A stretch of 40,505 nucleotides of DNA from Candidatus Kaiserbacteria bacterium RIFCSPHIGHO2_02_FULL_49_16. GTDB lineage: Bacteria; Patescibacteriota; Minisyncoccia; Phycocordibacterales; UBA2100. Location of the stretch: contig MFLD01000031.1 of assembly GCA_001781465.1 (NCBI GenBank), forward strand, positions 1-40,505, read 5' to 3'. The translations under genes and the position numbers were made by a program. Of this stretch, positions 1-40,505 are shown piece by piece (positions within the stretch are counted from its first letter, which is position 1; each line of letters begins with the position of its first letter). The notes beneath the pieces are model-generated. The model saw only the letters and a list, made by a program, of their open reading frames with translations. It had not been told where the DNA came from and made no database searches.

Positions 1-80
1 CCCGAAGCGTATCGCAGCTAAGCCGCGTCCTTCATCGCCCTTTAGAGTCAAGGCATCCACCGCACGCCCTTACTCAGAAC
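1..80 (-). rRNA. rrl: 23S rRNA, 5' terminal ~80 nt (gene runs off the left edge of the window)
   Basis: Reverse complement of 1-80 reads GTTCTGAGTAAGGGCGTGCGGTGGATGCCTTGACTCTAAAGGGCGATGAAGGACGCGGCTTAGCTGCGATACGCTTCGGG. This is the conserved bacterial 23S 5' region (GGTGGATGCCTTG ... GCGATGAAGGACG ... CTGCGATA). The 5' end is +-5 nt. No 16S or spacer tRNA within the 500 nt upstream. Confidence 0.85.
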
Positions 81-249
81 TCCCGTCAGGAATTCTGAGA
101 ACCGCGTGTTCTGCCCGCCACATTTTTAATGTGCCGGGACTTTTGTTGCCCATACTGTAGACGATACAGTATGAGTTCCTGCGTTGATGCGGTCTACACC
201 ACACCAACACTTTTGTTTGATTCTTTTGTCGTCAGCGCTCCGCGCGCCG

Positions 250-345
250 ACCGCAGACGCACGCAGACATTACGCAGACTGTCGCAGAAAAAATGCACTG
301 CATTCTTTCCGCGTTCTTCTGCGTTCGTTCCGCGTCATTCCGCGG
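250..345. repeat. Two adjacent 4-unit degenerate tandem tracts with a 10-11 bp period, upstream of the 23S gene
   Basis: CGCAGA(C/A) starts at 252, 262, 273, 283. TTC(C/T)GCG starts at 307, 317, 328, 338. Read directly from the sequence. Confidence 0.8.
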
Positions 346-403
346 TCAGTGCAAAGCACTGACTTGTCGCTCTTCAGTTGTCAACGAGCAACATATGGAC
401 ATC

Positions 404-424
404 AAAAAAACCGCTTGAGAGCGG
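404..424 (-). terminator. Putative intrinsic terminator after the nucleotidyltransferase gene
   Basis: Minus strand reads CCGCT-CTCA-AGCGG followed by TTTTTTT (plus-strand A-run 404-410). The stem is short (5 bp). Confidence 0.5.
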
Positions 425-570
425 CATCGGTTGCGCAGCTTTTAGCTGGCTACCTACGCCACTTTTGAGGGATTTGAAATGATTACCATATGTGCCGAGG
501 AGTATAGCGGACACGGTATTGCATGTCAACCAGTTAAACCGGCATTTTTCGTGGATAACTGGTGTACGGA

Positions 571-1281
571 TTAATCCTCCAGATCTTCGACGGTTTTTTC
601 TGCGTTTTTTAGGTCTTCTGAGTCAGTAATTTGTATCCACGCGTCGGTTTGGACAAGCTCAAGAAGTATTCCAGACGCCCGTGAAGCCGCAAGAACTGTT
701 TGCGGAAGTCCAAACTCTTCAGATCTTTCTTTTGCTTGAACTAGAACCATCTCGTGTCCGAACAATCTGATGTCGAGCGAAAATAAATTTGTTGACACTA
801 AACCCGGAGTGCTATGTTCATCGCTTTCAATGATATCCGCAATATTTCCATTGATGGTTATTATCTTCCCGCCTCCTTGAATTCGCGATGTCTCCATAGC
901 AAACATGAGCCAAGTGTCGCTCTGGCAAGCACGCTTTATGTCATCTTTACTGTACAAATCGTCCCCCATCATCACAATGAATTTCTCCAGCAAGATTTCA
1001 CGGGCGCTCCATAGTGCTCCGGCTGTACCGCAAGCTGGTCCCTGCTCTACATAAGTAATTTTCTTTCCTTTATAGTTGTTTCCAAATCGTTCTCGTATCA
1101 ACCTTCTCAGATATCCGACTACCAAAACTATTTCATCTACTTCATCCGGTAACACATCAAATTTATGCTCGAGAAGAGTTTTGCCCCTTACTTCCAAAAG
1201 CGGCTTCGGGATTTTCTCCGTTAGGCCTTTCATTCTGGTTCCGCGTCCTGCCGCTAAAATAACAGCCTGCATATCTTGCAT
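571..1281 (-). CDS. Sugar-phosphate nucleotidyltransferase (NTP_transferase family)
   Basis: ORF 571..1329. It has the N-terminal loop AVILAAGRGTRM and KPLLEV, typical of glucose-1-P thymidylyl/uridylyltransferase-like enzymes. The track start at 1329 is TTG. The first ATG (MQDMQAVILAAG) at 1281 is preferred. Confidence 0.8.
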   Translation of the reverse strand: MQDMQAVILAAGRGTRMKGLTEKIPKPLLEVRGKTLLEHKFDVLPDEVDEIVLVVGYLRRLIRERFGNNYKGKKITYVEQGPACGTAGALWSAREILLEKFIVMMGDDLYSKDDIKRACQSDTWLMFAMETSRIQGGGKIITINGNIADIIESDEHSTPGLVSTNLFSLDIRLFGHEMVLVQAKERSEEFGLPQTVLAASRASGILLELVQTDAWIQITDSEDLKNAEKTVEDLED

Positions 1282-1353
1282 TGTAGCAAATACAAAACAC
1301 CCCCCTCGTGGGGAGCGTTTGTTTGCCAATATTCTTGGCAGAGAAACACAACG

Positions 1354-2043
1354 CTAATTATTGTGTGAGATTTCTGAACGAACGCGCTCTATAGTGCGAG
1401 CCGCCGCTTCTTTGCCTCCGAGCCCAAATGCCAGGCCGAAAGAAAGAGCGAACGCAACTACAAGTCCTTGGAAGAGCGTCGTGACCAATTCACTTGCGAC
1501 ATTGAGCTGCGTCAAAGCCGCGAGAATGCCGAAAATCCAAATCGCGTATTTGGCGACTGTGCCGGCTAGATTCGCCGCATGCGCGCCAGTAGCGCGAGCA
1601 GAGCCAGCTACCAAATTCTTTACCAGTTCCGCAACTATCGCGGTAATTATCAGAATGATAACCGCGACAATTACCTGCGGGAGGTAAAGGAGCACCACTT
1701 GCTGAAGGAAGGTAATTACTCGATTCAGACCCAGAATGTCGAGGGCCGACATCAAGAACACGATCACTACGAACCACTTGACTAGTGTGGCCAGAAAACG
1801 CCCGATGTCTAGATTGAAGCCCGCGTTTTTTGCCGCTTCGTTGACGCCAGCCGCCCTCAGGGCGTCATCTACGCGCAACACCTTCACTATCTGCTCAACA
1901 ACTCGATACAGAATAATACTGACAACCCAGCCGATTACAAAGACAACAACCGCTATCAAGATATTCGGCAGGTATTGCACGACAACCCACCACAGATTCT
2001 GTAGCGAAGTTTGAACAACGCTTGCTGATTGTGAAACTATCAT
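1354..2043 (-). CDS. Multi-pass membrane protein with repeated conserved TM helices (MscS-N-terminal-like)
   Basis: 229-aa ORF with an ATG start. It has several hydrophobic helices separated by short charged loops (NILIAVVVFVIGWVVSIILYRVVEQIV, VKWFVVIVFLMSALDILG). The family call is from memory only. Confidence 0.55.
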   Translation of the reverse strand: MIVSQSASVVQTSLQNLWWVVVQYLPNILIAVVVFVIGWVVSIILYRVVEQIVKVLRVDDALRAAGVNEAAKNAGFNLDIGRFLATLVKWFVVIVFLMSALDILGLNRVITFLQQVVLLYLPQVIVAVIILIITAIVAELVKNLVAGSARATGAHAANLAGTVAKYAIWIFGILAALTQLNVASELVTTLFQGLVVAFALSFGLAFGLGGKEAAARTIERVRSEISHNN

Positions 2044-2208
2044 ATATTGAATCTTATAAATATTAATAACCTATTAATAATAGATTGTAACGATTTCGAC
2101 CTCGTATAGCGTCAATAGTAACATTGCGAAGAGCCAAATCAGCGCAGAAGATGCCACAGTGTGGATAGCCAAATGAAGGCAATTTTAGGCAGTTTGCAGG
2201 CCGTTTTC

Positions 2209-2339
2209 ACCCCGTTAGAAGTCTGTCTTAAGTGACTATTACGCTTTGTTTCTGACATACTTTGTTTTTTGCCATGTCCCCGCTAATTCAACGCAGAAAA
2301 AATCGCTCAATTTTTTCTGTCAAAGACTTCTAACGGGGT
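2209..2339. mobile_element. Copy E1 of the CCCCGTTAGA inverted-repeat element (intergenic)
   Basis: The 16-bp perfect arms ACCCCGTTAGAAGTCT (2209-2224) and AGACTTCTAACGGGGT (2324-2339) are separated by 99 nt. An inner AT-rich hairpin CAGAAAAAAT/ATTTTTTCTG lies at 2294-2319. The right arm abuts the stop codon of the 2340..2990 gene. Confidence 0.6.
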
Positions 2340-2990
2340 TCACTTAAGAACACCGGCTCGGTCGAGCAGAATCATGTTGGGGTAGTCCAAGATATCGCGA
2401 ATAAGGTGGTCTTGAATAGTAAGCCGATAGGAAAACTCCATGGTTCCAAATGTTGAATACCTTATTTCTCTCCCGTAGAGCGGTTCAAGCGATCTTATGG
2501 CATTTTCAAGGCGATTCTCGTTTAAATTATCGGCGACGACTATCAAATCCACAGGTCTAGTTACATCTCCCATAAAACATCCCGACGCTATAACGACGGA
2601 GAGACGGCCGGTATTTTTCAACACATCTAAAATATGATTGTATCGTATGGGAGAAATCTCGTGAACAAAAGAGGATAGGGCGCGCAGATACTTGAATTCC
2701 GGATCCAGAAACCAAGAATTTTCTTGTTTTGCGCCGTGACTTGTCTTTTTCCCGCGAGCACCTTTCCCCTTCTTTTTCGCTTGGACAACATCTTTTCCCC
2801 TCTTTATGATGCCCAATTTCTCCAGAATTTTAATTTCACGATTCGTTGATTGAGTGCTTAAGCCGGCGCGCTTGGCTAACTGAACAACTGTCAGAGGGTC
2901 CGACTTATCTGATTGATTGAATATGAATACGCGAACCAGCTTAGCTCTCGATTGATTGCCTAGAAATGCGACTAAAAAGTCCTCACCCAT
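2340..2990 (-). CDS. Winged-helix DNA-binding protein with an uncharacterised C-terminal domain
   Basis: 216-aa ORF with an ATG start. It has an N-terminal wHTH-like segment (LTVVQLAKRAGLSTQSTNREIKILEKLGIIKRGK), then a basic linker and a ~110-aa C-terminal domain. Confidence 0.6.
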   Translation of the reverse strand: MGEDFLVAFLGNQSRAKLVRVFIFNQSDKSDPLTVVQLAKRAGLSTQSTNREIKILEKLGIIKRGKDVVQAKKKGKGARGKKTSHGAKQENSWFLDPEFKYLRALSSFVHEISPIRYNHILDVLKNTGRLSVVIASGCFMGDVTRPVDLIVVADNLNENRLENAIRSLEPLYGREIRYSTFGTMEFSYRLTIQDHLIRDILDYPNMILLDRAGVLK

Positions 2991-3092
2991 ATCACCAACT
3001 CTAGCATAAAATGGGGACGATTACATATGCACCTTAGCCGATTCGTAGCTACGAATCGGCATCGCACGCACCTTAGTGCGCGTGACCACGGA

Positions 3093-3114
3093 AAAGTTAC
3101 TTGGGAGTAACTTT
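3093..3114 (-). terminator. Putative terminator downstream of rplL
   Basis: 9-bp stem AAAGTTACT/AGTAACTTT with a 4-nt loop. On the minus strand it runs into TTTTCC. A second 12-bp hairpin (3169-3196, GGTAAGGTTACT/AGTAACCTTACC) overlaps the rplL stop codon. Confidence 0.5.
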
Positions 3115-3175
3115 GAGCCTCGAGTTGCTACTCTCGGCATCTCTCGCGCCTTCGCGCTCGGGACCTACGGTAAGG

Positions 3176-3592
3176 TTACTTCAGAGTAACCTTACCCCCC
3201 GCTGTCTCAATTTTTTTCTTCCATTCCTCCGCTGTTTCCTTCTTTACTCCTTCTTTCAACATAGCGGGAGCGCTCTCTACCAAGTCCTTCGCCTCCTTTA
3301 ATCCAAGCGCGAGAACTTCTTTTACAACTTTGATTACCGCAATTTTCTGGTCTCCGACAGCAGTGAGTTCAACATTGAACTCGCTCTTGTCTTCTCCGGC
3401 CGCCGCCACTCCTCCTTCTGCCGGTCCGGCAACCGCCGCCTGAGCCGAAATGCCGAATTTCTTTTCCAATAATTTTACGAGTTCATTTAACTCCAACACT
3501 GTCATTTGTTCAACCTGCTCAACGAGCGCCTTGAACTTTGCTGGCACTTCCACGGACGCTTCAGTGGCTGGTGTAGTTTGTTCTTCTGTCAT
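3176..3592 (-). CDS. rplL: 50S ribosomal protein L7/L12
   Basis: 138 aa. Ala/Gly-rich hinge and C-terminal [27 protein letters not shown]...AGGKVTLK. Lies directly downstream of rplJ. Confidence 0.95.
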
Positions 3593-3596
3593 AACG

Positions 3597-3636
3597 AATA
3601 GTTAATAGTTAATAGATAAGTAGTGTGTAGTAAATG
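3597..3636. repeat. 7-nt-period degenerate tandem tract (AATAGTT AATAGTT AATAGAT AAGTAG TGTGTAG TAAATG) between rplJ and rplL
   Basis: Read directly. It lies immediately 5' of the rplL start codon (3592). Confidence 0.75.
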
Positions 3637-3645
3637 CAAATGCTT

Positions 3646-4149
3646 TTACTGTTTCTTTTCCGAGATTGCACTAAGCGCAATAACAAGTCCGCGCATTGGC
3701 GAACTTATTACATTCACAAACATCCCACGCAATGATTGAAGCGAAGGAATGGTTGCGATTTCACGCATTCTCTCTGCGCCCACAAATTTACCCTCGAAAA
3801 TGCCTCCGAGAATGAAAAGTTTCTCGCCCCCGAACTGTTTCGCAAATTTCCAAACCAGTCGAGCTGGCGTTGTCGGATCGCCGTCCAGAGTTCCGTCGTA
3901 CGCAATCGCAACTTCGCCTCCAAGCGGGATGTCTTTGTGCTCCAAACCAAGTTTGTCCAGAGCCCTCCGGATGAGCGTCTTCTTCGCAACTGTGTAAGAA
4001 ACTCCGTCTGCTCGAAAATTTCTTCGCATCGCAGATTCCTCTGCGACGGTAATCTTCGTAAAGTGTACGAGAACAGCCGATGAGGCGCTCTTAAGCGCTT
4101 TCTCCAACTTGTCGATAATTTGTCCCTTCTGTTCTTTTGTTTTCGCCAT
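3646..4149 (-). CDS. rplJ: 50S ribosomal protein L10
   Basis: 167 aa with an L10-like N-terminus (KEQKGQIIDKLEKALKSASSAVLVHFTKITV) and the conserved rplJ-rplL order. Confidence 0.9.
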   Translation of the reverse strand: MAKTKEQKGQIIDKLEKALKSASSAVLVHFTKITVAEESAMRRNFRADGVSYTVAKKTLIRRALDKLGLEHKDIPLGGEVAIAYDGTLDGDPTTPARLVWKFAKQFGGEKLFILGGIFEGKFVGAERMREIATIPSLQSLRGMFVNVISSPMRGLVIALSAISEKKQ

Positions 4150-4380
4150 CTTAGAGATTCTTAATGAGCGTAGCGAATTTAGAAGCTCTTAGACCCCTCC
4201 CCAATTTAGCATCACACAAACCAATCCCAATTTCTATATTCTGTCGAGACTGTCTCAACCAACATGCAAGATTATAACTTTGGAACGGATGCGAAATTGG
4301 TGAGGGGTAAGAAAACCCGCTGCTCATATTTTTTAACAAGGCACTCGAGAGTTTCGACCTCGGCAAGCCTGACAAGAACA

Positions 4381-4450
4381 GGTTCTAGGTTCTAGGGGCT
4401 AGGTTCTAGGAGAATTCCCTGACACCTGGTCCCTGAAACCTGTCACCTGT
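4381..4450. repeat. Two abutting degenerate tandem tracts: GGTTCTAGG-type (4381-4410) and CCTG(A/T)CACCTG-type (4417-4450)
   Basis: ggttctaggttctaggggctaggttctagg, then ccctgacacctggtccctgaaacctgtcacctgt. They lie in the long untranslated region upstream of rplJ. Confidence 0.75.
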
Positions 4451-4530
4451 TCAACGCTCGCTGTCTCTAGCCTTACGCGTAGCATTCTACCCATTTCACG
4501 CATTGAGTCAATGCGCCAGATCTTCTTCAA

Positions 4531-4554
4531 GCTACAAGCTACCGGCTACAAGCT
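4531..4554. repeat. Dispersed 24-mer GCTACAAGCTACCGGCTACAAGCT (7-nt period), copy 1
   Basis: Identical 24-mer at 9243-9266. A variant lies at 7741-7769 and an inverted variant at 7677-7703. Confidence 0.85.
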
Positions 4555-4560
4555 CTACTC

Positions 4561-4719
4561 CTATTGCCTATCCTGTACCCACGAACCAACCGACGCGGTT
4601 TGTGTTGAATCAGTTGAATCAATCGATGAGGTGTATTTGTCTATCGTCACAGTAATCGCAAGACTTATCACGATAAAAGCGAGGAAGCCGAAAGTGAAGC
4701 GAAAGAATGAGCTTGTCAT
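4561..4719 (-). CDS. Candidate 52-aa single-pass membrane peptide (below the ORF-track cutoff)
   Basis: ATG at 4719. MTSSFFRFTFGFLAFIVISLAITVTIDKYTSSIDSTDSTQTASVGSWVQDRQ has one clear TM helix. It is co-directional with, and downstream of, the 528-aa secreted protein. The overlapping + strand 73-aa ORF looks less protein-like. Confidence 0.3.
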   Translation of the reverse strand: MTSSFFRFTFGFLAFIVISLAITVTIDKYTSSIDSTDSTQTASVGSWVQDRQ

Positions 4720-4775
4720 GTGTGCATTATAAACTACGCACGGCTAGTAGCCAGTTAGCCAGAAAATAACTGTGC

Positions 4776-4815
4776 CTGTCCCCGTTATTCTGCCGTTATT
4801 CTGTCCCCGTTATTC
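4776..4815. repeat. Degenerate tandem tract (TGTC)CCCGTTATTC x3, just 3' of the 528-aa gene
   Basis: cctgtccccgttattc tgccgttattc tgtccccgttattc. CCCCGTTAT is the reverse complement of ATAACGGGG at about 6508-6516 on the other side of the gene. It also shares CCCCGTTA with the E-element arms. Confidence 0.7.
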
Positions 4816-4818
4816 ATA

Positions 4819-6405
4819 TTAGATACTATATTGTTCAGGAGCGTATTCTGTTGGAACGTAACCGGCTGTTTGAAAAACCCCAGAATTTCCATTGTAGTTA
4901 GTATACGTATCTCCATAATTTGGAGCGCCATATTCTCGGACTTGAGGATATTGATAATCCCAATTACTCCAATTATTCCAATTTTGATTTAGTGCTTGTT
5001 GCCAACCAGTTCCGTAGAGCCCCTCTCCGCCAGCATCTTGTTGGAATACTACACTCCTAATACCAACCGTCTCGTTATCATCTGCGGGCACTCCTTGAGA
5101 ATTGACTCTGTAGAATCCTCCTATGTCAGAAGTGGGCGACCCGCTGTCAGCGACATCATTATAATTAGCCCATCGTACTGGTCCTGATCCAGGTGCAGAA
5201 GCGGACTGTCTTGCTTCATCATCGAATGCGACAGCACTGTTATCTTGCCCACTACTGGGCGACCTAGCGCCTGTAATCCAATTGAGTATTGGGCCGATTA
5301 ATGGGATGTCGACGTAATGAACTGGAGGGAGCGGCTCATCGAGACAGTCCCCATTGTACGCAAAGCGCACACATGGTGGTTGGGCAGTAGCCGGGGCGGG
5401 GGCTGGGGCGGGGGCATTACTTGATCCGACAAGTTGTTGACTAGCTTCAGAGCTATACGGTGCCCCCACCTTTGCAACTACAGCATTACTAGGTGTTTCT
5501 GCTGGCAAGACACTATATCCCCACTGAAAATTCGCTTGTTGATTGCAACCAAATTCAGACTGGCTGTTAGCCTGGCAAGCAGTCATAAACTCTGAGCGAG
5601 AACTGAAATCAGACGGATTTAAAGCCGTTTTTCCTGCCTCCACAGTGGTCCATCCACGTTCCGTCTTAACAATGGTCGTGCCATCAAACGCGCTTCCGGC
5701 AGTCACAATTCCTTGCCCCGATGCATTAGCTACAGCTTGCGCGCTACCAGCGACAGGTTCGACATCCCCCGTGAATCTATACCATGGGCTTTGTGAGTTA
5801 TCCACATTCCCGCCACTAATAAAAGGAACATAGGGGCCTTGAGGACCTCCGACTTGTTTGGGTTCTAATAATTTGGGCCCGGGTGCTTCATTTGCTGGGG
5901 CATCGCTTGCTGCAAAAGGATTAATCGATGTTCTATTTTTCAGATAATATGCTTTTTGTGCCACTTCGCCACAGGTCCATCCTTGTTTCGCAGTACAGGG
6001 TGATGAAACGTTTTCATAATACTCTTGAGCTGAAAGATTGGGTGCCCATCCCGGCACGCTTGGATCCCTAGTTACTTGGGCTGGAGCCGTATTTGGGAAT
6101 AATCTTTGTGCTGAGTTAGGTATAGTCGTTATGTCTGAATTTGCTCCCGCTTCTGTGCTGTAAATCATTCCTGAGCCAACTCCAACCACAGGACCTCCAA
6201 TAAAACGTGTAAATGGACTCTTTATTATGTTGCCGATTCTGCTAAACCATGATTCTTCGACAACTGCTCCCCCAGCCCGTTGAAAAGCCCTCAGAGCGTC
6301 GCCCGTAGTAGGAAAATCAGCGCGAGCTGGAATGGGAACGCTAACAAGCGACAGCAATACAAAAAGAATCAAGAGCGATTGGATTGAAAGGCGGGATGAG
6401 GTCAT
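4819..6405 (-). CDS. Secreted low-complexity protein of unknown function
   Basis: 528 aa. It has a signal-peptide-like N-terminus (LLILFVLLSLVSVPIPARA), an APAPAPAPA linker and an N/W/Y/Q-rich C-terminus (NQNWNNWSNWDYQYPQ). I recognise no catalytic motif. Confidence 0.7.
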   Translation of the reverse strand: MTSSRLSIQSLLILFVLLSLVSVPIPARADFPTTGDALRAFQRAGGAVVEESWFSRIGNIIKSPFTRFIGGPVVGVGSGMIYSTEAGANSDITTIPNSAQRLFPNTAPAQVTRDPSVPGWAPNLSAQEYYENVSSPCTAKQGWTCGEVAQKAYYLKNRTSINPFAASDAPANEAPGPKLLEPKQVGGPQGPYVPFISGGNVDNSQSPWYRFTGDVEPVAGSAQAVANASGQGIVTAGSAFDGTTIVKTERGWTTVEAGKTALNPSDFSSRSEFMTACQANSQSEFGCNQQANFQWGYSVLPAETPSNAVVAKVGAPYSSEASQQLVGSSNAPAPAPAPATAQPPCVRFAYNGDCLDEPLPPVHYVDIPLIGPILNWITGARSPSSGQDNSAVAFDDEARQSASAPGSGPVRWANYNDVADSGSPTSDIGGFYRVNSQGVPADDNETVGIRSVVFQQDAGGEGLYGTGWQQALNQNWNNWSNWDYQYPQVREYGAPNYGDTYTNYNGNSGVFQTAGYVPTEYAPEQYSI

Positions 6406-6416
6406 AGGATGGGGAC

Positions 6417-6486
6417 AGGTTTTGGGTTCCAGGTTTTAGGCTTTAGGTCTAATCTACCTCCATACACGATACTCCATACACGATAC
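6417..6486. repeat. Degenerate tandem tracts upstream of the 528-aa gene: GGTT(T/C)(T/C)AGG-type (6417-6449) and CATACACGATAC x2 (6461-6486)
   Basis: aggttttgggttccaggttttaggctttaggtc, then catacacgatactccatacacgatac. Confidence 0.75.
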
Positions 6487-6522
6487 GCGCAACTACAGTG
6501 GGTGGGGATAACGGGGGCGCTC

Positions 6523-6580
6523 AGAGACATGGCCGTTTAAGACGGAGGAATCACTCAAACCGTCTTAAACGGCCATGTCT
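6523..6580. repeat. Perfect 22-bp-stem hairpin (14-nt loop) in a divergent intergenic region
   Basis: GAGACATGGCCGTTTAAGACGG (6523-6544), loop aggaatcactcaaa, CCGTCTTAAACGGCCATGTCTC (6559-6580). Confidence 0.9.
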
Positions 6581-6672
6581 CCTCGCTGAAGATGGAAAAA
6601 GCGTAGTAAACGGGGAGAGTCACCCTTTCCACTTTTTCGCTGACTTTAGGATTGTGGTACTGTTGTGAACAT

Positions 6673-6954
6673 ATGAAGAAGAGAAAAGAGTCTGGATTTG
6701 ACAAACTTGCGCGCCTGATAAAATCGGAGAGTGACGATATTCGGAGTACGATGGCGACTAAGGCAGAGACAGCTACTAAAGCTGACATAGCCAGCATGCG
6801 GAAGGATATGGCGACCAGGGCTGATATTGCGGGAATCATGACAGAGCTTACCGATATTAAACAGCGGCTTAAAGCCGTAGAGGTCGCAGTCGAGAATCAT
6901 GCCGGGTTTAGCAAAGAAATCGACCTCGCGTTTGCACGTATCGCTGTAATTTAG
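6673..6954 (+). CDS. Small coiled-coil protein with a repeated (K/R)ADIA motif
   Basis: The ORF track gives 6652..6954 with a TTG start. The first ATG at 6673 gives MKKRKESGFDKLARLIK...KADIASMRKDMATRADIAGIMTELTDIKQRLKAVE, which looks heptad-like and charged. Confidence 0.5.
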   Translation: MKKRKESGFDKLARLIKSESDDIRSTMATKAETATKADIASMRKDMATRADIAGIMTELTDIKQRLKAVEVAVENHAGFSKEIDLAFARIAVI

Positions 6955-6989
6955 AAACATCTTGGAATCAAACAGAAAGTGCGGGCGTG

Positions 6990-7036
6990 AGTTCCGAGGA
7001 GACACCTTGCACATGCCAAGGAGTCACCTCGGAACT
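6990..7036. terminator. Nested hairpin between convergent genes (coiled-coil ORF and trmD)
   Basis: Outer arms AGTTCCGAGG (6990-6999) and CCTCGGAACT (7027-7036), with an inner CCTTG...CAAGG stem. It overlaps the trmD stop codon. Confidence 0.5.
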
Positions 7037-7676
7037 ATTTCTGCCCTCTCGTTTTCCAGGCGTTGATATTTTTGTGATTGCCGGAGAGGAGTACATTAGG
7101 TACTCGGTACTTTTTGCCTTTCCATACAAGAACTTCCGGGCGGGTATAGACCTCGGGGCTTGAGACGCGGGAGCGCTCTAGGGATTCGGCTTTTCCTAAA
7201 ACTCCGGGAATAAATCTCGCAACGGCGTCAATTACTGTTGCCGCCGGCAGTTCCCCGCCTGTTAAAACATACGGGCCGACAGAAACCGGCTTCGCCCGGA
7301 GGATTTTCTGCACGCGCGCGTCCACTCCCTCGTACCGCCCGCAAATAAGCAGAATGTTCCGTCTTTTGGATAATTTTTTCGCCGCTTTCTCGTCAAACTG
7401 AACTCCATCGGTAGAAAAAAATATCTTATCAAAACCGGTCTTTTTTCCGATGGCCTTTTGCGTTGCGCGCAACATCGCTTCCGGATCCAACACCATTCCC
7501 GGACCTCCGCCATACGGGCGCTGGTCTACTCTTTTGTGTTTCCCTACCGCAAATTTCTTCGGGTCATAAAATGAAATCTTGATTAATTTATCCTCTACAG
7601 CGCGCCCGAGAATCGAGCTCTTGATATACGGCTCGATCGATTCGGGGAATAACGTGATGATGTGAAAATGAAGCAT
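7035..7676 (-). CDS. trmD: tRNA (guanine37-N1)-methyltransferase
   Basis: 213 aa. MLHFHIITLFPESIEPYIKSSILGRA..., PYGGGPGMVL and GRYEGVDARV are classic TrmD motifs. Confidence 0.95.
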   Translation of the reverse strand: MLHFHIITLFPESIEPYIKSSILGRAVEDKLIKISFYDPKKFAVGKHKRVDQRPYGGGPGMVLDPEAMLRATQKAIGKKTGFDKIFFSTDGVQFDEKAAKKLSKRRNILLICGRYEGVDARVQKILRAKPVSVGPYVLTGGELPAATVIDAVARFIPGVLGKAESLERSRVSSPEVYTRPEVLVWKGKKYRVPNVLLSGNHKNINAWKTRGQK

Positions 7677-7769
7677 AGCTCGTAGCTTGTAGCTTGTAGC
7701 CAGAGAAATACGAAAGCAAGAAACGGAGCTTGGGTCTTTTGCTACAAGCTACTGGCTACCGGCTACTGG
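7677..7769. repeat. Inverted pair of GCTACAAGC-type word tracts forming a 12-bp stem
   Basis: GTAGCTTGTAGC (7689-7700) is the reverse complement of GCTACAAGCTAC (7741-7752). Tract B overlaps the 3' end and stop codon of the KH-domain gene. Confidence 0.75.
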
Positions 7770-8119
7770 TTGTTTTTGAGATCCTTAATCACATCCTCAA
7801 CCGTAGTGTCGCGCACGTATGTCACGGCGGGGGCAGAGCTTCCCATCTCGCTCCTGCGCGGCGCGCGCTCGCTTCCCTCTGGCTCCTCAATTTTAAGATT
7901 CACTCGCGCGTCGTTCTTCATTCCGACCACTCGCAAAACAGTCCGAATCGCCTTCGCCGTTTGGCCGGAGCGCCCGATAATCTTTCCCATGTCATCCCTG
8001 TGAACAGAGAGCACGAGCAGAACGCCCATCTCGTCTACCGTGCGGGTGATTTTCACGTCCTCCGGATGATCTGCTAATGCCTTAACAACATACTCTAAAA
8101 ACTGCTGGTCTTGTTCCAT
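7763..8119 (-). CDS. KH-domain RNA-binding protein (YlqC/UPF0109-like) with a C-terminal extension
   Basis: LEYVVKALADHPEDVKITRTVDEMGVLLVLSVHRDDMGKIIGRSGQTAKAIRTVL carries the GxxG KH core. The track start at 8176 is TTG. The first ATG (MEQDQQ) is at 8119. Confidence 0.8.
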   Translation of the reverse strand: MEQDQQFLEYVVKALADHPEDVKITRTVDEMGVLLVLSVHRDDMGKIIGRSGQTAKAIRTVLRVVGMKNDARVNLKIEEPEGSERAPRRSEMGSSAPAVTYVRDTTVEDVIKDLKNNQ

Positions 8120-8203
8120 ATTCCGTTTATCCGTCGCTATCTTGTAATTGGTATGAGAGTACAAGAGAAAAGCCAAATTGACAAGTGAGAGAGATGTATA
8201 ATA

Positions 8204-9172
8204 ATGGCGCCCATGGCCGAAACACCTGCCAAGGAACAGTCTGGCTTGCTTTCAAATATTCTTGCGGTCGCCGGTTTGGTAATACTGCTGGGGATACTTA
8301 TTTGGGGAACCACTCATCTGGCGGCGCTTTCCGGCTCGTGGTTTTCATCGTTTTCATTCTCGTCCCCTTCTTCCTCAAAAACCATAAAAGTGACAGTGCC
8401 GACAAAGAAAATATCTTCCGGCGAGCAGTTTTCTGTTTCATGGAAATACAATCCGCGAAATGTCGGTACGTATGCGTTGCTATATCAATGTAAAGAGGGC
8501 TTTCAATTCAAGGCGACAGTAGCCGGGAACACGCCAGTTGCGATTCCATGCGGAATCGGATACACGATGCTGGCGGAAAACAACAAGTTTGACGTTATCC
8601 CACTTCTTTCTGGAACATCCTCGGTTGATGTCCAGCTTTCCATTATTTTTATGTCGAGTGCGGCAACCGCAACCGGCACGCCTTCGCAAGTGCGTGGAAA
8701 TGCTAAGGTGACGATTATCCATTCAACAAGCACGCTTCCCCAAGCGGCCGAAAATACCCCTGTCGAGAAAACTTCTATGCTGCAAACTGTTGAAACTCCG
8801 TCGACTAATGCTACAGACAGCCCAAATCTCTCCGTGCGCATTTTGTCCAAGGGCGTTATTGATCCGATAGGCGGAAACATTATTTCCCGAGAACCAACAT
8901 CGCCTAATGACCTAGTCTCGGTGCGGTTCCTAATTTCAAACGATGGCGGCACATCAACCGGCCCGTGGTACTTCACGGCCAAGCTTCCGACATCGCCGAA
9001 CTATCCTTACACTTCTCCCGCGCAAGCGCCGCTCAAAGCCGGCGGGAAAATTGAGAACATGTTGCGTTTCAAAAACGCTATTCCGGGAGGAGTCTTTTCC
9101 GTGACAGTTGACCCTGTAAACGAAGTTAAAGAATCAGACGAGGGCAATAATTCCGCGAGTACGAGTATCTAG
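8204..9172 (+). CDS. Membrane-anchored protein with a CARDB-like C-terminal domain
   Basis: 322 aa. It has an N-terminal TM helix (LLSNILAVAGLVILLGILIWG). The C-terminus has the CARDB-type signature (FLISNDGGTSTGPWYF ... VDPVNEVKESDEGNNSAS). Confidence 0.65.
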   Translation: MAPMAETPAKEQSGLLSNILAVAGLVILLGILIWGTTHLAALSGSWFSSFSFSSPSSSKTIKVTVPTKKISSGEQFSVSWKYNPRNVGTYALLYQCKEGFQFKATVAGNTPVAIPCGIGYTMLAENNKFDVIPLLSGTSSVDVQLSIIFMSSAATATGTPSQVRGNAKVTIIHSTSTLPQAAENTPVEKTSMLQTVETPSTNATDSPNLSVRILSKGVIDPIGGNIISREPTSPNDLVSVRFLISNDGGTSTGPWYFTAKLPTSPNYPYTSPAQAPLKAGGKIENMLRFKNAIPGGVFSVTVDPVNEVKESDEGNNSASTSI

Positions 9173-9204
9173 TGGGCAGGAGGTAGGAGTTAAGAAATAA
9201 GAAC

Positions 9205-9237
9205 CAAAATGTTCAACACCGAGTGTTGAACATTTTG
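9205..9237. terminator. Bidirectional intrinsic terminator between convergent genes
   Basis: 14-bp perfect stem CAAAATGTTCAACA/TGTTGAACATTTTG with a 5-nt loop. A/T runs on both sides. It lies between the 8204..9172 gene (+) and gyrB (-). Confidence 0.75.
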
Positions 9238-9242
9238 TATTT

Positions 9243-9266
9243 GCTACAAGCTACCGGCTACAAGCT
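9243..9266. repeat. Dispersed 24-mer GCTACAAGCTACCGGCTACAAGCT, copy 2
   Basis: Exact match to 4531-4554. Confidence 0.85.
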
Positions 9267-9276
9267 TATGGCTTTC

Positions 9277-11394
9277 TTAGATATCCAAAGTCGCCTCCTT
9301 AGCATGCGACTGAATGAATGATTTCCGCGCTGGCACATCCGTTCCCATCAACATATCGAACACCATGTCGGCATCTTCAGCGTCTTCTATTGTGACGAGT
9401 TTCAGAATTCTCCTAGAGGGGTCCATGGTAGTTTCCCACAATTCATCCGAGTTCATTTCGCCCAAACCTTTGTAGCGCTGGACGGATAATTTTGCGTTTT
9501 TCCCGACGTTCCGACTTTCGTCGGAAGTCTGGACCCCGACCCCTTCGGGCGTCGGCGCTTCGTCCTCAACCTCGCTCTCCAAGGGAGCATCTTTCCCAGC
9601 AATGGCAACTCGCTCTTCATCGGAATACGCGTAGCTGATTTCTTTTCCTTTCTTTATCTTGAAAAGAGGCGGTTGAGCGATATAGATAAAACCGCCTTCT
9701 ATCAACGGCTTAAAGTGCCGATAAAAAAGCGTGAGGAGTAGCGTGCGGATATGCGCGCCGTCAACATCGGCATCTGTCGCGATAATTATTTTGTGGTAGC
9801 GGAGTTTTTCTATATTGAATACATCGCCAATCGCGGTACCAAGGGCAACTACGAGATTCTTAATTTGTTCAGATGCAAGCATTTTGTCGATTCGAGCGCG
9901 CTCAATGTTCAAAATCTTTCCGCGCAAAGGAAGGATGGCCTGAATGCGCCTGTCGCGCCCCATTTTCGCGGTACCTCCGGCCGAATCTCCCTCCACAATA
10001 AAGAGTTCGCCCTCTTCCGCAAGCCGTGTCTGGCAATCGGCAAGTTTCCCCGGCAGAGTCATTCCATCTAACGCGCCTTTGCGTAAAATGCTGTCTTTGG
10101 CGGCTTTCGCGGCTTTGCGCGCTTTCATAGCGAGCGATACTTTGCCTAAAATAGCCCGCGCCTCGTCGGGATTTTCCTCAAGAAACATTCCGAATGATTC
10201 GCTGAAAACAGTCTCCACAGCCCCGCGCGCCTCAATGCTTCCCAGTTTTCCCTTGGTCTGCCCCTCAAATTGAATTTCGCGGAGTTTTACCGAAACGACC
10301 GCGGTAAGGCCTTCAAGCACGTCATCGCCCGTGAACGTTTCGCTCTCTTTCGTTCCGTTTCCATTTTTGAGCTGTCCATTCAGAGTTCTGGTAAGCGCGG
10401 ATTTGAAACCGGTGATGTGCATTCCGCCCTCGCTGTTATATATATTGTTTGCGAAAGCCGAGATGCGCGAGGTGATGTCGTCCACATATTGAAGCGCTAC
10501 CTCAACCTGCACGTTATCTTGCTCTTTCTCCACATAAAAAACTGTTTTGTGGACGGGCTCCAAGTGCCTGTTGTGGAATGATACGAGCGAACGCAGGCCT
10601 CCTTCAAAATAGAATGTGGTGGAAGGCGCTTCAATCGCTAATTCCCGGAGATAGAAAACCCCATCATCGAAATTCCCCAAGGACGGTCCTTTTGGGGAAC
10701 CGGTCTGCCGAAGATCGAGAATGGTAATCCGCAACCCGCGCACGAGATACGCCTGCTGGCGCATGTGCGCGACAATGGTATCCCAACTTAATGTGCGGTC
10801 GGGGAAAATTGAAGAGTCTGACTCAAACGTGATGATGGTGCCGTGCAATTTGGAAGCGCCGATTTTCTTCGCCTTGCCGATTGGCTTCCCGCCATTTTTG
10901 TATTCCTGCAAAAATTTGACTCCGTCGCGATGTACTTCCGCGCGCACGTGCGATGAAAGCGCGTTAACGACGGAAACGCCAACGCCGTGGAGCCCGCCGG
11001 AAACTTTGTATCCATCGCCGCCGAATTTTCCTCCGGCGTGGAGCATGGTCATCACTGTCTCAAGGGTGGAGACTTTCGTCTTCGGGTGAATGTCTACCGG
11101 AATGCCCCGGCCATTGTCGGCGACGCGCACTTTGTTATCGGGCAAAAGAGCGATTTCAATGTCATTTGCAAATCCTCCCATCGCCTCGTCGCGCGAGTTA
11201 TCAAAAACTTCCCACACAAGATGGTGGAGCCCCGTGGAGCTCGTCGTCCCGATGTACATGCCGGGCCTCCGACGCACCGCTTCGAGTCCCTCGAGTACCG
11301 TGATGTCGCTTGCGCTGTATGAAGAACCCCCTGATTTCGGGGTAGGTTTTGTGGCCTTTTCTGCTTTCTTTTTAGCCATATTTATGGGGTTCAT
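9277..11394 (-). CDS. gyrB: DNA gyrase subunit B
   Basis: 705 aa with YSASDITVLEGLEAVRRRPGMYIG, PLRGKILNIERA, DADVDGAHIRTLLLTLFYR and QRYKGLGEMN. An alternative ATG lies at 11379. Confidence 0.95.
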   Translation of the reverse strand: MNPINMAKKKAEKATKPTPKSGGSSYSASDITVLEGLEAVRRRPGMYIGTTSSTGLHHLVWEVFDNSRDEAMGGFANDIEIALLPDNKVRVADNGRGIPVDIHPKTKVSTLETVMTMLHAGGKFGGDGYKVSGGLHGVGVSVVNALSSHVRAEVHRDGVKFLQEYKNGGKPIGKAKKIGASKLHGTIITFESDSSIFPDRTLSWDTIVAHMRQQAYLVRGLRITILDLRQTGSPKGPSLGNFDDGVFYLRELAIEAPSTTFYFEGGLRSLVSFHNRHLEPVHKTVFYVEKEQDNVQVEVALQYVDDITSRISAFANNIYNSEGGMHITGFKSALTRTLNGQLKNGNGTKESETFTGDDVLEGLTAVVSVKLREIQFEGQTKGKLGSIEARGAVETVFSESFGMFLEENPDEARAILGKVSLAMKARKAAKAAKDSILRKGALDGMTLPGKLADCQTRLAEEGELFIVEGDSAGGTAKMGRDRRIQAILPLRGKILNIERARIDKMLASEQIKNLVVALGTAIGDVFNIEKLRYHKIIIATDADVDGAHIRTLLLTLFYRHFKPLIEGGFIYIAQPPLFKIKKGKEISYAYSDEERVAIAGKDAPLESEVEDEAPTPEGVGVQTSDESRNVGKNAKLSVQRYKGLGEMNSDELWETTMDPSRRILKLVTIEDAEDADMVFDMLMGTDVPARKSFIQSHAKEATLDI

Positions 11395-11448
11395 TGTATC
11401 AGAAAAAGACCCCTTTGCATAGAGGATATGTGTATAAAATCTAGACCA

Positions 11449-13266
11449 TTACCGCACCTCCCAGCCCCGTTTTTTGACCTCTTTGTATACGCTTTCCATA
11501 ACCGCGTTTGCCTCCTCATCAGTAAGCGTTTTCTCAAAAGATTGAAGCACAAGGCGGAACGCGTATGAGATCTTCCCCGCTTTTTCGAATGTGTCGAATA
11601 ATTCGCTTCGCACGAGAAGCTCTCCTGATTCTTTCCGGATGACTTCCAGAATCTCCTCCGGCTTTGTACCGGTCTCTGTCCAAAGCGCGATATCGCGAAC
11701 GATAAACGGATATCGAGAAAAAGACTGATAGCGTTCGGTTGTTGAAATCGGGAAATTCTCATAGTGATCTGCGTTTACTGTCGTGAGTTTGCCTTCCGTG
11801 ATTTTCCCCCCTTGTTTTGTTTCAATTGCCATACCGACCATCACGCTCTCTCTGCCGCCATTCCACACGGTGCCTATTTCGAATAATTTCACTTCTTTCA
11901 GACCAAGTAAATCTTTACTGCGGACATTCTTCTGGAGCGCCTCCGCGAGCCCGTCCGCAAGATTACCGCGCAGATACGGGCGTACCCCGTCGACTTTGTT
12001 AGCAACCACCCGTTCGCCCTTTTCAGAAAACACAGAGGTGAACACCTCTGAATATCCCTTTTCTATTAATCCCGCGCGGGTTTTTTCGCTCTGAGCGAAA
12101 TTAATATTAATGGCAAGTGCCTCTTTGAGTTCTGGAAGTTCCGCGGAAGGAATTTTATCGTACCCCACTATACGTGCGACTTCTTCCACCAAATCTTCCG
12201 GTATTGAAATATCAAGCCGCTCAAATGGCACCTCAACCTTGAAAATCCTATGAGATGACATCTCATAGGATTTTCGTGTAAGGCCAAGGCGAATGAATGC
12301 ATCTGCGATATCTTTTTCTGTGAGCGAAGTTCCTAGGATTTGATTGACCTGCGCGACAGATACTGAAACCTGTTTCTTTTCTTGCGGTTTAGGATATTCA
12401 TCGGCAAACCCGACAAGTTCGCCACCGGCAATTTTGAGAATTAAATCGGTCGCCGCGCGCATGCCATACGCCGCGAGTTCGGGCGAAATGCTCTGCTCAA
12501 ATCTTTGAGATGCATCGGTACGAAGCTTTAATTGCTGTGCAGTCTTTCGCACCGAAGCGCCATCAAAATTCGCCGACTCAATTATTATGTCTGTTGTTGC
12601 CTCATTCACTTCTGCGACTTTTCCTCCCTTTACGCCTGCAATTCCTATCACGGCATCTGCATTCCCGTCTGCAATAACGAGCATAGATTCCGAAAGTACA
12701 TATTCTTTGGCATCCAACGCCAACATCTTCTCGCCCTTTTTGGCATCTCTAACTTGAATCCTGAATTCACTTTTGCCTATTGCCTCTTGCCTCTTGCCTA
12801 TTTTCCCCGCATCAAACGCATGCAGTGGTTGTCCAATGTTGAACATGACAAAATTTGCCGCATCTACGATGTTGTTGATTGATTTCTGGCCTATTGATTC
12901 AAGGTTCTTTCGCAACCAGTCTGGCGATGCACCAACCTTGACCCCTTTGATATATCCGGCGATATATCGTGCGCACAAAGGGGTATCAATCGAAACTTCC
13001 CCATGTCGGGATTTCGTAAATCCCGACATGGGCTCCCGAAGCGGATCGCCCTTCATCGGAATATTTAAAATCGCCGAAAGCTCCTTTGCGATTCCGCGAT
13101 GCGAGAGGCAATCATGCCCGCGGTTCGGCGTCACTTTAACATCAAGAATTTCATTTTCTACACTCTCAATCTCAAAAGCATGAAATGTGAGAGCGTCAGC
13201 AAGCGTCTGCGCATCAGGCAAAGGTGCGGTGAAAAAAGTCTGGAGCCAGTTGCGAGATATTTTCAT
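11449..13266 (-). CDS. pheT: Phenylalanine--tRNA ligase beta subunit (short form)
   Basis: 605 aa. It has a PheT-type N-terminus (MKISRNWLQTFF), lies downstream of pheS, and ends in an FDX-ACB-like segment (FIVRDIALW...SYAFRLVLQS). Confidence 0.9.
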   Translation of the reverse strand: MKISRNWLQTFFTAPLPDAQTLADALTFHAFEIESVENEILDVKVTPNRGHDCLSHRGIAKELSAILNIPMKGDPLREPMSGFTKSRHGEVSIDTPLCARYIAGYIKGVKVGASPDWLRKNLESIGQKSINNIVDAANFVMFNIGQPLHAFDAGKIGKRQEAIGKSEFRIQVRDAKKGEKMLALDAKEYVLSESMLVIADGNADAVIGIAGVKGGKVAEVNEATTDIIIESANFDGASVRKTAQQLKLRTDASQRFEQSISPELAAYGMRAATDLILKIAGGELVGFADEYPKPQEKKQVSVSVAQVNQILGTSLTEKDIADAFIRLGLTRKSYEMSSHRIFKVEVPFERLDISIPEDLVEEVARIVGYDKIPSAELPELKEALAININFAQSEKTRAGLIEKGYSEVFTSVFSEKGERVVANKVDGVRPYLRGNLADGLAEALQKNVRSKDLLGLKEVKLFEIGTVWNGGRESVMVGMAIETKQGGKITEGKLTTVNADHYENFPISTTERYQSFSRYPFIVRDIALWTETGTKPEEILEVIRKESGELLVRSELFDTFEKAGKISYAFRLVLQSFEKTLTDEEANAVMESVYKEVKKRGWEVR

Positions 13267-13267
13267 A

Positions 13268-13870
13268 CTATTTTAGAAATTGAAATCTTTTTCTACCTTT
13301 CCTGTCCAAAGAGTCAGCTGTTTTTGCCCGACCATCTCTCTGGAGTTTTTGCCACAACTTGCGAGCTTCGTAGCGTACATCAGGACTTGAGTATAGGGAC
13401 GCGCCGTATGCCCTTTTACAGTATGCATGCATCAACGCCAGACGTCGCTCTGCAAGACCACGTCTCTGAAAATCAGAGGATTCCGTAGTTGCTGTCCACT
13501 CAGGGTATGGCGTATGTTTCCCTTGCAACATCTCAGAATGAACGATTGTGCTTTCCCCAGCGATTTTGCCCGAAATAAAATCAACAAAATGGCTCATGCG
13601 AGATTTTGCATAATCCAAACTGTGAGTAGCGATGTAGGAAGTGATCCCAGGTTGCTCGACCTTCAAACTCTCTTCCCAAGGATGAACAGCGCTGAAGCTA
13701 AAACGCGATTCATGTTTGCGTTTACTTTCCAATAATTCCTGCACATTGAGAGGTATCTGCCTCATATCAATCGCTTCAAAGGGGAAAATATCCTCCTGGC
13801 CACGCTCTGGCGGAGTGTAAAGACGCTCCTTTCTTCTCTGAAATAAATTGGTTAATTGCGGGAATTTCAT
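13268..13870 (-). CDS. Orphan 200-aa protein wedged between pheS and pheT
   Basis: Its ATG at 13870 is 2 nt after the pheS TAG. Its TAG at 13268-70 is 1 nt before the pheT ATG. I recognise no motif. Confidence 0.65.
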   Translation of the reverse strand: MKFPQLTNLFQRRKERLYTPPERGQEDIFPFEAIDMRQIPLNVQELLESKRKHESRFSFSAVHPWEESLKVEQPGITSYIATHSLDYAKSRMSHFVDFISGKIAGESTIVHSEMLQGKHTPYPEWTATTESSDFQRRGLAERRLALMHAYCKRAYGASLYSSPDVRYEARKLWQKLQRDGRAKTADSLDRKGRKRFQFLK

Positions 13871-13872
13871 AC

Positions 13873-14673
13873 CTAGAATTGATTAATAAACCTCAAATCC
13901 GCCGAGTGCATAAGACGTATGTCGTCTATGCCCCATTTGAGCATTGCCAGGCGGTCTATTCCGAAACCGAATGCGAATCCTTGATACTTCTCTGAGTCGA
14001 CGCCGGAATTTTTGAGAACATTCGGATGCACCATGCCCGCGCCGCCCATCTCCATCCATTTGTCGCGGAGTTTTTCCGGCACCCTAAACGCTTCGCTTTG
14101 CGAAGCGTCGGGCGAACTTCCCGCTTCGCGGGAAGTTTTAGCCTCCATCAATTGCATATCCACCTCGACTGATGGTTCAGTGAAAGGGAAAAAGCTCGGG
14201 CGAAATCGCACTTCAACGGAGGTACCGCCGAACAGTTCTTGGAAAAATCGCGCTAGAGTTCCTTTGAGTTGCGCAAGCGTCACATCTTCCCCTACCGCAA
14301 GCGCCTCTATCTGAAAGAATTCCGACTCGTGCCCCATATCGGTCGCCTCGTTTCTGAATACCTTGCCCATGGACACTATTCGGTACGGCGGTTGGATTCC
14401 CTTCTTCACTTGAGATTCCATATAGCGTATCTGCACATTCGATGTGTGCGTACGTAGAACATTTCCCTGTTCATTTTTTATGAAGAAAGTGTCCTGCATG
14501 TCGCGCGAAGGATGGTCTTTCGGCACATTTAGGGCGTCAAAGTTGTACCATTCGCTTTCAAGTAAAGGCCCCTCCGCGAGAGAAAACCCCATATCAAAAA
14601 AGATTTTGTTCGCTTCCCGTATCAGAGAAGATATCGGGTGCAAGTGTCCTCTCTGAACGTCCTGCGGTTTCAT
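13873..14673 (-). CDS. pheS: Phenylalanine--tRNA ligase alpha subunit (short form, with an internal insertion)
   Basis: 266 aa with class II motifs ([50 protein letters not shown]). About 25 extra residues precede [10 protein letters not shown]. Confidence 0.95.
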   Translation of the reverse strand: [266 protein letters not shown]

Positions 14674-14685
14674 GCTGTCAGTATA

Positions 14686-15504
14686 CTAAAGTCCCTCGAT
14701 TTCGTAGAGCTTATTCCCGTTTTTCACGATTAGCTTGCCGTCAATGATGCGGAAGATGGCTCCGCGTCGGGGGTACACAGGAGAAACGCTCGGCGTCGGG
14801 CGAATATCTGCCTCCGCAAGGAAGACCCCCTCTTCTTTTGTCGCATATACTACGCCTCCGCCGAAAAACGAGGCTTCCAAGCTTTTTTGCGCGCCGTTTT
14901 CTATCGGAATTTCTTTCACGCAGTAAGAGGGCCGACCGCAAAAGTTGCTTGTTTGCAATACGCTCTCATCGCCCAAGCGTACAAATACATTTCCATTCTC
15001 GATAAATACAGATTCGCCATATGCGCCGCGCGTGCTGGTCGCGGCTTTCACATAAAATGCGGCTTTGTATAAATCATACTCTGATTTGGAAATCACTTTG
15101 GTGGTAGAGGCGCCCGCGCCATATGAAATGAGCACTGCTCGAATGTCATTTGGAATTAGAAACGCCCGAGTATCAGAAACAAGATTCTCCTCCACCACGA
15201 GAGTTCTGTGCCAAGGCCTAAGGCCCTCGCGCGTAACAAGAATTTCATACGAACTTGGGGCGAGATTATCTATATAAAATCCTCTTTTCACTATACCGCT
15301 AGTGCCCACTGCCTCTCCGTTAATAGAAACATCGGCACCCGCATATGGAACCGAAATAAATATTCCGCCTGTTTTTATGAATCCAAATCCGTTCCTAAAA
15401 TTGTATCCGCTAGCAAAAAATAATGCCACTGGAAGACAAATCAAAAAAAGCAGGATGAGACCGTAGAGATACATTCGTCGTGTACTGCGTGGAAACGGTT
15501 TCAT
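14686..15504 (-). CDS. Membrane-anchored PEGA-domain protein
   Basis: 272 aa with an N-terminal TM helix. ADVSINGEAVGTSG...YEILVTREGLRPW has the PEGA-like fold signature. Confidence 0.65.
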   Translation of the reverse strand: MKPFPRSTRRMYLYGLILLFLICLPVALFFASGYNFRNGFGFIKTGGIFISVPYAGADVSINGEAVGTSGIVKRGFYIDNLAPSSYEILVTREGLRPWHRTLVVEENLVSDTRAFLIPNDIRAVLISYGAGASTTKVISKSEYDLYKAAFYVKAATSTRGAYGESVFIENGNVFVRLGDESVLQTSNFCGRPSYCVKEIPIENGAQKSLEASFFGGGVVYATKEEGVFLAEADIRPTPSVSPVYPRRGAIFRIIDGKLIVKNGNKLYEIEGL

Positions 15505-17039
15505 TTTCTAGTTATTTTCGGCGTTACCCAGAATCCTAAATACCTCCCGAAAAATAATCGGATTTGAGCGTCAAGACCGGGAATAGATGTGAATATTACC
15601 ATTGTTGCTGGAACTAGAGCCCACTGAAAAAAGAGCTGAAGGCTTCTCCATCTGCCATACTCGCTCGGTCGCGCAGGCACCAACTGCATTCCGATTGCCG
15701 CGCATACGATGAGCCCGAACAGTGACGCTGTGAGAAATACTTTTGCTATGAGTGGAAGATTATATGAAAGCACGGTGGCATTGAATCCTCTGCCTCCTAC
15801 TAGAAGCGGGAGCCAGCCAACGGCAAATAGAACCAGTGGATGAGTGACCAGCGACCAAAAGCCTTCTATCTGCACGAATGCGGCGTGGAATTTCTTTGCG
15901 AATGGAATGCGCGGATTTTTCATAAATGTAAAAAGTATGTAGGCGATATTTTCGGCTCCATAAGTCCACCGACGGTGCTGTTTATAAATGTTTTTTGCCG
16001 TGCCCAAAAGTGTCGGCGCAACATTCGCATCCATGGAAACCGGATACGCCATGGGAATAACTTCGTAATCTCCATCGTAGCGCGCTAAAAGATTCCAGAA
16101 GATGCGCGAATCTTCCGAAACGACATTTTTTTGCCAGTAACCAACTTCGTAAAGCTGTTGGAACGGGACGGCGTGCGAAGAAAACGTTGCGAGTTTTTCC
16201 GGCCGCTCCTGCTGTATCATCTGCCAGAAAGAACTTGAATAGGCCATAACGCGCGAGAGCATTGGCGCAGTCCAGATATTGTTGTTATAGAGAGGCACGG
16301 GCTGGAAAGAAGAGCGCGATCTATTTTCTGCTGTCAGGAAATACCAAGTGAGGCAGGCGAAATATTGCGGGTACACGACAGTATCTATGTCTAGCGCGGA
16401 AACAAGGACGCTCTCGTAGGAAAGTTTGCGCGGATCAAGAATGCGGACACGCGCCTCCTCGGCCGCAAACGCAATGTTGGAGCCCTTCCCGATTATTTCC
16501 CCCGGCACATCCGCTGGATGCAAAACAACTTGGAAATCTAGAAACTTGCTTCCGAATTCACCCTTGATGCGCTCGGCGATCCTTCTCTGTTCCACGCCAG
16601 CGCGAGCTTCCGCTGAAAGTACGACACATATTTTCTTGGGATCCCACGCCGCCTTTATGAGCCCGTTCATACTCTCTGCGACAACTTGGTAATCCTCGTT
16701 ATAGAAAGGAAAGATGACCAGGTGTACGACTTCTTCGTAACGCAAATTCTTGAGGCGCGCATTCCAATCAAGCGCCATATTGTGGCGCATGCGCTTGAAA
16801 TTGTAACGAAGGTGGATTGAAAGATATATTGTTCGAAATAACCAATACATCGAGAAGATAATCGTGAGGTAGGCAGCCAAATCTGGTCTTGAAAAAGATA
16901 GCGCGACAAACAAAAACAAAGTGCCAACAGAAAGGAATCCGGGCAACATTTCAAATAGACGATAGATTATCCTATCGCGGCCAGAAAGATCGCTCGCGCG
17001 ACCGACGTGTAAATACCAATATTTTGAAGTGTTTTCCAT
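15501..17039 (-). CDS. Integral-membrane family-2-like glycosyltransferase
   Basis: 512 aa. TM helices at both ends flank a cytoplasmic domain with VIFPFYNEDYQVV, and there are multiple C-terminal TM helices. A 4-nt ATGA overlap joins it to the PEGA gene. Confidence 0.6.
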   Translation of the reverse strand: MENTSKYWYLHVGRASDLSGRDRIIYRLFEMLPGFLSVGTLFLFVALSFSRPDLAAYLTIIFSMYWLFRTIYLSIHLRYNFKRMRHNMALDWNARLKNLRYEEVVHLVIFPFYNEDYQVVAESMNGLIKAAWDPKKICVVLSAEARAGVEQRRIAERIKGEFGSKFLDFQVVLHPADVPGEIIGKGSNIAFAAEEARVRILDPRKLSYESVLVSALDIDTVVYPQYFACLTWYFLTAENRSRSSFQPVPLYNNNIWTAPMLSRVMAYSSSFWQMIQQERPEKLATFSSHAVPFQQLYEVGYWQKNVVSEDSRIFWNLLARYDGDYEVIPMAYPVSMDANVAPTLLGTAKNIYKQHRRWTYGAENIAYILFTFMKNPRIPFAKKFHAAFVQIEGFWSLVTHPLVLFAVGWLPLLVGGRGFNATVLSYNLPLIAKVFLTASLFGLIVCAAIGMQLVPARPSEYGRWRSLQLFFQWALVPATMVIFTSIPGLDAQIRLFFGRYLGFWVTPKITRK

Positions 17040-17180
17040 ACATCTGTTGACGCACCAACCATCTGCTTAAACGAGGGCTTAAATACTAACTCCCGACGCT
17101 TCGGTCGGGACCCCGACCGCTTCGCGCGTCTGGGATGGAGTGCCGAGTCAGAACACTATAATCTTTTGGAGGCGTTCTGA

Positions 17181-17564
17181 CTACTGAAATTTTATTTGGA
17201 AATTGTACATGCCCATTCCGCAGAGCCCATGCAAGGTGCCCCGCGCCTGACTCGCGCCAATCGAGATTTCTTCCGTCCCTGTCGGCTGGAGATACTTCTG
17301 GTACTGCAACTTTGGAATGACGAGGCTTGATGAGCAGTCGAAGGTTCCCTTCGTGCTTACGCGAAGAACTGTCGGCACGCCCGCTTTTGCCAAAACAACT
17401 CGGGGAGAATATCCGCCCTTCGCGGAAATATCTATGAGCTGTTTTCCGTTCACAGTGGAAACTGCGGATGAGCTATCGACATTGGCAGGTTTTCCGGCAA
17501 ACCAAAACGCGCCAAAGATGAGGAGTGCGCTTATGCAAACGGAAACAAGAACCGCTTTATTCAT
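17181..17564 (-). CDS. Exported cupredoxin-like domain protein
   Basis: 127 aa with a signal/anchor helix. The C-terminal GTLHGLCGMGMYNFQIKF resembles the Cys/Met/His ligand end of Cupredoxin_1-type domains. Confidence 0.6.
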   Translation of the reverse strand: MNKAVLVSVCISALLIFGAFWFAGKPANVDSSSAVSTVNGKQLIDISAKGGYSPRVVLAKAGVPTVLRVSTKGTFDCSSSLVIPKLQYQKYLQPTGTEEISIGASQARGTLHGLCGMGMYNFQIKFQ

Positions 17565-17573
17565 GAAGTTAAA

Positions 17574-18638
17574 CTAGAAATTAAAAAGCGGATTGATAAT
17601 TCCGGCTGTCGCAAACGCATTCGCGAGATTAAATAGCGCAAGCGCAATAACAATTATTCCCGCAGTCTTAAAGAATATTCCTTTCCACGGCTTATGCGCG
17701 ATATTGAGCGAGCCGAATGAAAGAAGCGCCAGGACTGGCAAGGTGCCAAGGGCGAAAGCCGTCATCGTGAGAGCACCTTCCAAAAAACTCCCTGTCGTAA
17801 GAGCGTACAGCTGCATTGATTGGGTGAACCCGCACGGCAAAAAGAATGTTCCGATACCGACTAAAACAGGTGCTAGAAAATGATCGTGCTTCGCCCCGCG
17901 CACGACATGCTTTGAGAGCCATTTAGGCATCGTCAATTGCAGTCTTTTTGCGAAATGAAATACATCGAGCAGATTGATTCCGAGAATGAGCATCACGAGA
18001 GCGACAATTATTCCGAGGACAATATTTGCAGTTAATCCAAGGTGGAGCGAGTTTCCAATCACTCCGATTATGCCCCCGAGAACAAAAAAACCTCCGAGTC
18101 TTCCCAAATGAAAAAGCGTCTGCGTTCGCCAAGTTCCACCTTCTTTCGCAGAACTTGCCGAAAGAGACAAGACAAGACCGCCGACTATCGCAAGACAAGT
18201 GGAAACCGATGCAATGAGTCCGATAACAAATGCAGTTCCATAACTGACATTCGACGAGGTTATTAAGTTTGTTAATCCGGCTTTCTGAAGCGCGAGAAAT
18301 CCAACAATTACGACGAGCGCAATTGGAAGCGCGTATACAAAATCTTTCCATCCCGCGTCTTTTTTCATTCTTTCCAATGAAATAGTGTAGCCGTGGCTTT
18401 TTACCAGCTTCGTCAATTCTTCCGCGATTTTCTCTGGCGAACCGGCAAATTCACCGGTCACAATAACCTGATGATTCGCAAGCGACGCGCGCGCGCTTGC
18501 GATATTAGGAAGCTCCTTGAATGTCTCCTCAATAAGAAGAGGGCACGCCGAGCAGTGCATTCCGTGAACATGGAATGTGTATATCTTTGGGTCCGATTTC
18601 GGGCCGATGAGTCCGACATCGGCATCTGTAGACGACAT
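17574..18638 (-). CDS. Heavy-metal-associated (HMA) domain fused to a DsbD_2/TauE-like 6-TM domain
   Basis: GMHCSACPLLIEETF is the HMA motif, followed by a multi-pass membrane domain. The track ORF extends to 18749. That extension overlaps a better small ORF in another frame, so the ATG at 18638 (MSSTDADV) is preferred. Confidence 0.75.
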   Translation of the reverse strand: MSSTDADVGLIGPKSDPKIYTFHVHGMHCSACPLLIEETFKELPNIASARASLANHQVIVTGEFAGSPEKIAEELTKLVKSHGYTISLERMKKDAGWKDFVYALPIALVVIVGFLALQKAGLTNLITSSNVSYGTAFVIGLIASVSTCLAIVGGLVLSLSASSAKEGGTWRTQTLFHLGRLGGFFVLGGIIGVIGNSLHLGLTANIVLGIIVALVMLILGINLLDVFHFAKRLQLTMPKWLSKHVVRGAKHDHFLAPVLVGIGTFFLPCGFTQSMQLYALTTGSFLEGALTMTAFALGTLPVLALLSFGSLNIAHKPWKGIFFKTAGIIVIALALFNLANAFATAGIINPLFNF

Positions 18639-18685
18639 AAGCAACCATCTTATCACGCTGATATTTTTCACGCCTTGACTACAAA

Positions 18686-18802
18686 TCATTTCACCGCTAA
18701 GAAGATAAGAGCAGCGAGAGGTATTGCGCAACAGACGAGCATCATCCACATCATGTGCTTGTGCTCACCCTGTCCGCCGTTTGTATTGTTATGATTGTGC
18801 AT
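18686..18802 (-). CDS. 38-aa His-rich membrane peptide (DUF2933-like), not in the ORF track
   Basis: MHNHNNTNGGQGEHKHMMWMMLVCCAIPLAALIFLAVK has a His-rich head, a CC pair and one TM helix. This layout is typical of small peptides in metal-resistance loci. The family name is from memory. Confidence 0.55.
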   Translation of the reverse strand: MHNHNNTNGGQGEHKHMMWMMLVCCAIPLAALIFLAVK

Positions 18803-18811
18803 AGATTGCGA

Positions 18812-19195
18812 TTACACATTATCGATTACCGTTTTTAATTTCTTTTCCGCTGTTTCAGCAATGTCGGCCAAAGACGGATTATCTATCATCGACATCGCGG
18901 CGGTCGGAAGCATCGCTGACACATACACATTTCCGTTTTCCTCGTAAACGATTACATTGCATGGCATGATGAGACCGACATCTTTCTCAGCTTTGAGAGC
19001 CTTGAGAGCGAGCGTCGGATTGCAAACGCCGAGTATGAGGTAATTCTCATGGTCAACGCCGAGCTTTTTCTTGAGCGTCGCTTTCACATCTATTTCGGTA
19101 AGCACGCCGAGTCCTTCTTTTTCAATCTCGCTTCTCACTCTCTCCACTGTTTTCACAAATGGAAGCTGTATTTTTCTTTTGTATCCGTATTCCAT
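18812..19195 (-). CDS. DUF302 domain protein
   Basis: 127 aa. VERVRSEIEKEGLGVLTEIDVKATLKKKLGVDHENYLILGVCNP matches the DUF302 pattern I recall. Confidence 0.7.
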   Translation of the reverse strand: MEYGYKRKIQLPFVKTVERVRSEIEKEGLGVLTEIDVKATLKKKLGVDHENYLILGVCNPTLALKALKAEKDVGLIMPCNVIVYEENGNVYVSAMLPTAAMSMIDNPSLADIAETAEKKLKTVIDNV

Positions 19196-19239
19196 AGCGT
19201 TAAAGATGCACTATCTTTTATTAGTCCGTTAATAACCCA

Positions 19240-20166
19240 TTATATTCCGCATTCGCTTCGCTGTCGCGGAGCGCGCGACTCACTTTCAACGCCGCAGCCG
19301 CCGCCTCCGCTTGCCGGAGACTTCTGAACGAGCGACATAATCCGCGCGTAACCTGCATTGCCAGAATAATTGGCGCCAAGAATTTCCTTAGGCGACACAT
19401 CTTTCCACTGGACGCCTCTGCTTTTCATGTAGGCCTCGATGGTTTGATATGTGTCCGGAAACCAGTATGAGTTCACCGCAAGAGCTGTTTTGTACATTTC
19501 TTTTTCACCAACGCCTTGCGATGCCATCAATTCCAGAAGCCCCAGCATCGCCATTCCGTGATTGCAATCCGGAAAGTGCGCAGAATTTCCGCAGCACGGC
19601 CGGAAGATTCCTCGCGACACGCTATCGACCAGTTGTTGCTGCTCCGGTGTCAACTCAATGAGCGCGTGCTTGCCGTAGTGATTCATCGCGTTCCCCTTCG
19701 CAACCGTCCATCCTCCGGTTGAGGCAAAGTTCCCTGCCCCTCCGTACGACGGGTTCATCATTTCCGTTTTGTCTTCGAGTATCGGATTCTTGTTCGCGAG
19801 TCCCAGCGCCCAAAGAAGATTCAGTAGGTATCCGGAGTTCTCTTCGTTGACAGTCAGTTTTCCGTTATTGTTCCCGACCAGCAATTTTCGATACTCGTCC
19901 GTAAATTGCCCATGGTTTTTGTAGAGAGCAGAGAACTTTGCCTCGTCAATCGCTCCAGTTTCTACCAGCCGCGTGCCTAAATCTCCCCATACTGCCGGCA
20001 ACACGACTCCGACTCCGTTTTGCGGAACCGTCGCTTCCGCGGAATGGCTGCTACCTAGATTGATTGTGTTGGTCGGGCTTTCCGGAAGCGGAGCAAGATA
20101 TATAAGCGACGCCACAATGACTACGAACACGATTCCTAAGGTCAGTTCTTGTGTTTCTTTTTCCAT
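19240..20166 (-). CDS. Membrane-anchored exported Cys/His-rich protein of unknown function
   Basis: 308 aa with an N-terminal TM helix, the motif PCCGNSAHFPDCNHGMAMLG and a C-terminal GGGGCGV...SECGI. Confidence 0.65.
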   Translation of the reverse strand: MEKETQELTLGIVFVVIVASLIYLAPLPESPTNTINLGSSHSAEATVPQNGVGVVLPAVWGDLGTRLVETGAIDEAKFSALYKNHGQFTDEYRKLLVGNNNGKLTVNEENSGYLLNLLWALGLANKNPILEDKTEMMNPSYGGAGNFASTGGWTVAKGNAMNHYGKHALIELTPEQQQLVDSVSRGIFRPCCGNSAHFPDCNHGMAMLGLLELMASQGVGEKEMYKTALAVNSYWFPDTYQTIEAYMKSRGVQWKDVSPKEILGANYSGNAGYARIMSLVQKSPASGGGGCGVESESRAPRQRSECGI

Positions 20167-20188
20167 AGTTTAATTTCATTTATTCTAA

Positions 20189-20668
20189 TTAGCAGCAATC
20201 TTTCATTTTATTCTCAATTTCTTCGATTGATTCTTCGCGCGAGTCCGTTCTGCTGTTTGAGGATAGGAACAAAGTTGATATAAGAACGAGAAAAACAGTA
20301 ATCAGGATGAGCGCACTCCACAACTGCAACAGAGCGCTGTATGCGGCCGCGAAGCCGGCAGGAATGAAGAGAGCTTTCCAGAGAAGAAGCGCGTCGGACG
20401 ACCCGCGGAATTTTCTCTTCAACCCCGTTAGAGGCCATGCCTCTAACGGGGCAAGCTGGTACGCAATTCCAATCACAGTTCCGCCCATAAGAAGCGCGGG
20501 CACTATCAAATTAATTTGATAGCCCAGGAAATGCGTGATAAGAAGCCCCGTCCATGTGAGAAACACCCCGGCGCAAATCGGGCAAACTGCAAATGGCAGA
20601 AAGCGGTTCGCGAGCCACACTAGAGCAGTAATGGCGAGAATTGAGATTACAGTGACAGCAATTAGCAT
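20189..20668 (-). CDS. Multi-pass membrane protein with a CPIC (CxxC) motif, carrying an internal hairpin insertion
   Basis: The ORF track gives 20189..20704. The ATG at 20668 (MLIAVTV) starts 5 nt after the upstream stop. It has AVCPICAGVFLTW, and a C-terminal CC. Confidence 0.6.
   Translation of the reverse strand: MLIAVTVISILAITALVWLANRFLPFAVCPICAGVFLTWTGLLITHFLGYQINLIVPALLMGGTVIGIAYQLAPLEAWPLTGLKRKFRGSSDALLLWKALFIPAGFAAAYSALLQLWSALILITVFLVLISTLFLSSNSRTDSREESIEEIENKMKDCC
20423..20451. mobile_element. Copy E2: minimal CCCCGTTAGAGG hairpin inside the CxxC membrane protein gene
   Basis: CCCCGTTAGAGG (20423-20434), loop ccatg, CCTCTAACGGGG (20440-20451). It is flanked by CAA on both sides and encodes PLEAWPLTG in the host frame. 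Confidence 0.6.
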
Positions 20669-20672
20669 AATT

Positions 20673-21503
20673 TCAGATGAAGAGAATAAGCGCGCCGAGA
20701 GCAATCATCGCTATGCCCGCGATGAGGCGAACGCGAGAAAGGTTGTCCCGTTTCCATTCCTGCATTTTGTCTACCACGGTTTTATCGGCAGAGAACCACA
20801 GGACGAGAATGAGAGGAACGATGAGAACGAGATTGTACAGAAGGAGATACCAGAATCCCGCGAGGTATGTTTGGCTGTCGCGAAGAAGCCCGATGACCAT
20901 TAAGTACGGCCCTCCCATGCACGGGAATTGGCAGACGCCGACCAATGCGCCGAGCCCAAATGCCGCCAAGACGGATGTCCTCTCCAATAGCTTCGCCATC
21001 GGACGATGCGCGATTTCCGGCATTTTGAGTTTAATCGGAATGTCCGGAAAGAATCGGTTCAATAGATTCACGATGCCGAAAATTATGAGAAGCGATGCGC
21101 CGAGCTTTCCCATAAAATGGGGAGTGTTGAAGAGATGCAAGACCTTGAGAAGGCCGAGACCTATTAGGAAGTATGACGCGAAGATGCCAGCGATATATAC
21201 TCCGCCGATTTGCAGAATTTTCTCGCGCGTAAGCTGGAGCCCGAACAGGAACGCTATCGTGATGAGGAGAATCGAGAACGAACACGGATGCACGCTGTCC
21301 AAGAGCGACGATATGAGCACAAGCGGAAGAAGCCACGCCCCGCTCCCGCTCGCGTTCCAGATAAGCGTTGATGTTGCGGGACTGAATTTCAGAATAATAA
21401 TTCCGAGAATGAATGCTCCAATGACGCCGGCGATGATGATAATTCGACGCATCCCGTTAGAGACAGGTCGCGGTCGTGTATTGTCTTCAGGTAATGTGTT
21501 CAT
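20673..21503 (-). CDS. CcdA/DsbD-family thiol:disulfide transfer membrane protein
   Basis: 276 aa, multi-pass, with conserved Cys in TM segments (LDSVHPCSFSILL and VCQFPCMGGPYL). The first 17 codons are encoded by element E3. The ancestral ATG is probably at 21452. Confidence 0.7.
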   Translation of the reverse strand: MNTLPEDNTRPRPVSNGMRRIIIIAGVIGAFILGIIILKFSPATSTLIWNASGSGAWLLPLVLISSLLDSVHPCSFSILLITIAFLFGLQLTREKILQIGGVYIAGIFASYFLIGLGLLKVLHLFNTPHFMGKLGASLLIIFGIVNLLNRFFPDIPIKLKMPEIAHRPMAKLLERTSVLAAFGLGALVGVCQFPCMGGPYLMVIGLLRDSQTYLAGFWYLLLYNLVLIVPLILVLWFSADKTVVDKMQEWKRDNLSRVRLIAGIAMIALGALILFI

Positions 21504-21567
21504 AGAGAGTGGAAGAGTCTTATATGCAATCTCGGTTAAGGATTGAGCGACCGTGGTCTCTAACGGG
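21453..21567. mobile_element. Copy E3: 115-bp inverted-repeat element with a 6-bp target-site duplication at the ccdA-like start codon
   Basis: Arms CCCGTTAGAGAC (21453-21464) and GTCTCTAACGGG (21556-21567). The direct repeat ACGCAT flanks both ends (21447-21452 and 21568-21573). Confidence 0.75.
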
Positions 21568-21574
21568 ACGCATA

Positions 21575-22066
21575 TTATGGTGTTACAAGCGCCTTTATTT
21601 CAAGTTGAAGCGCGCCACCGGAAGAATCTGTGAGCTCCACGAATCTGTCAATCTGCCCTACGCCAGCCGGGCCGTGCGCGTTTGGGTCGTAGACGACGCG
21701 GATTGCACGGCTTTCTCTCGCTTTGATAACTTCATTTGCTGGCGGAATGTATCCCATGCCGGGCATTCCGAACGGTCCCTTAAGCTTGCCATCCGCGCGA
21801 ACGATGAAGGCGGCTGTGCACATGCAGGAAGTAACGACCGTGCGCACGGTTATGTCATCGCCGGTAGGATTGTTTATTGCGAACTCTTTGCTCACAAGGC
21901 CGTTTTTCATTGATATCGTACCGAAGTCGTACAGAATCTCCGGCGCGACGAGAGAACTTTTCGAGTTGTTAGTTTGCGCAGGCGCAATCGCTTGACTGAT
22001 TCGTCCCCATGACATGAGGCCAAGCCCGCCGACTAATATGGCTGCGCCGATTATTAGTGTTTTCAT
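21575..22066 (-). CDS. DUF1573 domain protein (exported)
   Basis: 163 aa with a signal/anchor helix. YDFGTISMKNGLVSKEFAINNPTGDDITV...TSCMCT is DUF1573-like. Confidence 0.7.
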   Translation of the reverse strand: MKTLIIGAAILVGGLGLMSWGRISQAIAPAQTNNSKSSLVAPEILYDFGTISMKNGLVSKEFAINNPTGDDITVRTVVTSCMCTAAFIVRADGKLKGPFGMPGMGYIPPANEVIKARESRAIRVVYDPNAHGPAGVGQIDRFVELTDSSGGALQLEIKALVTP

Positions 22067-22123
22067 AGTGTTGATGTTTTAGAGAATTGTTAAAACAAAA
22101 AGCCCGCAAATGAAGCGAGCACG

Positions 22124-22171
22124 AGCCCAGCCGCAGATTGTGAATGACTTTTCACAATCTGCGGCTGGGCT
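22124..22171. repeat. Perfect 21-bp-stem hairpin (6-nt loop) immediately 3' of the 143-aa gene
   Basis: AGCCCAGCCGCAGATTGTGAA (22124-22144), loop tgactt, TTCACAATCTGCGGCTGGGCT (22151-22171). On the minus strand a weaker stem plus TTTTTGTTTT follows at about 22092-22120. Confidence 0.9.
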
Positions 22172-22172
22172 T

Positions 22173-22598
22173 CTAAACCAAAGATGGGCTGTGTTCGAAC
22201 AATGAAAGCCAACGAGTGGTTTCTCTATCTCGCGCAGATGAAGAGGGGTTATATAAAGATCTTACCCGTCGAGGTTGAAATGCCGGCGGACGAATAAGGG
22301 ATATAAAAACTCCGCAAGCAAGCATGAGCAATGCAATGAGGAGCGCCATCATGCCCGAGCTTGCGGGCGCATTGAGAAGAGACTGATACGCGGAGATGTG
22401 GTGAACTGCGGCGGCGACCAAATCTTGCGGACATAGAGGAACACCCATAGCGGTAAACGGGCAACCCGCCTCCATGCTCCCGCTCGAATTGTGCGTCATT
22501 GTACCGAAACTAAAGAGAACGATAGCGAGAAGCGATGCCAGCATGAGAGCGGCGAGTAATTTTGACAATGGCGTACGATGTCGCAATCGCATGAACAT
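22173..22598 (-). CDS. Membrane protein with a CPF...LCP / HH motif, unknown function
   Basis: The track start at 22604 is TTG, and the ATG is at 22598. It has a TM helix, then GSMEAGCPFTAMGVPLCPQDLVAAAVHHISAYQ, then a second TM helix. Confidence 0.55.
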   Translation of the reverse strand: MFMRLRHRTPLSKLLAALMLASLLAIVLFSFGTMTHNSSGSMEAGCPFTAMGVPLCPQDLVAAAVHHISAYQSLLNAPASSGMMALLIALLMLACGVFISLIRPPAFQPRRVRSLYNPSSSARDRETTRWLSLFEHSPSLV

Positions 22599-22604
22599 AA
22601 GCAA

Positions 22605-22751
22605 TTAATCCTTTACAGCATGACTGATAATCTCCAAATTGCAACTTTTATGTTGCTTGCACCACGCTTCGTATTTTTTCATCCATGATTCTTCCTTGTA
22701 AATTAGACCGCACTCGCGACAGATATATTTTCCATTTTTTGATGTATTCAT
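22605..22751 (-). CDS. 48-aa Cys-rich (zinc-ribbon-like) peptide translationally coupled to copA, not in the ORF track
   Basis: The ATG at 22751-22749 overlaps the copA TGA (ATGA). MNTSKNGKYICRECGLIYKEESWMKKYEAWCKQHKSCNLEIISHAVKD has CxxC ... CxxHxxC. Its TAA ends at 22605, abutting the next ORF. Confidence 0.55.
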   Translation of the reverse strand: MNTSKNGKYICRECGLIYKEESWMKKYEAWCKQHKSCNLEIISHAVKD

Positions 22752-25081
22752 AGTCTTTTTGTCTTAAGCCGCAACGAATTTCCGACCACGCTTACACTGC
22801 TAAAGGCCATCGCAAGCCCTGCGAACACCGGCGAGAGAAGCCAGCCAAATACCGGATAGAAAATACCGCTCGCGAGCGGAATGCCTACAATGTTATATAT
22901 GAACGCCCAGAAAAGATTCTGCTTGATTCCGCGCATAGTTAATTTGGAAAGCCGTATGGCTTTCACCAATTTTGAAATGTCTCCGTGAAGAAGCGTGATG
23001 CCGGCGGATTCTATTGCGACATCCGTTCCCGTCGCCATCGCGATTCCGACATCCGCCTGCGCCAATGCCGGCGCATCGTTTACTCCGTCTCCCGCCATCG
23101 CGACGGTTAGCCCTTGCGCTTGAAATTCTTTTATTTTTCTCAACTTGTCTTCCGGCAGAACTTCTGCGACAACTTCGTCAATTCCAACTTGCCTTGCAAT
23201 AAATTGGGCGGTGTTGTTGTCGTCTCCTGTCAGCATTACTGTTTTAATTCCGAGCGCGTGCAAATTCGCCACCGCAGAAACCGCCTCGGGCTTCACTTGG
23301 TCCGCAATCATCGCAACTGCCAGCACTTTTTTATCTGAAACAAGAATGACCGGTGTTTTGCCTTCCCTCGTACCGTTCTCTAACTGCATACCAAGGTCTG
23401 ACCTTGGGGATTCGGATTTAAGGTCAGACCTTGGTATGCCTGTTGCACCAACCTCCCACGCGAATTTGGCGCTCCCAACGCGGTACTCTGCGCCTCCGAT
23501 GCTACCAACGATTCCTTTGCCTTTAACCATTTCAAATTCTTCCACGGGCAAAAGCGAGATGCCTTTTGCTTTCGCATACGAAACTACGGCATGCGCAATC
23601 GGATGCTCTGATTTATTTTCAAGCGACGCGAGAATCGCAATTATTTCCGCATCGCTTTTTTTAGATAGATTCTCGAGCGATACAAGTTCCGGTTTGCCTT
23701 TCGTAATCGTCCCCGTCTTGTCCATTATGACAACTCCTACTTTATGCAGTTTTTCAAGCGTCGCGGCATCTTTGACAAGTATTCCCTCTCTCGCCCCTTT
23801 GCCAACTCCCACGATAATCGCTGTCGGAGTGGCAAGCCCGAGCGCGCACGGACACGCAATCACGAGAATACCGACGAAGGAAACAAGCCCGAAAGAGAGC
23901 GCTTGCGAAAACCCAAGGTATTGAGTTCCTATTGCGAGCCACGCGCCAAGCGAAACGAATGCAATAACAAGCACTATAGGAACAAAAACACCAGATATTT
24001 TGTCCGCAAGCGCCTGAATCGGCGCTCGGCTTCCCTGCGCTTCTTCAACCATTTTCACAATATGAGCCAGCATAGTTTCGGAGCCGACTTTAGTCGCCTT
24101 AAATGTAAACGAGCCGGTCGTATTTATTGTCCCCGCGACAACCGTGCCGCCGATAGTCTTTTTAACCGGCATCGGCTCGCCCGTTATCATTGACTCGTCT
24201 ACATAAGACGAACCCTCTGTGAGTTCTCCGTCAACAGGAATTTTCCCAGCGGGCTTGACGATTATTAAGTCGCCGTGAACTACTTGGTCTACGGGGATTT
24301 CTGTTTCTTTCCCGAGGCGCACAACCAGCGCTGTTTTCGCCTGCAAGTTCAACAGTTTTTCTATCGCATCGCCCGTTTTCAATTTCGACTGCGCTTCAAG
24401 ATATTTTCCCAGCGCGATGAAAGTGATGACAATAATGGTGACATCGTAATAAGTATTCTCAACATTGATAAAAGGCCGGAGTGTTTCTTCAAAAGCGGTA
24501 ATCACAAAACTGTAAAGATATGCAGCGGAAGTTCCAATGCCTATAAGCGTGTCCATGTTCGCCTTGCCATAGCGGAGAAAGCGATAGAATCCAAGAAGGT
24601 AGGGCTTCCCGACAACGAATAGAACATATGTCGCCATAAGCGGAAGCAGATGATGGAAAAACTCTTTCCATAGATATGGAACGGCGGGCAAAATCCCGAA
24701 TTGAGCGGAGATTTCCCAACTCATTACAAATACGCTGAAAATGGCGAGCGGAACGGCGGAAAAAACTTTTGCGCGCATGTCTGCGATTCCCGCGAGCTTC
24801 TCCGTCTTTGATTGGTTGAGTCCGAGGTGCGCCGCGTGCTCGCTTCCTGTCATACTCATTGACGCCGCCGTCGGTTGAACGAAAGAATATCCAAGCGGTT
24901 TTATTTTTTCCGAAAGATGTTCCGGATTCGTTTTTGTTTCGTCGAACGAAATTCTCGCCGCTTCAGTTCCATAATTCACTTCGATTGAATGTACGCCATC
25001 AACTTTTTTGAGCGTCTTTTCAATAATTGCCGAGCACGACGCACAGTGCATTCCCTTTATTTTATATGTGTGTGATGCCAT
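22748..25081 (-). CDS. copA: Copper-translocating P1B-type ATPase
   Basis: 777 aa with one N-terminal HMA domain (GMHCASCSAIIE), the TM CPC motif (ACPCALGLATP), DKTGTIT and GDGVNDAP. Confidence 0.95.
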   Translation of the reverse strand: MASHTYKIKGMHCASCSAIIEKTLKKVDGVHSIEVNYGTEAARISFDETKTNPEHLSEKIKPLGYSFVQPTAASMSMTGSEHAAHLGLNQSKTEKLAGIADMRAKVFSAVPLAIFSVFVMSWEISAQFGILPAVPYLWKEFFHHLLPLMATYVLFVVGKPYLLGFYRFLRYGKANMDTLIGIGTSAAYLYSFVITAFEETLRPFINVENTYYDVTIIVITFIALGKYLEAQSKLKTGDAIEKLLNLQAKTALVVRLGKETEIPVDQVVHGDLIIVKPAGKIPVDGELTEGSSYVDESMITGEPMPVKKTIGGTVVAGTINTTGSFTFKATKVGSETMLAHIVKMVEEAQGSRAPIQALADKISGVFVPIVLVIAFVSLGAWLAIGTQYLGFSQALSFGLVSFVGILVIACPCALGLATPTAIIVGVGKGAREGILVKDAATLEKLHKVGVVIMDKTGTITKGKPELVSLENLSKKSDAEIIAILASLENKSEHPIAHAVVSYAKAKGISLLPVEEFEMVKGKGIVGSIGGAEYRVGSAKFAWEVGATGIPRSDLKSESPRSDLGMQLENGTREGKTPVILVSDKKVLAVAMIADQVKPEAVSAVANLHALGIKTVMLTGDDNNTAQFIARQVGIDEVVAEVLPEDKLRKIKEFQAQGLTVAMAGDGVNDAPALAQADVGIAMATGTDVAIESAGITLLHGDISKLVKAIRLSKLTMRGIKQNLFWAFIYNIVGIPLASGIFYPVFGWLLSPVFAGLAMAFSSVSVVGNSLRLKTKRL
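23386..23439. repeat. Perfect 20-bp-stem hairpin (14-nt loop) inside the copA coding sequence
   Basis: GCATACCAAGGTCTGACCTT (23386-23405), loop ggggattcggattt, AAGGTCAGACCTTGGTATGC (23420-23439). It encodes the internally repeated IPRSDLKSESPRSDLGM. Confidence 0.9.
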
Positions 25082-25126
25082 AAGTTGTATTCAGTATTCG
25101 GTATTTCGTATGGAGTCTATCGAAAT

Positions 25127-25162
25127 TGATATAGGCTAATTCGCGCGAATTAGCCTATATCA
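25127..25162. promoter_or_regulatory. 36-bp perfect loop-less palindrome between csoR and copA
   Basis: TGATATAGGCTAATTCGC|GCGAATTAGCCTATATCA overlaps the csoR stop codon (25160-25162) and lies 46 nt upstream of the copA ATG. Whether it is an operator or a hairpin is unresolved. Confidence 0.5.
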
Positions 25163-25417
25163 CTTTCGTTTGAGCTTGTAGACAGTCAGAATTTCCTCGA
25201 TTGCCTTCTTCGCGCTCCCGCTTTGTATCTGCTTCACAACGCAGGAAGAAAGATGCCTTTCCAAAATCATATTTTCAACATTTGAAAGCCCCTGCTTCAC
25301 GGCGGAGCTTTGCGTAATGACATCAATGCAATAAGCGCCTTTTTCAATCATTTCCCGGAGCCCGCGGACTTGCCCTTCGATAATCCGCAGGCGCTGGCCG
25401 ATTTTGTTTTTTTTCAT
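25160..25417 (-). CDS. csoR: CsoR/RcnR-family metal-sensing repressor
   Basis: 85 aa. RLRIIEGQVRGLREMIEKGAYCIDVITQSSAV ... ERHLSSCV has the C-H-C ligand pattern of copper-sensing CsoR. Confidence 0.85.
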   Translation of the reverse strand: MKKNKIGQRLRIIEGQVRGLREMIEKGAYCIDVITQSSAVKQGLSNVENMILERHLSSCVVKQIQSGSAKKAIEEILTVYKLKRK

Positions 25418-25424
25418 CGGAAAT

Positions 25425-25667
25425 TCACGCGTTAATGTCTTTCTTCATGCTCTCAAACTGCTCCTTCGTGAGCTCGCCTTTCGCGTAGCGCGTCCTGAGC
25501 ACGTCCAGCGCAGAATGATGTCCGGTCGATCCGCCGTTGGCGGGTGGCTGTCGCACAAGCCAGACAATACCTGCGATGACGAGAGCCCAGAACGCGAGCA
25601 TTCCAATAAACCCGATAAAATGAAATGGCCAAAAGTCACCGCCATAATTTCCCCAGTAGTACATCAT
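25425..25667 (-). CDS. SHOCT-domain membrane protein
   Basis: 80 aa with one TM helix and a C-terminal LDVLRTRYAKGELTKEQFESMKKDI (SHOCT-like). Confidence 0.65.
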   Translation of the reverse strand: MMYYWGNYGGDFWPFHFIGFIGMLAFWALVIAGIVWLVRQPPANGGSTGHHSALDVLRTRYAKGELTKEQFESMKKDINA

Positions 25668-25722
25668 ATAAATAGTTAGTAGTTAGTAAAGGATGCCAGA
25701 CTAATTAGCCGATAATGCCACC

Positions 25723-25750
25723 AGTATACCCCCCTGAGGGTATACTGCAA
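25723..25750 (-). promoter_or_regulatory. CsoR-type operator overlapping a sigma70-like promoter of the copper operon
   Basis: The palindrome AGTATACCC-ccctga-GGGTATACT spans 25723-25746. On the minus strand it reads TTGCAG (25750-25745), a 16-nt spacer, then TATACT (25728-25723). This is 56 nt upstream of the SHOCT ATG. Confidence 0.65.
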
Positions 25751-25774
25751 GCGACGTCAGCTGTGGATACTGGG

Positions 25775-26740
25775 TTAAGGCTGTTGTACGCAGTAGACCG
25801 CGGTTGGAGTATCGTCGCAATTAATACCAGCTACCGTTCCATCAACGTCTGAACTTAAAACTGATTGCCCGCTATCACTTAATGTCGCCGCCAAAACGTA
25901 CTTGGTACATGGAGTCACCGCGCATACATTATTACTATCATTGAGGGATATATATGAATATGCGGCCCCAGTAGTAGGATCTGCGGGTATCGAGGAGATG
26001 TAATTATTGTTAACAAGATCCGAGAAAGATGATATGGGGTATGTCCCGGCTTCGACGTAATTTAGCTCGAGCGCGAGTTGAAGTTGCTTAATGTCGATAA
26101 TGCGGCGCGCATCAACTGATTTCATGCGCGCGATATTAAGACTTGCTAAGACAACCGATGAAAGAATCCCGATAGCAATGGGGATTAGAAGTCCTACAAT
26201 CAGTGCAACTACTATCCAGACAGTTTTTGACTTAGACGGGTCATTTTCTACGACAACAGTATCGGCAATCTTGTCGTGTAGTCCCTGCTTCTTACCTGTC
26301 CAAGCGACCATGAGGTAACCGATGCCAAGAATAATTGATGAAATAAATTTACCGACAACTTCTCGCAGAAGGGCCCGCCCAAGGCCGACTCTCTCTCCAT
26401 TCGCCCGTAGAACGCGCAATCCGACTGCCATTTTCCCTAGAGTCGCCTGATATGTCGTTATCATGAAAACCGCATACCCCCAAGGAATAAAAAGACTTAT
26501 CGCTGATTTCCACAACAAGCTTTCAGTCCCTGCGTTTGATAAAGAAATAAGAAGTTGTAGAACTACCAAGAATAATCCGTCGACAAAAAGAGCCGCTGCT
26601 CGAACCCAAAAGCCAGCATATTTAGTCGGAATGGCACCCGCAACGAACGCGGGCATTTGCGGTACAGTTTGCGGACCTGGCACAGAAAATTGAGGCGATA
26701 CACTAAAAGCAGAAGCAGGCGGAACTTGCTCATTTGGCAT
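25775..26740 (-). CDS. RDD-family membrane protein fused to a type IV pilin-like C-terminal domain
   Basis: YAGFWVRAAALFVDGLFL... is RDD-like. After the last TM the sequence is SSVVLASLNIARMKSVDARRIIDIKQLQLALELNYVEAGTYP, like the post-helix region of CPR type IV pilins. The track start at 26812 is TTG, and the ATG is at 26740. Confidence 0.6.
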   Translation of the reverse strand: MPNEQVPPASAFSVSPQFSVPGPQTVPQMPAFVAGAIPTKYAGFWVRAAALFVDGLFLVVLQLLISLSNAGTESLLWKSAISLFIPWGYAVFMITTYQATLGKMAVGLRVLRANGERVGLGRALLREVVGKFISSIILGIGYLMVAWTGKKQGLHDKIADTVVVENDPSKSKTVWIVVALIVGLLIPIAIGILSSVVLASLNIARMKSVDARRIIDIKQLQLALELNYVEAGTYPISSFSDLVNNNYISSIPADPTTGAAYSYISLNDSNNVCAVTPCTKYVLAATLSDSGQSVLSSDVDGTVAGINCDDTPTAVYCVQQP

Positions 26741-26854
26741 AATAAATTGTGTTAGCGTATATCCCACGAGTATACGCTCGTGGTGTGCATTGAACACATT
26801 AGACCGTCGCAACTGTGGAAAACCTCAGGCCTGTCCCATCATTGACTATTCAAC

Positions 26855-26896
26855 GTATGACTCTAGCTCGTCCAGCCGGACGAGCTAGAGTCATAC
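26855..26896. repeat. Perfect 19-bp-stem hairpin (4-nt loop) 3' of the DUF167 gene
   Basis: GTATGACTCTAGCTCGTCC (26855-26873), loop agcc, GGACGAGCTAGAGTCATAC (26878-26896). Confidence 0.9.
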
Positions 26897-26917
26897 CCAA
26901 CATCGAGCATCAGAAAA

Positions 26918-27139
26918 CTATTCCAAAATAGATAGCGTCTTGGACGGAGTGTGATGGTCGCTTATTATCCTCACTTTTTTTGCCGGTATGCCGAGACGCT
27001 CCGCTATTATTTTGATGACCCTCATGTTCGCAGAGTTTCTCTCCGCCTTCTCTTTTACGGATATCTTAAAACTAGTTGTGGCCATTTGTTCCACAACTTC
27101 TTTTTTCTGTCCTGTTTTCACCCGCACTTTTATGAGCAT
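26918..27139 (-). CDS. DUF167 (YggU-like) protein
   Basis: MLIKVRVKTGQKKEVVEQ...FKISVKEKAERNSANMRVIKIIAERLGIPAKKVRIISDHHTPSKTLSI. The track start at 27202 is TTG and would overlap the upstream gene. The ATG is at 27139. Confidence 0.65.
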   Translation of the reverse strand: MLIKVRVKTGQKKEVVEQMATTSFKISVKEKAERNSANMRVIKIIAERLGIPAKKVRIISDHHTPSKTLSILE

Positions 27140-27158
27140 AATCTGACGGAGAAAATGT

Positions 27159-27353
27159 TTACTGTTTCTTGAGAAATGTTTTGTATACGATGACTCCGTC
27201 AATAATCAATCCCGCGATGCCTATGAACAGCAGAAGAAAAAGGGCCCACCGCGGTAAGGTGTTGCCAGTGATGAGAGCGTACAGCGACAACAGCGCGATG
27301 CTCGGAAAAGCAATAAGTCCAAGGATATCGAAACTTTCGGGACGGACATTCAT
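27159..27353 (-). CDS. 64-aa two-helix membrane protein
   Basis: ATG start and two hydrophobic helices (ILGLIAFPSIALLSLYALI; ALFLLLFIGIAGLIIDGVIV). Confidence 0.5.
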   Translation of the reverse strand: MNVRPESFDILGLIAFPSIALLSLYALITGNTLPRWALFLLLFIGIAGLIIDGVIVYKTFLKKQ

Positions 27354-27558
27354 GTATTCATTGTATCACTTTTGTAGAAATCAAAGCGTGAGCTAGCACA
27401 ATCGGCATCCGCTCAAACTTATATACTTATCAGGCCCGGTCGGCCCCGATAAGTATATGCGTGAGAATCCGGAGCGGTTTTCTTATCAACACTCCAAACA
27501 ATTCCGCCGATATTGTGAGTTATAATACACGCGTAATTTAACAACTCTAATATTTTTT

Positions 27559-27792
27559 ATGGACAATACAAAAGTGCTGGTTGGGGCGGTTGTTGGAGTG
27601 GTTATCGGTCTTGTCGGCGGATATTATTTCGGGTACGACCGAGGCTGGGAGAGTGCAGTGACTGCGGCGAAAGCGGAGGCGGCCAAAGCTGTCGAGGCAA
27701 CAGTTAATCCGTTCGCGGATGTCAAAACGAATCCGCTTGAGGACGTAAAGACTAACCCTTACGAAAACGTAAAAACTAACCCCTTCCAATAA
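27559..27792 (+). CDS. 77-aa membrane-anchored protein with C-terminal VKTNP repeats
   Basis: TM helix VLVGAVVGVVIGLVGGYYFG, then DVKTNPLEDVKTNPYENVKTNPFQ. A TATAAT box lies at 27522-27527 upstream. Confidence 0.6.
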   Translation: MDNTKVLVGAVVGVVIGLVGGYYFGYDRGWESAVTAAKAEAAKAVEATVNPFADVKTNPLEDVKTNPYENVKTNPFQ

Positions 27793-27796
27793 CACC

Positions 27797-29776
27797 ATGA
27801 GTAACAAACTTGGCGCTTTCGGGGTATTCGCCGGGACTCTGCTCCTTGCCGGCGTCGCCTTCGCGCAGGAAAGCACTATTACTTTCCCTGTTCCAGAGCT
27901 CGGCAATTGTACGACCAAAGAGCAGTGCAAAACCTATTGCGACAACCCGACAAATCACGATTCTTGCATCGCGTTTGCGGAATCGCACGGACTGATGAGC
28001 AAAGAAGAAGTGAGAATCGCGCGCGCGGTCGGGACAGAGAAAGGACCCGGCGGATGCGTTGGACTCCAATGTAAAACATATTGCGACGATGAGAAAAATA
28101 TCGATGAGTGTTTAAGTTTCGCCAAAGAGCATAACCTTATTCCCGAAAACGAGATGGCGGTCGCGCGCGAAGTTCGAACGAAAGGGGGCCCCGGCGGATG
28201 CAGAAGCGAGAGAGAGTGCCGCGCGTACTGCGATGGCGACGGTCGGTTTGAAGAATGCATCTCGTTCGCCGAAAAACACAATCTCATACCGAAGGAGGAG
28301 CTGGAGCGCGCGAGAAAAGTCGGCGACAAGCCGGGGCCGGGAGGGTGCAGGCGAGAGGCCTGTAAGACATATTGCGAAACTCCGGGCCACATGGACGAGT
28401 GCGTTGCTTTCGCCGTGGAAAACGGATTCATGACGAAGGAGGAGGCCGAGATGGCTCGGAAAATGGGGGACAAGACAGGGCCGGGAGGGTGTCGCGGAGA
28501 AGCTTGCCGGACATATTGCGACGACCCTGCTCACGGCGAGGAATGCTTCAAGTTTGCCGAAGAGAATGGATTGATGAAACCCGAGGAAATCGAGCGCGCG
28601 AGAAAATTTATGAATAAACCCGGTCCCGGAGGATGCAAGGGTGAGGCGTGCAGGACATACTGCGAAGACCCTGCGCACGGAGATGAGTGCGTTGCCTTCG
28701 CGGTTGAGAACGGGTTTATGACCAAAGAGGAAGCCGACCGCGCGAAAAACTTCCATTCAAAAACCGGACCGGGCGGGTGCCGGGGAGAAGAATGTAAAAA
28801 TTACTGCGACAATGGGGCGCACTCGGATGAGTGTACGGCTTTTGCCGTCGAAAACGGATTCATGAGCAAAGAGGATGCCGAGCGCTCGAAAGAATTCAGG
28901 AATATGACCGGGCCGGGCGGATGCAAAGGTGAAGAATGTAAAACATTCTGCGACGACCCTGCGCACCGAGAGGAGTGCATGAAATTCGGCGAGGAGCACG
29001 GATTTGGTGGAGACCGCGGCCGGCAAGGGCCGCCGCCCGGCTCTGACGGCAGGAGAGGAGAAATGACCGGACCGGGCGGATGCAAATCCCCCGAGGAATG
29101 CAAAACCATGTGCGAATCTAACCCCGAAGCATGCCGTGGATTTGGCCCGTCTATAGGCGATTGGGTACAATCGGATGCCAGACTCATCGGCCCGCCATCA
29201 CAGGACGGAAGAGAGTTCGGCCAGGAGCGTGCTATGGAACGAAGAGGTTTCGAAATTCCTCCGGGACATATGCCTTGCCAATCCGAGGAAGAATGCAAGA
29301 AGGCATTCGAAAATAATCCAAACGCGTTTGGGGAACAACAAAGGGGAGAATTTGACCGGGGGCGGGAAACGGAATCGCGCCCGCCCGAAGGCGGGCGACT
29401 GGATGGACGGCAGATGATGAGACAGGAGGATTATCGCTCCGGGGAGACGCGCCAAGCGCCACCCGAATTCCAGAAACAATATGACACGCAGTATCAGGAA
29501 CAATACCAACGAACCGGCGCATCTGCGCAGCCTGTTCCTCAAATGAGCGGTCAGACGACGAATATGACACCAGAACAACAGCAGATGTATCAGCAATACC
29601 AGCAAACAGGAACAGCGCCATCCCCGTCCGCGCAGTACGCGCCTCCAACATCGTCCGCGACACCGCCGCCTCCTCCGCCATCATCCGAGTCTTCCTCACT
29701 TCCCCCCACGTCGCAAATAAATCGCACTGGTTTCGTCGCCGCAGTTCTCAACGTGTTCGGACCAATCTTGCGCTAA
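27797..29776 (+). CDS. Secreted protein with nine tandem ~48-aa four-cysteine repeats and a Q/P/S-rich tail
   Basis: Signal peptide AFGVFAGTLLLAGVAFAQE. The repeat unit is GPGGC(R/K)GE(A/E)C(K/R)TYCDDPAHxxEC(V/F)xFAxENGFMxKEEAxRAxK, with a DNA period of about 144-147 nt. The C-terminus is QQMYQQYQQ... PPPPPSS. Confidence 0.8.
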   Translation: MSNKLGAFGVFAGTLLLAGVAFAQESTITFPVPELGNCTTKEQCKTYCDNPTNHDSCIAFAESHGLMSKEEVRIARAVGTEKGPGGCVGLQCKTYCDDEKNIDECLSFAKEHNLIPENEMAVAREVRTKGGPGGCRSERECRAYCDGDGRFEECISFAEKHNLIPKEELERARKVGDKPGPGGCRREACKTYCETPGHMDECVAFAVENGFMTKEEAEMARKMGDKTGPGGCRGEACRTYCDDPAHGEECFKFAEENGLMKPEEIERARKFMNKPGPGGCKGEACRTYCEDPAHGDECVAFAVENGFMTKEEADRAKNFHSKTGPGGCRGEECKNYCDNGAHSDECTAFAVENGFMSKEDAERSKEFRNMTGPGGCKGEECKTFCDDPAHREECMKFGEEHGFGGDRGRQGPPPGSDGRRGEMTGPGGCKSPEECKTMCESNPEACRGFGPSIGDWVQSDARLIGPPSQDGREFGQERAMERRGFEIPPGHMPCQSEEECKKAFENNPNAFGEQQRGEFDRGRETESRPPEGGRLDGRQMMRQEDYRSGETRQAPPEFQKQYDTQYQEQYQRTGASAQPVPQMSGQTTNMTPEQQQMYQQYQQTGTAPSPSAQYAPPTSSATPPPPPPSSESSSLPPTSQINRTGFVAAVLNVFGPILR

Positions 29777-29821
29777 TTCTTGCGCGTCTCGCTTCTGGCC
29801 CAAGGCCCTATTTCCTAATTG

Positions 29822-29894
29822 AGCCGCCTCCCAGACTCGAACTGGGGACCTTCACTTTACAAAAGTGTTGCTCTACCAACTGAGCTAAGGCGGC
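29822..29894 (-). tRNA. tRNA-Thr (anticodon UGU)
   Basis: The reverse complement is GCCGCCTTAGCTCAGTTGGTAGAGCAACACTTTTGTAAAGTGAAGGTCCCCAGTTCGAGTCTGGGAGGCGGCT. The cloverleaf has a 7-bp acceptor stem, a GCTC/GAGC D stem, the anticodon loop TTTGTAA and a CCCAG/CTGGG T stem with TTCGAGT. CCA is not encoded. Confidence 0.9.
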
Positions 29895-29903
29895 GTAAGC
29901 GTA

Positions 29904-30347
29904 CTATAACTGAAGCGTTGCGTCGTCGCCACTTGAACCGCTGTTCTGGCCACTGCTAGCGCCAGAACTGCCGTTGTTTTTCGCGTGCTCGCTCACCTGC
30001 TTCAAGAATTCCGAGCGTGTTTCCCCTTTCTTGAAGTGATGCTTATGGGAAACGAAATCCGCGAGGCGATGCGCTTGCGATTCAAGAAAGCGCGCGAAGC
30101 GCGCCGCCCCAAGCGCGGCTTCATGTACCGCGACGCGCAACAAATGCATGAAAACTCCCGGAAGTTTGGACATTTCCGCGCGCTTACGAAGAAGCAATGA
30201 TTTGAGTTGTATTGCGTGTTCATCGGCTTTTTCTCGCAACTCCTGAGGAAGGACCATCTTTTGGTGCTGATCCTCGAGATGCTTAGCGACAAACAATCCG
30301 ATGATGCCCAGGAGCGAGATAAAGAAGATAATGGATGTGAAAATCAT
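29904..30347 (-). CDS. Membrane-anchored hypothetical protein
   Basis: 147 aa with an N-terminal TM helix (IFTSIIFFISLLGIIGLFV), a charged helical middle and a Ser/Gly-rich tail. Confidence 0.55.
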   Translation of the reverse strand: MIFTSIIFFISLLGIIGLFVAKHLEDQHQKMVLPQELREKADEHAIQLKSLLLRKRAEMSKLPGVFMHLLRVAVHEAALGAARFARFLESQAHRLADFVSHKHHFKKGETRSEFLKQVSEHAKNNGSSGASSGQNSGSSGDDATLQL

Positions 30348-30436
30348 AGCGATACGTTTACAGTTGACAGTGAACAGTTAACAGCAAGAAACTACCCGAA
30401 TTCTCTGTAATCTGTAAACTGTAAACTTCATATCTT

Positions 30437-31021
30437 TTATTTCACCGACAATCTCTCAAAACGCACGACCTCTATCTTCTCACCGAATTTTTGTATCGCC
30501 GAATCTATGAGCCCGCGAATCGTTATCGTCGGGTCTTTCACATACGGCTGTTCCAGAAGTATGCGCTCTTTGAGGTAGCTTTCAATCTTTCCCTCAACAG
30601 CGCGCACGCGCGCGGCCTCGGGAATATTCGCGGCTTCTTTCTCAAACACTTCAATAGCCGCCCGTTTGTCCGCATCCTTCACATCCGCGTGGGACTTGAA
30701 TTGCGGATTCATCGCCGCGATGTGCATCGCTATTCCGTACGCGAGTTTCGCGAATTCCTCGTTCTTCGCGACGAAGTCAGTTTCGCATGCGAGAACCACC
30801 GCTCCCACGACGCTTCCCCCCGCGTGCGTATAGGCGGAGGCAATTCCCGCGCCGAGCGCGCGGTCGGATTTTTTGGATGCTATCGAGGAACTTTGTTTGC
30901 GAAGAATAATCTTCGCCTTCTCCTTATCTCCATCTGCCTCTTGTAATGCCTTTTTGCACTGCATGACCGAAACTCCGGTTTCATCCCTTAATGCTTTTAT
31001 CAATTCAGTGGTGATTTCCAT
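30437..31021 (-). CDS. tsf: Translation elongation factor Ts (short form)
   Basis: 194 aa. The N-terminal UBA-like segment TELIKALRDETGVSVMQCKKALQEADGDKEKA is present, and the rpsB-tsf order is conserved. Confidence 0.9.
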   Translation of the reverse strand: MEITTELIKALRDETGVSVMQCKKALQEADGDKEKAKIILRKQSSSIASKKSDRALGAGIASAYTHAGGSVVGAVVLACETDFVAKNEEFAKLAYGIAMHIAAMNPQFKSHADVKDADKRAAIEVFEKEAANIPEAARVRAVEGKIESYLKERILLEQPYVKDPTITIRGLIDSAIQKFGEKIEVVRFERLSVK

Positions 31022-31062
31022 ACACGCACCAATCTACAAATGACTACAAATGTAAACTGTTC

Positions 31063-31857
31063 CTATTTGTAGGTATTCGTAGTATTCGTATCATTCGCAG
31101 ATTGGGACTTTGTCTTTCCTTTCTCGTATGCTTCCGCGATCGCATTCGCGACAAGTCGTATGCTTCGCACCGATGTATCGTTCGCGGGCACCGGATACTG
31201 CACTTGGGAAAAGTCGCAGTCGGAGCTGGAAAGGCCGATGACGGGAATGCCGAGCTGGTTCGCCTCGCGCACCGCTGTTTCCTCGCGCTTCGTGTCAACG
31301 ATGAAAAGCGCCGCCGGAAGTTCAAGCATCTTCACCAATCCGCCGAAGCGCGCGAGAAGCTCTGTGATTTCCCGGTCAATTAGCAGACGCTCTTTTTTCG
31401 TGTACTTCTCAAGCTCGCCCGAGTCGCGCTCGCTCATGTGCTTTTCCAATCGGTCAATGCGCTTGCGGATATTCTTAAAATTCGTGAGCGTGCCTCCTAT
31501 CCAGCGCCCGGCAACATAAGGTTCTCCTATGCGCGTGGCGACTTCTTTAACAATATCAACCGCTTCGTTCTTTCCGCCGACGAAGAGAAGCTGACGCGCA
31601 CCGCTCGCCTTTGCGCCTGTCTGCGGAGCCACAACGGCAGGAGTGTTTCCAGCGATAGAGCCCGCGAACGCGCATGCCGCTTCAAGCCGTCTCTGCGTTT
31701 CCTCAAGGTCAAAAATGTCGTTGCGGTCTTTGGTGCCAAAAATAAATGGCGAGGCCGTCGGATGGCGCCGCGTGCGCGAATAGCCAAAGTGCGCCCCCGC
31801 GTCAAATAGCGTTTTAATGTCTTGTGTTCCTGCCGTCACCCCATTAGAAGTTATCAT
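31063..31857 (-). CDS. rpsB: 30S ribosomal protein S2
   Basis: LFDAGAHFGYSRTRRHP, VGGKNEA and IVDTKREETAVREANQLGIPVIGL. The track start at 31896 is GTG. There is an ATG at 31857 (MITSNG) and an in-frame GTG at 31839. All three lie within or at the edge of element E5. Confidence 0.9.
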   Translation of the reverse strand: MITSNGVTAGTQDIKTLFDAGAHFGYSRTRRHPTASPFIFGTKDRNDIFDLEETQRRLEAACAFAGSIAGNTPAVVAPQTGAKASGARQLLFVGGKNEAVDIVKEVATRIGEPYVAGRWIGGTLTNFKNIRKRIDRLEKHMSERDSGELEKYTKKERLLIDREITELLARFGGLVKMLELPAALFIVDTKREETAVREANQLGIPVIGLSSSDCDFSQVQYPVPANDTSVRSIRLVANAIAEAYEKGKTKSQSANDTNTTNTYK

Positions 31858-31939
31858 GTTCGTGTATGTTATTTTCTTTGATTCTATAAGCACCACCTCG
31901 TCGCGCTAAAATCGCGTGTTTGCTGAACTTCAAACGGGG
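31839..31939. mobile_element. Copy E5: inverted-repeat element enclosing the rpsB start codon
   Basis: Arms CCCCATTAGAAGT (31839-31851) and ACTTCAAACGGGG (31927-31939) are 11/13 complementary. On the coding strand the arm reads ACT TCT AAT GGG (T S N G). Confidence 0.55.
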
Positions 31940-32041
31940 CAGGTGTCGCGGGAGTGTATCAAGAAAGCGATGATTTTGCAACCAAAATTGGAAAGGTGCG
32001 CTACTACGAGTTCGCGCACCTTTTTTCCAGAACTGCCGACA

Positions 32042-32302
32042 TCAAGCAGTCTGGACCGAAACGGGGTTCTGTTCTTCGGGTTGGTCGGTTGCCGTGCCGA
32101 CCACCTTCCAGAAACACTGATAGCCCGTCCGTAGTTCGAGAAAATAACGGGTGTTTCCTTCCCGTGTTTCCTCCTCGATTTTTCGCATTTTCCAGCCTTC
32201 CAGTGGGCCGTACACGCCCACGATGGAAAACTCTCTCTCCGACCCCGAGAACTGCCGGCCCAGCTCGAGTAGCTATGAGCCGCTCTCCAGTTGCGTAATC
32301 AT
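32042..32302 (-). pseudogene. Candidate small gene with a strong SD and an in-frame TAG at codon 10 (alternatively a 48-aa ORF from the ATG at 32188)
   Basis: The minus strand reads AAGGAGGatatagATG (ATG at 32302). The TAG is at 32275-32273. The same frame stays open to the TGA at 32044-32042 (…EFSIVGVYGPLEGWKMRKIEEETREGNTRYFLELRTGYQCFWKVVG…). A GGTGCGCG...CGCACC hairpin follows at 31998-32026. Confidence 0.3.
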
Positions 32303-32445
32303 CTATATCCTCCTTCTATGTGCGGAGAGCAAAGTAACCGTCGCAGTGACAGCCCTCGCTTTCCAGATGCAAACATACAGGGAAGTAAAAAAATCAACTC
32401 TCGGCTTGTGTAGTACATAAAGGCAGTCAGACTGCCCTTGTCCCC

Positions 32446-32470
32446 AAATTGGACATCGGATGTCCAATTT
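32446..32470. repeat. 25-nt palindrome AAATTGGACATC-g-GATGTCCAATTT, left copy
   Basis: Identical 25-mer at 37820-37844. Both copies are preceded by CCCCA and followed by T-rich sequence. Confidence 0.9.
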
Positions 32471-32477
32471 GTTATCG

Positions 32478-32584
32478 CTTAGGTTGGATAGGTCGAACGG
32501 CTCATTTCCGCCTTAAATGAGCCGTTTGGACTTTTAATCTCGAGCAGTTTTCGTGTTTGACAGGTTGCTGGGGGGGGTAGGATT
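32478..32584 (+). repeat. Shared ~106-nt cassette leader, copy 1 (long hairpin + TTGACA + poly-G + TAGGAT)
   Basis: It aligns with 33864-33969 apart from a few substitutions, a reverse-complemented 7-nt hairpin loop (CCGCCTT against AAGGCGG) and G8 against G7. Confidence 0.85.
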
Positions 32585-32613
32585 AGGGTATTAGAAATAA
32601 CCTCTCACCCTTT

Positions 32614-33057
32614 ATGGCGTTTGGAGCATTTCGTGGAATGAAGCAGAAACTCTTAAGAGATAACCCAGTGGTTAGAAAATTGGAACAAAATCCAGCCAGT
32701 GAGGCCGGTTTTAGTTATGATAAATTACTTGGTGAAATAAACGGTATTCCTGATGTGGGGGAAGGTACTAATCCTCAATACGCACCTATGAAAAAGTTAA
32801 AGGCATTGAGAGGTTTCATTTCTAGTTTCAAAGACCGAAAAGAAAGGAGTGATCTTGAGTTGGCTTTTGATAATCGTGCATCGAGGTTTTTTGAGAAGCA
32901 AATTAATGTGCCTACTTCTTCCGGCCCCCAGGGGCTTGAACGTGGCCGCTGGCTCGAAGCACGACTAGGGGGATTTGAAAGGGTTGTAGGTGCATTTCCT
33001 TTTTTCCGCGAGACCACCAGAGAAGACTTGTTAAAAAAGGCAAGGGGTCACGAGTAA
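32614..33057 (+). CDS. Orphan 147-aa protein (cassette 1)
   Basis: ATG start, no recognisable motif, preceded by the shared leader. Confidence 0.5.
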   Translation: MAFGAFRGMKQKLLRDNPVVRKLEQNPASEAGFSYDKLLGEINGIPDVGEGTNPQYAPMKKLKALRGFISSFKDRKERSDLELAFDNRASRFFEKQINVPTSSGPQGLERGRWLEARLGGFERVVGAFPFFRETTREDLLKKARGHE

Positions 33058-33210
33058 CGAGCGAATTTCTTGAAAATTCCAAGGGTAGTTCTTGGAGTGG
33101 CGCTACGCAGGCATATTTGTAATGATTTGTGATGGCCATAACCTCTGCCTCTAGAACCTCCGAACCTCCGGACAAAGATGGGTACAAAAGAACTGGGCTC
33201 GTACAGACGG

Positions 33211-33238
33211 TTGCGCAATTTTGTACATTTTGTACAAT
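33211..33238 (+). promoter_or_regulatory. Promoter of the antitoxin/MazF-like pair (leaderless geometry) with a TTGTACA operator repeat
   Basis: TTGCGC (33211-33216), 16 nt, TACAAT (33233-33238), 6 nt, ATG (33245). The spacer contains TTGTACAttTTGTACAA. Confidence 0.6.
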
Positions 33239-33244
33239 GCATAA

Positions 33245-33496
33245 ATGAAGATTCTGACAACGACCAGCGCGCGCAAGCGCATCGGAGACATCGTTGACCG
33301 CGCAAAATACCGCGGCGAAGTTTTTGGAATCGGCAGGCGCGACTCGATTGACGCAGTGCTCATTGGATTCCCCAGATTCTATAATGCGGCGCTTGACGAT
33401 ATCACGAATGTGAATGTATATTCCAGAAGCTTCGATTTTCTGGAGGGCGAGCCCGATATCTATTCCGCTTCCGATTTGAAGAAGCGCTATGTCTAA
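33245..33496 (+). CDS. Type II antitoxin (Phd/YefM-like)
   Basis: 83 aa. MKILTTTSARKRIGDIVDRAKYRGEVFGIGRRD... It overlaps the downstream toxin gene by 8 nt. Confidence 0.65.
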   Translation: MKILTTTSARKRIGDIVDRAKYRGEVFGIGRRDSIDAVLIGFPRFYNAALDDITNVNVYSRSFDFLEGEPDIYSASDLKKRYV

Positions 33497-33809
33497 AGGA
33501 CGCATTGTCCTCATCCCGTTCCCCTTCACCGACCTCTCGGGCCAGAAAGTGCGTCCAGCTCTCATACTGCACGCCTCGCGCGGCGATGATTGCATAGTCG
33601 CATTCATATCTTCGCGCATTGAAAAGAGAAATCCGTTCGATGTTCGCATATCTGCGTCAGAGGCGAACGGTCTAAAAACAGAATCGGTCGTAAAGGTCGA
33701 TAAGCTCGCGACACTGCAAAAGAAAATCGTTATCGGCGAGCTCGGCGTCGCGGAACAGACGGTGCGCCGCGCCGTTGATGCGGCACTGCGGAAATTATTC
33801 CGCATATGA
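33489..33809 (+). CDS. Type II toxin, MazF/PemK family
   Basis: 106 aa. GRIVLIPFPFTDLSGQKVRPALIL is the PemK/MazF N-terminal signature. Confidence 0.75.
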   Translation: MSKGRIVLIPFPFTDLSGQKVRPALILHASRGDDCIVAFISSRIEKRNPFDVRISASEANGLKTESVVKVDKLATLQKKIVIGELGVAEQTVRRAVDAALRKLFRI

Positions 33810-33863
33810 GGTTTAACCTCCGGAAATTGTGCACATGCCAAAGCATTTTTCATGCGGGGCTCA

Positions 33864-33969
33864 CTTAGGTTGGATAGGTCGAACGGCTCATTTAAGGCGG
33901 AAATGAGCCGTTCGGACTTTTAACCTCGAGCAGTTTTCGCGTTTGACAGGTTTCTGGGGGGGTAGGATT
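33864..33969 (+). repeat. Shared ~106-nt cassette leader, copy 2
   Basis: See copy 1. Here TTGACA is at 33943-33948, the G7 run at 33956-33962 and TAGGAT at 33963-33968, 6 nt before the ATG at 33975. Confidence 0.85.
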
Positions 33970-33974
33970 TGGCT

Positions 33975-34697
33975 ATGGAAGGATTCAAGTCCCCTTTGCA
34001 CGACGAACATGTGCAGGAACGGAATCGGTATTTAAAAGGGAAAGAAGTGGAAATGGCGGAAGCAACCCTCCAACGACAAGAGCTCGATGCGCAAATAAGA
34101 CAAAGGGAAGTAACTGCGTGGGATACGCTTGGCGCCGAAGACTTAAGACGCGGGATAATTTCTGGCATACAGAAAAAGGACGCTAATGGAATAGTCCGCG
34201 CCCTGGTTGGCTATGTCATTAAAGGGAAAGAATTATTTGACAGGCAAAATTGGAAGGGACCTATTGGCACAGGTGATATGCATCGACAGACACGAGATAT
34301 CATATTTGGCGGAGACGGCAGTATAGGTATTAGTAGCGCTCTCAAAAATGCAATTCCAGATGTTGAGGCCAAACAAAGAATAATTTCAGAAATAGAAACG
34401 GAATTCGAACGATTTGCCAATGAATTAATTAGAAACCAGTTGTCAGAGGTACAAAAACAAGCGCATAATGATGGGAGAAGCAGGGCAGAGGGATACATAC
34501 GCACTATAAGCCAGAGCAAAGAACCAACGGCGCTAGATAATCTAGAAAAAGAAGTTAGCAGGGCAGAAGCTTTGCAGTCATGGATGGGTATACACGAACA
34601 CCACTCTAGAAAACTGGGGGAGGCATTCTATGGCGGTAGTTACGGTGAATTTACGAGGAAACTTCAAGCGGCTTTTGCGGGCAGCGGCCCAACATAG
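33975..34697 (+). CDS. Orphan ~240-aa coiled-coil-rich protein (cassette 2)
   Basis: The ORF track starts at the TTG at 33969. The ATG at 33975 fits the leaderless geometry. No recognisable motif. Confidence 0.55.
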   Translation: MEGFKSPLHDEHVQERNRYLKGKEVEMAEATLQRQELDAQIRQREVTAWDTLGAEDLRRGIISGIQKKDANGIVRALVGYVIKGKELFDRQNWKGPIGTGDMHRQTRDIIFGGDGSIGISSALKNAIPDVEAKQRIISEIETEFERFANELIRNQLSEVQKQAHNDGRSRAEGYIRTISQSKEPTALDNLEKEVSRAEALQSWMGIHEHHSRKLGEAFYGGSYGEFTRKLQAAFAGSGPT

Positions 34698-34770
34698 AAA
34701 GATTGGAAACTCTGGAGATTTAACTTTGAATGCGCTCCACGGGTAGTCCTTGGAATAACACCAGGCAGGT

Positions 34771-35019
34771 CTATTTGTAGTGATTATTTATGTCGATGAC
34801 CTCGACTGTGTCGCGGTTAGTGTAACTAAAAATCGCGCGATACTTTTTGTCTATCCGAAAACTGAAAATCCGAAGATGCTTCGGCTCCAACAACTCGACA
34901 TTTAGACTAGGATGAAAGAGGTTGTGCTCGAAGAGTTTCTTTTGTTTGTTGAATTTTGCGCTAAGATTGCGTCTCTTTAGATACTCTTCGAGTTCGCGAT
35001 GAAGAGCAAGTATGCGCAT
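34771..35019 (-). CDS. RelE/ParE-superfamily-like type II toxin (putative)
   Basis: 82 aa, basic, with the pattern ...LRIFSFRIDKKYRAIFSYTNRDTVEVIDINNHY. It lies 3 nt downstream of a small partner gene. Confidence 0.55.
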   Translation of the reverse strand: MRILALHRELEEYLKRRNLSAKFNKQKKLFEHNLFHPSLNVELLEPKHLRIFSFRIDKKYRAIFSYTNRDTVEVIDINNHYK

Positions 35020-35022
35020 GCG

Positions 35023-35250
35023 TCAGTGGTTCTTGAAATACGAGGATCGACGAAGTCCCTTTTCTATGCTTTTGAGAAATGCCGCGGAGTAGAGCTTAGT
35101 GCCCCGAAACTCTCGCAAGATTTCTTTTATATCGCGTGTTGGCGGTGGACTGAAAATATCTTCACGCGCGGCAGAGACAATCCGCTCATAAGCTGTAGCT
35201 CGACGCCGTAAGGCCTCGTATTGTGTTTTGCTGATGGTCACTGTACTCAT
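35023..35250 (-). CDS. Putative antitoxin partner
   Basis: 75 aa, immediately upstream of and co-directional with the 82-aa toxin-like ORF. Confidence 0.5.
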   Translation of the reverse strand: MSTVTISKTQYEALRRRATAYERIVSAAREDIFSPPPTRDIKEILREFRGTKLYSAAFLKSIEKGLRRSSYFKNH

Positions 35251-35282
35251 ACATGCGCAATAATAACATATCCGGCAAATTG

Positions 35283-35291
35283 TGATACAAT
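35283..35291 (+). promoter_or_regulatory. Extended -10 promoter of ndk (leaderless geometry)
   Basis: TGaTACAAT (35283-35291), 6 nt, ATG (35298). Confidence 0.55.
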
Positions 35292-35297
35292 CTCGCC

Positions 35298-35906
35298 ATG
35301 AATGCTCACCACAAAAAAGAACGAACGCTTGTTATCATCAAGCCCGATGGAATTCAGCGCTCGCTCATCGGCGAGATAGTCTTGCGATACGAACGACTGG
35401 GCTTGAAACTTGTCGGCCTCAAAATGACCGTGCCTACCGTGGAGCAGATAGAAGGACACTATACTCTTGACCCGAACTGGAGGCGCGTGACTGGAGAAAA
35501 AACGATAAAAAGTTATCGCGACAAGGGCCTGAAGCCGCCGTCCGAAGACCCGCTTGCAATTACCGCGGTTATTCTCAAAAATCTCAAAAAGTACATGACC
35601 GCGGGGCCCGTTATCTGCATGGTGTGGGAAGGGGCGCACGCGGTGGAGTTGGTTCGCAAAGTGACAGGCGGCACCGAACCGCGCTCGGCGCAAGTCGGAA
35701 CAATTCGCGGAGATTTTGTCGTGGATTCATACATAATGTCCGACCAAGATGACAGGGCTGTCCGCAATTTGATTCACGCCTCCGGTTCTGTTCCTGAGGC
35801 GGAAATGGAAATCCCCCACTGGTTCAAGAAAGACGAGCTGATTGATTATAAAGTGACGCACGAAGATATCATCTACGGAAAAGAATTGGAGGGTATTTTG
35901 CCCTAG
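35298..35906 (+). CDS. ndk: Nucleoside diphosphate kinase (long form)
   Basis: ERTLVIIKPDGIQRSLIGEIVLRYERLGLKLVGLKM and NLIHASGS. It is about 50 aa longer than the canonical Ndk. Confidence 0.9.
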   Translation: MNAHHKKERTLVIIKPDGIQRSLIGEIVLRYERLGLKLVGLKMTVPTVEQIEGHYTLDPNWRRVTGEKTIKSYRDKGLKPPSEDPLAITAVILKNLKKYMTAGPVICMVWEGAHAVELVRKVTGGTEPRSAQVGTIRGDFVVDSYIMSDQDDRAVRNLIHASGSVPEAEMEIPHWFKKDELIDYKVTHEDIIYGKELEGILP

Positions 35907-36163
35907 TAAGAACTCGAAAGGTTTCGCGCACTGTCCACAGTTGCGTCCCTGAATGTCAGGTCTATAATTCAGGTAGCGACAGGTATAACACCTGCTGGTA
36001 AAACTTAGGGAGCTCGAATCGCTTTAGACTCCGGTCTGAATGCTGAGGGCACCCACCTGGTAACACCCAGGCTTGCCGTGCCTGCCGCGCCTTGCCGCCC
36101 CGCCCTTGCGGGGCGTTATGGCATCCGGATAGGCACTGGGCAAAAGGAATGTGCCCACTTTTC

Positions 36164-36192
36164 TTGACATATATTAAAGCTATATATAGACT
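36164..36192 (+). promoter_or_regulatory. Promoter of the RelB/RelE-like pair (leaderless geometry)
   Basis: TTGACA (36164-36169), 17 nt, TAGACT (36187-36192), 6 nt, ATG (36199). Confidence 0.65.
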
Positions 36193-36198
36193 ATACGT

Positions 36199-36465
36199 AT
36201 GACTACACAAGTTGTATTTAATATAGACCCGAAAGTGAAGGCACGCGCGATGGAGCGGGCCAAGCGCGAGGGTATTCCCTTTGCTTCAGTATTGAAACTC
36301 GCGGCGAAGGCCTTCGCGGAGGGGCAATTTTCTGTCGGGATCGTCGACGAAATCCTTCCCCAGAAAATGCGGCTTCTTGAGCGGGAGTCTCGGCTACTCG
36401 ACAAAGGAAAAGGCCGCCGTTTTTCTTCCGTGAAGGACGCTCTAACGTTTGTGGAGAATCTGTAG
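36199..36465 (+). CDS. Type II antitoxin (RelB/DinJ-like ribbon-helix-helix)
   Basis: 88 aa. MTTQVVFNIDPKVKARAMERAKREGIPFASVLKLAAKAF. Confidence 0.65.
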   Translation: MTTQVVFNIDPKVKARAMERAKREGIPFASVLKLAAKAFAEGQFSVGIVDEILPQKMRLLERESRLLDKGKGRRFSSVKDALTFVENL

Positions 36466-36468
36466 GAT

Positions 36469-36750
36469 ATGAGAGAGCGGGAACCGAATCGGCTGACATT
36501 CTCGCCATGGTTTGAGAAAATACTCCGAACGCTTAAAAGAAAGAATCCGAATTTGGTGCGTGCATTTGCAAAGCACCTCCCCAAGGTCGTTGCGAATCCC
36601 GAACTTGGTAAGCCGTTGCGGCATTCTTTGCGAAACTACCGCCGCATTCATATTGAAGGTTCATTTGTCCTTTTATATGAGATACGGGAACGCGAAGTAT
36701 ACCTGATTGACCTCGACCATCACGATAGAGTGTATAAAAAGTACTCATAG
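36469..36750 (+). CDS. Type II toxin, RelE/ParE family
   Basis: 93 aa. ...GKPLRHSLRNYRRIHIEGSFVLLYEIREREVYLIDLDHHDRVY is the typical RelE/ParE C-terminal half. Confidence 0.7.
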   Translation: MREREPNRLTFSPWFEKILRTLKRKNPNLVRAFAKHLPKVVANPELGKPLRHSLRNYRRIHIEGSFVLLYEIREREVYLIDLDHHDRVYKKYS

Positions 36751-36789
36751 TTTGGCATTTGCTGGCGTTGTAACGGGGGCAGGGCATAG

Positions 36790-36822
36790 AAACTCCGCGT
36801 CCGCGGGGTTTTTGTGTTTTTT
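36790..36822 (+). terminator. Intrinsic terminator after the RelBE-like pair
   Basis: AAACTCCGCG/CGCGGGGTTT stem followed by TTTGTGTTTTTT. Confidence 0.65.
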
Positions 36823-36861
36823 GGCTGCAAAAGTGAAGCTGAAACCCCCTCAGAAATAATT

Positions 36862-36890
36862 TTGACATGGATATTTAATGCTGTTATGGT
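36862..36890 (+). promoter_or_regulatory. Sigma70-like promoter of the solute-binding-protein gene
   Basis: TTGACA (36862-36867), 17 nt, TATGGT (36885-36890). AAAGGAG is the SD about 8 nt before the ATG at 36945. Confidence 0.6.
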
Positions 36891-36944
36891 AACGGCATCC
36901 TCATCATTTGATGCGGAAAGTCAGCAACCAAAAGGAGCATTTCG

Positions 36945-37691
36945 ATGCAAGCCGACTCGCGATCTTTGAAAGCCAAGAGTAGTAGTATCAGAGTACTAGC
37001 AACCGGAGCGCCGTACCATGGCCTGATGGACGTTCTCCGTGAATTTGAGAGGGCTACCGGCGCCGTGGCGTTTGTGTACAAGGCACCTGTAGGCAAAGCA
37101 CTGGAGGTTCTCGGTGGTTGCGTCCAGGTGGACCTCGTCGTTCTACCCAGTTCAGCAATGGAAAAAGCCAGGGTTCGAAACTGGGTCCGTGTTAGTGGGC
37201 CTTTCGTCGACCTTGGTGGATCAGGGGTCGGGTTCTTTATCGGCCCCTCGTGGGAAGGCCCCGCCCCAGACGTTTCGTATCGGGAAGGTCTGATGGAGGC
37301 ACTGGAGGCGGCAGAGAGCATCGGCGTCACCGATCCTAAACTCGGTTCAGGGGGACGTATCGTAATGAACGCCCTTGAACACTTGGGTCCGGATGACCCG
37401 ATTCGCCGCAAAATCCGGCTCTTTCCGTCTGGTGATGCGACGTTCAAAGCTGCGGCAGAAGAGCAGACGATGGTGGCGCTTGGTCTGGTCTGCGAGGGTC
37501 TGGCGACTCACGGGCTCGAACTGGCAGGCTCGCTTCCCCCGGGCATGAACCAAGTGACGCAGTATATGGCGGGAATGTCCCAGACGGTTTACGTCCAAAA
37601 CGAGGGACTCGTCGGCCAGCTGCTTGATCTGCTGAAACGGAGCCGACAAACCTTCGTCGCACACGGACTCGACGAAGAGCCTGACCAGTGA
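36945..37691 (+). CDS. Orphan ModA-like (type 2 periplasmic-binding fold) solute-binding protein, GC-rich, no signal peptide
   Basis: 248 aa. IRVLATGAPYHGLMDVLREFERATG..., VDLVVLPSSAMEK and GVTDPKLGSGG resemble molybdate/SBP_bac_11-type binders. There are no adjacent permease or ATPase genes. Confidence 0.6.
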   Translation: MQADSRSLKAKSSSIRVLATGAPYHGLMDVLREFERATGAVAFVYKAPVGKALEVLGGCVQVDLVVLPSSAMEKARVRNWVRVSGPFVDLGGSGVGFFIGPSWEGPAPDVSYREGLMEALEAAESIGVTDPKLGSGGRIVMNALEHLGPDDPIRRKIRLFPSGDATFKAAAEEQTMVALGLVCEGLATHGLELAGSLPPGMNQVTQYMAGMSQTVYVQNEGLVGQLLDLLKRSRQTFVAHGLDEEPDQ

Positions 37692-37819
37692 CATGGCAGG
37701 TGTGCGGAACCCCATGTTCTTTTTTTTCCGCAATAAGCCGTCCCGAGCCTGAAGAGAGGGCTGACAGGGGGCGACTTTTTCTTTTTTTAATAAACTCCAT
37801 TACACTGACTGCCCCATAT

Positions 37820-37844
37820 AAATTGGACATCGGATGTCCAATTT
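37820..37844. repeat. 25-nt palindrome AAATTGGACATC-g-GATGTCCAATTT, right copy
   Basis: Identical to 32446-32470. Here it is followed by TTTT and, 5 nt later, by the leu promoter -35 box. Confidence 0.9.
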
Positions 37845-37849
37845 TGGGC

Positions 37850-37878
37850 TTGACACGAAAACGATTCTCGCCTATTTT
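37850..37878 (+). promoter_or_regulatory. Sigma70-like promoter of the leu operon
   Basis: TTGACA (37850-37855), 17 nt, TATTTT (37873-37878), 6 nt, ATG of the leader peptide (37885). Confidence 0.65.
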
Positions 37879-37884
37879 GATGCT

Positions 37885-37956
37885 ATGACTGCACGATATT
37901 CAACAACACAAAAAGGTCTCCTTCTCCTTGCGCTTACACTACACTGCGAGGGGTAA
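37885..37956 (+). CDS. Leucine-rich leader peptide (23 aa) of the leu operon
   Basis: MTARYSTTQKGLLLLALTLHCEG. There are six Leu in eight codons (CTC CTT CTC CTT gcg CTT aca CTA). It sits between the promoter and a terminator hairpin upstream of leuC. Confidence 0.6.
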   Translation: MTARYSTTQKGLLLLALTLHCEG

Positions 37957-37984
37957 TCCTGTTGCTCAAAATCAAGAGAAAACA

Positions 37985-38016
37985 AGACCTGGCCTCTCGC
38001 AAGAGAGGCTAGGTCT
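37985..38016 (+). terminator. Attenuator terminator hairpin in the leu leader
   Basis: AGACCTGGCCTCTC-gcaa-GAGAGGCTAGGTCT is a 14-bp stem with one G.U pair, followed by GTTATATT. GAGGGG at the leader-peptide stop could pair with CCTCTC as an anti-terminator. Confidence 0.55.
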
Positions 38017-38059
38017 GTTATATTAGTAATAAACCCAGGTATGACAAAAGAGAAAACAA

Positions 38060-38169
38060 CCCCATTAGAAATCGCGGACGCGCATCGTCAAGAAATTGTA
38101 TGAACAGCAAACCAAAACAACATAATCGAGCTAAGAAACCAGCCAGTGCGCGTCCTATTTCTAACGGGG
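38060..38169. mobile_element. Copy E4: 110-bp inverted-repeat element inserted in codon 7 of leuC
   Basis: Arms CCCCATTAGAAAT (38060-38072) and ATTTCTAACGGGG (38157-38169). Its interior shares TCGCGG(A/T)CG(C/T)G(C/T)AT(C/T)GTC with E3. Removing 38060-38169 joins the ATG at 38041 in frame to ...GQTLYEKIWDAHVV. Confidence 0.75.
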
Positions 38170-39551
38170 CAGGCCAAACACTGTATGAAAAGATATGGGA
38201 TGCGCATGTAGTGCGCGAGGCCGCGGGTGAACCTACTATATTGTATATAGACCTGCACTTGATTCACGAGGTGACTACCCCGCAGGCGTTCACCGGATTG
38301 CGTAACCGCAAGTTGCCCGTTCGCCGGACAGACCTCACCATCGCGACCATGGACCACTCGGTGCCATCCGCCAATCGAAAGAAACTTCCGTGGCCCGATG
38401 TGATGGCGCAAAAACAAGTTGAGATGCTGGATGCCAACTGCAAAAAGCACGGCATCACTCTTTACGACCTTGGAAGCAAGCACCAGGGCATAGTGCATAT
38501 CATCGGACCAGAGCTTGGGCTCACTCAACCTGGCAAAACAATCGTGTGCGGAGACAGCCACACTTCCACTCACGGCGCGTTCGGAGCGCTGGCTTTCGGA
38601 ATTGGAACTTCGGAAGTGGAGCATGTTTTCGCCACGCAGTGCCTGCTTCAGAACAAAACAAAAACCATGGCAATTACAGTAAATGGCACTTTGCCGAAAG
38701 GAGTTTTCTCAAAAGACATAATCTTGAGAATCATAAATGAGATAGGAATAGGCGGAGGAACCGGCTACACATTTGAGTATCGCGGAAGCGCGATTCGCGC
38801 TTTGAGCATGGAGGCGCGCATGACCATCTGCAATATGTCTATTGAGGCGGGAGCGCGCGCGGGGATGGTTGCTCCAGACCAAACTACAGTTGACTACCTA
38901 GAGAAACGGGTAAAATTCGCAAGTGCCGAAGAAAGAGAGCGCGTGAAAGCATCGTGGCTGAAATGGAAATCGGACGAAGGCGCGATGTTCGATAAAGAAG
39001 TAATTATTGATGCGGATACAATCGAACCAATGGTTACTTGGGGAACAAATCCGGGAATGTCCGTAGGAATAACTCAAAAAATCCCAAAGGCCGAGAGCGA
39101 GGATGTAAAGAAAGCCCTCGAATATATGGGCTTGCAAGGAGGACAGAAGATGGCCGGCCAGCCGATACAATTCGTATTCATCGGGAGTTGCACGAATTCC
39201 CGTATCGAAGACTTGCGTATCGCTTCCAAAATAATGAATGGTAAGAAAATCGCCAAAGGCGTTACCGCTTATGTAGTGCCGGGTTCTCAAGAAGTGAAAA
39301 GCGAAGCGGAATCCGAAGGGTTGGACAAAGTGTTTTTGTCCGCGGGTTGCGAGTGGCGAGAGCCAGGGTGCAGTATGTGCATCGGAATGAATGGCGACTT
39401 GGTGCCATCGGGAAAATATTGCGCGTCTACCTCAAACAGAAATTTCATCGGCCGGCAAGGGCGAGGCGCGCGCACGCTTCTTATGTCCCCCGCGATGGCG
39501 GCAGTCGCGGCCATTGAAGGAACCGTCGGCGACGCGCGAAAATTCGTATGA
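38100..39551 (+). CDS. leuC: 3-isopropylmalate dehydratase large subunit
   Basis: TLYEKIWDAHVV..., DLHLIHEVTTPQAF, GDSHTSTHGAFGALAFGIGTSE and CSMCIGMNGD. The present ATG (38100) and the first 23 codons lie inside element E4. Confidence 0.93.
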   Translation: MNSKPKQHNRAKKPASARPISNGAGQTLYEKIWDAHVVREAAGEPTILYIDLHLIHEVTTPQAFTGLRNRKLPVRRTDLTIATMDHSVPSANRKKLPWPDVMAQKQVEMLDANCKKHGITLYDLGSKHQGIVHIIGPELGLTQPGKTIVCGDSHTSTHGAFGALAFGIGTSEVEHVFATQCLLQNKTKTMAITVNGTLPKGVFSKDIILRIINEIGIGGGTGYTFEYRGSAIRALSMEARMTICNMSIEAGARAGMVAPDQTTVDYLEKRVKFASAEERERVKASWLKWKSDEGAMFDKEVIIDADTIEPMVTWGTNPGMSVGITQKIPKAESEDVKKALEYMGLQGGQKMAGQPIQFVFIGSCTNSRIEDLRIASKIMNGKKIAKGVTAYVVPGSQEVKSEAESEGLDKVFLSAGCEWREPGCSMCIGMNGDLVPSGKYCASTSNRNFIGRQGRGARTLLMSPAMAAVAAIEGTVGDARKFV

Positions 39552-39694
39552 CCCGGTAGTGCAATGTGCCTTAGGCTTAAACAAATTATGAAAATAAATC
39601 ACGAACACATCAAAATCAAATCTATCGAAAGTTTACCATTCACGCCGCGCCAAACGCCGTGCATTTGGCGCAAAGGCACATTCTACTAACCGGG
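39552..39694. mobile_element. Copy E6 (divergent): 143-bp inverted-repeat-bounded insert filling the leuC-leuD spacer
   Basis: Arms CCCGGTAGTGCAATGTGCCTT (39552-39572) and AAGGCACATTCTACTAACCGGG (39673-39694) match 19/21 with a 1-nt gap. An inner stem GCGCCAAA/TTTGGCGC is present. The arm tip CCCGGTTAG resembles CCCCGTTAG. Confidence 0.55.
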
Positions 39695-39695
39695 T

Positions 39696-40304
39696 ATGAA
39701 AATCACTCAATTCAAAAACTTAAGCTCGTCTTTAATGCCCTTGCACAGGGATGATGTTGATACCGACCAAATTATTCCCGCCCGCTTCTTGACAGCCACA
39801 GACAAAAAGGGATTCGGCGAACATTTGTTTATGGACTTGCGATTTGAGGAAGATGGAGTCACTCCAAAACCAGATTTCGTTCTGAACCAGAAGCAATACA
39901 AAAACGCGAAAATCCTGCTTGCTCACGAAAATTTCGGCTGCGGTTCTTCCCGCGAACACGCCCCGTGGGCGCTTTTGGGCTATGGCTTTAATGCGGTTAT
40001 CGCAATTTCTTTCGCCGACATTTTCAGGAACAACTCTGCAAAAAATGGATTGCTCGTCGTAGAATTGCCGCGCGATGTGATAGACATGATGCACGCCGAT
40101 GTGCTCAAAGACCCGAAAGAAAAAGCTACGATTAATTTGGAGCAACAAACGAGCATATGGAAAGGAAAAGCGTATAATTTTCCGATAAATCCGTTTGTTA
40201 AAAAGTGCATGCTGGAAGGGCTTGATGACATCGGCTACACGATGAGTTTTGCCGACCAAATCAGCGTGTATGAAAAACGACGAGATAGTGTTAACGCCAC
40301 ATAA
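39696..40304 (+). CDS. leuD: 3-isopropylmalate dehydratase small subunit
   Basis: 202 aa with [14 protein letters not shown] and [16 protein letters not shown]. Confidence 0.93.
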
Positions 40305-40305
40305 T

Positions 40306-40505
40306 ATGAAAAACTCTGCAAAAAAATACAGGCCGTTTCCGCCAGTCGGATTAAAGAGCCGAACCTGGCCGGATAAGACGATTACGAAAGCGCCTAAATG
40401 GTGCAGTGTCGATTTGCGCGACGGCAATCAGGCGCTTGTTACTCCAATGAATTTGGAGCAAAAGTTGAAAATGTTCCAGTTGCTCATCGATGTCGGATTC
40501 AAGGA
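40306..40505 (+). CDS. leuA: 2-isopropylmalate synthase, N-terminal fragment (runs off the window)
   Basis: The ATG at 40306 is 1 nt after the leuD stop. [66 protein letters not shown] is the long-type LeuA N-terminus ([13 protein letters not shown]). It is absent from the ORF track because there is no stop codon in the window. Confidence 0.85.

Follow-up and report, generated by a model that had tools for sequence, protein, structure and literature searches.

The two perfect hairpins in the pheS gene of the window (the whole 40,505-nt stretch of DNA that was analysed) form the variable arms of a single element copy of 62 nt. The element belongs to a family that has a defined structure, is spread patchily and in multiple copies among genomes and is read through within genes. 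We put at roughly 80% the probability that the hairpins represent one copy of a dispersed mobile two-hairpin element, which recently entered pheS in frame and was moved in trans. The main interest of this observation lies in the element family rather than in PheRS.

The pheS gene and its insert

The host gene was identified as pheS by a match of its product to Pfam family PF01409 (E 7e-93; 311.1 bits versus a cut-off of 19.8), and 73/73 invariant columns of an alignment of the window protein with 14 relatives were present in the window PheS. Only a single pheS match was detected across the whole source genome (904,852 bp in 46 contigs; 48% G+C), indicating that this copy must work. The gene and its surroundings were as follows.

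13873..14673, minus strand: pheS (phenylalanyl-tRNA synthetase alpha subunit, short 266-aa form), intact ORF, PF01409
11449-13266: pheT, downstream of pheS
Between pheS and pheT: a 200-aa ORF

On the plus strand, positions 14088-14108 read ACGCTTCGC-ttt-GCGAAGCGT, a 9-bp stem with a 3-nt loop, and positions 14115-14137 read AACTTCCCGC-ttc-GCGGGAAGTT, a 10-bp stem with a 3-nt loop. Both hairpins are perfect and are spaced 6 nt apart. They had been reported in an earlier, sequence-only reading of this DNA and were found again at the same positions, both by re-reading the letters and in the lists of independent hairpin scans; the PheS residues quoted in that reading for the hairpin-encoded stretch are those of the 266-aa translation. 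Using a criterion of perfect pairing, a stem of at least 9 bp and a loop of at most 6 nt, 286 hairpins were detected in the source genome versus an expectation of ∼23. As only ∼20 to 25 such hairpins are expected genome-wide by chance (third-order Markov model; 23, 25 and 20 in three simulations), the pheS pair was not a chance event, and perfect palindromes are a general trait of this genome. The 70-nt RNA of this region of pheS folds at −38.5 kcal/mol, compared with −22.25 ± 3.39 for 200 shuffled sequences (z −4.79).

PheS proteins of relatives were gathered by whole-genome searches. Alignment indicated that the window PheS has 18 extra residues relative to 20/20 proteins from the same genus and 9/9 from the same order, and a gap of 54 nt was present opposite the insert at the DNA level in 20/20 genus members. 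The extra residues are placed between the strand ending in EVDM and the strand containing KW(I/M)EM(G/M)GAGMVHP. The sequence-only reading had estimated about 25 extra residues, a value that is roughly right in comparison with short-loop PheS proteins but has to be replaced by exactly 18 for the 20 same-genus proteins. The alignment of PheS proteins that it had proposed therefore located an indel of 54 nt (18 aa) that is absent from 29/29 other PheS genes. Conservation of the segment in distant PheS orthologs, the observation that would speak against imported palindromic DNA, was looked for and no such conservation was found.

A 748-nt contig of sequencing run X6 also lacked the insert. This contig had 6 differences in the 347 nt upstream (∼98% identical) and skipped positions 14083-14153, 17 other letters standing where the window has 71, for a net loss of 54 nt. 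Hand translation suggests that these 17 letters restore a loop of the type found in the genus. The absence of the insert from the genus and order relatives and from the ∼98%-identical X6 contig indicated that the insertion into pheS was recent.

Solved PheS chains vary in length at the exact site of the insert; two of these chains have a cysteine-rich knuckle at this site, while in short-loop forms the alignment breaks at residues 173/203. In an AlphaFold2 model of the window PheS built from a 15-row alignment (mean pLDDT 78.8; pTM 0.79), residues 177-199 form a coil between strands 165-176 and 207-215, with a pLDDT of <50 at residues 180-193. The insert site is a tolerant, length-variable turn between two beta-strands of the catalytic core, and the model predicts that the insert occupies a surface-exposed loop. 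The reading frame is open through the element and encodes a peptide of ∼20 aa rich in Ser, Ala, Glu and Pro. For PheRS, the insert is most likely a tolerated passenger.

Logan contigs from four runs contained the pheS hairpin sequence with 0 differences, and overlapping pieces of these contigs tiled the insert (13700-14117 in X1; 13700-14111 in X3 and X4; also 14088-14215 in X4). No single piece among those listed covered the entire insert, and some of the four runs may be the sample behind the source genome assembly. The contigs tended to end within the pheS hairpins, at 14111 or 14117. Such breaks inside hairpins are what could be cited for an assembly artefact or chimera, an explanation to which we give a negligible probability: zero-difference contigs of four runs tile the insert with overlap, the pheS ORF is open throughout and the same element is present in hundreds of independent assemblies.

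A two-hairpin element and its distribution

A BLAST search of the source genome with the pheS insert produced a best match of 16 nt, and no second full copy was found in this genome by this method. Contigs from other organisms in the same samples, however, matched positions 14082-14143 at ∼90% in other contexts, and a BLAST search of 301 genomes of the order detected the same element plan in four genomes. On the coding strand of pheS the element reads GGCTAAA-[P2]-TCGCCCGA-[P3]-TTTAGGG, with the following parts.

14082..14143, minus strand: two-hairpin element, 62-nt copy; match to the search pattern and to a covariance model (65.7 bits, E 2.5e-14)
14137..14143, minus strand: 5′ junction motif GGCTAAA (TTTAGCC on the plus strand), invariant in 23/23 alignment rows
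14115..14137, minus strand: hairpin P2, 10-bp stem, coding-strand loop GAA (second hairpin of the sequence-only reading)
14108..14115, minus strand: linker TCGCCCGA (TCGGGCGA on the plus strand), conserved between the hairpins
14088..14108, minus strand: hairpin P3, 9-bp stem, coding-strand loop AAA (first hairpin of the sequence-only reading)
14082..14088, minus strand: 3′ junction motif TTTAGGG (CCCTAAA on the plus strand), invariant in the 23-row alignment

The invariance of the linker and of the junction motifs is partly by construction, as the search pattern demanded all three motifs. The CTAAA of the 5′ motif is able to pair with the TTTAG of the 3′ motif, and this helix (helix 1) was 100% paired and never varied in the 23-row alignment. 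Pairing of the ends would generate a three-way junction that brings the two ends of the element together.

The pattern utilized for searches was GGCTAAA-N(8-30)-TCGCCCRA-N(8-32)-TTTAGGG. In species-representative genomes it detected at least 124 loci and at least 128 copies of 44 to 77 nt; among the matches listed, nearly all were in Patescibacteria or Parcubacteria groups, while a few were chance matches (e.g., a GTPase P-loop, a rhamnosidase and a Bordetella record). Within the order, 47/401 genomes were positive, with 1 to 27 copies each, and a reversed-pattern control gave 0 matches in the same 401 genomes. A covariance model, R1, with 62 positions, 21 pairs and 23 seed rows including the window copy, showed that the pattern misses copies. 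R1 detected copies in 21/60 other genomes of the genus, and none of the 20 pheS genes of the genus that were examined carried the element. In the source genome, R1 detected one weak match and three strong copies.

14082..14143 of the window (contig C31 of the source genome): the copy in pheS
C29:796-860: within a nuclease-like ORF and in frame with it
C19:15312-15369: between genes

From its translation, the ORF on contig C29 reads as 'SNase-like' and 'Excalibur'. The highest numbers were observed in one genome (G225) with 27 to 30 near-identical copies, in which similarity ended at GG...GG and the flanks were unrelated; a genome of the same genus, G343, had 0 copies by pattern.

A search of the genome for hairpins containing GCTTCGC had been proposed in the sequence-only reading. 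This heptamer was present in only 3/286 genome hairpins, two of which are the pheS pair, and such a search would therefore miss the family; the heptamer itself occurred 257 times in the genome, close to the 216 to 251 times in simulations. What defines the family is its set of three conserved junction motifs and not the GCTTCGC hairpin sequence. Searches of Rfam 15 at E ≤ 1 for eight loci detected no credible family over the element, the only overlapping matches being to microRNA models, at one locus (L083) and far below gathering scores, and searches of 13 further loci at the gathering threshold again detected no family over the element. Rfam matches near element copies were limited to tmRNA, RNase P RNA and 16S rRNA. 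No description of the element, and nothing on REP/RAYT systems in Patescibacteria, was found in searches of mostly open-access literature. The family thus appears to be undescribed so far. The three fixed motifs and model R1 provide a simple annotation marker, which avoids the calling of false split genes or 'extra domains', and the hairpins of the element help to explain contig breaks in Patescibacteria assemblies.

Insertion sites, perfect arms and alternative explanations

The 128 listed copies comprised 82 in intergenic DNA, 29 in same-strand open frames and 17 in opposite-strand open frames, some of the latter frames being spurious. The GCT-AAA frame was used by 21 of the 29 listed same-strand in-frame copies. 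Pfam was utilized to name the host genes of 24 longer frames among the matches listed. These encode RNase R/II, KsgA, BipA, RecR and an Exo/endo/phosphatase protein; ArgRS, two class I aminoacyl-tRNA synthetases (aaRS), an aaRS with a tRNA_SAD domain and a second PheS, in which the loop and the frame differ from those of the window PheS; and FtsK (three genes), SecA, an RNase T-like exonuclease, DnaE, TatD and a DEAD helicase. Essential hosts in the sample examined include six aminoacyl-tRNA synthetase genes, SecA, FtsK and DnaE. Streamlined, ultra-small bacteria gain new protein segments by reading through a selfish element of ∼60 nt, and lineage-specific loops otherwise attributed to ordinary indels are in such cases derived from an element. 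Since open frames continue through copies of either orientation, no removal from RNA need be assumed, and a small intron was set aside as a candidate. A G+C-richer subfamily of 53 nt was enriched in open frames (5/9 versus 11/119 listed copies) and encodes peptides of the type AKSSEAGSPDAS.EAFRE. The copy in pheS resembles this subfamily, and its arms are similar to those of subfamily members in other genes, P2 having a GCGAAGC apex and P3 the sequence CGCTTC...GAAGCG.

A second group of copies was associated with genes for stable RNAs. Among the listed copies, 23/128 reach 2 to 3 nt into the 5′ end of a tRNA (Ser, Glu, Trp or Ala) or tmRNA gene on the same strand, such that the final GG(G) of the element forms the first nucleotides of the RNA gene. 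The tmRNA gene, of which there is one per genome, accounts for ∼9 of these 23, and the same tmRNA arrangement was observed in a same-genus genome (L236). Beyond these 23, 7 more listed copies abut tRNA ends in other arrangements; the opposite orientation at a tRNA 5′ end was detected in only 3 listed copies, and two copies are located inside one RNase P RNA gene (L079; 109 bits versus a gathering score of 100). In the source genome, 0/39 tRNA and tmRNA genes found by aragorn carry the element. No marked bias was observed in the orientation of listed copies relative to flanking protein genes (32 versus 21 and 14 versus 18). An upstream flank of GTTTTAK was present in 24 listed copies abutting tRNA or tmRNA genes, while the other 104 exhibited a weak excess of T. 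As GTTTTAK resembles the element's own 3′ end and tandem copies of the element occur, these flanks suggest insertion at a junction resembling that end. The link to tRNA/tmRNA 5′ ends, together with the perfect, hypervariable arms, poses a testable question about the mobilising enzyme.

The perfection of the arms was examined in the 23-row alignment. Pairing was observed in 98.9% of 468 cells versus 71.5% in shuffles, and 16/16 variable pairs changed on both sides (107 cells versus 30.3 expected), with a one-sided change in only 1 cell. Both hairpins contributed, with double changes in 8/8 pairs of P2 (helix 2; 97.8% of cells paired) and in 8/8 pairs of P3 (helix 3; 99.4%). None of 500 shuffles reached any of five covariation measures, and slid registers came nowhere close. 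The 128 listed copies contain 122 distinct P2 and 125 distinct P3 arm sequences; their 1,819 stem positions consist of 1,779 Watson-Crick pairs, 18 G.T, 15 A.C and 7 others. The equal rates of G.T and A.C and the near absence of wobble pairs argue against selection on one RNA strand and favor palindromy at the DNA level. Sister copies in G225 differ by inverted loop sequences, an outcome that would be expected from repeated copying of a hairpin over its own stem. Hairpin-templated copying of this kind probably maintains the perfect complementarity of the arms and would account both for the equal mismatch rates and for the inverted loops.

These data bear on whether the element is primarily a functional RNA or DNA module, for example a tRNA/tmRNA 5′ leader or a processing signal at the RNase P site. 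This alternative overlaps with the mobile-element explanation, and copies within genes, such as that in pheS, would be by-products of spread. It is favored by the 23 same-strand versus 3 opposite abutments at tRNA/tmRNA 5′ ends among the 128 listed copies, by the prominence of tmRNA, including in L236, and by the two copies inside an RNase P RNA gene; moreover, the three junction motifs are kept across many families of the order, beyond what is expected of a purely selfish, decaying repeat, which may point to a cellular function. We nevertheless regard a primary function as unlikely. Selected RNA helices tolerate G.U, whereas G.T is hardly more frequent than A.C in the listed copies and one-sided changes are restricted to a single cell of 468. 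The lack of a marked orientation bias to protein genes, the absence of copies by pattern from 354/401 genomes of the order and the unoccupied RNA genes of the source genome also argue against this alternative. The terminal GG of the pattern favors RNA genes starting with G; yet GG was present on both sides of 28/30 copies detected without requiring it.

Two further explanations would confine the matter to pheS, and both were judged to be highly improbable. The sequence-only reading had offered, as an alternative to an insertion, that an RNA structure was selected within the mRNA. Such a structure could regulate pheS-pheT as a translational pause, attenuator or stabiliser, which would fit with the strong fold of the pheS RNA; pheST operons are classically under leader attenuation in enterobacteria. 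The hairpins, however, are located 537 to 566 nt inside the ORF and not in a leader, the insert is absent from 29/29 other PheS genes and from the X6 contig, and the same element occurs in unrelated genes and in intergenic DNA, leaving this alternative unsupported. Similarly, the palindromes might have arisen in place by template-switch (quasi-palindrome) mutation of pheS with no imported DNA. The >10-fold excess of perfect hairpins in the source genome is in keeping with such a process, as is a hairpin at 13000-13032 in pheT that replaces resident sequence with no change in length, and some palindromes in this genome do seem to form or grow in place. In the case of pheS, however, three junction motifs and a full architecture are shared with more than 100 copies elsewhere, the copy reaches 65.7 bits with a model whose 23 seeds came mostly from other genomes (the window row being one of them) and its arms resemble those of subfamily members in other genes.

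Proposed mobility and relation to known elements

Under the preferred explanation of a mobile element, the hairpins would belong to the element's own DNA and would have no purpose for PheRS. The element would be non-autonomous, its movement depending on a trans-acting enzyme encoded elsewhere, which would recognise the hairpin shape along with the three junction motifs and would join the DNA at GG. Signs of mobility are the G225 copies, whose similarity gives way to unrelated flanks, the lack of pattern matches in G343 and the loops inverted between sister copies. Copies in frame in tolerant loops would survive selection, while the rest would persist in intergenic DNA or in tRNA/tmRNA leaders. 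Our leading but tentative guess for the mover is a single-strand-DNA HUH/Y1 transposase, and a site-specific recombinase with a GG core is a second and less probable guess. Y1_Tnp was detected in 236/401 genomes of the order, with 5 matches in the source genome, and was present in 41/47 pattern-positive versus 195/354 pattern-negative genomes, in a hand tally that ignores relatedness and relies on a pattern that under-detects copies. Within the genus, Y1_Tnp was present in 5/5 element-rich genomes. No Y1_Tnp gene was found beside an element copy in 10 element-rich genomes, the nearest being ∼2 to 3 kb away, and there was no Y1_Tnp match in G419, a 99%-complete genome with 6 copies. Other hairpin families do flank Y1 genes in the source genome, as in REPtrons. 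Of other candidate enzymes, TnpB (PF07282) was found in 0/5 element-rich genomes and resolvase (PF00239) in 3/5, only as large serine recombinases in frames of 460 to 580 aa. On one 650-kb contig, 6 copies were on the plus strand and 8 on the minus strand; this lack of bias does not favor a replication-fork single-strand mechanism, although this depends on the position of the origin there.

The flanking GG may be either a 2-bp duplication or part of the element. The gain in pheS was 54 nt, while insertion of the element with a duplicated GG would be expected to add 60 nt, and the codons flanking the insert also differ from those of the insert-free X6 relative. The copy in the nuclease gene was associated with no net gain in length versus 9 relatives, the linker at this position being variable, and in a comparison of G225 with G343 (two loci searched, one aligned) the intergenic DNA was too diverged to read. 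Hence, a clean pair of empty and filled sites was not found in these three comparisons (pheS versus X6, the nuclease linker and G225 versus G343).

A more speculative proposal, which we consider possible but doubtful, is that these are a new class of site-specific Patescibacteria elements of ∼45 to 80 nt. Such elements would home both to the 5′-terminal nucleotides of tRNA and tmRNA genes (the RNase P site) and to the elements' own 3′ junction, the latter producing tandems; their arms would be re-perfected by hairpin-templated copying, their compact fold would be harmless in RNase P RNA and, in one frame, in protein loops, and their movement would require a new mobilising activity. If this were true, the activity would be either a GG-core recombinase or an RNA-level route tied to release of the leader by RNase P, and the element would be a steady source of disordered peptide segments in strongly reduced genomes.

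The sequence-only reading had proposed that palindromic DNA was inserted in frame into a class II aaRS core in a manner resembling Rickettsia palindromic elements (RPEs). This proposal was borne out by the lineage-specific insert, the variable loop at its site and the presence of the element in frame in other housekeeping genes. RPEs are described as interspersed repeats of 100 to 150 bp that occur abundantly both between genes and within protein-coding sequence, and PheT of all Rickettsia is reported to contain an RPE-7-like insert of 63 to 84 bp (PMC1779305). PheT is the other subunit of the enzyme whose pheS gene received the present insert. Both RPEs and the present element are dispersed hairpin repeats found between genes and in frame in housekeeping genes of reduced genomes. 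In contrast to this RPE size, however, the listed copies are 44 to 77 nt, and their hosts, the Patescibacteria, are unrelated to Rickettsia. Unlike RPEs, the element has three fixed motifs that frame two perfect hairpins, both short and hypervariable, and a large share of its copies is located at tRNA/tmRNA 5′ ends. These differences in size, host and architecture indicated that the pheS insert behaves as RPEs do but probably does not belong to the RPE family. The parallel with Rickettsia looks like convergent evolution in reduced genomes.

REP/BIME sequences with their RAYT transposases share with the element short palindromes that form single-strand hairpins and an occurrence in Y1_Tnp-rich genomes. 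Classical REPs consist of one hairpin with a fixed 5′ tetranucleotide and are located outside genes, whereas the present element unites two hairpins through a fixed linker and frequently lies within genes. The arrangement typical of a REPtron, a Y1 gene flanked by its cognate repeats, was not found for the element in the 10 element-rich genomes but was present for other hairpin families of the source genome. PATEs (palindrome-associated transposable elements), which are non-autonomous derivatives of IS200/IS605, are similarly minimal two-hairpin units (compare the left- and right-end hairpins) that lack long terminal inverted repeats, and a single-stranded DNA substrate is likely to be common to both. 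Members of the IS200/IS605 family have conserved hairpin sequences that serve for recognition, and they insert 3′ of a fixed short target. The hairpins of the present element, in contrast, vary freely, the upstream flank is generally just T-rich, with GTTTTAK only at tRNA/tmRNA genes, and TnpB was not detected in five element-rich genomes. The end motifs of the element bear some likeness to those of integron attC sites, which form arrays between promoterless cassettes and have imperfect stems with extrahelical bases; an attC identity was rejected on context (single or tandem copies, in genes and at tRNA ends) and on stems that are 98 to 99% perfectly paired.

SDRs are very small dispersed repeats of cyanobacteria. 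Like SDRs and MITEs, the element is tiny and non-autonomous, has hairpin potential, is found in intergenic and intragenic positions and exhibits bursts of near-identical copies in single genomes, as in G225. Bacterial MITEs have been the subject of a review (PMC2229807). Searches with short-gap patterns revealed no parent insertion sequence sharing the ends of the element. Relative to a classical MITE, the terminal inverted repeat of the element is restricted to CTAAA/TTTAG, 5 of the 7 nt in GGCTAAA/TTTAGGG.

Hairpin excess and Y1_Tnp-like genes

Perfect hairpins with a stem of at least 9 bp and a loop of at most 6 nt were counted across the source genome, and 286 were observed relative to an expectation of about 23 from third-order Markov simulations. 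Most of these (181/286) were located outside long ORFs. Stems of 15 bp or more were present in 105 hairpins, 61 of which lacked a loop entirely. The hairpins fell into families in which the centre was conserved and the outer arms varied between members, each arm matching its partner perfectly; examples of such centres (halves separated by a slash) are ..TTATTCGC/GCGAATAA.. and ..TGTACAT/ATGTACA... Examples were detected within the window, one hairpin being present twice with 5.4 kb between the copies; a relative of the latter was found on another contig (C2:7617-7651).

25127-25162, perfect hairpin
3037-3060, perfect hairpin
26855-26896, perfect hairpin
32445-32471, hairpin AAATTGGACATC.g.GATGTCCAATTT
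37820-37844, the same hairpin, other copy

Y1_Tnp-like genes, with products of about 230 aa, were found at the following loci on other contigs of this genome.

C7:38215-38963, Y1_Tnp-like locus
C32:10618-11448, Y1_Tnp-like locus
C11:107-1869, Y1_Tnp-like locus
C39:1336-2514, Y1_Tnp-like locus

Each gene was flanked by perfect hairpins of a single family, the types being CATGTCAAGGTG, CCAAGGAC and CAACAC.cga. This layout resembles that of a REPtron and probably explains part of the genome-wide hairpin excess.

Hairpins and an ORF at the pheS-pheT locus

Two perfect hairpins were located within pheT, and an additional ORF separated this gene from pheS.

12241-12275, minus strand, 17-bp hairpin encoding ...KSYEMSSHRIFK...
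13000-13032, minus strand, 15-bp hairpin encoding PMSGFTKSRHG
13268-13870, minus strand, 200-aa ORF without a Pfam match

At the 12241-12275 site, a hairpin was also present in three or four further members of the genus (L008, L015, L002); it shared the apex of the window hairpin (TGAGATG.n.CATCTCA type), and its basal stems differed with perfect compensation. The rest of the genus members had four residues fewer at this site. The 13000-13032 hairpin left the length unchanged relative to 24 PheT relatives and seems to have taken the place of resident sequence, an outcome expected of palindrome growth via template switching. In 29 relatives, the 200-aa ORF was not found at the pheS locus; pheT directly followed pheS in most of them, and a few had other gaps of 280 to 590 nt.

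Further copies of the two-hairpin element

The two-hairpin element of the window pheS was also detected in genes of other genomes.

L079:509-968, minus strand, RNase P RNA gene scoring 109 bits (gathering score, 100)
L133:105-656, second, independent PheS-gene match

The RNase P RNA gene was about 120 nt longer than expected because two copies of the element (601-660 and 745-804) lie inside it. The L133 copy occupied a different PheS loop, between ...MQDTF and ...LRTHT, and was read in a different frame as WLKPPRGEGSPDHFSNDLGT. A separate repeat had the same GCTTCGC-ttt-GCGAAGC hairpin as its core, flanked by CCCGCC/GGCGGG runs, with at least three copies in one same-order genome (L035, L041, L044) and one in another (L036).

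tRNA and tmRNA 5' ends

In the 39 tRNA and tmRNA genes found in the source genome, -10-box-like sequences (TATAAT, TAAAAT, TAAAGT) preceded the mature 5' ends by about 10 to 15 nt, and transcripts are therefore predicted to start within a few nucleotides of these ends. From such predicted start positions, the tRNAs would be near-leaderless.

Follow-up and report, generated by a model that had tools for sequence, protein, structure and literature searches.

A 117-base mobile hairpin element inserted at the start codon of a ccdA-like gene in a Kaiserbacteria strain, and its apparently undescribed family

The window analysed here, a 40.5-kb stretch of DNA from an uncultured Kaiserbacteria strain, carries a DUF1573 gene followed by a ccdA-like gene, with a short hairpin element lying between the two. 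The features of this locus are listed below.

20673 to 21452, minus strand: ccdA-like gene for a DsbD_TM/SfLAP-type membrane protein, 259 aa from the native ATG
21448 to 21451, strand not assigned: target-site duplication copy 1, CGCA (TGCG on the coding strand)
21452 to 21568, minus strand: the element, oriented in the sense direction of ccdA and 117 nt long with its terminal T (21452) and A (21568) counted
21452 to 21464, strand not assigned: gene-proximal terminal arm, 13 bp, TCCCGTTAGAGAC, followed inwards by AGG, the orientation mark of the family
21453 to 21503, minus strand: in-frame extension MNTLPEDNTRPRPVSNG encoded by the element, running from the internal ATG (21503) to the native ATG (21452-21450)
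21520 to 21573, minus strand: 17-codon ORF with its stop, starting at the upstream ATG copy (21573-21571) and ending in TAA at 21522-21520
21556 to 21568, strand not assigned: gene-distal terminal arm, 13 bp, GTCTCTAACGGGA, a perfect complement of the gene-proximal arm
21569 to 21572, strand not assigned: target-site duplication copy 2, CGCA
21575 to 22066, minus strand: upstream DUF1573 gene, with its stop TAA at 21575-21577, 1 nt from the ancestral ccdA start

The arms form perfect 13-bp inverted repeats, neither of them palindromic in itself, and the end that adjoins the gene has the form 'CCT-RYY-TCTAACGGG'. A preliminary description of this DNA had given 12-bp arms, CCCGTTAGAGAC (21453-21464) and GTCTCTAACGGG (21556-21567), flanked by a 6-bp duplication, ACGCAT, at 21447-21452 and again at 21568-21573. 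These sequences are all present; however, the statistics of the family (below) give 13-bp arms and a 4-bp duplication, CGCA. The repeat appears to be 6 bp long at ccdA because the terminal T and A of the element adjoin an A...T target context, which lengthens the 4-bp repeat. On the coding strand, duplication copy 1 together with the terminal base of the element forms the ATG that is the present native start of ccdA, while copy 2 together with the original A (complement of 21573) forms the upstream ATG, which, as the preliminary description had it, lies 1 nt past the DUF1573 stop and opens only the 17-codon ORF. The TAA of this ORF falls 16 nt short of the internal ATG and 67 nt short of the native ccdA ATG. 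The internal ATG does read in frame into the native one, again as described, and gene callers adopt it, giving a 276-aa CcdA product that is found in the cluster of this strain only, the relatives having 259 aa. The only ORFs inside the element are short leader peptides, with no transposase gene among them. As a predicted RNA the element is stable (fold z-score of -6.4), and it folds on both strands; no T-run is found 3' of the stem.

Comparison of ccdA loci in relatives had been named beforehand as a test that could refute a transposon-like reading of the inverted repeats and duplication. In five relatives (L134 to L138; CcdA 87-91% identical) the junction is uninterrupted and reads TAAtATGCGN, and in the window this same DUF1573/ccdA junction sequence is split by the element. 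In these relatives, which lack the element, ATGCGN is present only once, 1 nt past the DUF1573 stop and with zero spacer at the junction. The ACGCAT repeat is therefore not a conserved feature of ccdA starts that coincides with the hairpin, and the proposal that the two genes were tightly coupled before insertion is upheld. Together with flanking duplications at other copies, these empty sites bear out the transposon-like reading. We conclude that a 117-base mobile hairpin element is inserted exactly at the ccdA start codon, and that its insertion is proven. The element is identical across 10 contigs of the same strain and the site is filled in all contigs of that strain. A search of JGI metagenomes did not recover the exact empty allele of this strain, which is weak evidence as the presence of the filled allele there was unchecked; in the absence of such an allele there is no sign of current mobility.

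The preliminary description had placed the ccdA copy in an element family with a copy at leuC. This family is in fact wider than the present bin, spanning many phyla and systematically tied to start codons. It was traced to at least 120 genome stretches, of which 76 belong to CPR/Patescibacteria and 33 to at least seven further phylum-level groups, and across 127 independent copies from other genomes its ends are YCCCGTTAGARRY, with 13-bp arms. Copies measure 27-143 nt, the interior being variable and 3 to about 115 nt long, and copies consisting of arms only (27-46 nt) occur with duplications in other genomes. Flank positions 2-5 are identical in 77-83% of the 127 copies, against 3-41% in other registers, and outer flank identity reaches only 43-53%. 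Other copies do thus have flanking duplications, but of 4 bp and not 6; the consensus is T-N-N-A, and the most frequent tetramers are TGAA (34), TAAA (16), TGGA (11) and TGAG (9). A 6-bp duplication model was ruled out by the position-wise flank identity together with cases of conversion from ATG to GTG. Duplicated targets are diverse at the two central positions and a few hexamers recur. The outer target base is often the same as the terminal base of the element (44 copies with T..A ends have an outer A, and 22 with C..G ends an outer G). A clean 4-bp duplication is missing from about 10% of copies, among them B, D and H of the window. Tandem re-insertions at a regenerated site were seen at two loci (L042 and L046).

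The arms co-vary. The bases directly outside CCCG and CGGG are complementary in 122/127 copies, the four arm positions that our search pattern left free form Watson-Crick pairs in 115-122 of 127, and 24 triplet states are mirrored between the arms in 107. The interiors, by comparison, are barely related between copies and lie near the shuffled null. Interior homology accordingly failed as a criterion for membership of the family, which rests instead on the arms and the sub-terminal features. The 18-nt block that the ccdA and leuC copies had been said to have in common is real, although it is confined to the arm and sub-terminal region; the central interiors of the two copies have an identity of 0.60 against a null of 0.55 +/- 0.03, which is not significant. 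Copies within one genome can be homologous over their full length (0.73 for the L068 pair, 0.71 for the L036 pair). No Rfam 15 covariance model matched any of the elements, either at the gathering threshold or at E up to 1, and a full-text literature search that included the end sequences found no description of the family, the matches being primers and unrelated papers. Three loci on viral contigs were not convincing: two are identical with 12-nt arms and unmatched flanks, and one is chance-like. The family is large and apparently undescribed.

Six copies lie in the window, one per 7 kb. With up to two mismatches allowed, the arm motif has six matches in the window against 2.2 expected, a number attained in none of 100 shuffles. 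The copies other than that at ccdA are the following.

2210 to 2338, strand not assigned: copy A, 129 nt, C..G ends, duplication TTCA at 2206-2209 and 2339-2342
20423 to 20451, minus strand: copy H, an arms-only 29-nt hairpin in a small membrane protein gene, missing from four relatives
31839 to 31939, minus strand: copy D, 101 nt, at the start of rpsB, the gene for ribosomal protein S2; its ends are diverged
38060 to 38169, plus strand: copy B, at the 5' end of leuC, common to L140 and missing from L139 and L141
39552 to 39694, plus strand: copy C, at the leuC/leuD overlap, a divergent relative whose ends are CCCGGTAGTG.../...CTACTAACCGGG

The duplication of copy A, which is TGAA on the gene strand, holds the stop codon of a MarR-like gene (2340 to 2990, minus strand). 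Copy H and its flank make up a 33-nt in-frame insertion that adds APLEAWPLTGL to the small membrane protein, and copy D gives ribosomal protein S2 the new N-terminus MITSNG-, where a relative without the element (L139) has MMTAVTQDIK. Copy B lies about six codons inside the ancestral leuC coding sequence, has no clean duplication and supplies LeuC with the N-terminus MNSKPKQHNRAKKPASARPISNG. In the present sequence a 20-codon ORF begins at the ancestral ATG (38041), and the TGA that closes it (38101-38103) overlaps the new ATG (38100). Copy B is kept across species at 82% identity and is an older insertion, common to another species. Copy C is flanked by the duplication TATGA (39547-39551 and 39695-39699), so that leuC retains its TGA and leuD its ATG, and its internal ORF stops at a TAA 6 nt ahead of the leuD ATG. 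Empty orthologous sites are known for the ccdA copy and for copies H, B and D.

The tie to start codons is seen across the family. Sixty-five of the 127 copies have zero offset to the start codon of a long ORF (80 codons or more), mostly in one orientation, the AGG/AGA arm being gene-proximal in 37 copies and distal in 4. Where an ATGAAT, ATGGAT or ATGAGT site is occupied it is a start in 41 of 45 cases, compared with 31% expected (p = 5e-17), and start codons are occupied about three times more than the purging of in-gene insertions predicts. T..A-ended copies rebuild ATG, whereas C..G-ended copies convert ATG to GTG, with six of the latter having ATG upstream and GTG at the gene; C..G-ended copies are mostly away from starts. 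Copies are also found on stop codons, within coding sequence and in intergenic DNA. In 20 of 54 copies the frame of the upstream ATG passes through the interior without a stop, against 5-9 in control frames and 5.0 +/- 2.1 in shuffles (maximum 12), and it closes on a TAA within the terminal repeat or on an ATGA overlap; the commonest length class is that in which this frame ends on the terminal TAA (33/65). The open leader frame suggests that termination-reinitiation feeds the host gene. A sub-terminal stem is present at the gene-proximal end in 58/65 copies, and the conserved end of the family contains no Shine-Dalgarno motif. Two other kinds of targeting were considered. Targeting of stop codons, examined for copies flanked by gTAAAc, is true of a minority only: the stop of a long upstream ORF coincides with the first three bases of the duplication in 18/127 copies, most of these being TGA at ATGA-type overlaps. 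Targeting of leaderless promoters is weakly supported as a general explanation, a -10-like box at the right spacing being present at 13% of occupied and 5.5% of ordinary starts (p = 0.04).

A search for a cognate autonomous element, which the preliminary description had recommended, came back empty: none with the family ends was found in the window or in about 0.85 Mb of flanking sequence, and in the collections ends more than 600 nt apart could not be scanned. Long pairs of the same ends with a duplication each resolved into two neighbouring short copies. Among 668 clustered ORFs from 120 loci there was no recurrent transposase, only housekeeping families; no recombinase or HUH/RAYT-like ORF recurred near copies; no integrase was found near copies; and Pfam and NCBIfam scans of the window ORFs gave no transposase or recombinase, several ORFs remaining unannotated.

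We favour, with a probability of roughly 0.8, the explanation that the element is a non-autonomous, MITE-type DNA transposon with the 13-bp ends YCCCGTTAGARRY that resides at start codons and is coupled to its host gene through a leader; there are no expression data. Its insertion, the duplication, the rules of the family, the residence at start codons and the orientation bias are observations. The mechanism we propose is insertion by a 4-bp staggered cut at T-N-N-A-like sites, with the preference A|TGNA|T. Such a cut duplicates the TG of a start codon, and the terminal base then rebuilds the start on the gene side (A giving ATG, G giving GTG); in the Kaiserbacteria strain the insertion took place between the stop of DUF1573 and the ATG of ccdA. 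We infer that ribosomes ending at the DUF1573 stop may begin again at the upstream copy of the ATG, 1 nt beyond, melt the hairpin as they read the short ORF, terminate and re-initiate downstream. For the ccdA copy, re-initiation could be at the internal ATG 16 nt past the stop, giving CcdA with 17 additional residues, or at the native ATG, and in many other copies the leader ORF would reach the terminal-repeat TAA 4 nt before the gene ATG, or an ATGA overlap. Since the leader ORF of the ccdA copy stops 67 nt early, coupling there is less direct than in the 'open' copies. If translation of the interrupted gene is preserved in this way, as we infer, the element would be tolerated and perhaps retained. 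The mobilising enzyme is presumably a DDE-type transposase encoded elsewhere, of unknown identity. Several points count against the explanation: the weakly related interiors are unusual for a recently amplified MITE family, the co-variation of the arms is not predicted by simple transposase end-binding, about 10% of copies are without a clean duplication, and neither an autonomous element, nor a recurrent transposase, nor any sign of current mobility came to light. A bolder proposal, which we hold only tentatively, is that these are start-codon-seeking mobile leaders, an unrecognised class of hairpin that would recognise translation or transcription starts (partly leaderless promoters), rebuild the start from the duplicated target and its terminal base, convert the gene to termination-reinitiation from a leader ORF that is translated throughout and has a terminal-repeat stop, keep its arms through a hairpin-dependent ssDNA or RNA mechanism and not through ordinary end-binding by a transposase, and have spread in CPR and other groundwater phyla by means of an enzyme of unknown kind.

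That the structure is an ordinary local terminator or attenuator hairpin between DUF1573 and ccdA, beside a coincidental ACGCAT repeat, is scarcely tenable. Its stable fold on both strands and its intergenic place would suit such a hairpin, but the relatives have zero spacer at the junction and their empty sites already refute it, there is no T-run past the stem, and the window has six occurrences of the same ends and other genomes at least 120, with matching flanks. Another possibility, which we think unlikely, is that the family is a host-useful mobile translation-control module that is selfish only secondarily, its hairpin, leader ORF and sub-terminal stem being selected to regulate initiation, for example by making the downstream gene dependent on upstream translation, temperature or ribosome supply. 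The fixed orientation to the gene (37 versus 4), a leader frame open far above controls, the gene-proximal sub-terminal stem in 58/65 copies, arm complementarity maintained despite sequence change, the keeping of the leuC copy between species (82% identical) and start occupancy at about three times the in-gene-purging prediction would all fit; however, a selfish element filtered for harmlessness predicts each of these signals equally. Moreover, the insertions at ccdA, rpsB and the small membrane protein gene are strain-specific and close relatives thrive without the element, copies also lie on stops, in coding sequence and between genes, and those with C..G ends are mostly not at starts.

It is also conceivable, but in our view improbable, that mobility depends not on a DDE transposase but on site-specific recombination of an excised circle or on an enzyme that requires hairpin DNA, with the flanking repeat as a shared crossover core and not as a duplication made by repair. 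The abutted tandem ends TCTAACGGG-ATGAAT-CCCGTTAGA (L042 and L046) form a 13-6-13 palindromic, recombinase-like site, outer target bases tend to match terminal bases (the 44 A and 22 G cases), a few hexamers recur as targets, and the arm co-variation suggests a folded single-strand substrate. Against this, no recombinase or HUH enzyme is recurrent near copies, the two central target positions are diverse, and complementarity of the terminal base in 122/127 copies with an outer flank identity of 43-53% is a direct fit to a 4-bp staggered cut. The established hairpin-dependent systems IS200/IS605 and REP/RAYT are not known to leave a target duplication.

The genomes of CPR/Patescibacteria are tiny and gene-dense and are thought to be poor in mobile elements; in contrast, a copy is found every 7 kb in the window, and the genes touched include essential ones (ribosomal protein S2, LeuC/LeuD). 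If the rules of the family hold, gene callers would systematically mis-start or over-extend proteins in thousands of MAGs, examples being CcdA (276 aa versus 259 aa) and the element-derived N-termini of LeuC and S2. The ends YCCCGTTAGARRY with a 4-bp duplication would then be a marker of recent genome change and of horizontal exchange among co-resident groundwater phyla. The copies would also constitute a natural experiment on initiation in bacteria without strong Shine-Dalgarno usage, with hundreds of genes still working despite a stable hairpin and a mini-ORF between start signals and coding sequence. The arm co-variation and the absent transposase point to a mobilisation mechanism worth seeking.

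Several known systems resemble the family in part. Integron attC sites are imperfect hairpins of 57-141 nt with arm complementarity conserved above sequence, a variable centre and an asymmetric bulge, and their cores GTTRRRY and RYYYAAC resemble the family cores GTTAGAR and YTCTAAC. They lie in cassette arrays with an adjacent intI integrase and have the polarity R''(RYYYAAC)...R'(GTTRRRY), whereas in the family the order is the opposite, with GTTAGA 5' and TCTAAC 3'; family copies lie outside cassette arrays, with 4-bp duplications at many unrelated sites. The element does not fit the definition of an attC site, given this reversed polarity, its placement at housekeeping genes (leuC/leuD, rpsB) and the failure to find an integrase. 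In REP/REPIN elements, which are mobilised by RAYT, the arms are short REP palindromes that each have a conserved 5' tetranucleotide, the target is not duplicated, and the RAYT gene is in the genome. Here the arms are non-palindromic, a duplication is present and no HUH/RAYT-like ORF recurs, which does not fit that definition. Correia and RUP elements duplicate TA. The hallmarks of the Correia element (CREE), a TA dinucleotide duplication and a family-specific 26-bp TIR (in part from PMC3184786), are at odds with the 4-bp duplication (mostly TGAA, TAAA and TGGA) and the ends YCCCGTTAGARRY found here, which does not fit an IS630-type MITE of this kind.

Rickettsia palindromic elements (RPE) are palindromes of about 105-146 nt that reside in frame within protein genes of a reduced genome (PMC3184786), and to these may be likened copy H as well as LeuC, S2 and CcdA with their N-terminal fusions. 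RPE are not known outside Rickettsia, are marked by in-frame ORF residence rather than by start-codon placement, and are not known to have the TIR-plus-duplication signature and CCCGTTAGA ends of the family, although no sequence comparison was made. The REP2 repeats of Neisseria and IR repeats of Borrelia are small and lie directly upstream of genes, carrying a promoter, ribosome-binding site and ATG (PMC3184786). They are alike in supplying translation-start signals next to a gene; however, they bring their own RBS and ATG, whereas the start in our family consists of the target duplication plus one terminal base, and expression of the host gene appears, without expression data, to depend on translation from the upstream duplicate.

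The closest comparison is with MITEs, for which TIRs, target duplications, RNA stem-loops and ORF fusions have been described (PMC3184786). The present element meets the criteria of TIRs, a fixed 4-bp duplication, small size without a transposase and dispersed copies with filled and empty sites, but not that of a cognate autonomous IS with the same ends, for which the limited search of the window and about 0.85 Mb of flanks gave no candidate. It is MITE-like, and of an already known general kind. With the bacterial MITEs (Correia/CREE of Neisseria, RUP of pneumococcus, ERIC, Nezha; PMC3184786) it has in common a length of about 100-150 nt, TIRs, a duplication, the lack of a transposase, a multiplicity of copies in each genome, orthologous sites both filled and empty, a long stem-loop transcript, and element ORFs that have become joined to host genes at the 5' end, at the 3' end or internally. 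It differs from them in its own ends and 4-bp T-N-N-A duplication; in conserving a 13-bp arm and a short sub-terminal feature around a nearly free interior, down to arms-only copies of 27-29 nt; and in a range that covers CPR and at least seven other phylum-level groups and not one genus. It differs also in that half of its copies sit at zero-offset start codons in a fixed orientation, rebuilding the start, and in the statistical evidence that the frame of the duplicated start stays open through the element.

We found the ccdA copy, the short hairpin element between the DUF1573 gene and the ccdA-like gene, to be built as the preliminary description had reported from sequence alone: the arms, the ACGCAT repeats, the DUF1573 stop, the ATGCGT, the mini-ORF and the internal ATG were all where it had placed them. 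The features of this locus, with the span and duplication as corrected here, are:

21453-21464, arm of the ccdA copy, CCCGTTAGAGAC
21556-21567, arm of the ccdA copy, GTCTCTAACGGG
21447-21452 and 21568-21573, ACGCAT repeats flanking the ccdA copy
21452-21568, corrected span of the ccdA copy, 117 nt
21448-21451 and 21569-21572, duplication CGCA
21577-21575, coding (minus) strand, DUF1573 stop codon TAA

On the minus strand the upstream ATGCGT begins 1 nt past the DUF1573 TAA, and its ATG opens an ORF of 17 codons that stops at 21522-21520. The internal ATG (21503) lies 16 nt beyond this stop and encodes MNTLPEDNTRPRPVSNG, its frame continuing into the second ATGCGT, with which the ccdA-like gene (DsbD_TM/SfLAP match weak) starts. 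The arm motif is enriched in the window (6 matches against 2.2 expected, a number that no shuffle reached), and the coding strand of the ccdA copy folds much better than shuffled sequences (z = -6.4).

The junction is base-for-base identical in ten contigs from different samples, all encoding an identical DUF1573 protein, and these are therefore uninformative on the empty site. A homolog search gave ccdA-like relatives of 78-91% identity, several named Candidatus Kaiserbacteria, of which nearly all are 259 aa long and begin at the ATG previously called ancestral; a length of 276 aa is seen only in the cluster of this strain. At the DNA level, five of the 259-aa relatives lack the element: 1 nt separates their DUF1573 stop from a single ATGCGN or ATGAAG. 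A repeat conserved at such starts without the element would have refuted an insertion, and there is none. We conclude that the ccdA copy is an insertion at the start of the ccdA-like gene. A search of JGI metagenomes did not find this strain's exact empty allele, a weak negative, the presence there of the filled allele being unchecked.

The family to which this copy belongs is very large. When one genome per species was scanned with the pattern CCCGTTAGA-N(80-110)-TCTAACGGG, at least 120 stretches matched; among those listed, 76 are from CPR/Patescibacteria of many classes, 33 from Omnitrophota, Planctomycetota, Deltaproteobacteria/Desulfobacterota, Edwardsbacteria, Stahlbacteria, Spirochaetia and Elusimicrobia, and 11 are unclassified, host taxonomy resting on record titles. 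Family statistics are drawn from 127 unique copies with flanks out of the stretches listed. Their ascertainment relied on fixed 9-nt cores and on sizes of 98-128 nt, so that both the distribution of sizes and divergent relatives (copies C and D of the window, for example) are under-sampled.

It had been claimed that the target-site duplication is 6 bp long. The flanking duplication is real; however, its length is 4 bp. In a 6-nt register, flank positions 2-5 are the same in 77-83% of the 127 copies, whereas positions 1 and 6 match in only 53% and 43%, and the bases just outside CCCG and CGGG are complementary in 122 copies (T..A in 65, C..G in 55). The ends are therefore YCCCGTTAGA...TCTAACGGGR, flanked by a 4-bp duplication with the consensus T-N-N-A (T in 103 and A in 97 of 127 copies). 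Direct proof of this 4-bp rule is provided by six C..G-ended copies at gene starts, in which the upstream copy reads ATG and the gene itself GTG, as expected if TG is duplicated and one base is supplied by the element; a 6-bp duplication predicts otherwise. Likewise, the element's terminal T supplies, as its complement, the A of the present ccdA ATG, and the repeat there appears to be 6 bp because the outer target bases, A and T, are the preferred context. Approximately 10% of copies form a recurrent class with C[CT]TG[CT] immediately outside one end, flank identity of only 2-3 nt and no 4-bp duplication; it includes window copies B, D and H (H has a direct repeat TTG, yet its total insertion is 33 nt) and copies in L051, L062, L064, L072, L081, L086, L120 and L130, stretches from other genomes.

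Arm positions 0, 10, 11 and 12, which the search pattern does not fix, form Watson-Crick pairs in 115-122 of the 127 copies, against 54-62 expected under independent assortment. Positions 10-12 hold 24 different triplets, mirrored exactly in 107 copies, and pairing in register ends at position 13. Inward of its arm, the gene-proximal end usually has the form ...ACGG-stem-CCT-RYY-TCTAACGGG; among 65 copies this sub-terminal stem pairs with the extension of the opposite arm in 26 and forms a local hairpin in 32. Against a shuffled null of 0.55 +/- 0.03, central interiors are near the null (best-neighbour identity 0.76), and those of the ccdA and leuC copies are 0.60 identical. Copies consisting of the arms only, 27-46 nt long and with flanks that match, exist in other genomes.

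Using mechanical, ORF-based calls of gene starts, 65 of the 127 copies were at zero offset to an ATG or GTG opening an ORF of at least 80 codons. Copies at starts account for 56 of the 65 T..A-ended but only 7 of the 55 C..G-ended elements (Fisher p = 1e-16), and the AGG/AGA-marked arm is gene-proximal in 37 and distal in 4 of the 65 start-codon copies. In 18 copies a long upstream ORF ends on the duplication, whose first three bases form its stop codon; 13 of these are ATGA-type stop/start overlaps. The same loci contain 1,267 unoccupied ATGAAT/ATGGAT/ATGAGT sites, all within genes except for the 5% that are first start codons and the 11% that are non-coding. Of the occupied sites of these types, 41 of 45 are at starts, against 31% expected even if in-gene insertions were completely purged (p = 5e-17). 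This excess means either that insertion is aimed at starts or that copies at starts are preferentially kept. In L042 (5899-6278) three, and in L046 (7674-7895) two, different family members stand in tandem, with nothing but the regenerated hexamer (ATGAAT or ATTCAT) between them. As read from their sequences, such arrays indicate repeated insertion at the same site, and arrays at one regenerated site argue for a real target preference. A -10-like TAnnnT box ending 6 nt before the upstream ATG was seen at 7 of 54 occupied and 31 of 566 ordinary starts (p = 0.04), for example in the upstream flanks of L024, L026, L056, L066 and L132; some host genes look leaderless, which would put the element at the transcription start in such cases.

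No Shine-Dalgarno motif was found in the conserved end, and SD-like tetramers are rare before occupied and ordinary starts alike in the host genomes. In 20 of 54 copies no stop interrupts the frame of the duplicated upstream ATG within the interior, compared with 5-9 for five control frames and 5.0 +/- 2.1 (maximum 12 in 500) for shuffled interiors. The open frame runs either to the TAA within TCTAACGGG, 4 nt short of the gene's ATG (the case for length mod 3 = 1, which with 33 of 65 copies is the commonest class), or to a TGA overlapping that ATG; lengths that would join this frame to that of the gene form the rarest class, and the frame is open in none of its members. Without expression data, we infer that the interrupted gene is expressed by translation through the element, termination and re-initiation: ribosomes would start at the old start signals, translate across the hairpin, terminate beside the rebuilt start codon and then re-initiate on the host gene. 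Variants of this arrangement are seen in three copies of the window. At leuC an ORF of 20 codons begins at the ancestral ATG (38041) and ends in a TGA that overlaps the new ATG (38100-38103), at leuC/leuD an internal ORF stops 6 nt ahead of the leuD ATG, and at ccdA the early leader stop is followed 16 nt on by the in-frame ATG.

The window holds six family copies in all; those other than the ccdA copy are:

2210-2338, copy A, duplicates TTCA (TGAA on the gene strand), containing the stop codon of a MarR-like gene
20423-20451, copy H, arms-only hairpin; with its flank a 33-nt in-frame insertion
31839-31939, copy D, supplies the ribosomal protein S2 N-terminus MITSNG-
38060-38169, copy B (leuC copy), LeuC N-terminus replaced
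39552-39694, copy C, divergent relative at the leuC/leuD overlap

Copy H adds 11 residues to a small membrane protein and is lacking in four relatives, and S2 of a relative without copy D begins MMTAVTQDIK. Copy B lies about six codons within the ancestral coding sequence without a clean duplication; it is absent from two other species but common to one whose LeuC is 82% identical, and is therefore older. Copy C duplicates TATGA, so that the leuC stop and leuD start are both kept. As far as sequence can tell, the leuC/leuD junction is a hot spot for hairpin elements. Three relatives have palindromic fillers of 96-168 nt at this junction, each different and unrelated (L139 3902-3997, L140 1585-1752, L141 3959-4095).

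Other hairpins were also noted. Within the copA-like gene (22748..25081, minus), 23386-23439 is a perfect hairpin with 20-nt arms, an in-frame insertion of ~16 residues (PRSDLKSESPRSDLGM) absent in three relatives; its arms bear no relation to those of the CCCGTTAGA family, and this strain thus tolerates a second kind of palindromic element within coding sequence. A 114-nt hairpin element at 4194-4307 (arms CCCCTCCCCAATTT / AAATTGGTGAGGGG, flanks TTAGAC / GTAAGA) may represent a sister MITE family. Further strong inverted repeats at 6524-6581, 7676-7765 and 30356-30426 comprise one perfect hairpin with 22-nt arms, GAGACATGGCCGTTTAAGACGG, and two repeat-rich palindromes of TAGCTTGTAGC and GTTTACAGT units. 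Positions 1-83 (minus strand) match the first 82 positions of bacterial 23S rRNA (E = 6e-10), cut by the window edge; the window thus begins within an rRNA gene.

DDE transposases produce a fixed short duplication, short perfect terminal inverted repeats and a roughly palindromic target consensus. We found no transposase-like gene in the window, no long element with CCCGTTAGA/TCTAACGGG ends in the copy loci and no recurrent protein family in the flanks of the copies. The arm co-variation and this missing partner keep open mechanisms other than a DDE transposase. A scan of viral contigs gave no convincing copy; two IMG/VR contigs share the same 118-nt sequence with CCCGTTAGAACG arms (L011 6554-6671, L013 8692-8809), with non-complementary terminal bases and flanks that do not match.

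Bacterial MITEs with terminal inverted repeats, duplications, RNA stem-loops and host-ORF fusions are already known, as are repeats carrying start signals (PMC3184786), and the family described here is of the same general kind. No description of the CCCGTTAGA/TCTAACGGG family was found in Rfam or by full-text literature searching. What appears new is the end sequences with the 4-bp rule, the wide range of phyla, the residence at start codons with zero offset, where the start codon is rebuilt using a terminal base, the orientation rule and the statistical signature of a translated-through leader.

What the first reader, a model, noticed from the sequence alone, without database searches (positions are those of the whole stretch)
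27797..29776. Secreted protein made of nine 48-aa four-cysteine repeats (36 Cys) next to the copper island
- Seen: the repeat unit is GPGGC-x4-C-x3-C-x8-C-x2-FAxENGFMxKEEAxRA, with a DNA period of about 144-147 nt from about 27900 to 29135.
- Repeats 4 and 6 share an identical ECVAFAVENGFMTKEEA, which suggests recent conversion or duplication.
- After the repeats come an acidic/basic spacer and a Q/P/S-rich tail.
- It is preceded by a small VKTNP-repeat membrane protein and followed by tRNA-Thr.
- The regular Cys spacing suggests stacked disulfide knots or metal-thiolate sites. I cannot assign it to a named family.
- Several long antisense ORFs in the track arise from the repeat periodicity.
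Basis: partly seen in the sequence, partly recalled or inferred. Interest (0 to 1): 0.65.

Follow-up and report, generated by a model that had tools for sequence, protein, structure and literature searches.

The report
Cysteine-repeat secreted protein with membrane partner
This gene encodes a secreted protein built from nine small helical modules, each held by four cysteines. It belongs to a large, unnamed family found only in ultra-small groundwater bacteria (Patescibacteria), and it always sits directly behind a tiny membrane-protein gene, so the two probably work together at the cell surface.

Summary
ORF 27797-29776 (+) encodes a 659-aa protein with a signal-peptide-like N-terminus, nine four-Cys motifs and one two-Cys remnant (38 Cys).

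- **No named family.** Pfam, NCBIfam, PDB sequence search and Foldseek find no significant match.
- **Large family.** More than 2,100 homologues exist, in about 1,900 clusters at 50% identity. Nearly all named ones are Patescibacteria.
- **Structure.** AlphaFold2 predicts each 48-aa unit as three helices (pLDDT 85).
- **Disulfides favoured.** Half-units keep either C1-C2 or C3-C4, extra cysteines come in pairs, and some homologues carry Kazal or laminin-G domains.
- **Conserved partner.** The upstream 77-aa membrane protein with NPF repeats is present in 84 of 84 evaluable loci, at a median gap of 4 nt. Its motif number correlates with unit number (rho 0.45).
- **Copper link not conserved.** Copper genes lie nearby in only 4-5 of 55 clusters.
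- **No recent conversion.** The shared 17-mer differs at 9 of 51 bases, all synonymous.
- **No misassembly.** Contigs from four sequencing runs match exactly.

Best reading: an undescribed two-gene cell-surface cassette, in which a disulfide-stapled helical scaffold is tethered by a membrane partner. The function is inferred, not shown.

The parts
27419..27460 (.). Palindromic hairpin (11-bp perfect arms ATATACTTATC, 16-nt GC-rich spacer) in the divergent intergenic region upstream of the cassette. It may be an operator or RNA element; its role is unknown.
   Evidence: Both arms were found exactly. The fold is -28.4 kcal/mol with z = -4.45. A related TACTTAT...ATAAGTA palindrome lies upstream in L009 but not in L010-L012.
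27482..27526 (+). Conserved upstream element CTTATCAACAC (27482-27492) and a TATAAT -10-like box (27521-27526), about 35 nt before the partner's ATG. This is the likely promoter of the two-gene operon.
   Evidence: The same TTATCAACA motif and a TATAAT/TATACT box stand at the same distance in L001 and L009-L012. The coordinates were checked. The generic sigma-70 scan did not flag it.
27559..27792 (+). Partner gene. It encodes a 77-aa protein with a single N-terminal Gly-rich transmembrane helix, an Ala/Glu/Lys linker and four C-terminal NPx motifs (VNPFA, KTNPLE, KTNPYE, KTNPFQ), ending at the C-terminus in NPFQ.
   Evidence: - ORF.
- Alignments with orthologues.
- Directly upstream and on the same strand in 84 of 84 evaluable loci, at a median gap of 4 nt.
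- Its own family has 323 hits, named ones all Patescibacteria.
- No significant Pfam or NCBIfam hit.
27797..27865 (+). Signal-peptide-like N-terminus MSNKLGAFGVFAGTLLLAGVAFA, with likely cleavage after AFA.
   Evidence: The sequence has a basic n-region, a 19-residue hydrophobic core and an AxA motif. Homologues have equivalent N-termini. No dedicated predictor was available, so this is inferred.
27866..28042 (+). Conserved mature N-terminal cap (QESTITFPVPELGNC) plus unit 0, a four-Cys three-helix module.
   Evidence: P7, L11 and C14 of this segment are invariant, and E10 and G12 nearly invariant, across 121 sequences. pLDDT is 81-96.
28043..29068 (+). Units 1-7. Each starts with GPGGC and follows C-x4/5-C-x3-C-x8-C-x2-FA-x-x-[NH]G[LF][IM]-x-x-EEA-x-RA[KR]K. 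Unit 7 lacks the third helix.
   Evidence: - Unit table.
- Consensus from 656 units.
- Three helices per unit with block pLDDT 85-96.
- Two-unit model with pLDDT 81.5.
29069..29134 (+). Unit 8: short Cys core GPGGCKSPEECKTMCESNPEAC (spacing 5, 3, 6) without the helical tail.
   Evidence: The same short terminal unit is seen in homologues.
29273..29296 (+). Half-unit remnant PCQSEEEC. It keeps C1 and C2, while both the C3 and C4 positions are Phe.
   Evidence: Eleven such C-x5-C half-units occur in the family. In the relatives P0003 and P0004 the half-unit at the corresponding place keeps only C-x6-C, the C3-C4 spacing.
29135..29455 (+). Charged spacer of mixed acidic and basic residues. It contains the half-unit listed above.
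   Evidence: Aa 459-555 hold 20 D/E and 16 K/R in 97 residues. pLDDT is below 50 over aa 450-480, the modelled part of the spacer.
29456..29728 (+). Q/P/S/T/Y-rich low-complexity region ending in a poly-Pro run and LPPTSQ.
   Evidence: There are 18 Q, 16 P, 12 S, 11 T and 6 Y in 89 residues. The median P+Q fraction in the equivalent region of 242 family members is 0.25.
29729..29776 (+). C-terminal hydrophobic/amphipathic tail GFVAAVLNVFGPILR, followed by the stop codon.
   Evidence: 131 of 242 family members have a tail with mean Kyte-Doolittle hydropathy above 0.8, and 73 of those end in R or K. The median uncharged stretch is 9 aa, too short for a membrane span.

Best explanation
Genes 27559-27792 and 27797-29776 form a conserved two-gene operon that appears restricted to Patescibacteria of the Parcubacteria/Paceibacteria type.

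**Proposed mechanism.**
1. The large protein is exported by the Sec pathway.
2. Each of its roughly 48-aa units folds into a three-helix module.
3. Two local disulfides staple each module. C1-C2 sits at the start of helix A. C3-C4 ties the end of helix A to helix B.
4. The eight to nine modules, joined by GPGG turns, form one continuous helical repeat scaffold.
5. The small partner sits in the membrane through its N-terminal helix.
6. The partner presents an acidic tail with about four (V/I)KTNPFE motifs on the outside.
7. These motifs dock along the basic faces of the repeat modules, about one motif per two units, and tether the scaffold to the cell surface.
8. The C-terminal half is the variable, outward-facing end. 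It holds a charged spacer, a P/Q-rich stretch and a short amphipathic tail. In other lineages it also holds Kazal or laminin-G modules.

**Shown.** The gene pair, its universal co-occurrence and tight spacing, the repeat anatomy, the predicted helical fold, and the absence of any named family.

**Inferred.** Export, disulfide pairing, partner topology, physical docking, and the envelope or scaffold role.
For: **Family and fold.**
- More than 2,154 homologues, with top E of 1e-180. Named ones are Patescibacteria, plus a few labelled only 'bacterium'.
- The unit profile finds 1,885 clusters at 50% identity among 1.84 billion proteins. The best 150 all have 6-13 units.
- AlphaFold2 gives pLDDT 85.3 and pTM 0.63 with three helices per unit. 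The two-unit model gives pLDDT 81.5.

**Disulfides.**
- All four Cys are present in 1076 of 1086 units.
- Half-units keep either C1-C2 (11 cases, including this protein) or C3-C4 (2 cases).
- Extra cysteines appear in pairs.
- 106 of 121 proteins have an even Cys count.

**Extracellular modules in relatives.**
- Kazal domains occur in P0001, P0016 and P0036.
- Laminin_G_3 occurs in P0262 and P0317.

**Partner.**
- Directly upstream in 84 of 84 evaluable loci, at a median gap of 4 nt, with 3-5 NPx motifs, ending in NPF[EKQD].
- In 5 of 6 look-ups started from the partner, a Cys-repeat gene lay directly downstream: sequence-checked for L019-L021 and by ORF scan for L022 and L024. In the sixth (L023), no gene had been called there, but an 8-unit Cys-repeat ORF is present.
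- Motif number correlates with unit number (Spearman rho 0.45, p = 3e-4, n = 61).
- Charges weakly favour an N-in/C-out topology. K/R count is 2.25 before the helix against 1.70 after it, and the tail has a net charge of -2.2.

**Promoter.** A conserved upstream motif and TATAAT box occur in relatives.
Against: - No experiment and no expression data are available, because no RNA run holds the locus.
- Partner topology rests on a weak charge bias.
- The motif/unit correlation is not corrected for phylogeny.
- The four Cys lie close enough in sequence that, if reduced, they could form a metal site.
- Copper or thiol-redox genes occur near the cassette in a minority of lineages.
- The C-terminal tail is present in only about half of the family members sampled.
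Confidence: 0.45

Rival explanations
1. Extracytoplasmic metal buffer or chaperone for copper or zinc. The four invariant cysteines of each unit stay reduced and bind Cu(I) or Zn(II). The protein would soak up metal exported by the neighbouring CopA-type pump.
For: - The window has a copper island 2.5 kb away, with cupredoxin, an HMA-DsbD_2 fusion, DUF302, a DsbD_TM-like protein and CopA.
- CopA, HMA and cupredoxin lie near the cassette in L004.
- A multicopper oxidase is directly upstream in L020.
- A P-type ATPase lies upstream in L019.
- A DsbD_TM-like gene is adjacent in L014 and a thioredoxin lies near in L009.
- C2 and C3 sit one helical turn apart, so all four sulfurs would cluster (inferred).
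Against: - Copper genes lie near the cassette in only 4 of 55 clusters, plus one with a multicopper oxidase. That matches fmt/def (4), a T2SSE-type ATPase (6) and NDK (3).
- A 47%-identical relative (L001) has no copper genes within 10 kb.
- The L019 ATPase lacks a CPC motif.
- Half-units that keep only C1-C2 or only C3-C4 fit pairwise disulfides, not a four-ligand site.
- The conserved His/Asn at unit position 20 followed by Glu at +3 fits a helix N-cap, and Asn is not a typical metal ligand (inference).
- Kazal domains on the same polypeptide need an oxidising folding environment.
- Neither the PDB sequence search nor Foldseek returned any copper-storage or metallothionein entry.
Confidence: 0.15
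2. Free secreted or surface adhesin, or host-interaction factor, of an episymbiotic cell. The repeat array is only a spacer. The partner would be a dedicated export or maturation helper rather than an anchor.
For: - The architecture is extracellular: a signal peptide, a repeat stalk and variable C-terminal modules (Kazal, laminin-G lectin-like).
- Large Cys-rich extracellular proteins were proposed to act in attachment in Peregrinibacteria, another CPR phylum (PMC4736985).
Against: - The repeat region is well conserved (40-50% identity) across differently named candidate lineages, and the modal unit number is fixed at nine. That is unlike fast-evolving host-specific adhesins.
- The most conserved parts are the N-terminal cap and the repeats, not the variable C-terminal modules.
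- The motif/unit correlation suggests direct binding of the partner to the array.
Confidence: 0.15
3. Surface-bound protease-inhibitor coat, with the family acting mainly as Kazal-type inhibitors.
For: About a quarter of the top 120 homologues carry Kazal Pfam hits. One to three Kazal domains are confirmed in P0001, P0016 and P0036, and one source names a relative 'Kazal-type serine protease inhibitor'.
Against: The window protein has no Kazal hit even at E <= 1. Where present, the Kazal domain is a C-terminal add-on outside the repeats. Most family members lack it.
Confidence: 0.07
4. Assembly artefact or non-coding repeat, in which the long ORF results from a collapsed or expanded tandem repeat.
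For: There is a tandem DNA period of 144 nt, and Logan contigs break at 28516-28543.
Against: - Units are only 48-70% identical at the DNA level, too divergent to collapse.
- Contigs of four runs match with zero differences and no joints in the repeats.
- The close relatives L009-L012 and L025-L027 also have nine units.
- Synonymous differences inside identical peptide stretches show selection on the protein.
- Thousands of homologues exist.
Confidence: 0.01

Closest known systems
Secreted tandem disulfide-rich module proteins, such as SCREPs (PMC6262176) and avian cysteine-rich eggshell membrane protein (PMC12723725). Both were found.
   Same: A signal peptide is followed by many head-to-tail copies of a small module with a fixed cysteine pattern, and the cysteines are probably structural.
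   Different: I read only the titles and abstracts of these papers. They are animal proteins. Here the module is predicted as a three-helix unit with the pattern C-x4/5-C-x3-C-x8-C, the host is a bacterium, and there is an obligate membrane partner gene.
Kazal-type inhibitor domains (Pfam PF00050, PF07648)
   Same: They are extracellular and disulfide-dependent, and they sit on the same polypeptide in some family members.
   Different: The repeat unit itself gives no Kazal hit. The window protein has no Kazal domain.
Helical hairpins stapled by cysteines: twin CX9C (CHCH, such as Cox17) and twin CX3C (small Tim) proteins. This comparison rests on my own knowledge.
   Same: Short helices are held together by two disulfides, and a CX3C motif lies inside a helix.
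   Different: In those families each of two helices carries one CXnC motif, giving two inter-helix bridges. Here helix A carries CX3C, helix B carries one Cys and the fourth Cys lies in the preceding loop, so the likely pairing is C1-C2 and C3-C4. Those proteins are single domains of the mitochondrial intermembrane space, not tandem arrays. No sequence or fold match was found.
Copper storage proteins Csp1/Csp3 and metallothioneins. This comparison rests on my own knowledge.
   Same: They are Cys-rich, and Csp proteins have cysteines on helices. This gene lies near copper genes in the window.
   Different: Csp proteins are four-helix bundles with a Cys-lined core. Metallothioneins generally lack aromatic residues and stable helices. 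The units here have conserved Tyr and Phe, about 8% Cys and three short helices. No hit was found.
Phage Rz-type i-spanins, as an analogy for the partner only
   Same: They are small proteins with one N-terminal membrane helix and an extracytoplasmic helical tail. There are weak PHROG hits at E = 4e-4 to 6e-3.
   Different: The hits are weak and cover mainly the membrane helix and the Ala-rich linker. There are no lysis genes nearby, and NPF repeats are not a spanin feature. I do not consider the partner a spanin.

Membership tests
Unnamed Patescibacteria four-Cys repeat protein family (defined here) | Signal peptide, then the cap motif FP(I/V)xELGxC, then six or more units of C-x4/5-C-x3-C-x8-C-x2-F(A/G) | tested here: met
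   The window protein has all of these. The pattern is shared by 121 aligned members.
Unnamed Patescibacteria four-Cys repeat protein family (defined here) | A small gene for a single-pass membrane protein with C-terminal NPF repeats lies directly upstream on the same strand | tested here: met
   The partner is at 27559-27792, 4 nt before the large gene. The rule holds in 84 of 84 loci.
Unnamed Patescibacteria four-Cys repeat protein family (defined here) | P/Q-rich low-complexity C-terminal region ending in a short hydrophobic tail | tested here: met
   Both are present in the window protein. The tail is found in 131 of 242 family members, so it is frequent but not universal.
Kazal-type serine protease inhibitor (PF00050/PF07648) | Pfam profile match above the gathering score | tested here: not met
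   The window protein has no Kazal hit at E <= 1. Hits occur only in some homologues, outside the repeats.
Copper storage protein (Csp1/Csp3) | Four-helix bundle with a Cys-lined core, or sequence or fold similarity to solved Csp structures | tested here: not met
   PDB sequence searches with the protein and with the unit profile give nothing relevant. Foldseek against the PDB gives a best E of 0.23 and 3.5 with TM below 0.3. The units are three-helix modules.
Metallothionein | Very high Cys content with CxC/CxxC clusters, few or no aromatic residues, and no stable secondary structure without metal | tested here: not met
   The units have 4 Cys in 48 residues, conserved Tyr (86%) and Phe (94%), and confident helices.
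Metal-binding function in general (not a family) | Bound Cu, Zn or Fe with reduced thiols in the native protein | not testable with these tools
   This needs ICP-MS and thiol or disulfide mapping. The sequence evidence leans towards disulfides.
Twin CX9C / twin CX3C helical hairpin proteins | Two helices, each carrying a CX9C or CX3C motif | tested here: not met
   The spacing is 4/5, 3, 8. Only helix A has CX3C and helix B has a single Cys.
Myxococcus-type cysteine-rich repeat and other curated Cys-repeat models (Pfam, NCBIfam) | Match to a curated profile | tested here: not met
   No NCBIfam family matches at E <= 1. The only Pfam hits are YrzK at E = 4.9e-4 and 20.8 bits, below its 27.8-bit cut-off, and SPP1_GP23-1 at E = 0.16.
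Sortase (LPXTG) or other C-terminal sorting-signal substrates | Sorting motif, then a membrane-spanning hydrophobic stretch of about 20 aa, then a basic tail | tested here: inconclusive
   The window protein has LPPTSQ, a 14-aa hydrophobic stretch and a final Arg. The motif is not LPXTG, the hydrophobic stretch is too short (family median 9 uncharged residues), and no NCBIfam sorting-domain model matches. A P(P)[TS][SG] motif precedes the tail in 67 of 131 tails.
Anti-phage defence or phage protein families (PADLOC, PHROGs) | Profile match | tested here: not met
   PADLOC gives no hits. PHROGs gives only weak hits at E >= 1.7e-4.

The most novel reading that the evidence does not exclude
The pair is an undescribed, clade-wide envelope system of Parcubacteria-type Patescibacteria that works by a new kind of recognition. 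A membrane-anchored peptide carries about four NPF motifs, and these zip onto a new disulfide-stapled three-helix repeat fold, one motif per two units. This would set the position or length of a surface scaffold that carries variable outward-facing modules. If true, it would define both a new protein fold family and a new motif-repeat docking principle in bacteria that are mostly uncultivated.
Probability: 0.3. Interest if true: 0.7.

Novelty: new variant of a known kind. Interest (0 to 1): 0.55.

Why it matters
Patescibacteria make up a large share of bacterial diversity, yet very little is known about how their cells are built or how they contact other cells. This is a compact two-gene unit that appears restricted to the Parcubacteria-type lineages. 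It has no curated family, no solved structural relative and a confident predicted fold.

The protein can be expressed and its structure solved. Its disulfides or metals can be measured, and its binding to four short partner peptides can be tested directly. A named domain family for the repeat and for the partner would also improve the annotation of thousands of proteins now labelled 'hypothetical'.

The work also removes a tempting but unsupported reading, namely that this is a copper-binding protein because it lies near a copper island.

Tried and rejected
- **Curated families.** Pfam, NCBIfam, PADLOC and PHROGs gave nothing significant for either protein.
- **Solved structures.** PDB sequence searches with the protein and with the unit profile found nothing.
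- **Fold comparison.** Foldseek against the PDB, using both the 456-residue and the two-unit model, gave only generic helical-repeat noise with TM below 0.3.
- **Disulfide pairing from co-loss.** I tried to infer pairing from co-loss of cysteines within profile-detected units. It failed because 1076 of 1086 units keep all four. Half-units outside the profile hits were informative instead.
- **Copper linkage.** I tested it on 103 loci in 55 clusters and rejected it as a conserved feature.
- **Recent gene conversion.** Rejected between units 3 and 5.
- **Misassembly.** Rejected.
- **Expression data.** No RNA runs hold the locus.
- **Genome-collection scans.** The scan with the large alignment failed for lack of a conserved stretch. 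The scan with the single protein returned only 10 loci.
- **Literature.** Searches for the motif, for Cys-rich Patescibacteria proteins and for novel folds found no description of this family.
- **Promoter and terminator scan.** Uninformative.
- **VKOR-like ORF.** The weak VKOR-like hit of the 64-aa ORF 27159-27353 was dismissed. It is below the cut-off and the ORF has no cysteine.
- **L018.** The contig labelled Gammaproteobacteria carries a different Cys-rich protein with only one unit-like motif. It is not a family member.
Full report

Yes. ORF 27797-29776 on the + strand encodes 659 aa starting with MSNKLGAFGVFAGTLLLAGVAFA.

The protein has 38 cysteines. Thirty-six lie in nine motifs of the form C-x4/5-C-x3-C-x6/8-C, which start at aa 38, 87, 135, 184, 232, 280, 328, 376 and 429. 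Two more lie in a remnant, PCQSEEEC, at aa 493-500.
- Units 0-6 are full modules of 48-49 aa.
- Unit 7 has the cysteine core and two helices, but then runs into a Gly/Arg/Pro linker.
- Unit 8 is a short core only.

Tandem Repeats Finder reports only 28517-29004 (period 144, 68% matches), because the units are just 48-70% identical in DNA. Six antisense ORFs of 135-214 aa overlap the gene. Given the evidence for the + strand product below, I treat them as by-products.

**2. Assembly and repeat history**

Logan contigs from four independent groundwater and soil metagenome runs lie on 27400-30000 with no differences, indels or joints inside the repeats. The close relatives L009-L012 and L025-L027 also have nine units each.

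The identical 17-residue stretch in units 3 and 5 is encoded by DNA that is 42/51 identical, and all nine differences are synonymous. Across the two whole units, 20 of the 35 codons with the same amino acid use a different codon. This is old duplication under protein-level selection, not recent conversion.

Comparison with the relatives P0003 and P0004 (47% identical overall) shows that the outer units (0-2, 7, 8) correspond one to one. The central units 3-6 map onto two units of the relative, so unit gain or loss has occurred in the centre over evolutionary time.

**3. A large, unnamed family**

No significant match was found in any of these:
- Pfam. The best hit is YrzK at 20.8 bits, below its 27.8-bit cut-off.
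- NCBIfam.
- PADLOC.
- PHROGs, where the best hit is E = 1.7e-4 to a family of unknown function.
- PDB sequences, searched with the protein and with a unit profile.

In contrast, the metagenome-scale protein search returns more than 2,154 homologues, with E down to 1e-180 and 36-53% identity. Every hit that carries a taxon name is from Patescibacteria (Kaiserbacteria, Azambacteria, Sungbacteria, Wildermuthbacteria, Parcubacteria, Paceibacterota); a few are labelled only 'bacterium'. Almost all are called 'hypothetical protein'.

A profile of a single unit (alignment A5) finds 1,885 clusters at 50% identity among 1.84 billion representatives. Of these, 1,107 have E <= 1e-30, and the best 150 all carry 6-13 units. 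The module therefore occurs almost only in this multi-unit architecture.

Among the window protein and its 120 best homologues, the modal unit number is nine (69 of 121). Cysteine counts are even in 106 of 121.

The unit consensus is GPGGC-[RK]-[GS]-x(2,3)-C-[RK]-x-Y-C-[ED]-[DN]-P-x-[HN]-x-[ED]-E-C-[LIV]-x-F-A-E-x-[NH]-G-[LF]-[IM]-x-x-E-E-A-x-R-A-[KR]-K.

Literature searches found no description of this family. A 2016 paper on Peregrinibacteria, another CPR phylum, noted large Cys-rich extracellular proteins and suggested attachment, but described different proteins (PMC4736985).

**4. Structure**

AlphaFold2 on aa 25-480 with the 121-sequence alignment gives mean pLDDT 85.3 and pTM 0.63. The ten-residue block means are 85-96 across the repeat units. 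Each unit forms three helices, and the linkers after units 7 and 8 are disordered. A two-unit model gives the same helices.
- C1 lies in the loop just before helix A.
- C2 and C3 lie one turn apart on helix A.
- C4 lies on helix B.

Foldseek against the PDB finds nothing. The best E is 0.23 for the array and 3.5 for two units, with TM-scores below 0.3.

Coordinates were not returned, so I could not measure sulfur-sulfur distances or describe the overall shape. 'Continuous helical repeat array' is what the secondary structure and pTM support. 'Rod' is my inference.

**5. Disulfides or metal?**

The four cysteines are present in 1076 of 1086 profile-detected units, so co-loss within units says nothing. 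Degenerate half-units are informative.
- Eleven keep only C-x5-C in the context PPC-x-S-x-EEC, which is C1-C2. The window's own remnant is one of these, and both its C3 and C4 positions are Phe.
- In P0003 and P0004 the half-unit at the corresponding place keeps only CKENPEAC, which is the C3-C4 spacing of short units.
- No half-unit keeps C1 with C3, or C2 with C4.
- Extra cysteines, such as FAC-x9-C in P0015, appear in pairs.

Some relatives carry Kazal domains (one to three copies) or laminin-G/ConA-like domains between the repeats and the C-terminus. These are extracellular modules, and Kazal domains need disulfides.

The conserved His/Asn at unit position 20 with Glu at +3 fits a helix N-capping box better than a metal ligand (my inference).

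Together this favours two local disulfides per unit, C1-C2 and C3-C4. It does not exclude a redox or metal role for the reduced form.

**6. The partner gene is the strongest result**

The 77-aa ORF directly upstream has the following parts:
- an N-terminal Gly-rich membrane helix;
- an Ala/Glu/Lys linker;
- four NPx motifs, ending in KTNPFQ at the very C-terminus.

Synteny evidence:
- A homologous small gene lies directly upstream on the same strand in all seven loci first examined.
- The same holds in nine more loci from the genome scan.
- In five of six look-ups that started from the partner, a Cys-repeat gene lay directly downstream. In the sixth (L023), no gene had been called there, but an 8-unit Cys-repeat ORF is present.
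- A metagenome scan with the peptide pattern GPGGC[RK]GE[AEQ] added 80 loci.
- Over all loci with at least 300 nt of upstream sequence and an intact N-terminus, the partner is present in 84 of 84. One apparent exception, L061, was a failure of my first regular expression.

Across these loci the median gap is 4 nt, the length is 72-107 aa, there are three to five NPx motifs (four in 61 of 84), and the usual ending is NPF[EKQD].

The partner family has 323 detectable members. Every member that carries a taxon name is from Patescibacteria; a few are labelled only 'bacterium'. The named groups include Portnoy-, Nealson-, Ryan-, Wolfe-, Colwell- and Zambryskibacteria.

The number of NPx motifs correlates with the number of Cys units (Spearman rho 0.45, p = 3e-4, n = 61). 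Partners with three motifs go with a mean of 6.5 units, and partners with four motifs go with 8.2. This is not corrected for shared ancestry.

Charge distribution weakly favours an N-in/C-out topology.

Close relatives share an upstream TTATCAACA motif and a TATAAT box.

**7. The copper island**

The window does have a copper and thiol-redox cluster at about 17.2-25.1 kb:
- a cupredoxin;
- an HMA-DsbD_2 fusion;
- DUF302;
- a DsbD_TM-like protein;
- DUF1573;
- a CopA-type ATPase with an HMA domain.

Copper genes also occur near the cassette in L004, L012, L025 and L069. A multicopper oxidase is adjacent in L020. L019 has a P-type ATPase upstream, but it lacks a CPC motif.

After clustering 103 loci into 55 groups, CopA-like genes are near the cassette in 4 clusters. 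At least two of these share the window's YggU-CopA synteny by descent. Other neighbours are just as frequent: fmt/def in 4 clusters, a T2SSE-type ATPase in 6, and NDK, RDD, VTT and signal peptidase in 3 each.

A 47%-identical relative (L001) has no copper genes within 10 kb. I conclude that the adjacency is lineage-specific and gives at most a weak hint.

**8. Most likely mechanism**

*Shown:*
- a conserved, tightly spaced two-gene unit;
- a signal-peptide-like N-terminus;
- a fixed array of helical four-Cys modules;
- a variable C-terminal half with P/Q-rich sequence, and in about half of the members a short hydrophobic tail that is too short to span a membrane.

*Inferred:*
- The large protein is exported and oxidised.
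- It forms a stiff helical scaffold.
- The partner sits N-in/C-out and binds the basic helix-C faces of the modules with its acidic NPF motifs, about one motif per two units.
- This tethers the scaffold at the cell surface.
- The C-terminal half, which in other lineages carries Kazal or lectin-like modules, faces the wall or the environment.

I give this 0.45. The rivals are a copper or zinc buffer (0.15), a free adhesin or effector (0.15), a protease-inhibitor coat (0.07) and an artefact (0.01).

**9. Novelty and verdict**

The sequences are public but unnamed, the fold has no solved relative, and the partnership has not been described in the literature I could search.

The general kind, a secreted tandem Cys-rich repeat protein, is known. 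I therefore rate this a new variant of a known kind rather than categorically new. Interest is 0.55.

Noticed in passing
window 27419-27460: Strong palindromic hairpin (11-bp perfect arms, -28.4 kcal/mol, z = -4.45) between the divergent 64-aa ORF and the cassette. No T-run follows it on either strand. L009 has a related TACTTAT...ATAAGTA palindrome at a similar place. It may be an operator.
   Followed up: partly
window 27482-27526; also L001 and L009-L012 upstream regions: Conserved CTTATCAACAC element about 30 nt upstream of a TATAAT box before the partner gene. The spacing is too long for a standard -35/-10 pair, so it may be a regulator site or a lineage-specific promoter element.
   Followed up: partly
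window 17181-25081 (- strand): Copper and thiol-redox gene cluster. It contains:
- cupredoxin (17181-17564);
- HMA fused to DsbD_2 (17574-18749);
- DUF302 (18812-19195);
- two unknown ORFs (19240-20166 and 20189-20704);
- a DsbD_TM/SfLAP-like membrane protein (20673-21503);
- DUF1573 (21575-22066);
- an unknown 143-aa ORF (22173-22604);
- a CopA-type ATPase with HMA (22748-25081).
   Followed up: partly
window 25775-26812 (- strand): RDD-family membrane protein. Its C-terminal half (LASLNIARMKSVDARRIIDIKQLQLALELNYVEAGTYP...) looks to me like a type IV pilin-like N-terminal helix plus a globular domain with cysteines. This would be an unusual fusion. It was not tested.
   Followed up: no
L018 1-2763 (contig labelled uncultured Gammaproteobacteria): A different protein of more than 921 aa, very rich in cysteine. 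It has one unit-like motif (CSTPEECDNYCRNNPGVRGC), many CGDGxC-type repeats and a C-terminus EYNPFNVFKPVKQLLGI that combines an NPF motif with a hydrophobic tail. The bin label may be wrong.
   Followed up: partly
window 29610-29821, run X2: One Logan contig in one run joins 29610 to 29821, skipping 210 nt (the last 55 codons of the gene and the spacer up to the tRNA). Only 29 letters lie on the shorter side. It may come from a related strain or a graph artefact.
   Followed up: no
P0015 (homologue), for example aa 317-340: Some family members have six-Cys units with an extra pair (FAC-x9-EEC) that would link helix B to helix C. This could be a natural test case for disulfide engineering of the module.
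   Followed up: no
L014 2954-4057; L009 986-1522: A DsbD_TM-like membrane protein lies directly downstream of the cassette in L014. A thioredoxin-fold protein lies 1.5 kb upstream in L009. These occasional thiol-redox neighbours could matter for the redox state of the cysteines.
   Followed up: partly
window 27159-27353 (- strand): A 64-aa two-helix membrane ORF divergent from the cassette, with a sub-threshold VKOR-like Pfam hit (E = 5.6e-4). It has no cysteine, so it is not a functional VKOR.
   Followed up: partly

Follow-up and report, generated by a model that had tools for sequence, protein, structure and literature searches.

A duplicated hairpin and promoter-like leader upstream of two unrelated orphan genes in a Candidatus Kaiserbacteria chromosome

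Two near-identical leaders precede two unrelated orphan genes in a chromosomal stretch from a Candidatus Kaiserbacteria (Candidate Phyla Radiation, CPR) population found in aquifer metagenomes. The stretch analysed is 40.5 kb long and is referred to throughout as the window. Leader A (32475–32591) and leader B (33861–33976) were aligned over 117 columns by repeat search, MAFFT and BLAST, with 12 mismatches and one gap (88.9% identity). Five of the 12 mismatches belong to a flipped hairpin loop, and the identity is about 93% without it, which upholds the near-identity claimed in a preliminary description of this DNA. The window contains only these two copies, where none would be expected by chance. 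The history that we consider probable, with modest confidence, is a local duplication of a unit made of hairpin, promoter, open reading frame (ORF) and trailer within an insertion hot spot, followed by replacement of the ORF body; the loop flip would be a template-switch micro-inversion. We file the pair as a putative promoter and hairpin module reused before non-homologous genes; what novelty is left resides in the conserved core of the hairpin.

The LeuC protein of the window shares a 90%-identity cluster with a Kaiserbacteria protein, and the window also encodes gyrB, pheST, trmD, rplJ, rpsB, tsf, ndk, and leuCD. The order of genes around the leaders is rpsB (−), a disrupted small ORF (−), leader A, cargo A, phd–mazF, leader B, and cargo B, followed by higBA (−), ndk, parDE, a solute-binding protein gene, and leuC (Table 1). 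The phd–mazF pair was recognized in a Pfam scan by its matches to PemK_toxin (E = 4e-17) and PhdYeFM (E = 1.2e-3). Pfam revealed no recombinase, integrase or transposase among the scanned ORFs of at least 150 aa at 1–30,000 and the genes at 29.9–37.7 kb; the scan left out one long ORF (22748–25081), whose product on L062 carries P-type ATPase domains. Members of the Ndk cluster led to two informative genomes, L080 and L083. In L080 the order is rpsB–hicBA–ndk, then a conserved non-coding element, then leuC. Relative to L080, the window adds cargo A, phd–mazF, cargo B, higBA, parDE, and the solute-binding protein. Because all of these extra modules are absent from L080, the rpsB–leuC stretch is an insertion hot spot, in which toxin–antitoxin modules and orphan genes accumulate. 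A second palindrome lies immediately 5′ of leader A and recurs identically elsewhere in the window; it may or may not form part of the module.

Table 1. Positions of the features of the two units and their surroundings in the window.
Feature	Position	Strand	Remarks
Second palindrome AAATTGGACATCGGATGTCCAATTT	32446–32470	.	Identical copy at 37820–37844
Leader A long imperfect hairpin	32477–32545	+	Inner 14-bp stem 32494–32507/32515–32528, loop CCGCCTT 32508–32514
Leader A promoter-like segment	32557–32583	+	TTGACA 32557–62, 15-nt spacer ending in G8 (32570–77), TAGGAT 32578–83
ATT aligned with the ATG of copy B	32590–32592	+	In frame with cargo A ATG 32614, no stop between
Cargo A, 147-aa orphan ORF	32614–33057	+	Predicted all-helical
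Trailer A	33077–33144	+	5′ part common to trailer B only; 3′ part is a higB-like relic
phd/yefM-like antitoxin and mazF/pemK toxin	33245–33496, 33489–33809 (span 33245–33809)	+	Between both units
Leader B long imperfect hairpin	33864–33930	+	Inner 14-bp stem 33880–33893/33901–33914, loop AAGGCGG 33894–33900
Leader B promoter-like segment	33943–33968	+	TTGACA 33943–48, 14-nt spacer ending in G7 (33956–62), TAGGAT 33963–68
Cargo B, 240-aa orphan ORF	33975–34697	+	From ATG 33975; predicted helical
Trailer B	34735–34802	+	Overlaps last ~10 codons of the convergent higB-like toxin gene
higB-like toxin and antitoxin	34771–35019, 35023–35250 (span 34771–35250)	−	HigB-like_toxin match

Each leader contains a long imperfect hairpin, as had been described. 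The 71-nt structures fold at −31.4 kcal/mol in copy A (z = −5.5) and −34.0 kcal/mol in copy B (z = −6.6), and none of 200 shuffles folded as well as either. The plus-strand RNA folds better than the minus strand by 6–11 kcal/mol (the minus strand of leader A reaches −20.3 kcal/mol), because the outer stem uses G·U pairs. Rfam searches with the leaders at the gathering and at permissive thresholds returned only noise. The two 7-nt loops are indeed exact reverse complements of each other, and 33 nt are perfectly (100%) complementary between the leader copies. The loop flip is a real micro-inversion. Inversion of the whole hairpin, which the preliminary description had proposed, goes too far: the outer stem keeps its direct orientation, as does a G·T asymmetry at the foot of the inner stem, and the inversion can therefore extend over no more than the 33-nt symmetric core.

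Template-switch loop inversions have been documented in bacterial hairpins with 7–8-nt loops (PMC8794818), and small hairpin inversions are found in plastid genomes (PMC12928735). As in template-switch (quasi-palindrome) inversions, the loop here is swapped for its exact reverse complement while the paired stem is unchanged. Unlike the documented cases, which were traced along a phylogeny, the flip separates two paralogous copies in one genome, and both orientations of the same loop occur among related genomes. We take the flip to be a one-step template-switch event within the symmetric core.

Downstream of the hairpin, both leaders carry a TTGACA/TAGGAT segment that may be a sigma-70-like promoter, judging from the sequence. 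The G8 and G7 runs and the spacers of 15 and 14 nt were read directly from the sequence and agree with what had been reported. Spacers of 14–15 nt are shorter than those of functional sigma-70 promoters as usually defined, and a promoter scan omits both segments because they fall outside its range of 16–18 nt. The TAGGAT of leader B ends 6 nt before the ATG at 33975, so an mRNA started there would be leaderless. The same spacing between a −10-like hexamer and the ATG occurs at ndk (TACAAT 35286–91, ATG 35298) and at phd, and the TACAAT of ndk is conserved in L083 and L086. The geometry at leader B, ndk, and phd suggests that these genes may give leaderless transcripts. The 5′ homology between the two units stops exactly at the start codon, where the ATG of copy B (33975) is aligned with an ATT in copy A (32590).

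The G-run and the flipped loop resemble the parts of a switch. Slippage in the G-tract could alter the −35/−10 spacing, and inversion of the loop could toggle a terminator, so that the cargo genes would be turned on and off. Phase-variable promoter-spacer tracts are well known in Neisseria and Haemophilus, and the Neisseria porA promoter, which has a poly-G tract in its spacer, is an example of a homopolymer-tract contingency promoter. As in such promoters, the G-tract lies between the putative −35 and −10 elements and differs by one G between the copies; one to three more Gs would bring the spacer to the 16–18-nt optimum. The tract is short, however, with G7–G8 at the low end for slippage-prone tracts, and the flipped loop leaves the stability of the stem unchanged. 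Exact-protein look-ups gave us 17 loci on 16 distinct contigs in 13 assemblies of the same aquifer population, which derive from groundwater samples (PRJNA268031). At the consensus level, every contig that covers them has CCGCCTT and G8 in leader A (G8 in 10 contigs) and AAGGCGG and G7 in leader B (G7 in 11), and no length polymorphism appears in any assembly. The eight contigs that span both leaders are all colinear with the window. In the assembly consensus we thus see no sign of phase variation or of an inverted segment between the leaders, and the earlier suggestion that slippage could phase-vary expression is not supported at this level. We regard phase variation as highly improbable. The loop orientation and the G8/G7 difference appear to be fixed differences and not active switches, and under the duplication history G8 versus G7 would go back to a single slippage event.

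Between the assemblies, neither the leaders nor cargo A contain a SNP and cargo B has a single one, too few for dN/dS. Across the population, which is close to clonal, SNPs form mosaic patches. An island bounded by 29-nt palindromes and free of SNPs across strains was considered and dropped, because the SNPs are patchy in an otherwise nearly clonal population; the pattern is one of mosaic patches and contig ends.

The two cargo ORFs are not related to each other, as the preliminary description had stated. No similarity between them was detected by BLASTP (E = 55), tblastx, blastn or hhalign (probability 0.5%), and their Smith–Waterman score equals the mean of shuffled sequences. Among about 5.8 billion protein clusters, neither has a credible homologue and each matches only itself. 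An exhaustive HMMER search of cargo B against 1.84 billion representatives gave one other match, P0003, which was rejected as a homologue, as a short motif repeated five times inflates its score and it fails BLASTP. Neither protein has a match in Pfam, PHROGs, PADLOC, the PDB (by sequence) or phage genomes. Cargo A modelled with AF2 without an alignment is all-helical at moderate confidence (pLDDT 64.5, pTM 0.55), and a search of the PDB with this model found no fold match; the model of cargo B is too poor for such a search (pLDDT 51).

Both ORFs nevertheless look coding in their sequence statistics. With a codon model trained on the confident genes of the window, each frame is the best of six, and GC1 exceeds GC2 as in real genes (GC1/2/3 of cargo A 0.53/0.42/0.36). 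A stop-free run as long as that of cargo A arose in 3 of 2000 shuffles and one as long as that of cargo B in 0 of 2000, and the open frames fill nearly all of the space from leader to trailer. The GC3 values of 0.36 in cargo A and 0.40 in cargo B are well below most host genes (0.41–0.62), which suggests that the cargo genes may be of foreign origin. The preliminary description had said that it would be undermined by finding two copies only, no polymorphism, and cargo ORFs devoid of coding signal. At the assembly level we do find two copies and no polymorphism; the cargo ORFs, on the other hand, do show a coding signal.

Each cargo ORF is followed by a trailer. The similar trailers reported before are real, but they are 68 nt long and not ~50 nt, with 75% identity between A and B. 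Together with leaders that are 93% identical without the loop, they confirm that two ORFs lie between conserved boundaries beside toxin–antitoxin modules (phd–mazF and higBA). On the minus strand of trailer A, at ~33113–33145, we found an 11-codon relic, EVMAITNHYKY, that corresponds to EVIDINNHYK-stop in the higB-like toxin. This relic is now followed by phd–mazF. The presence of a higB 3′ relic in trailer A implies that the repeated unit once included a higB end, and it favours a segmental duplication over two independent cassette insertions. At nine further higB homologue loci, the downstream sequence bears no relation to the trailer.

The history that we favour would thus run as follows. 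A unit running from the hairpin through promoter, ORF, and trailer to the higB 3′ end would have been duplicated locally. In one copy the ORF body would then have been replaced, with the conserved flanks as the probable route of homologous exchange. The second higBA pair would have eroded to the 11-codon relic, at the place where phd–mazF now stands, and the start codon of copy A would have decayed from ATG to ATT. The replacement step is assumed because the divergence is uneven, about 7% in the leader, 25% in the trailer, and beyond alignment in the cargo. Duplication and drift do not explain this unevenness, and a replacement or a gene-conversion step has to be supposed.

The relative L083 gives a view of the locus in another state. 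Its DNA aligns at 81% identity over 34766–36115 (higBA–ndk), and the higBA pair of the window is the ortholog of the pair that lies beside a hairpin and ndk in L083. Immediately beyond the higB stop, L083 has GGGGAAAGGGGGG and the hairpin GGTCGAGCGGCTCATTT-CAGCCG-AAATGAGACCGTTTGG. The hairpin and the G-run directly abut higBA–ndk; L083 lacks the TTGACA segment (41 nt) as well as the cargo and the first 30 nt of the trailer. Since L083 has nothing between hairpin/G-run and higBA–ndk, the cargo B unit is an insertion or a deletion relative to L083. A deletion in L083 could have occurred through AGG microhomology.

The state of L083 also bears on a mobile gene-cassette system, a form of the cassette idea first put forward for this locus. 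In such a system, units with exchangeable cargo between a conserved 5′ end, the promoter segment, and a conserved 3′ end, the 5′ part of the trailer, would be inserted site-specifically beside the hairpin, near higB-type toxin–antitoxin modules. L083 resembles an empty site, as it lacks the promoter segment, the cargo, and the trailer 5′ part. Each unit has a hairpin on one side and a higB 3′ end on the other, the homology has its boundary exactly at the start codon, and the cargo genes are compositionally foreign orphans. However, only two copies are known: neither the public collections that were scanned nor the rest of the 40.5-kb window gave a further leader. The cargo genes are singletons, no recombinase or transposase was found in the window, and the flanks themselves are duplicated, which is more simply explained by segmental duplication. 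A cassette system is rather unlikely in our estimate, and tests for known cassette and transposon ends, given below, likewise speak against it.

Integron attC cassettes, including the integrase-less attC clusters known as CALINs, have an outward likeness to the locus, with repeated imperfect hairpins of ~70–120 nt between unrelated orphan ORFs and interspersed toxin–antitoxin modules. Unlike an integron, the window has no integrase and only two copies of the leader; the absence of an integrase is not decisive on its own, because CALINs lack one. An attC site lies 3′ of its ORF and cassettes are usually promoterless, whereas the stretch shared by the leaders precedes the ORF and contains a promoter-like segment. 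No attC core pair, RYYYAAC (R″)…GTTRRRY (R′), spans hairpin A or B, and the outer stem, 5′-AGGTT…AACCT-3′, has the polarity opposite to attC. The single R″/R′ pair that we found (33811–33875) is upstream of leader B and fits chance, with a rough estimate of ~0.25 expected per strand. The homology also carries on past GTTGGAT for over 100 nt, as far as the next start codon, and does not end at the attC G/TT crossover. We therefore rejected an integron attC for its wrong core-site polarity and position and the missing integrase.

Ends of a transposon or MITE were rejected as well. Local alignments of leader against trailer, in direct and inverted orientation, are no better than those of shuffled sequences, so there is no significant terminal repeat, and the window has no transposase. 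Like REP/REPIN and Correia-type elements, the hairpin is a short intergenic palindrome, of a kind that can carry or adjoin promoters and terminators, and it recurs at unrelated loci. Unlike them, it has neither terminal inverted repeats nor target duplications, and no RAYT or other transposase was seen. The genome fragments examined contain one or two copies each.

The pair fits the published working definition of putative mobile promoters, namely an identity of 80% or more across 50 nt or more upstream of non-homologous genes in one genome (PMC3575422). Most families of putative mobile promoters are pairs that average about 92% identity (Matus-Garcia, Nijveen & van Passel 2012; PMC3575422). 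The leaders are 88.9% identical in a stretch of 117 nt that takes up most of the interval from −150 to −50 upstream of each gene, which is above the thresholds of 80% and 50 nt, and the adjacent coding sequences are non-paralogous. Unlike putative mobile promoters, the two units share a 3′ trailer in addition and are homologous up to the start codon. The module further differs in that it contains a dispersed hairpin and in that the footprint of its duplication, the higB relic, is visible.

If the duplication history holds, the locus would be a well-bounded case of the reuse of a promoter or regulatory module to drive orphan genes in an ultra-small CPR genome, and the loop would be a textbook template-switch inversion between paralogous copies. 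The locus would also indicate where new genes are placed in such genomes, namely in a toxin–antitoxin-rich hot spot between rpsB, ndk, and leuC, of which L083 would show the 'empty site'. It calls for caution too, since a spacer G-tract and a flipped hairpin loop look like switches and are here fixed differences.

The part most worth following up is the loop-inclusive conservation of this lineage-specific hairpin. A search of 185,579 species genomes for the stem, whatever the loop, returned 51 loci, most of which are unrelated terminators. Two of the loci, L040 (Kaiserbacteria) and L051, match in both stem and loop and also in part of the left flank (AGGTCGAAC…), and a metagenome scan with stem and loop added three more (L069, L070, and L071). 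Exact matches to the hairpin number one per related assembly, compared with two in the 40.5-kb window. The core is 100% conserved over 31–37 nt, loop included, between genomes whose genes are ~78% identical. The hairpin lies between divergent genes in L040 and L070, between tandem genes in L071, and between convergent genes in L083, and it stands at gene 3′ ends in L083 and L033. An abundant motif of the uptake-signal type was rejected, as the arm 8-mer ACGGCTCA is not enriched outside the hairpins.

The hairpin would most likely act as a terminator or insulator against incoming transcription. A terminator scan lists copy A (15 pairs, tail ACTTTTAATC) and omits copy B, whose tail has four T where the scan wants five. 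A good U-tract is absent from the hairpin, and the L083 copy is followed by a G-run. It counts against this role that the hairpins of copy A, L040, and L070 lie between divergent genes, where a terminator is unneeded. A simple terminator role does not explain the conservation of the core, which could reflect a DNA site bound by a protein, a mobile micro-element or a recombination site.

The first of these corresponds to shared cis-regulation, in which a dimeric DNA-binding protein would recognize the 14-7-14 palindrome as its operator, selection would have kept the two leaders alike, and the orphan genes would be co-regulated. A loop flip would be neutral for a symmetric DNA site, and the conservation of arms and spacer across genomes in both orientations fits recognition at the DNA level over recognition at the RNA level. 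The copies in L040, L070, and L071 are located 20–90 nt upstream of promoter-like −10 elements. On the other hand, the hairpin stands at gene 3′ ends in two of the loci, no regulator gene is associated with it, and spacer sequence is rarely conserved in operators. We consider a shared operator unlikely, and it would in any case be compatible with the duplication history.

A further reading makes the core a recombination site. Its architecture is that of lox, dif or pdif-like sites, with perfect arms of 13–14 bp and an asymmetric 7-bp spacer. The two hairpin cores could then be inverted targets of a tyrosine recombinase, bracketing an invertible or exchangeable 1.35-kb module of cargo A and phd–mazF, for which the pdif modules on Acinetobacter plasmids offer a comparison. 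The arrangement is legible in the sequence, the spacers are oppositely oriented, a toxin–antitoxin module lies inside the bracketed segment, and the core is conserved across genomes, mostly in single copy. Neither inverted nor excised isoforms appear among the eight spanning contigs, however, and the window has no cognate recombinase. The model also does not predict the direct repeats of more than 100 nt outside the cores, and we hold it to be very doubtful. The broader proposal, that Kaiserbacteria use recombination at the 14-7-14 core, either as a lox/dif-like site or as a hairpin target in single-stranded form, to capture and exchange promoter-equipped orphan-gene cassettes near toxin–antitoxin modules, is quite improbable in our view. 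Were it true, the locus would represent a new integron-like or pdif-like type of gene capture in CPR bacteria, and the opposite spacer orientations would be functional. We continue to prefer local duplication with a template-switch flip of the loop.

One member of the hairpin family, L051, is labelled 'Saccharibacteria'. We rejected a spread of the hairpin across phyla, since this label is probably wrong: the ndk of the L051 assembly falls in the 90%-identity cluster of the window's ndk, and its gene order is as in the window.

The interval between rpsB and leuC that contains ndk is, judging from a sequence comparison of the window with the ndk-containing locus of a relative (L080), an insertion hot spot. 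The L080 interval holds hicBA only. In the window, the interval is occupied by cargo A, phd-mazF, cargo B (the cargos being unrelated orphan ORFs) and higBA, followed by parDE and a gene for a solute-binding protein. We found that this last pair is inserted between two short blocks that are contiguous in L080. Two further relatives, L083 and L086, encode a TraG-like coupling-protein domain upstream of the hairpin/ndk region, a possible sign that a conjugative element has integrated at this hot spot.

Features of the window and of related loci (window coordinates unless a locus is named)
Feature	Location	Strand	Remark
rpsB-ndk-leuC interval	31897-38099; L080 7400-9000		insertion hot spot
Blocks flanking parDE and solute-binding protein	36791-36822; 37993-38031
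Gene with TraG-like domain	L083 4532-7327; L086 1-1242
mazF	33497-33769 (stretch that differs in L056)
Hairpin junction	L069 1-75; L051 640-727
Palindrome AAATTGGACATCGGATGTCCAATTT	32446-32470; 37820-37844		two identical copies
87-codon reading frame	32042-32302	(-)	strong GGAGG ribosome-binding site
Structured non-coding element	35975-36140; L080 8707-8877; L086 4062-4218; L083 about 8700-8847	(+) in window	just 3' of ndk
659-aa ORF	27797-29776	(+)	about five tandem 144-nt (48-codon) repeats

In one assembly (locus L056), all 22 positions that differ from the window lie within mazF and both flanks are identical, a pattern that suggests either that mazF recombined with a different allele or a paralogue, or that the assembly is chimeric here. 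L069 and L051, two contigs of one groundwater site that carry the hairpin core and loop of the leaders, share the hairpin loop, the 3' arm and the 3' flank, but outward from a point inside the left arm they diverge. The cause is either a rearrangement with its breakpoint inside the hairpin or an artefact of the assembly graph at the palindrome.

A second palindrome, AAATTGGACATCGGATGTCCAATTT, directly adjoins the 5' side of leader A, the hairpin and promoter-like module preceding cargo A, and recurs upstream of a promoter-like TTGACA-17-TATTTT before leuC. The similar CTTGGACATCGGATATCCAAG lies 3' of a gene in the related contig L087, near position 1020. The 87-codon reading frame is interrupted by an in-frame TAG at codon 10 and is likely a pseudogene; it had no match in Pfam and is not listed among the gene predictions of the assemblies.

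The non-coding element downstream of ndk is 89% identical among relatives, compared with only 77–81% for their coding DNA. It has its own TATAAT, its multi-stem fold includes five compensatory pairs, and it carries a GC-rich terminator hairpin; it had no match in Rfam. We regard it as a candidate for a new Kaiserbacteria small RNA.

At about 25700-32500, the GC skew turns from negative to positive and the gene orientation from minus to plus. Of the 15 DnaA-box-like 9-mers (at most one mismatch), five are grouped at 25762-27491, close to a kilobase with few genes (26813-27796). The region may be the replication origin. The 659-aa ORF had no convincing match in Pfam, and its repeats contain conserved Cys-containing motifs.

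Follow-up and report, generated by a model that had tools for sequence, protein, structure and literature searches.

A MITE-like inverted-repeat element in the 5' end of leuC of a Kaiserbacteria genome and the family of short hairpins to which it belongs

In a Kaiserbacteria (CPR) genome, leuC has very probably been hit in its lysine-rich N-terminal tail by a non-autonomous MITE that severed the gene from its original start codon. The evidence comes from the anatomy of the element (E3), from orthologous alleles with and without it, and from further copies with the same termini, in the window (the whole stretch of DNA analysed, 40,505 nt) and beyond it.

The leuC element and its filled and empty alleles

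The leuC region of the window carries the following features.

37885-37956, plus strand: leu leader peptide (...GLLLLALTLHCEG), part of the upstream context 37885..38016
37985-38016, plus strand: terminator-like hairpin; promoter-like and terminator-like sites are predicted upstream of leuC
38041..38103, plus strand: relic of the ancestral leuC start, ATG plus six codons, now a 20-codon uORF (MTKEKTTPLEIADAHRQEIV, then stop), from the ORF list, translation, and alignment to the start codons of empty alleles
38060..38169, no strand: E3, a 110-nt non-coding inverted-repeat (MITE-like) element at codon 7 of ancestral leuC, from its arms, predicted stem, and element-less orthologous alleles
38060..38083, plus strand: left terminal inverted repeat of E3, CCCCATTAGAAATCGCGGACGCGC, pairing with 38146-38169 in the predicted fold
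38146..38169, plus strand: right terminal inverted repeat of E3, GCGCGTCCTATTTCTAACGGGG, translated as ..ARPISNG in LeuC
38100..39551, plus strand: present leuC ORF, 483 aa, first 23 codons element-encoded, matching Pfam Aconitase and LeuC homologues

The arms that the first-pass annotation had placed at 38060-38072 (CCCCATTAGAAAT, left) and 38157-38169 (ATTTCTAACGGGG, right) are indeed there. They are complementary at 12 of 13 positions, and pairing continues via GGACGCGC/GCGCGTCC to give arms of about 24 nt, with a predicted stem of -35.8 kcal/mol (z = -4.9). E3 fits the family pattern CCCCRTTAGAA...TTCTAAYGGGG; its extended left arm recurs in L050 (Giovannonibacteria), L017 (Saccharibacteria), and L006, and its right arm is read as TCT AAC GGG, like that of other gene-start copies. 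The interior has no ORF apart from the fused leuC head, and no SD or promoter consensus is carried within E3.

The 310-nt E3 region was identical in five independent assemblies (L001-L005), and a diverged copy occupied the same leuC site in L006 and L131; together these observations contradict an assembly artefact, a possibility that had been raised at the outset. A scan of metagenomes for the leuC junction returned one further contig only, L131, from the lineage of L006. Empty alleles, which it had been proposed to seek in relatives, were found in L007, L008, and L009. They start exactly at the position of the ATG at 38041, in line with the claim of an insertion into the ancestral 5' end of leuC, and their LeuC N-termini are lysine-rich heads of 7-10 aa (e.g., MTTKNKAKTLYEK). 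L007 and L008 share a conserved, syntenic leader upstream of leuC.

When LeuC orthologues were aligned, the E3-type N-terminal extension turned out to be limited to two homologues, P0001 and P0003; the closest orthologues (core identity about 80-88%) have no arms, and in most of them TLYEK is preceded by only 7-16 residues. This distribution argues against the view that no insertion took place and that the extension and repeat are native to LeuC and specific to its lineage, as does the membership of the arms in a multicopy family with TSDs. LeuC N-termini nevertheless vary within the clade; P0011, P0017, P0019, and P0032 carry extensions of 16-59 aa. The same view would also allow leuC to be a decaying pseudogene, but the gene is full length, 96% conserved relative to its nearest relative, and shows an excess of synonymous change. 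Its identity to leuC of L002 is 96.2% at the amino acid level and 88.8% at third positions, and we therefore regard leuC as being under purifying selection; leuD, leuA, and leuB are intact downstream (leuCDAB operon). We find an explanation without insertion, in either form, barely credible.

Reading frames, translation, and spread of the filled allele

The 20-codon uORF, the overlap of its TGA (38101-38103) with the ATG at 38100 as gtATGAac, and the 23 element-derived codons ending in RPISNG, all described at first pass, were confirmed in the window. Upstream of the conserved TLYEK, the leuC frame holds a single canonical start (ATG, GTG, or TTG), the element-borne ATG at 38100; between 38100 and TLYEK, no in-frame ATG, GTG, or TTG was found.

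Deletion of 38060-38169 in silico gives the in-frame product MTKEKTTGQTLYEKIWDAHVV..., so the frame restoration that had been claimed holds in the window. It fails in L006 and L131, where the head measures 18 nt versus 19 nt in the window and the corresponding deletion puts the upstream ATG in the wrong frame, so exact restoration is not robust. E3 itself is flanked by ACAA on the left and CAGG on the right, with no recognisable 4-bp duplication, and removal of E3 plus a 4-bp TSD (114 nt) does not restore the leuC frame. Since E3 has no recognisable duplication and the frame does not match in L006/L131, the precise ancestral junction is beyond reconstruction; the tidy restoration in the window may have arisen by coincidence, at odds of 1 in 3, with drift thereafter.

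The exact restoration in the window, and the strong stem that joins both junctions, could be taken to mean that the leuC transcript loses E3, or that ribosomes bypass it, and that the ancestral N-terminus MTKEKTTGQTLYEK is still made. We consider this very improbable. E3 matches no ribozyme or intron family in Rfam, the deletion in L006 is out of frame, the TSDs of the family are a hallmark of DNA transposons, and insertions elsewhere rebuild the start codon in unspliced sequence. Furthermore, both lineages preserve an ATG and leave the frame open across the element, L006 retaining the ATG and an open 110-nt element despite eight non-synonymous changes in the extension.

If a MITE was inserted, as we prefer, LeuC translation would start from the ATG of E3 at 38100, proceed through the right arm (..RPISNG), and enter the conserved TLYEKIWDAHVV core; the new start would add a basic N-terminal extension of about 23 aa. 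Shine-Dalgarno sequences are rarely used in the host genome, and the predicted fold places this ATG in an A-rich, largely unpaired stem-loop interior, where ribosomes could plausibly reach it directly. In the window lineage, ribosomes entering at the old ATG (38041) would translate the 20-codon relic uORF and melt the left arm, and termination on the ATGA overlap would favour reinitiation at 38100. Both the choice of ATG and the reinitiation step are inferred, and ribosomes that terminate the uORF on ATGA probably help LeuC initiation. The stop/restart junction first described for the element is a property of the window lineage; it is missing in L006, whose uORF ends at a TAG within the left arm and in which the ATGA overlap is not conserved. 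Upstream, the leader peptide and the terminator-like hairpin look like a leucine attenuator that would feed transcripts into the uORF and leuC, and this leader/attenuator-like context is conserved in L007, L008, and L131.

The history of the locus is complicated by the fact that L006 is filled yet closest to the empty L007. Independent insertion or repeated precise excision was considered, and the segment-wise comparison favoured recombination. In alignment columns 580-720 (beginning about 250 nt into leuC), L006 matches L007 at 99.3% identity, and in the leader's 3' half it matches the window at 97.6%; the leuC locus is therefore a recombination mosaic, and we infer that the filled allele spread among Kaiserbacteria lineages via homologous recombination.

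The family in the window and in other genomes

Five family copies lie in the 40.5 kb of the window, E3 and the following four.

2210..2338, no strand: E1, 129 nt, intergenic, perfect TSD TTCA, from arm scan and fold; of a subfamily of about 130 nt common to L038 and L067
20423..20451, no strand: E0, a 29-nt hairpin of two 13-nt arms and a 3-nt loop, from filled and empty alleles at the DNA level
21452..21568, no strand: E4, 117 nt, T/A-ended subfamily, perfect TSD TGCG, at the start codon of a DsbD_TM-like gene (minus strand)
31839..31939, no strand: E2, 101 nt, at the start codon of rpsB (minus strand), from empty alleles

The duplication of E1 contains the stop TGA of a MarR-like gene (2340-2990, minus strand). 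E0 plus its 4-bp TSD makes a 33-nt in-frame insertion of 11 codons (LAPLEAWPLTG) in a small CxxC membrane protein (20189-20704, minus strand), its TSD, CTTG, being confirmed by clean pairs of filled and empty alleles. Empty sites for the E0 membrane protein and the E4 DsbD-like gene were found in L133 and L134 and confirmed the TSD of E4, whose terminal A plus TG rebuilds the ATG of the DsbD_TM-like gene. At E2, GGGG/TGAC supplies a GTG in frame with S2 (rpsB); the empty rpsB alleles of L008 and L009 read ...CGCGACATGACGG....

The 13-mer arm motif, with up to two mismatches, occurred seven times in the window versus a shuffle mean of 1.8 (0 of 100 shuffles reached seven), and its 10-mer core 11 times versus 2.4 expected. 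The predicted folds of all five window copies are strongly stabilised (z from -3 to -7.6), and none of the five matched an Rfam 15 covariance model at the gathering score or at E <= 5.

The search for further copies that had been suggested thus yielded the four others in the window and, in a paired-arm scan of GTDB genomes covering arm gaps up to 600 nt, at least 119 loci, where about 4 would be expected by chance if base composition is assumed uniform. About 62 extra copies were present within the fetched loci, besides the seed matches. The copies range from 26 nt to about 280 nt, and their hosts include CPR, Omnitrophota, Planctomycetota, Deltaproteobacteria, Nitrospirae, and others. Termini are the same in the 121 scanned copies and in the five of the window; the 11-13-nt arms are common to genomes labelled with about nine phyla, whereas interiors are unrelated and the termini alone are shared. 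The CPR setting emphasised earlier is therefore correct for the host of E3 and too narrow for the family, which spans many phyla. Viral contigs scanned with the paired-arm pattern gave 0 matches and no sign of a phage vector.

Perfect 4-bp direct repeats, usually TNNA, flank 73 of 121 copies, compared with 0/121 at an offset control, and about 85% of the copies show T/A at flank positions -4/-1 and +1/+4. The description of E3 as MITE-like accordingly gains from its terminal inverted repeats, the lack of an ORF, the many copies, the TSDs of the family, and the empty sites, with the reservation that a TSD is missing at E3 itself. A GGGG/CAGG junction in place of the expected duplication was recurrent (E2, E3/L006, L022, L076).

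Many copies sit on gene boundaries. At 20-23 of 121 copies, an ORF of 100 codons or more is opened by the element's last G together with TG, against a background in which 0.35% of TNNA sites overlap the start of such an ORF. Host genes mostly have no SD motif and often start ATGAA or ATGGA, which makes TGAA and TGGA natural targets. Insertion at a start codon converts N/TGNA into ...GGGG/TGNA and gives GTG (ATG in the T/A-ended subfamily), insertion at a stop codon places TAA or TGA within the duplication, and very short copies can occur as in-frame hairpins inside protein loops. Copies are tolerated in compact genomes because they are located where the duplication rebuilds the gene end. An in-frame internal ATG as a feature of the family was considered and set aside, being only weakly enriched (7 of 20 start-adjacent copies versus 34 of 222 controls; Fisher p = 0.054). 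The donation of a start codon, as proposed for leuC, therefore applies to the ATG of E3 and is no built-in trait of the family, in which the usual route is a GTG made from the terminal G and the duplicated TG.

Pfam scans of 30 window ORFs revealed no transposase, and a search between long-range arm pairs (0.7-3.5 kb apart) across 0.94 Mb of element-bearing loci yielded no autonomous one. Candidate autonomous copies (distant arm pairs with matching duplications, or unpaired arms) proved to be adjacent MITEs or ribosomal-protein operons.

Arm conservation and comparison with known systems

The arms of E0 are identical at 26/26 positions in the window, L132, and L133, in a host gene that is about 68% identical, and only the middle loop base varies. 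This identity extends to third codon positions (P of about 3e-4 per pair), and the decapeptide encoded by the arms is invariant in eight filled orthologues. The arms of the leuC element differ at 1 of 48 positions; the coding sequence next to it diverges by about 14% and the interior of the element by 24%. The arms are much better conserved than a dead selfish insert should be, and something beyond passive tolerance may be acting on them.

It was unexpected to see arms stay identical at orthologous sites while their flanks diverge by about 30%.

One possible explanation is that the arms have a sequence-specific role at their present sites and that the leuC copy is a maintained regulatory module. 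Candidate roles are a site bound by a conserved protein, an mRNA stem linking the displaced initiation region to the start codon, and a stabilising or processing hairpin. Beside the figures for E0 and leuC just given, the retention of 11-13-nt arms across about nine phyla despite unrelated interiors, and the strength of the folds, argue for such a role. On the other hand, TSDs and filled/empty polymorphism identify the copies as insertions and not as ancestral regulatory sites, the copies lie in varied settings (gene starts, gene stops, inside ORFs), and a candidate partner protein was not found. The conservation could instead reflect recombinational spread of young filled alleles, as the mosaicism at leuC suggests, or selection against toxic half-sites during transposase activity. 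On balance we hold an arm role to be doubtful, with perhaps one chance in a few of being right.

The inserted MITE in leuC may be placed in a broader picture, which we put forward tentatively and think more likely wrong than right: minimal mobile hairpins, down to two 13-nt arms and different from ordinary decaying MITEs, would occur across phyla, integrate at TNNA sites so as to rebuild starts and stops, have their arms held by sequence-specific selection, and spread as filled alleles by recombination. If this is true, selection on the arms means that there is a conserved partner protein, or that the arms act at the RNA level in translation or mRNA fate. Arm conservation at orthologous sites, if confirmed, poses a directly testable mechanistic question. 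CPR genomes are small and gene-dense, and in this one a dense family (5 copies in 40 kb) persists because its insertions fall exactly on gene boundaries; for core genes (rpsB, leuC, the DsbD-like protein), this rewrites start codons and the N-termini of the proteins. For annotation, this means that gene callers will extend or mis-start many genes here; the right-arm motif xSNG flags such cases. The same ends of 11-13 nt in Patescibacteria, Planctomycetota, and Deltaproteobacteria alike mean either that a widely shared transposition machinery has gone unrecognised or that transfer across phyla is extensive in groundwater and sediment communities.

No account of the family was found in the literature on CPR/Patescibacteria MITEs, TNNA duplications, or IS1380-derived MITEs, and it is apparently undescribed. 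It resembles bacterial MITEs such as Neisseria Correia/NEMIS, MITEAba12, and Geobacter Chunjie, which are likewise small, non-coding, and multicopy, have terminal inverted repeats, flanking TSDs, and a stable hairpin, are polymorphic among relatives, and sit inside operons without breaking them. The CCCCRTTAGAA... arms and the 4-bp TNNA duplication, however, fit no described family to which they could be assigned; here the termini alone are shared, in copies of 26 to about 280 nt in many phyla with no parent IS found, and exact placement on start or stop codons is a strong habit.

A possible lead to the origin is the IS1380 family or the piggyBac superfamily, with CC(C)-initiated terminal repeats and a 4-bp duplication of the T...A type. 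The CCCC ends and the 4-bp TNNA duplication fit the criteria for an IS1380/piggyBac-derived MITE (CC-initiated terminal repeats, 4-5-bp duplication). PiggyBac duplicates TTAA and its terminal repeat begins CCCTAGAAAG, which the element ends CCCCGTTAGAAG resemble, a short likeness that could be due to chance; the difference is that no transposase of any kind was linked to the element ends in the loci searched.

REP/REPIN elements, mobilised by RAYT, are also abundant short hairpins, often at gene ends, and conserved well beyond neutral expectation. They make no target duplication and need a co-resident RAYT, whereas 4-bp duplications are the rule here, and no Y1_Tnp (RAYT) match was obtained among the window ORFs scanned. 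An integron attC site (RYYYAAC ... GTTRRRY) was rejected because the order of the core sites is reversed (GTTAGAA on the left, TTCTAAC on the right); an integrase is also absent, and housekeeping genes make up the flanks.

Rickettsia palindromic elements (RPEs), named at first pass as the nearest analogue, are palindromic selfish DNA tolerated within protein genes, to which they add peptide segments (PMC10969869). The likeness lies in the peptide added, 11 in-frame codons in the case of E0 and about 23 aa of LeuC in that of E3. By this description E3 is nevertheless set apart, since RPEs measure about 100-150 bp, lie in frame, and are confined to Rickettsia, while the host here belongs to Kaiserbacteria, E3 (110 nt, 2 mod 3) interrupts the frame, the upstream frame stops at 38101-38103, and the start codon is replaced; the present family also has clear terminal inverted repeats and TSDs. 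The analogy with RPEs covers the palindrome and the added peptide, and a precedent for a gene start donated by a repeat is that of the Neisseria REP2 and Borrelia IR repeats, which lie immediately upstream of genes and carry a promoter, a ribosome-binding site, and also the ATG as start codon (PMC3184786). In the family described here such donation is an occasional by-product, as at leuC, and the regular route is a GTG or ATG rebuilt from the last base of the element and the duplicated TG.

The element in leuC and how the gene is probably read

The first-pass annotation had proposed that a 110-nt MITE-like inverted-repeat element, E3 (38060-38169), interrupts codon 7 of an ancestral leuC gene. 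The features concerned are as follows.

Features of the leuC region
37850-37878, promoter-like site (TTGACA-17-TATTTT) upstream of leuC
37885-37956, leader peptide of 23 aa (MTARYSTTQKGLLLLALTLHCEG, C-terminal end GLLLLALTLHCEG) upstream of leuC
37985-38016, terminator-like hairpin, then a T-rich tail, upstream of leuC
38041-38103, 20-codon ORF (uORF)
38060-38072, left arm of E3 (CCCCATTAGAAAT)
38100-39551, leuC ORF of 483 aa
38157-38169, right arm of E3 (ATTTCTAACGGGG)

The two arms were confirmed to be complementary at 12/13 positions, and their pairing extends inward through GGACGCGC/GCGCGTCC to arms of ~24 nt, with a predicted stem-loop of -35.8 kcal/mol (z = -4.9). The ORF list likewise bore out the uORF opening at ATG 38041, whose TGA overlaps the leuC ATG, and the in-silico deletion of 38060-38169 joined the 38041 ATG to leuC, giving MTKEKTTGQTLYEKIWDAHVV. 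The leuC region with E3 is identical in five independent assemblies, which rules out the assembly artefact that had been a concern.

The nearest LeuC protein (P0001, 96% identity) carries the annotation Candidatus Kaiserbacteria. Of the 35 nearest LeuC proteins, P0001 and P0003 alone have the N-terminal extension (MNSKPKQHNRAKKPASARPISNGAGQ and MDTKTKQHNQAKTTVGARPISNGAGK); most others, at ~80-88% core identity, carry 7-16 lysine-rich residues ahead of TLYEK (e.g., MTTKNKAKTLYEK), and a few (P0013, P0017, P0019, P0021, P0025, and P0032) have unrelated longer N termini. Empty alleles were also recovered: the 110 nt are missing from L007, L008, and L009, and in the DNA alignment their start codons coincide exactly with ATG 38041. 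The promoter-like site, leader peptide, and terminator-like hairpin look like a classical leucine attenuator; this attenuator is conserved in L007, L008, and L131 (a sister-lineage allele carrying the element), in L007 and L008 the DNA of the leader and hairpin can be aligned to the window, and the downstream operon leuC-leuD-leuA-leuB is intact in the relatives.

Small palindromic insertions differing from E3 occur in the N-terminal tail of other leuC alleles of the Kaiserbacteria clade. That of P0019 (L129:3001-3075) has a 36-nt palindrome (CCCCTACTTCGCTCGCCG / CGGCGAGCTTCGAAGGG) directly after AAGAAAACAA, plus a 9-nt direct repeat, CAAGAAAAC, and that of P0017 (L130:1256-1440) has an in-frame insert of ~150 nt. 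The LeuC tail apparently accepts insertions readily.

Downstream of 38100, up to the conserved core, no further in-frame ATG, GTG, or TTG occurs, so LeuC would have to begin at the element-borne ATG, located in the A-rich, mostly unpaired interior of the predicted fold. Shine-Dalgarno (SD) motifs are uncommon in this genome, and confident window genes (e.g., those starting at 3592, 4149, 11394, and 13266) are nearly devoid of them. From the sequence we infer that initiation at 38100 would be direct and SD independent, with support from reinitiation in the window lineage, where the ancestral ATG now opens the uORF that enters the left arm and ends in the ATGA overlap: ribosomes translating it would open the stem, and termination-reinitiation would then boost initiation at 38100. 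In the sister lineage (L006/L131), the uORF has 8 codons and ends at a TAG within the left arm, while the element ATG and open frame are retained despite 8 nonsynonymous changes and 1 synonymous change, which argues that the coupling may be an add-on and not the core mechanism. The stop/restart junction put forward earlier is thus present in the window lineage but is not general. Purifying selection on leuC continues, as amino acid identity to L002 is 96.2% against 88.8% at third positions.

The in-frame restoration, too, holds for the window lineage but is not robust. The flanks of E3 (ACAA and CAGG) show no recognizable duplication, removal of E3 plus 4 bp does not restore the frame, and in L006 the frame is not restored by deleting these 110 nt. 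Since the relic leuC head is free to drift, the exact ancestral junction is irrecoverable.

Over the whole of leuC, the filled allele L006 is nearest to the empty L007 (92.7% amino acid and 72.6% third-position identity) and more distant from the window (85.2% and 56.2%). A comparison by segment accounts for this pattern.

Identity of L006 to the window and to L007 by segment
Leader 3' half (alignment columns 100-183): window 97.6%, L007 85.5%
First ~250 nt of leuC past the element (columns 329-580): window 85.5-87.5%, L007 82.5-84.0%
Columns 580-720, starting ~250 nt into leuC: window 79.3%, L007 99.3%
Columns 720-855: window 76.3%, L007 89.6%

The leuC 5' region of L006/L131 is therefore a recombination mosaic of L007-like and window-like segments, and L006 and the window share 85% identity over E3, in line with its immediate flanks. 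Both observations point to movement of the filled allele between lineages by homologous recombination, a likelier course than a second insertion at this site or excision on several occasions.

A dispersed family with target duplications

Four more pairs with the termini of E3 (CCCCRTTAGAA...TTCTAAYGGGG) were found in the window, with mutually unrelated interiors.

Other copies and RNA genes in the window
2210-2338, E1, 129 nt
20423-20451, E0, 29 nt
21452-21568, E4, 117 nt
31839-31939, E2, 101 nt
1-83 (-), truncated 23S rRNA gene, within whose 5' end the window begins (E = 6e-10, below the Rfam gathering score owing to the truncation)
29822-29894 (-), one tRNA gene

When one genome from each GTDB species was scanned with the pattern CCCCRTTAGAAN{79,109}TTCTAAYGGGG, at least 119 stretches matched, with ~4 chance matches estimated under uniform composition. 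The expected further copies thus exist, and restriction to CPR hosts did not hold.

Loci among the 119 matches listed, by database label
CPR/Patescibacteria (many classes), 57
Deltaproteobacteria / Desulfobacterota, 18
Unclassified, 16
Omnitrophota, 10
Planctomycetota, 10
Bdellovibrionales, 2
Nitrospirae, 2
Edwardsbacteria, 2
Elusimicrobia, 1
Stahlbacteria, 1

Among the matches listed, a perfect 4-bp direct repeat flanks 73 of 121 copies, against 0/121 at an offset control, with the consensus TNNA (TTTA, TAAA, TTCA, TGAA, TTGA, and TCAA). Such repeats are target-site duplications, which makes the family members transposed DNA elements. Sizes range from arms-only hairpins of 26-33 nt, also flanked by duplications, up to ~280 nt. 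Extended arms are common to subfamily members across CPR classes; E3, L050 (Giovannonibacteria), and L017 (Saccharibacteria) have ATCGCGGACGC...GCGTCCTAT.

Several independent copies have, on one flank, a GGGG/CAGG junction in place of the expected duplication (window 38166-38173 and 31936-31943, L022:1231-1238, and L076:6541-6548). At 36768-36778 (also in L002-L005) there is a lone half-site resembling the right arm, TTGTAACGGGG and then GCAGGGCA, just downstream of a ParE-like toxin ORF (36469-36750); no partner arm for it was found. The Nitrospirae contig L076 (6516-7100) carries several 29- to 33-nt hairpin copies. Two of these, identical to each other (CCCCGTTAGAAGCGCAGCCTCTAACGGGG) and in their flanks, are separated by ~207 nt, as if the segment had been duplicated in tandem.

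Placement on gene starts and stops, and constancy of the arms

At 20-23 of the 121 copies among the matches listed, the last G and the duplicated TG form a GTG opening an ORF of 100 codons or more, whereas just 0.35% of TNNA sites coincide with a start of this kind. A stop codon lies inside or adjoins the duplication at 16 of the 121. Second codons in window genes are often AAx or GAA, and the resulting ATGAA or ATGGA starts are ready-made TGAA/TGGA targets.

In rpsB, the sequence is CGCGAC ATG ACG G... in empty alleles, and the window junction after E2, GGGG/TGACGGCAGG, yields GTG ACG GCA in frame; on the gene-upstream side, CCTG replaces TGAC of the empty alleles. E4 has a perfect duplication in a DsbD_TM-like gene (empty ...ATGCGCCGG..., window A TGCG (TCCC...GGGA) TGCG TCG), and the terminal A found in its T/A-ended subfamily restores the ATG. 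E0 lies in a small CxxC membrane protein gene (empty CAG CTTG AGAAG, filled CAG CTTG (29 nt) CTTG AGAAA) as a 33-nt in-frame insertion adding LAPLEA(W/R)PLTG to a loop, and orthologues are 159-160 aa long with the insertion and 148-149 aa long without it. E1 sits directly 3' of a MarR-like gene stop, with the TGA, read on the minus strand, inside the TTCA duplication.

L007, empty at leuC, has its own 228-nt T/A-ended copy directly 3' of leuD (4169-4396; flanks TGAA and TGGA), whose terminal A and the next TG form the ATG of the following ORF (ATG GAT ATC ...). A copy between rplC and rplD, within a ribosomal-protein operon of an unclassified bacterium (L108:1338-1441), shows tolerance within highly expressed operons.

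Start-adjacent copies show only slight enrichment of in-frame internal ATGs (7/20 versus 34/222; P = 0.054), so that start donation in leuC is an accident kept by selection and not, as first suggested, part of the family's design.

The 13-nt arms of E0 are identical at 26/26 positions, third codon positions included, in three lineages (window, L132, and L133) whose host gene has ~68% DNA identity (P ~3e-4 per pair); the sole variable is the middle loop base (ATG, AAG, or ACG). Between L006 and the window, the E3 arms differ at 1/48 positions, the interior is 76% identical, and adjacent coding sequence ~86%. Such constancy would not be expected of a dead selfish insert. Candidate explanations are a constraint from the host or a partner protein, selection against half-sites during transposase activity, and recombinational spread of young alleles.

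Relation to known systems

Beyond the leuC insertion, the broader outcome is the family, for which we found no description in the literature. The core inference of the first-pass annotation stood, with corrections to frame restoration, generality of the restart junction, start donation as design, and host range. The family is a cross-phylum set of minimal hairpin transposons flanked by 4-bp duplications, a MITE variant. Its members regenerate starts and stops of genes and extend core proteins by peptide segments, and their arms are unusually constant. The CC-initiated ends and 4-bp T...A duplication are reminiscent of IS1380 / piggyBac, a possible relationship. REP/REPIN and attC identities failed on the tested features.

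E3 works like a MITE, with terminal inverted repeats, a multicopy family with target duplications, and empty-site alleles; a parent IS was not found for the family, either in the window or between arm pairs 0.7-3.5 kb apart in 0.94 Mb of element-bearing loci, and a duplication is missing at the E3 copy. E3 differs from RPE in being out of frame, in its host, and in its terminal repeats and the family's duplications, whereas the in-frame copy E0 behaves like one (PMC10969869). For a repeat bearing a gene's ATG, REP2 and Borrelia IR repeats offer precedent (PMC3184786).
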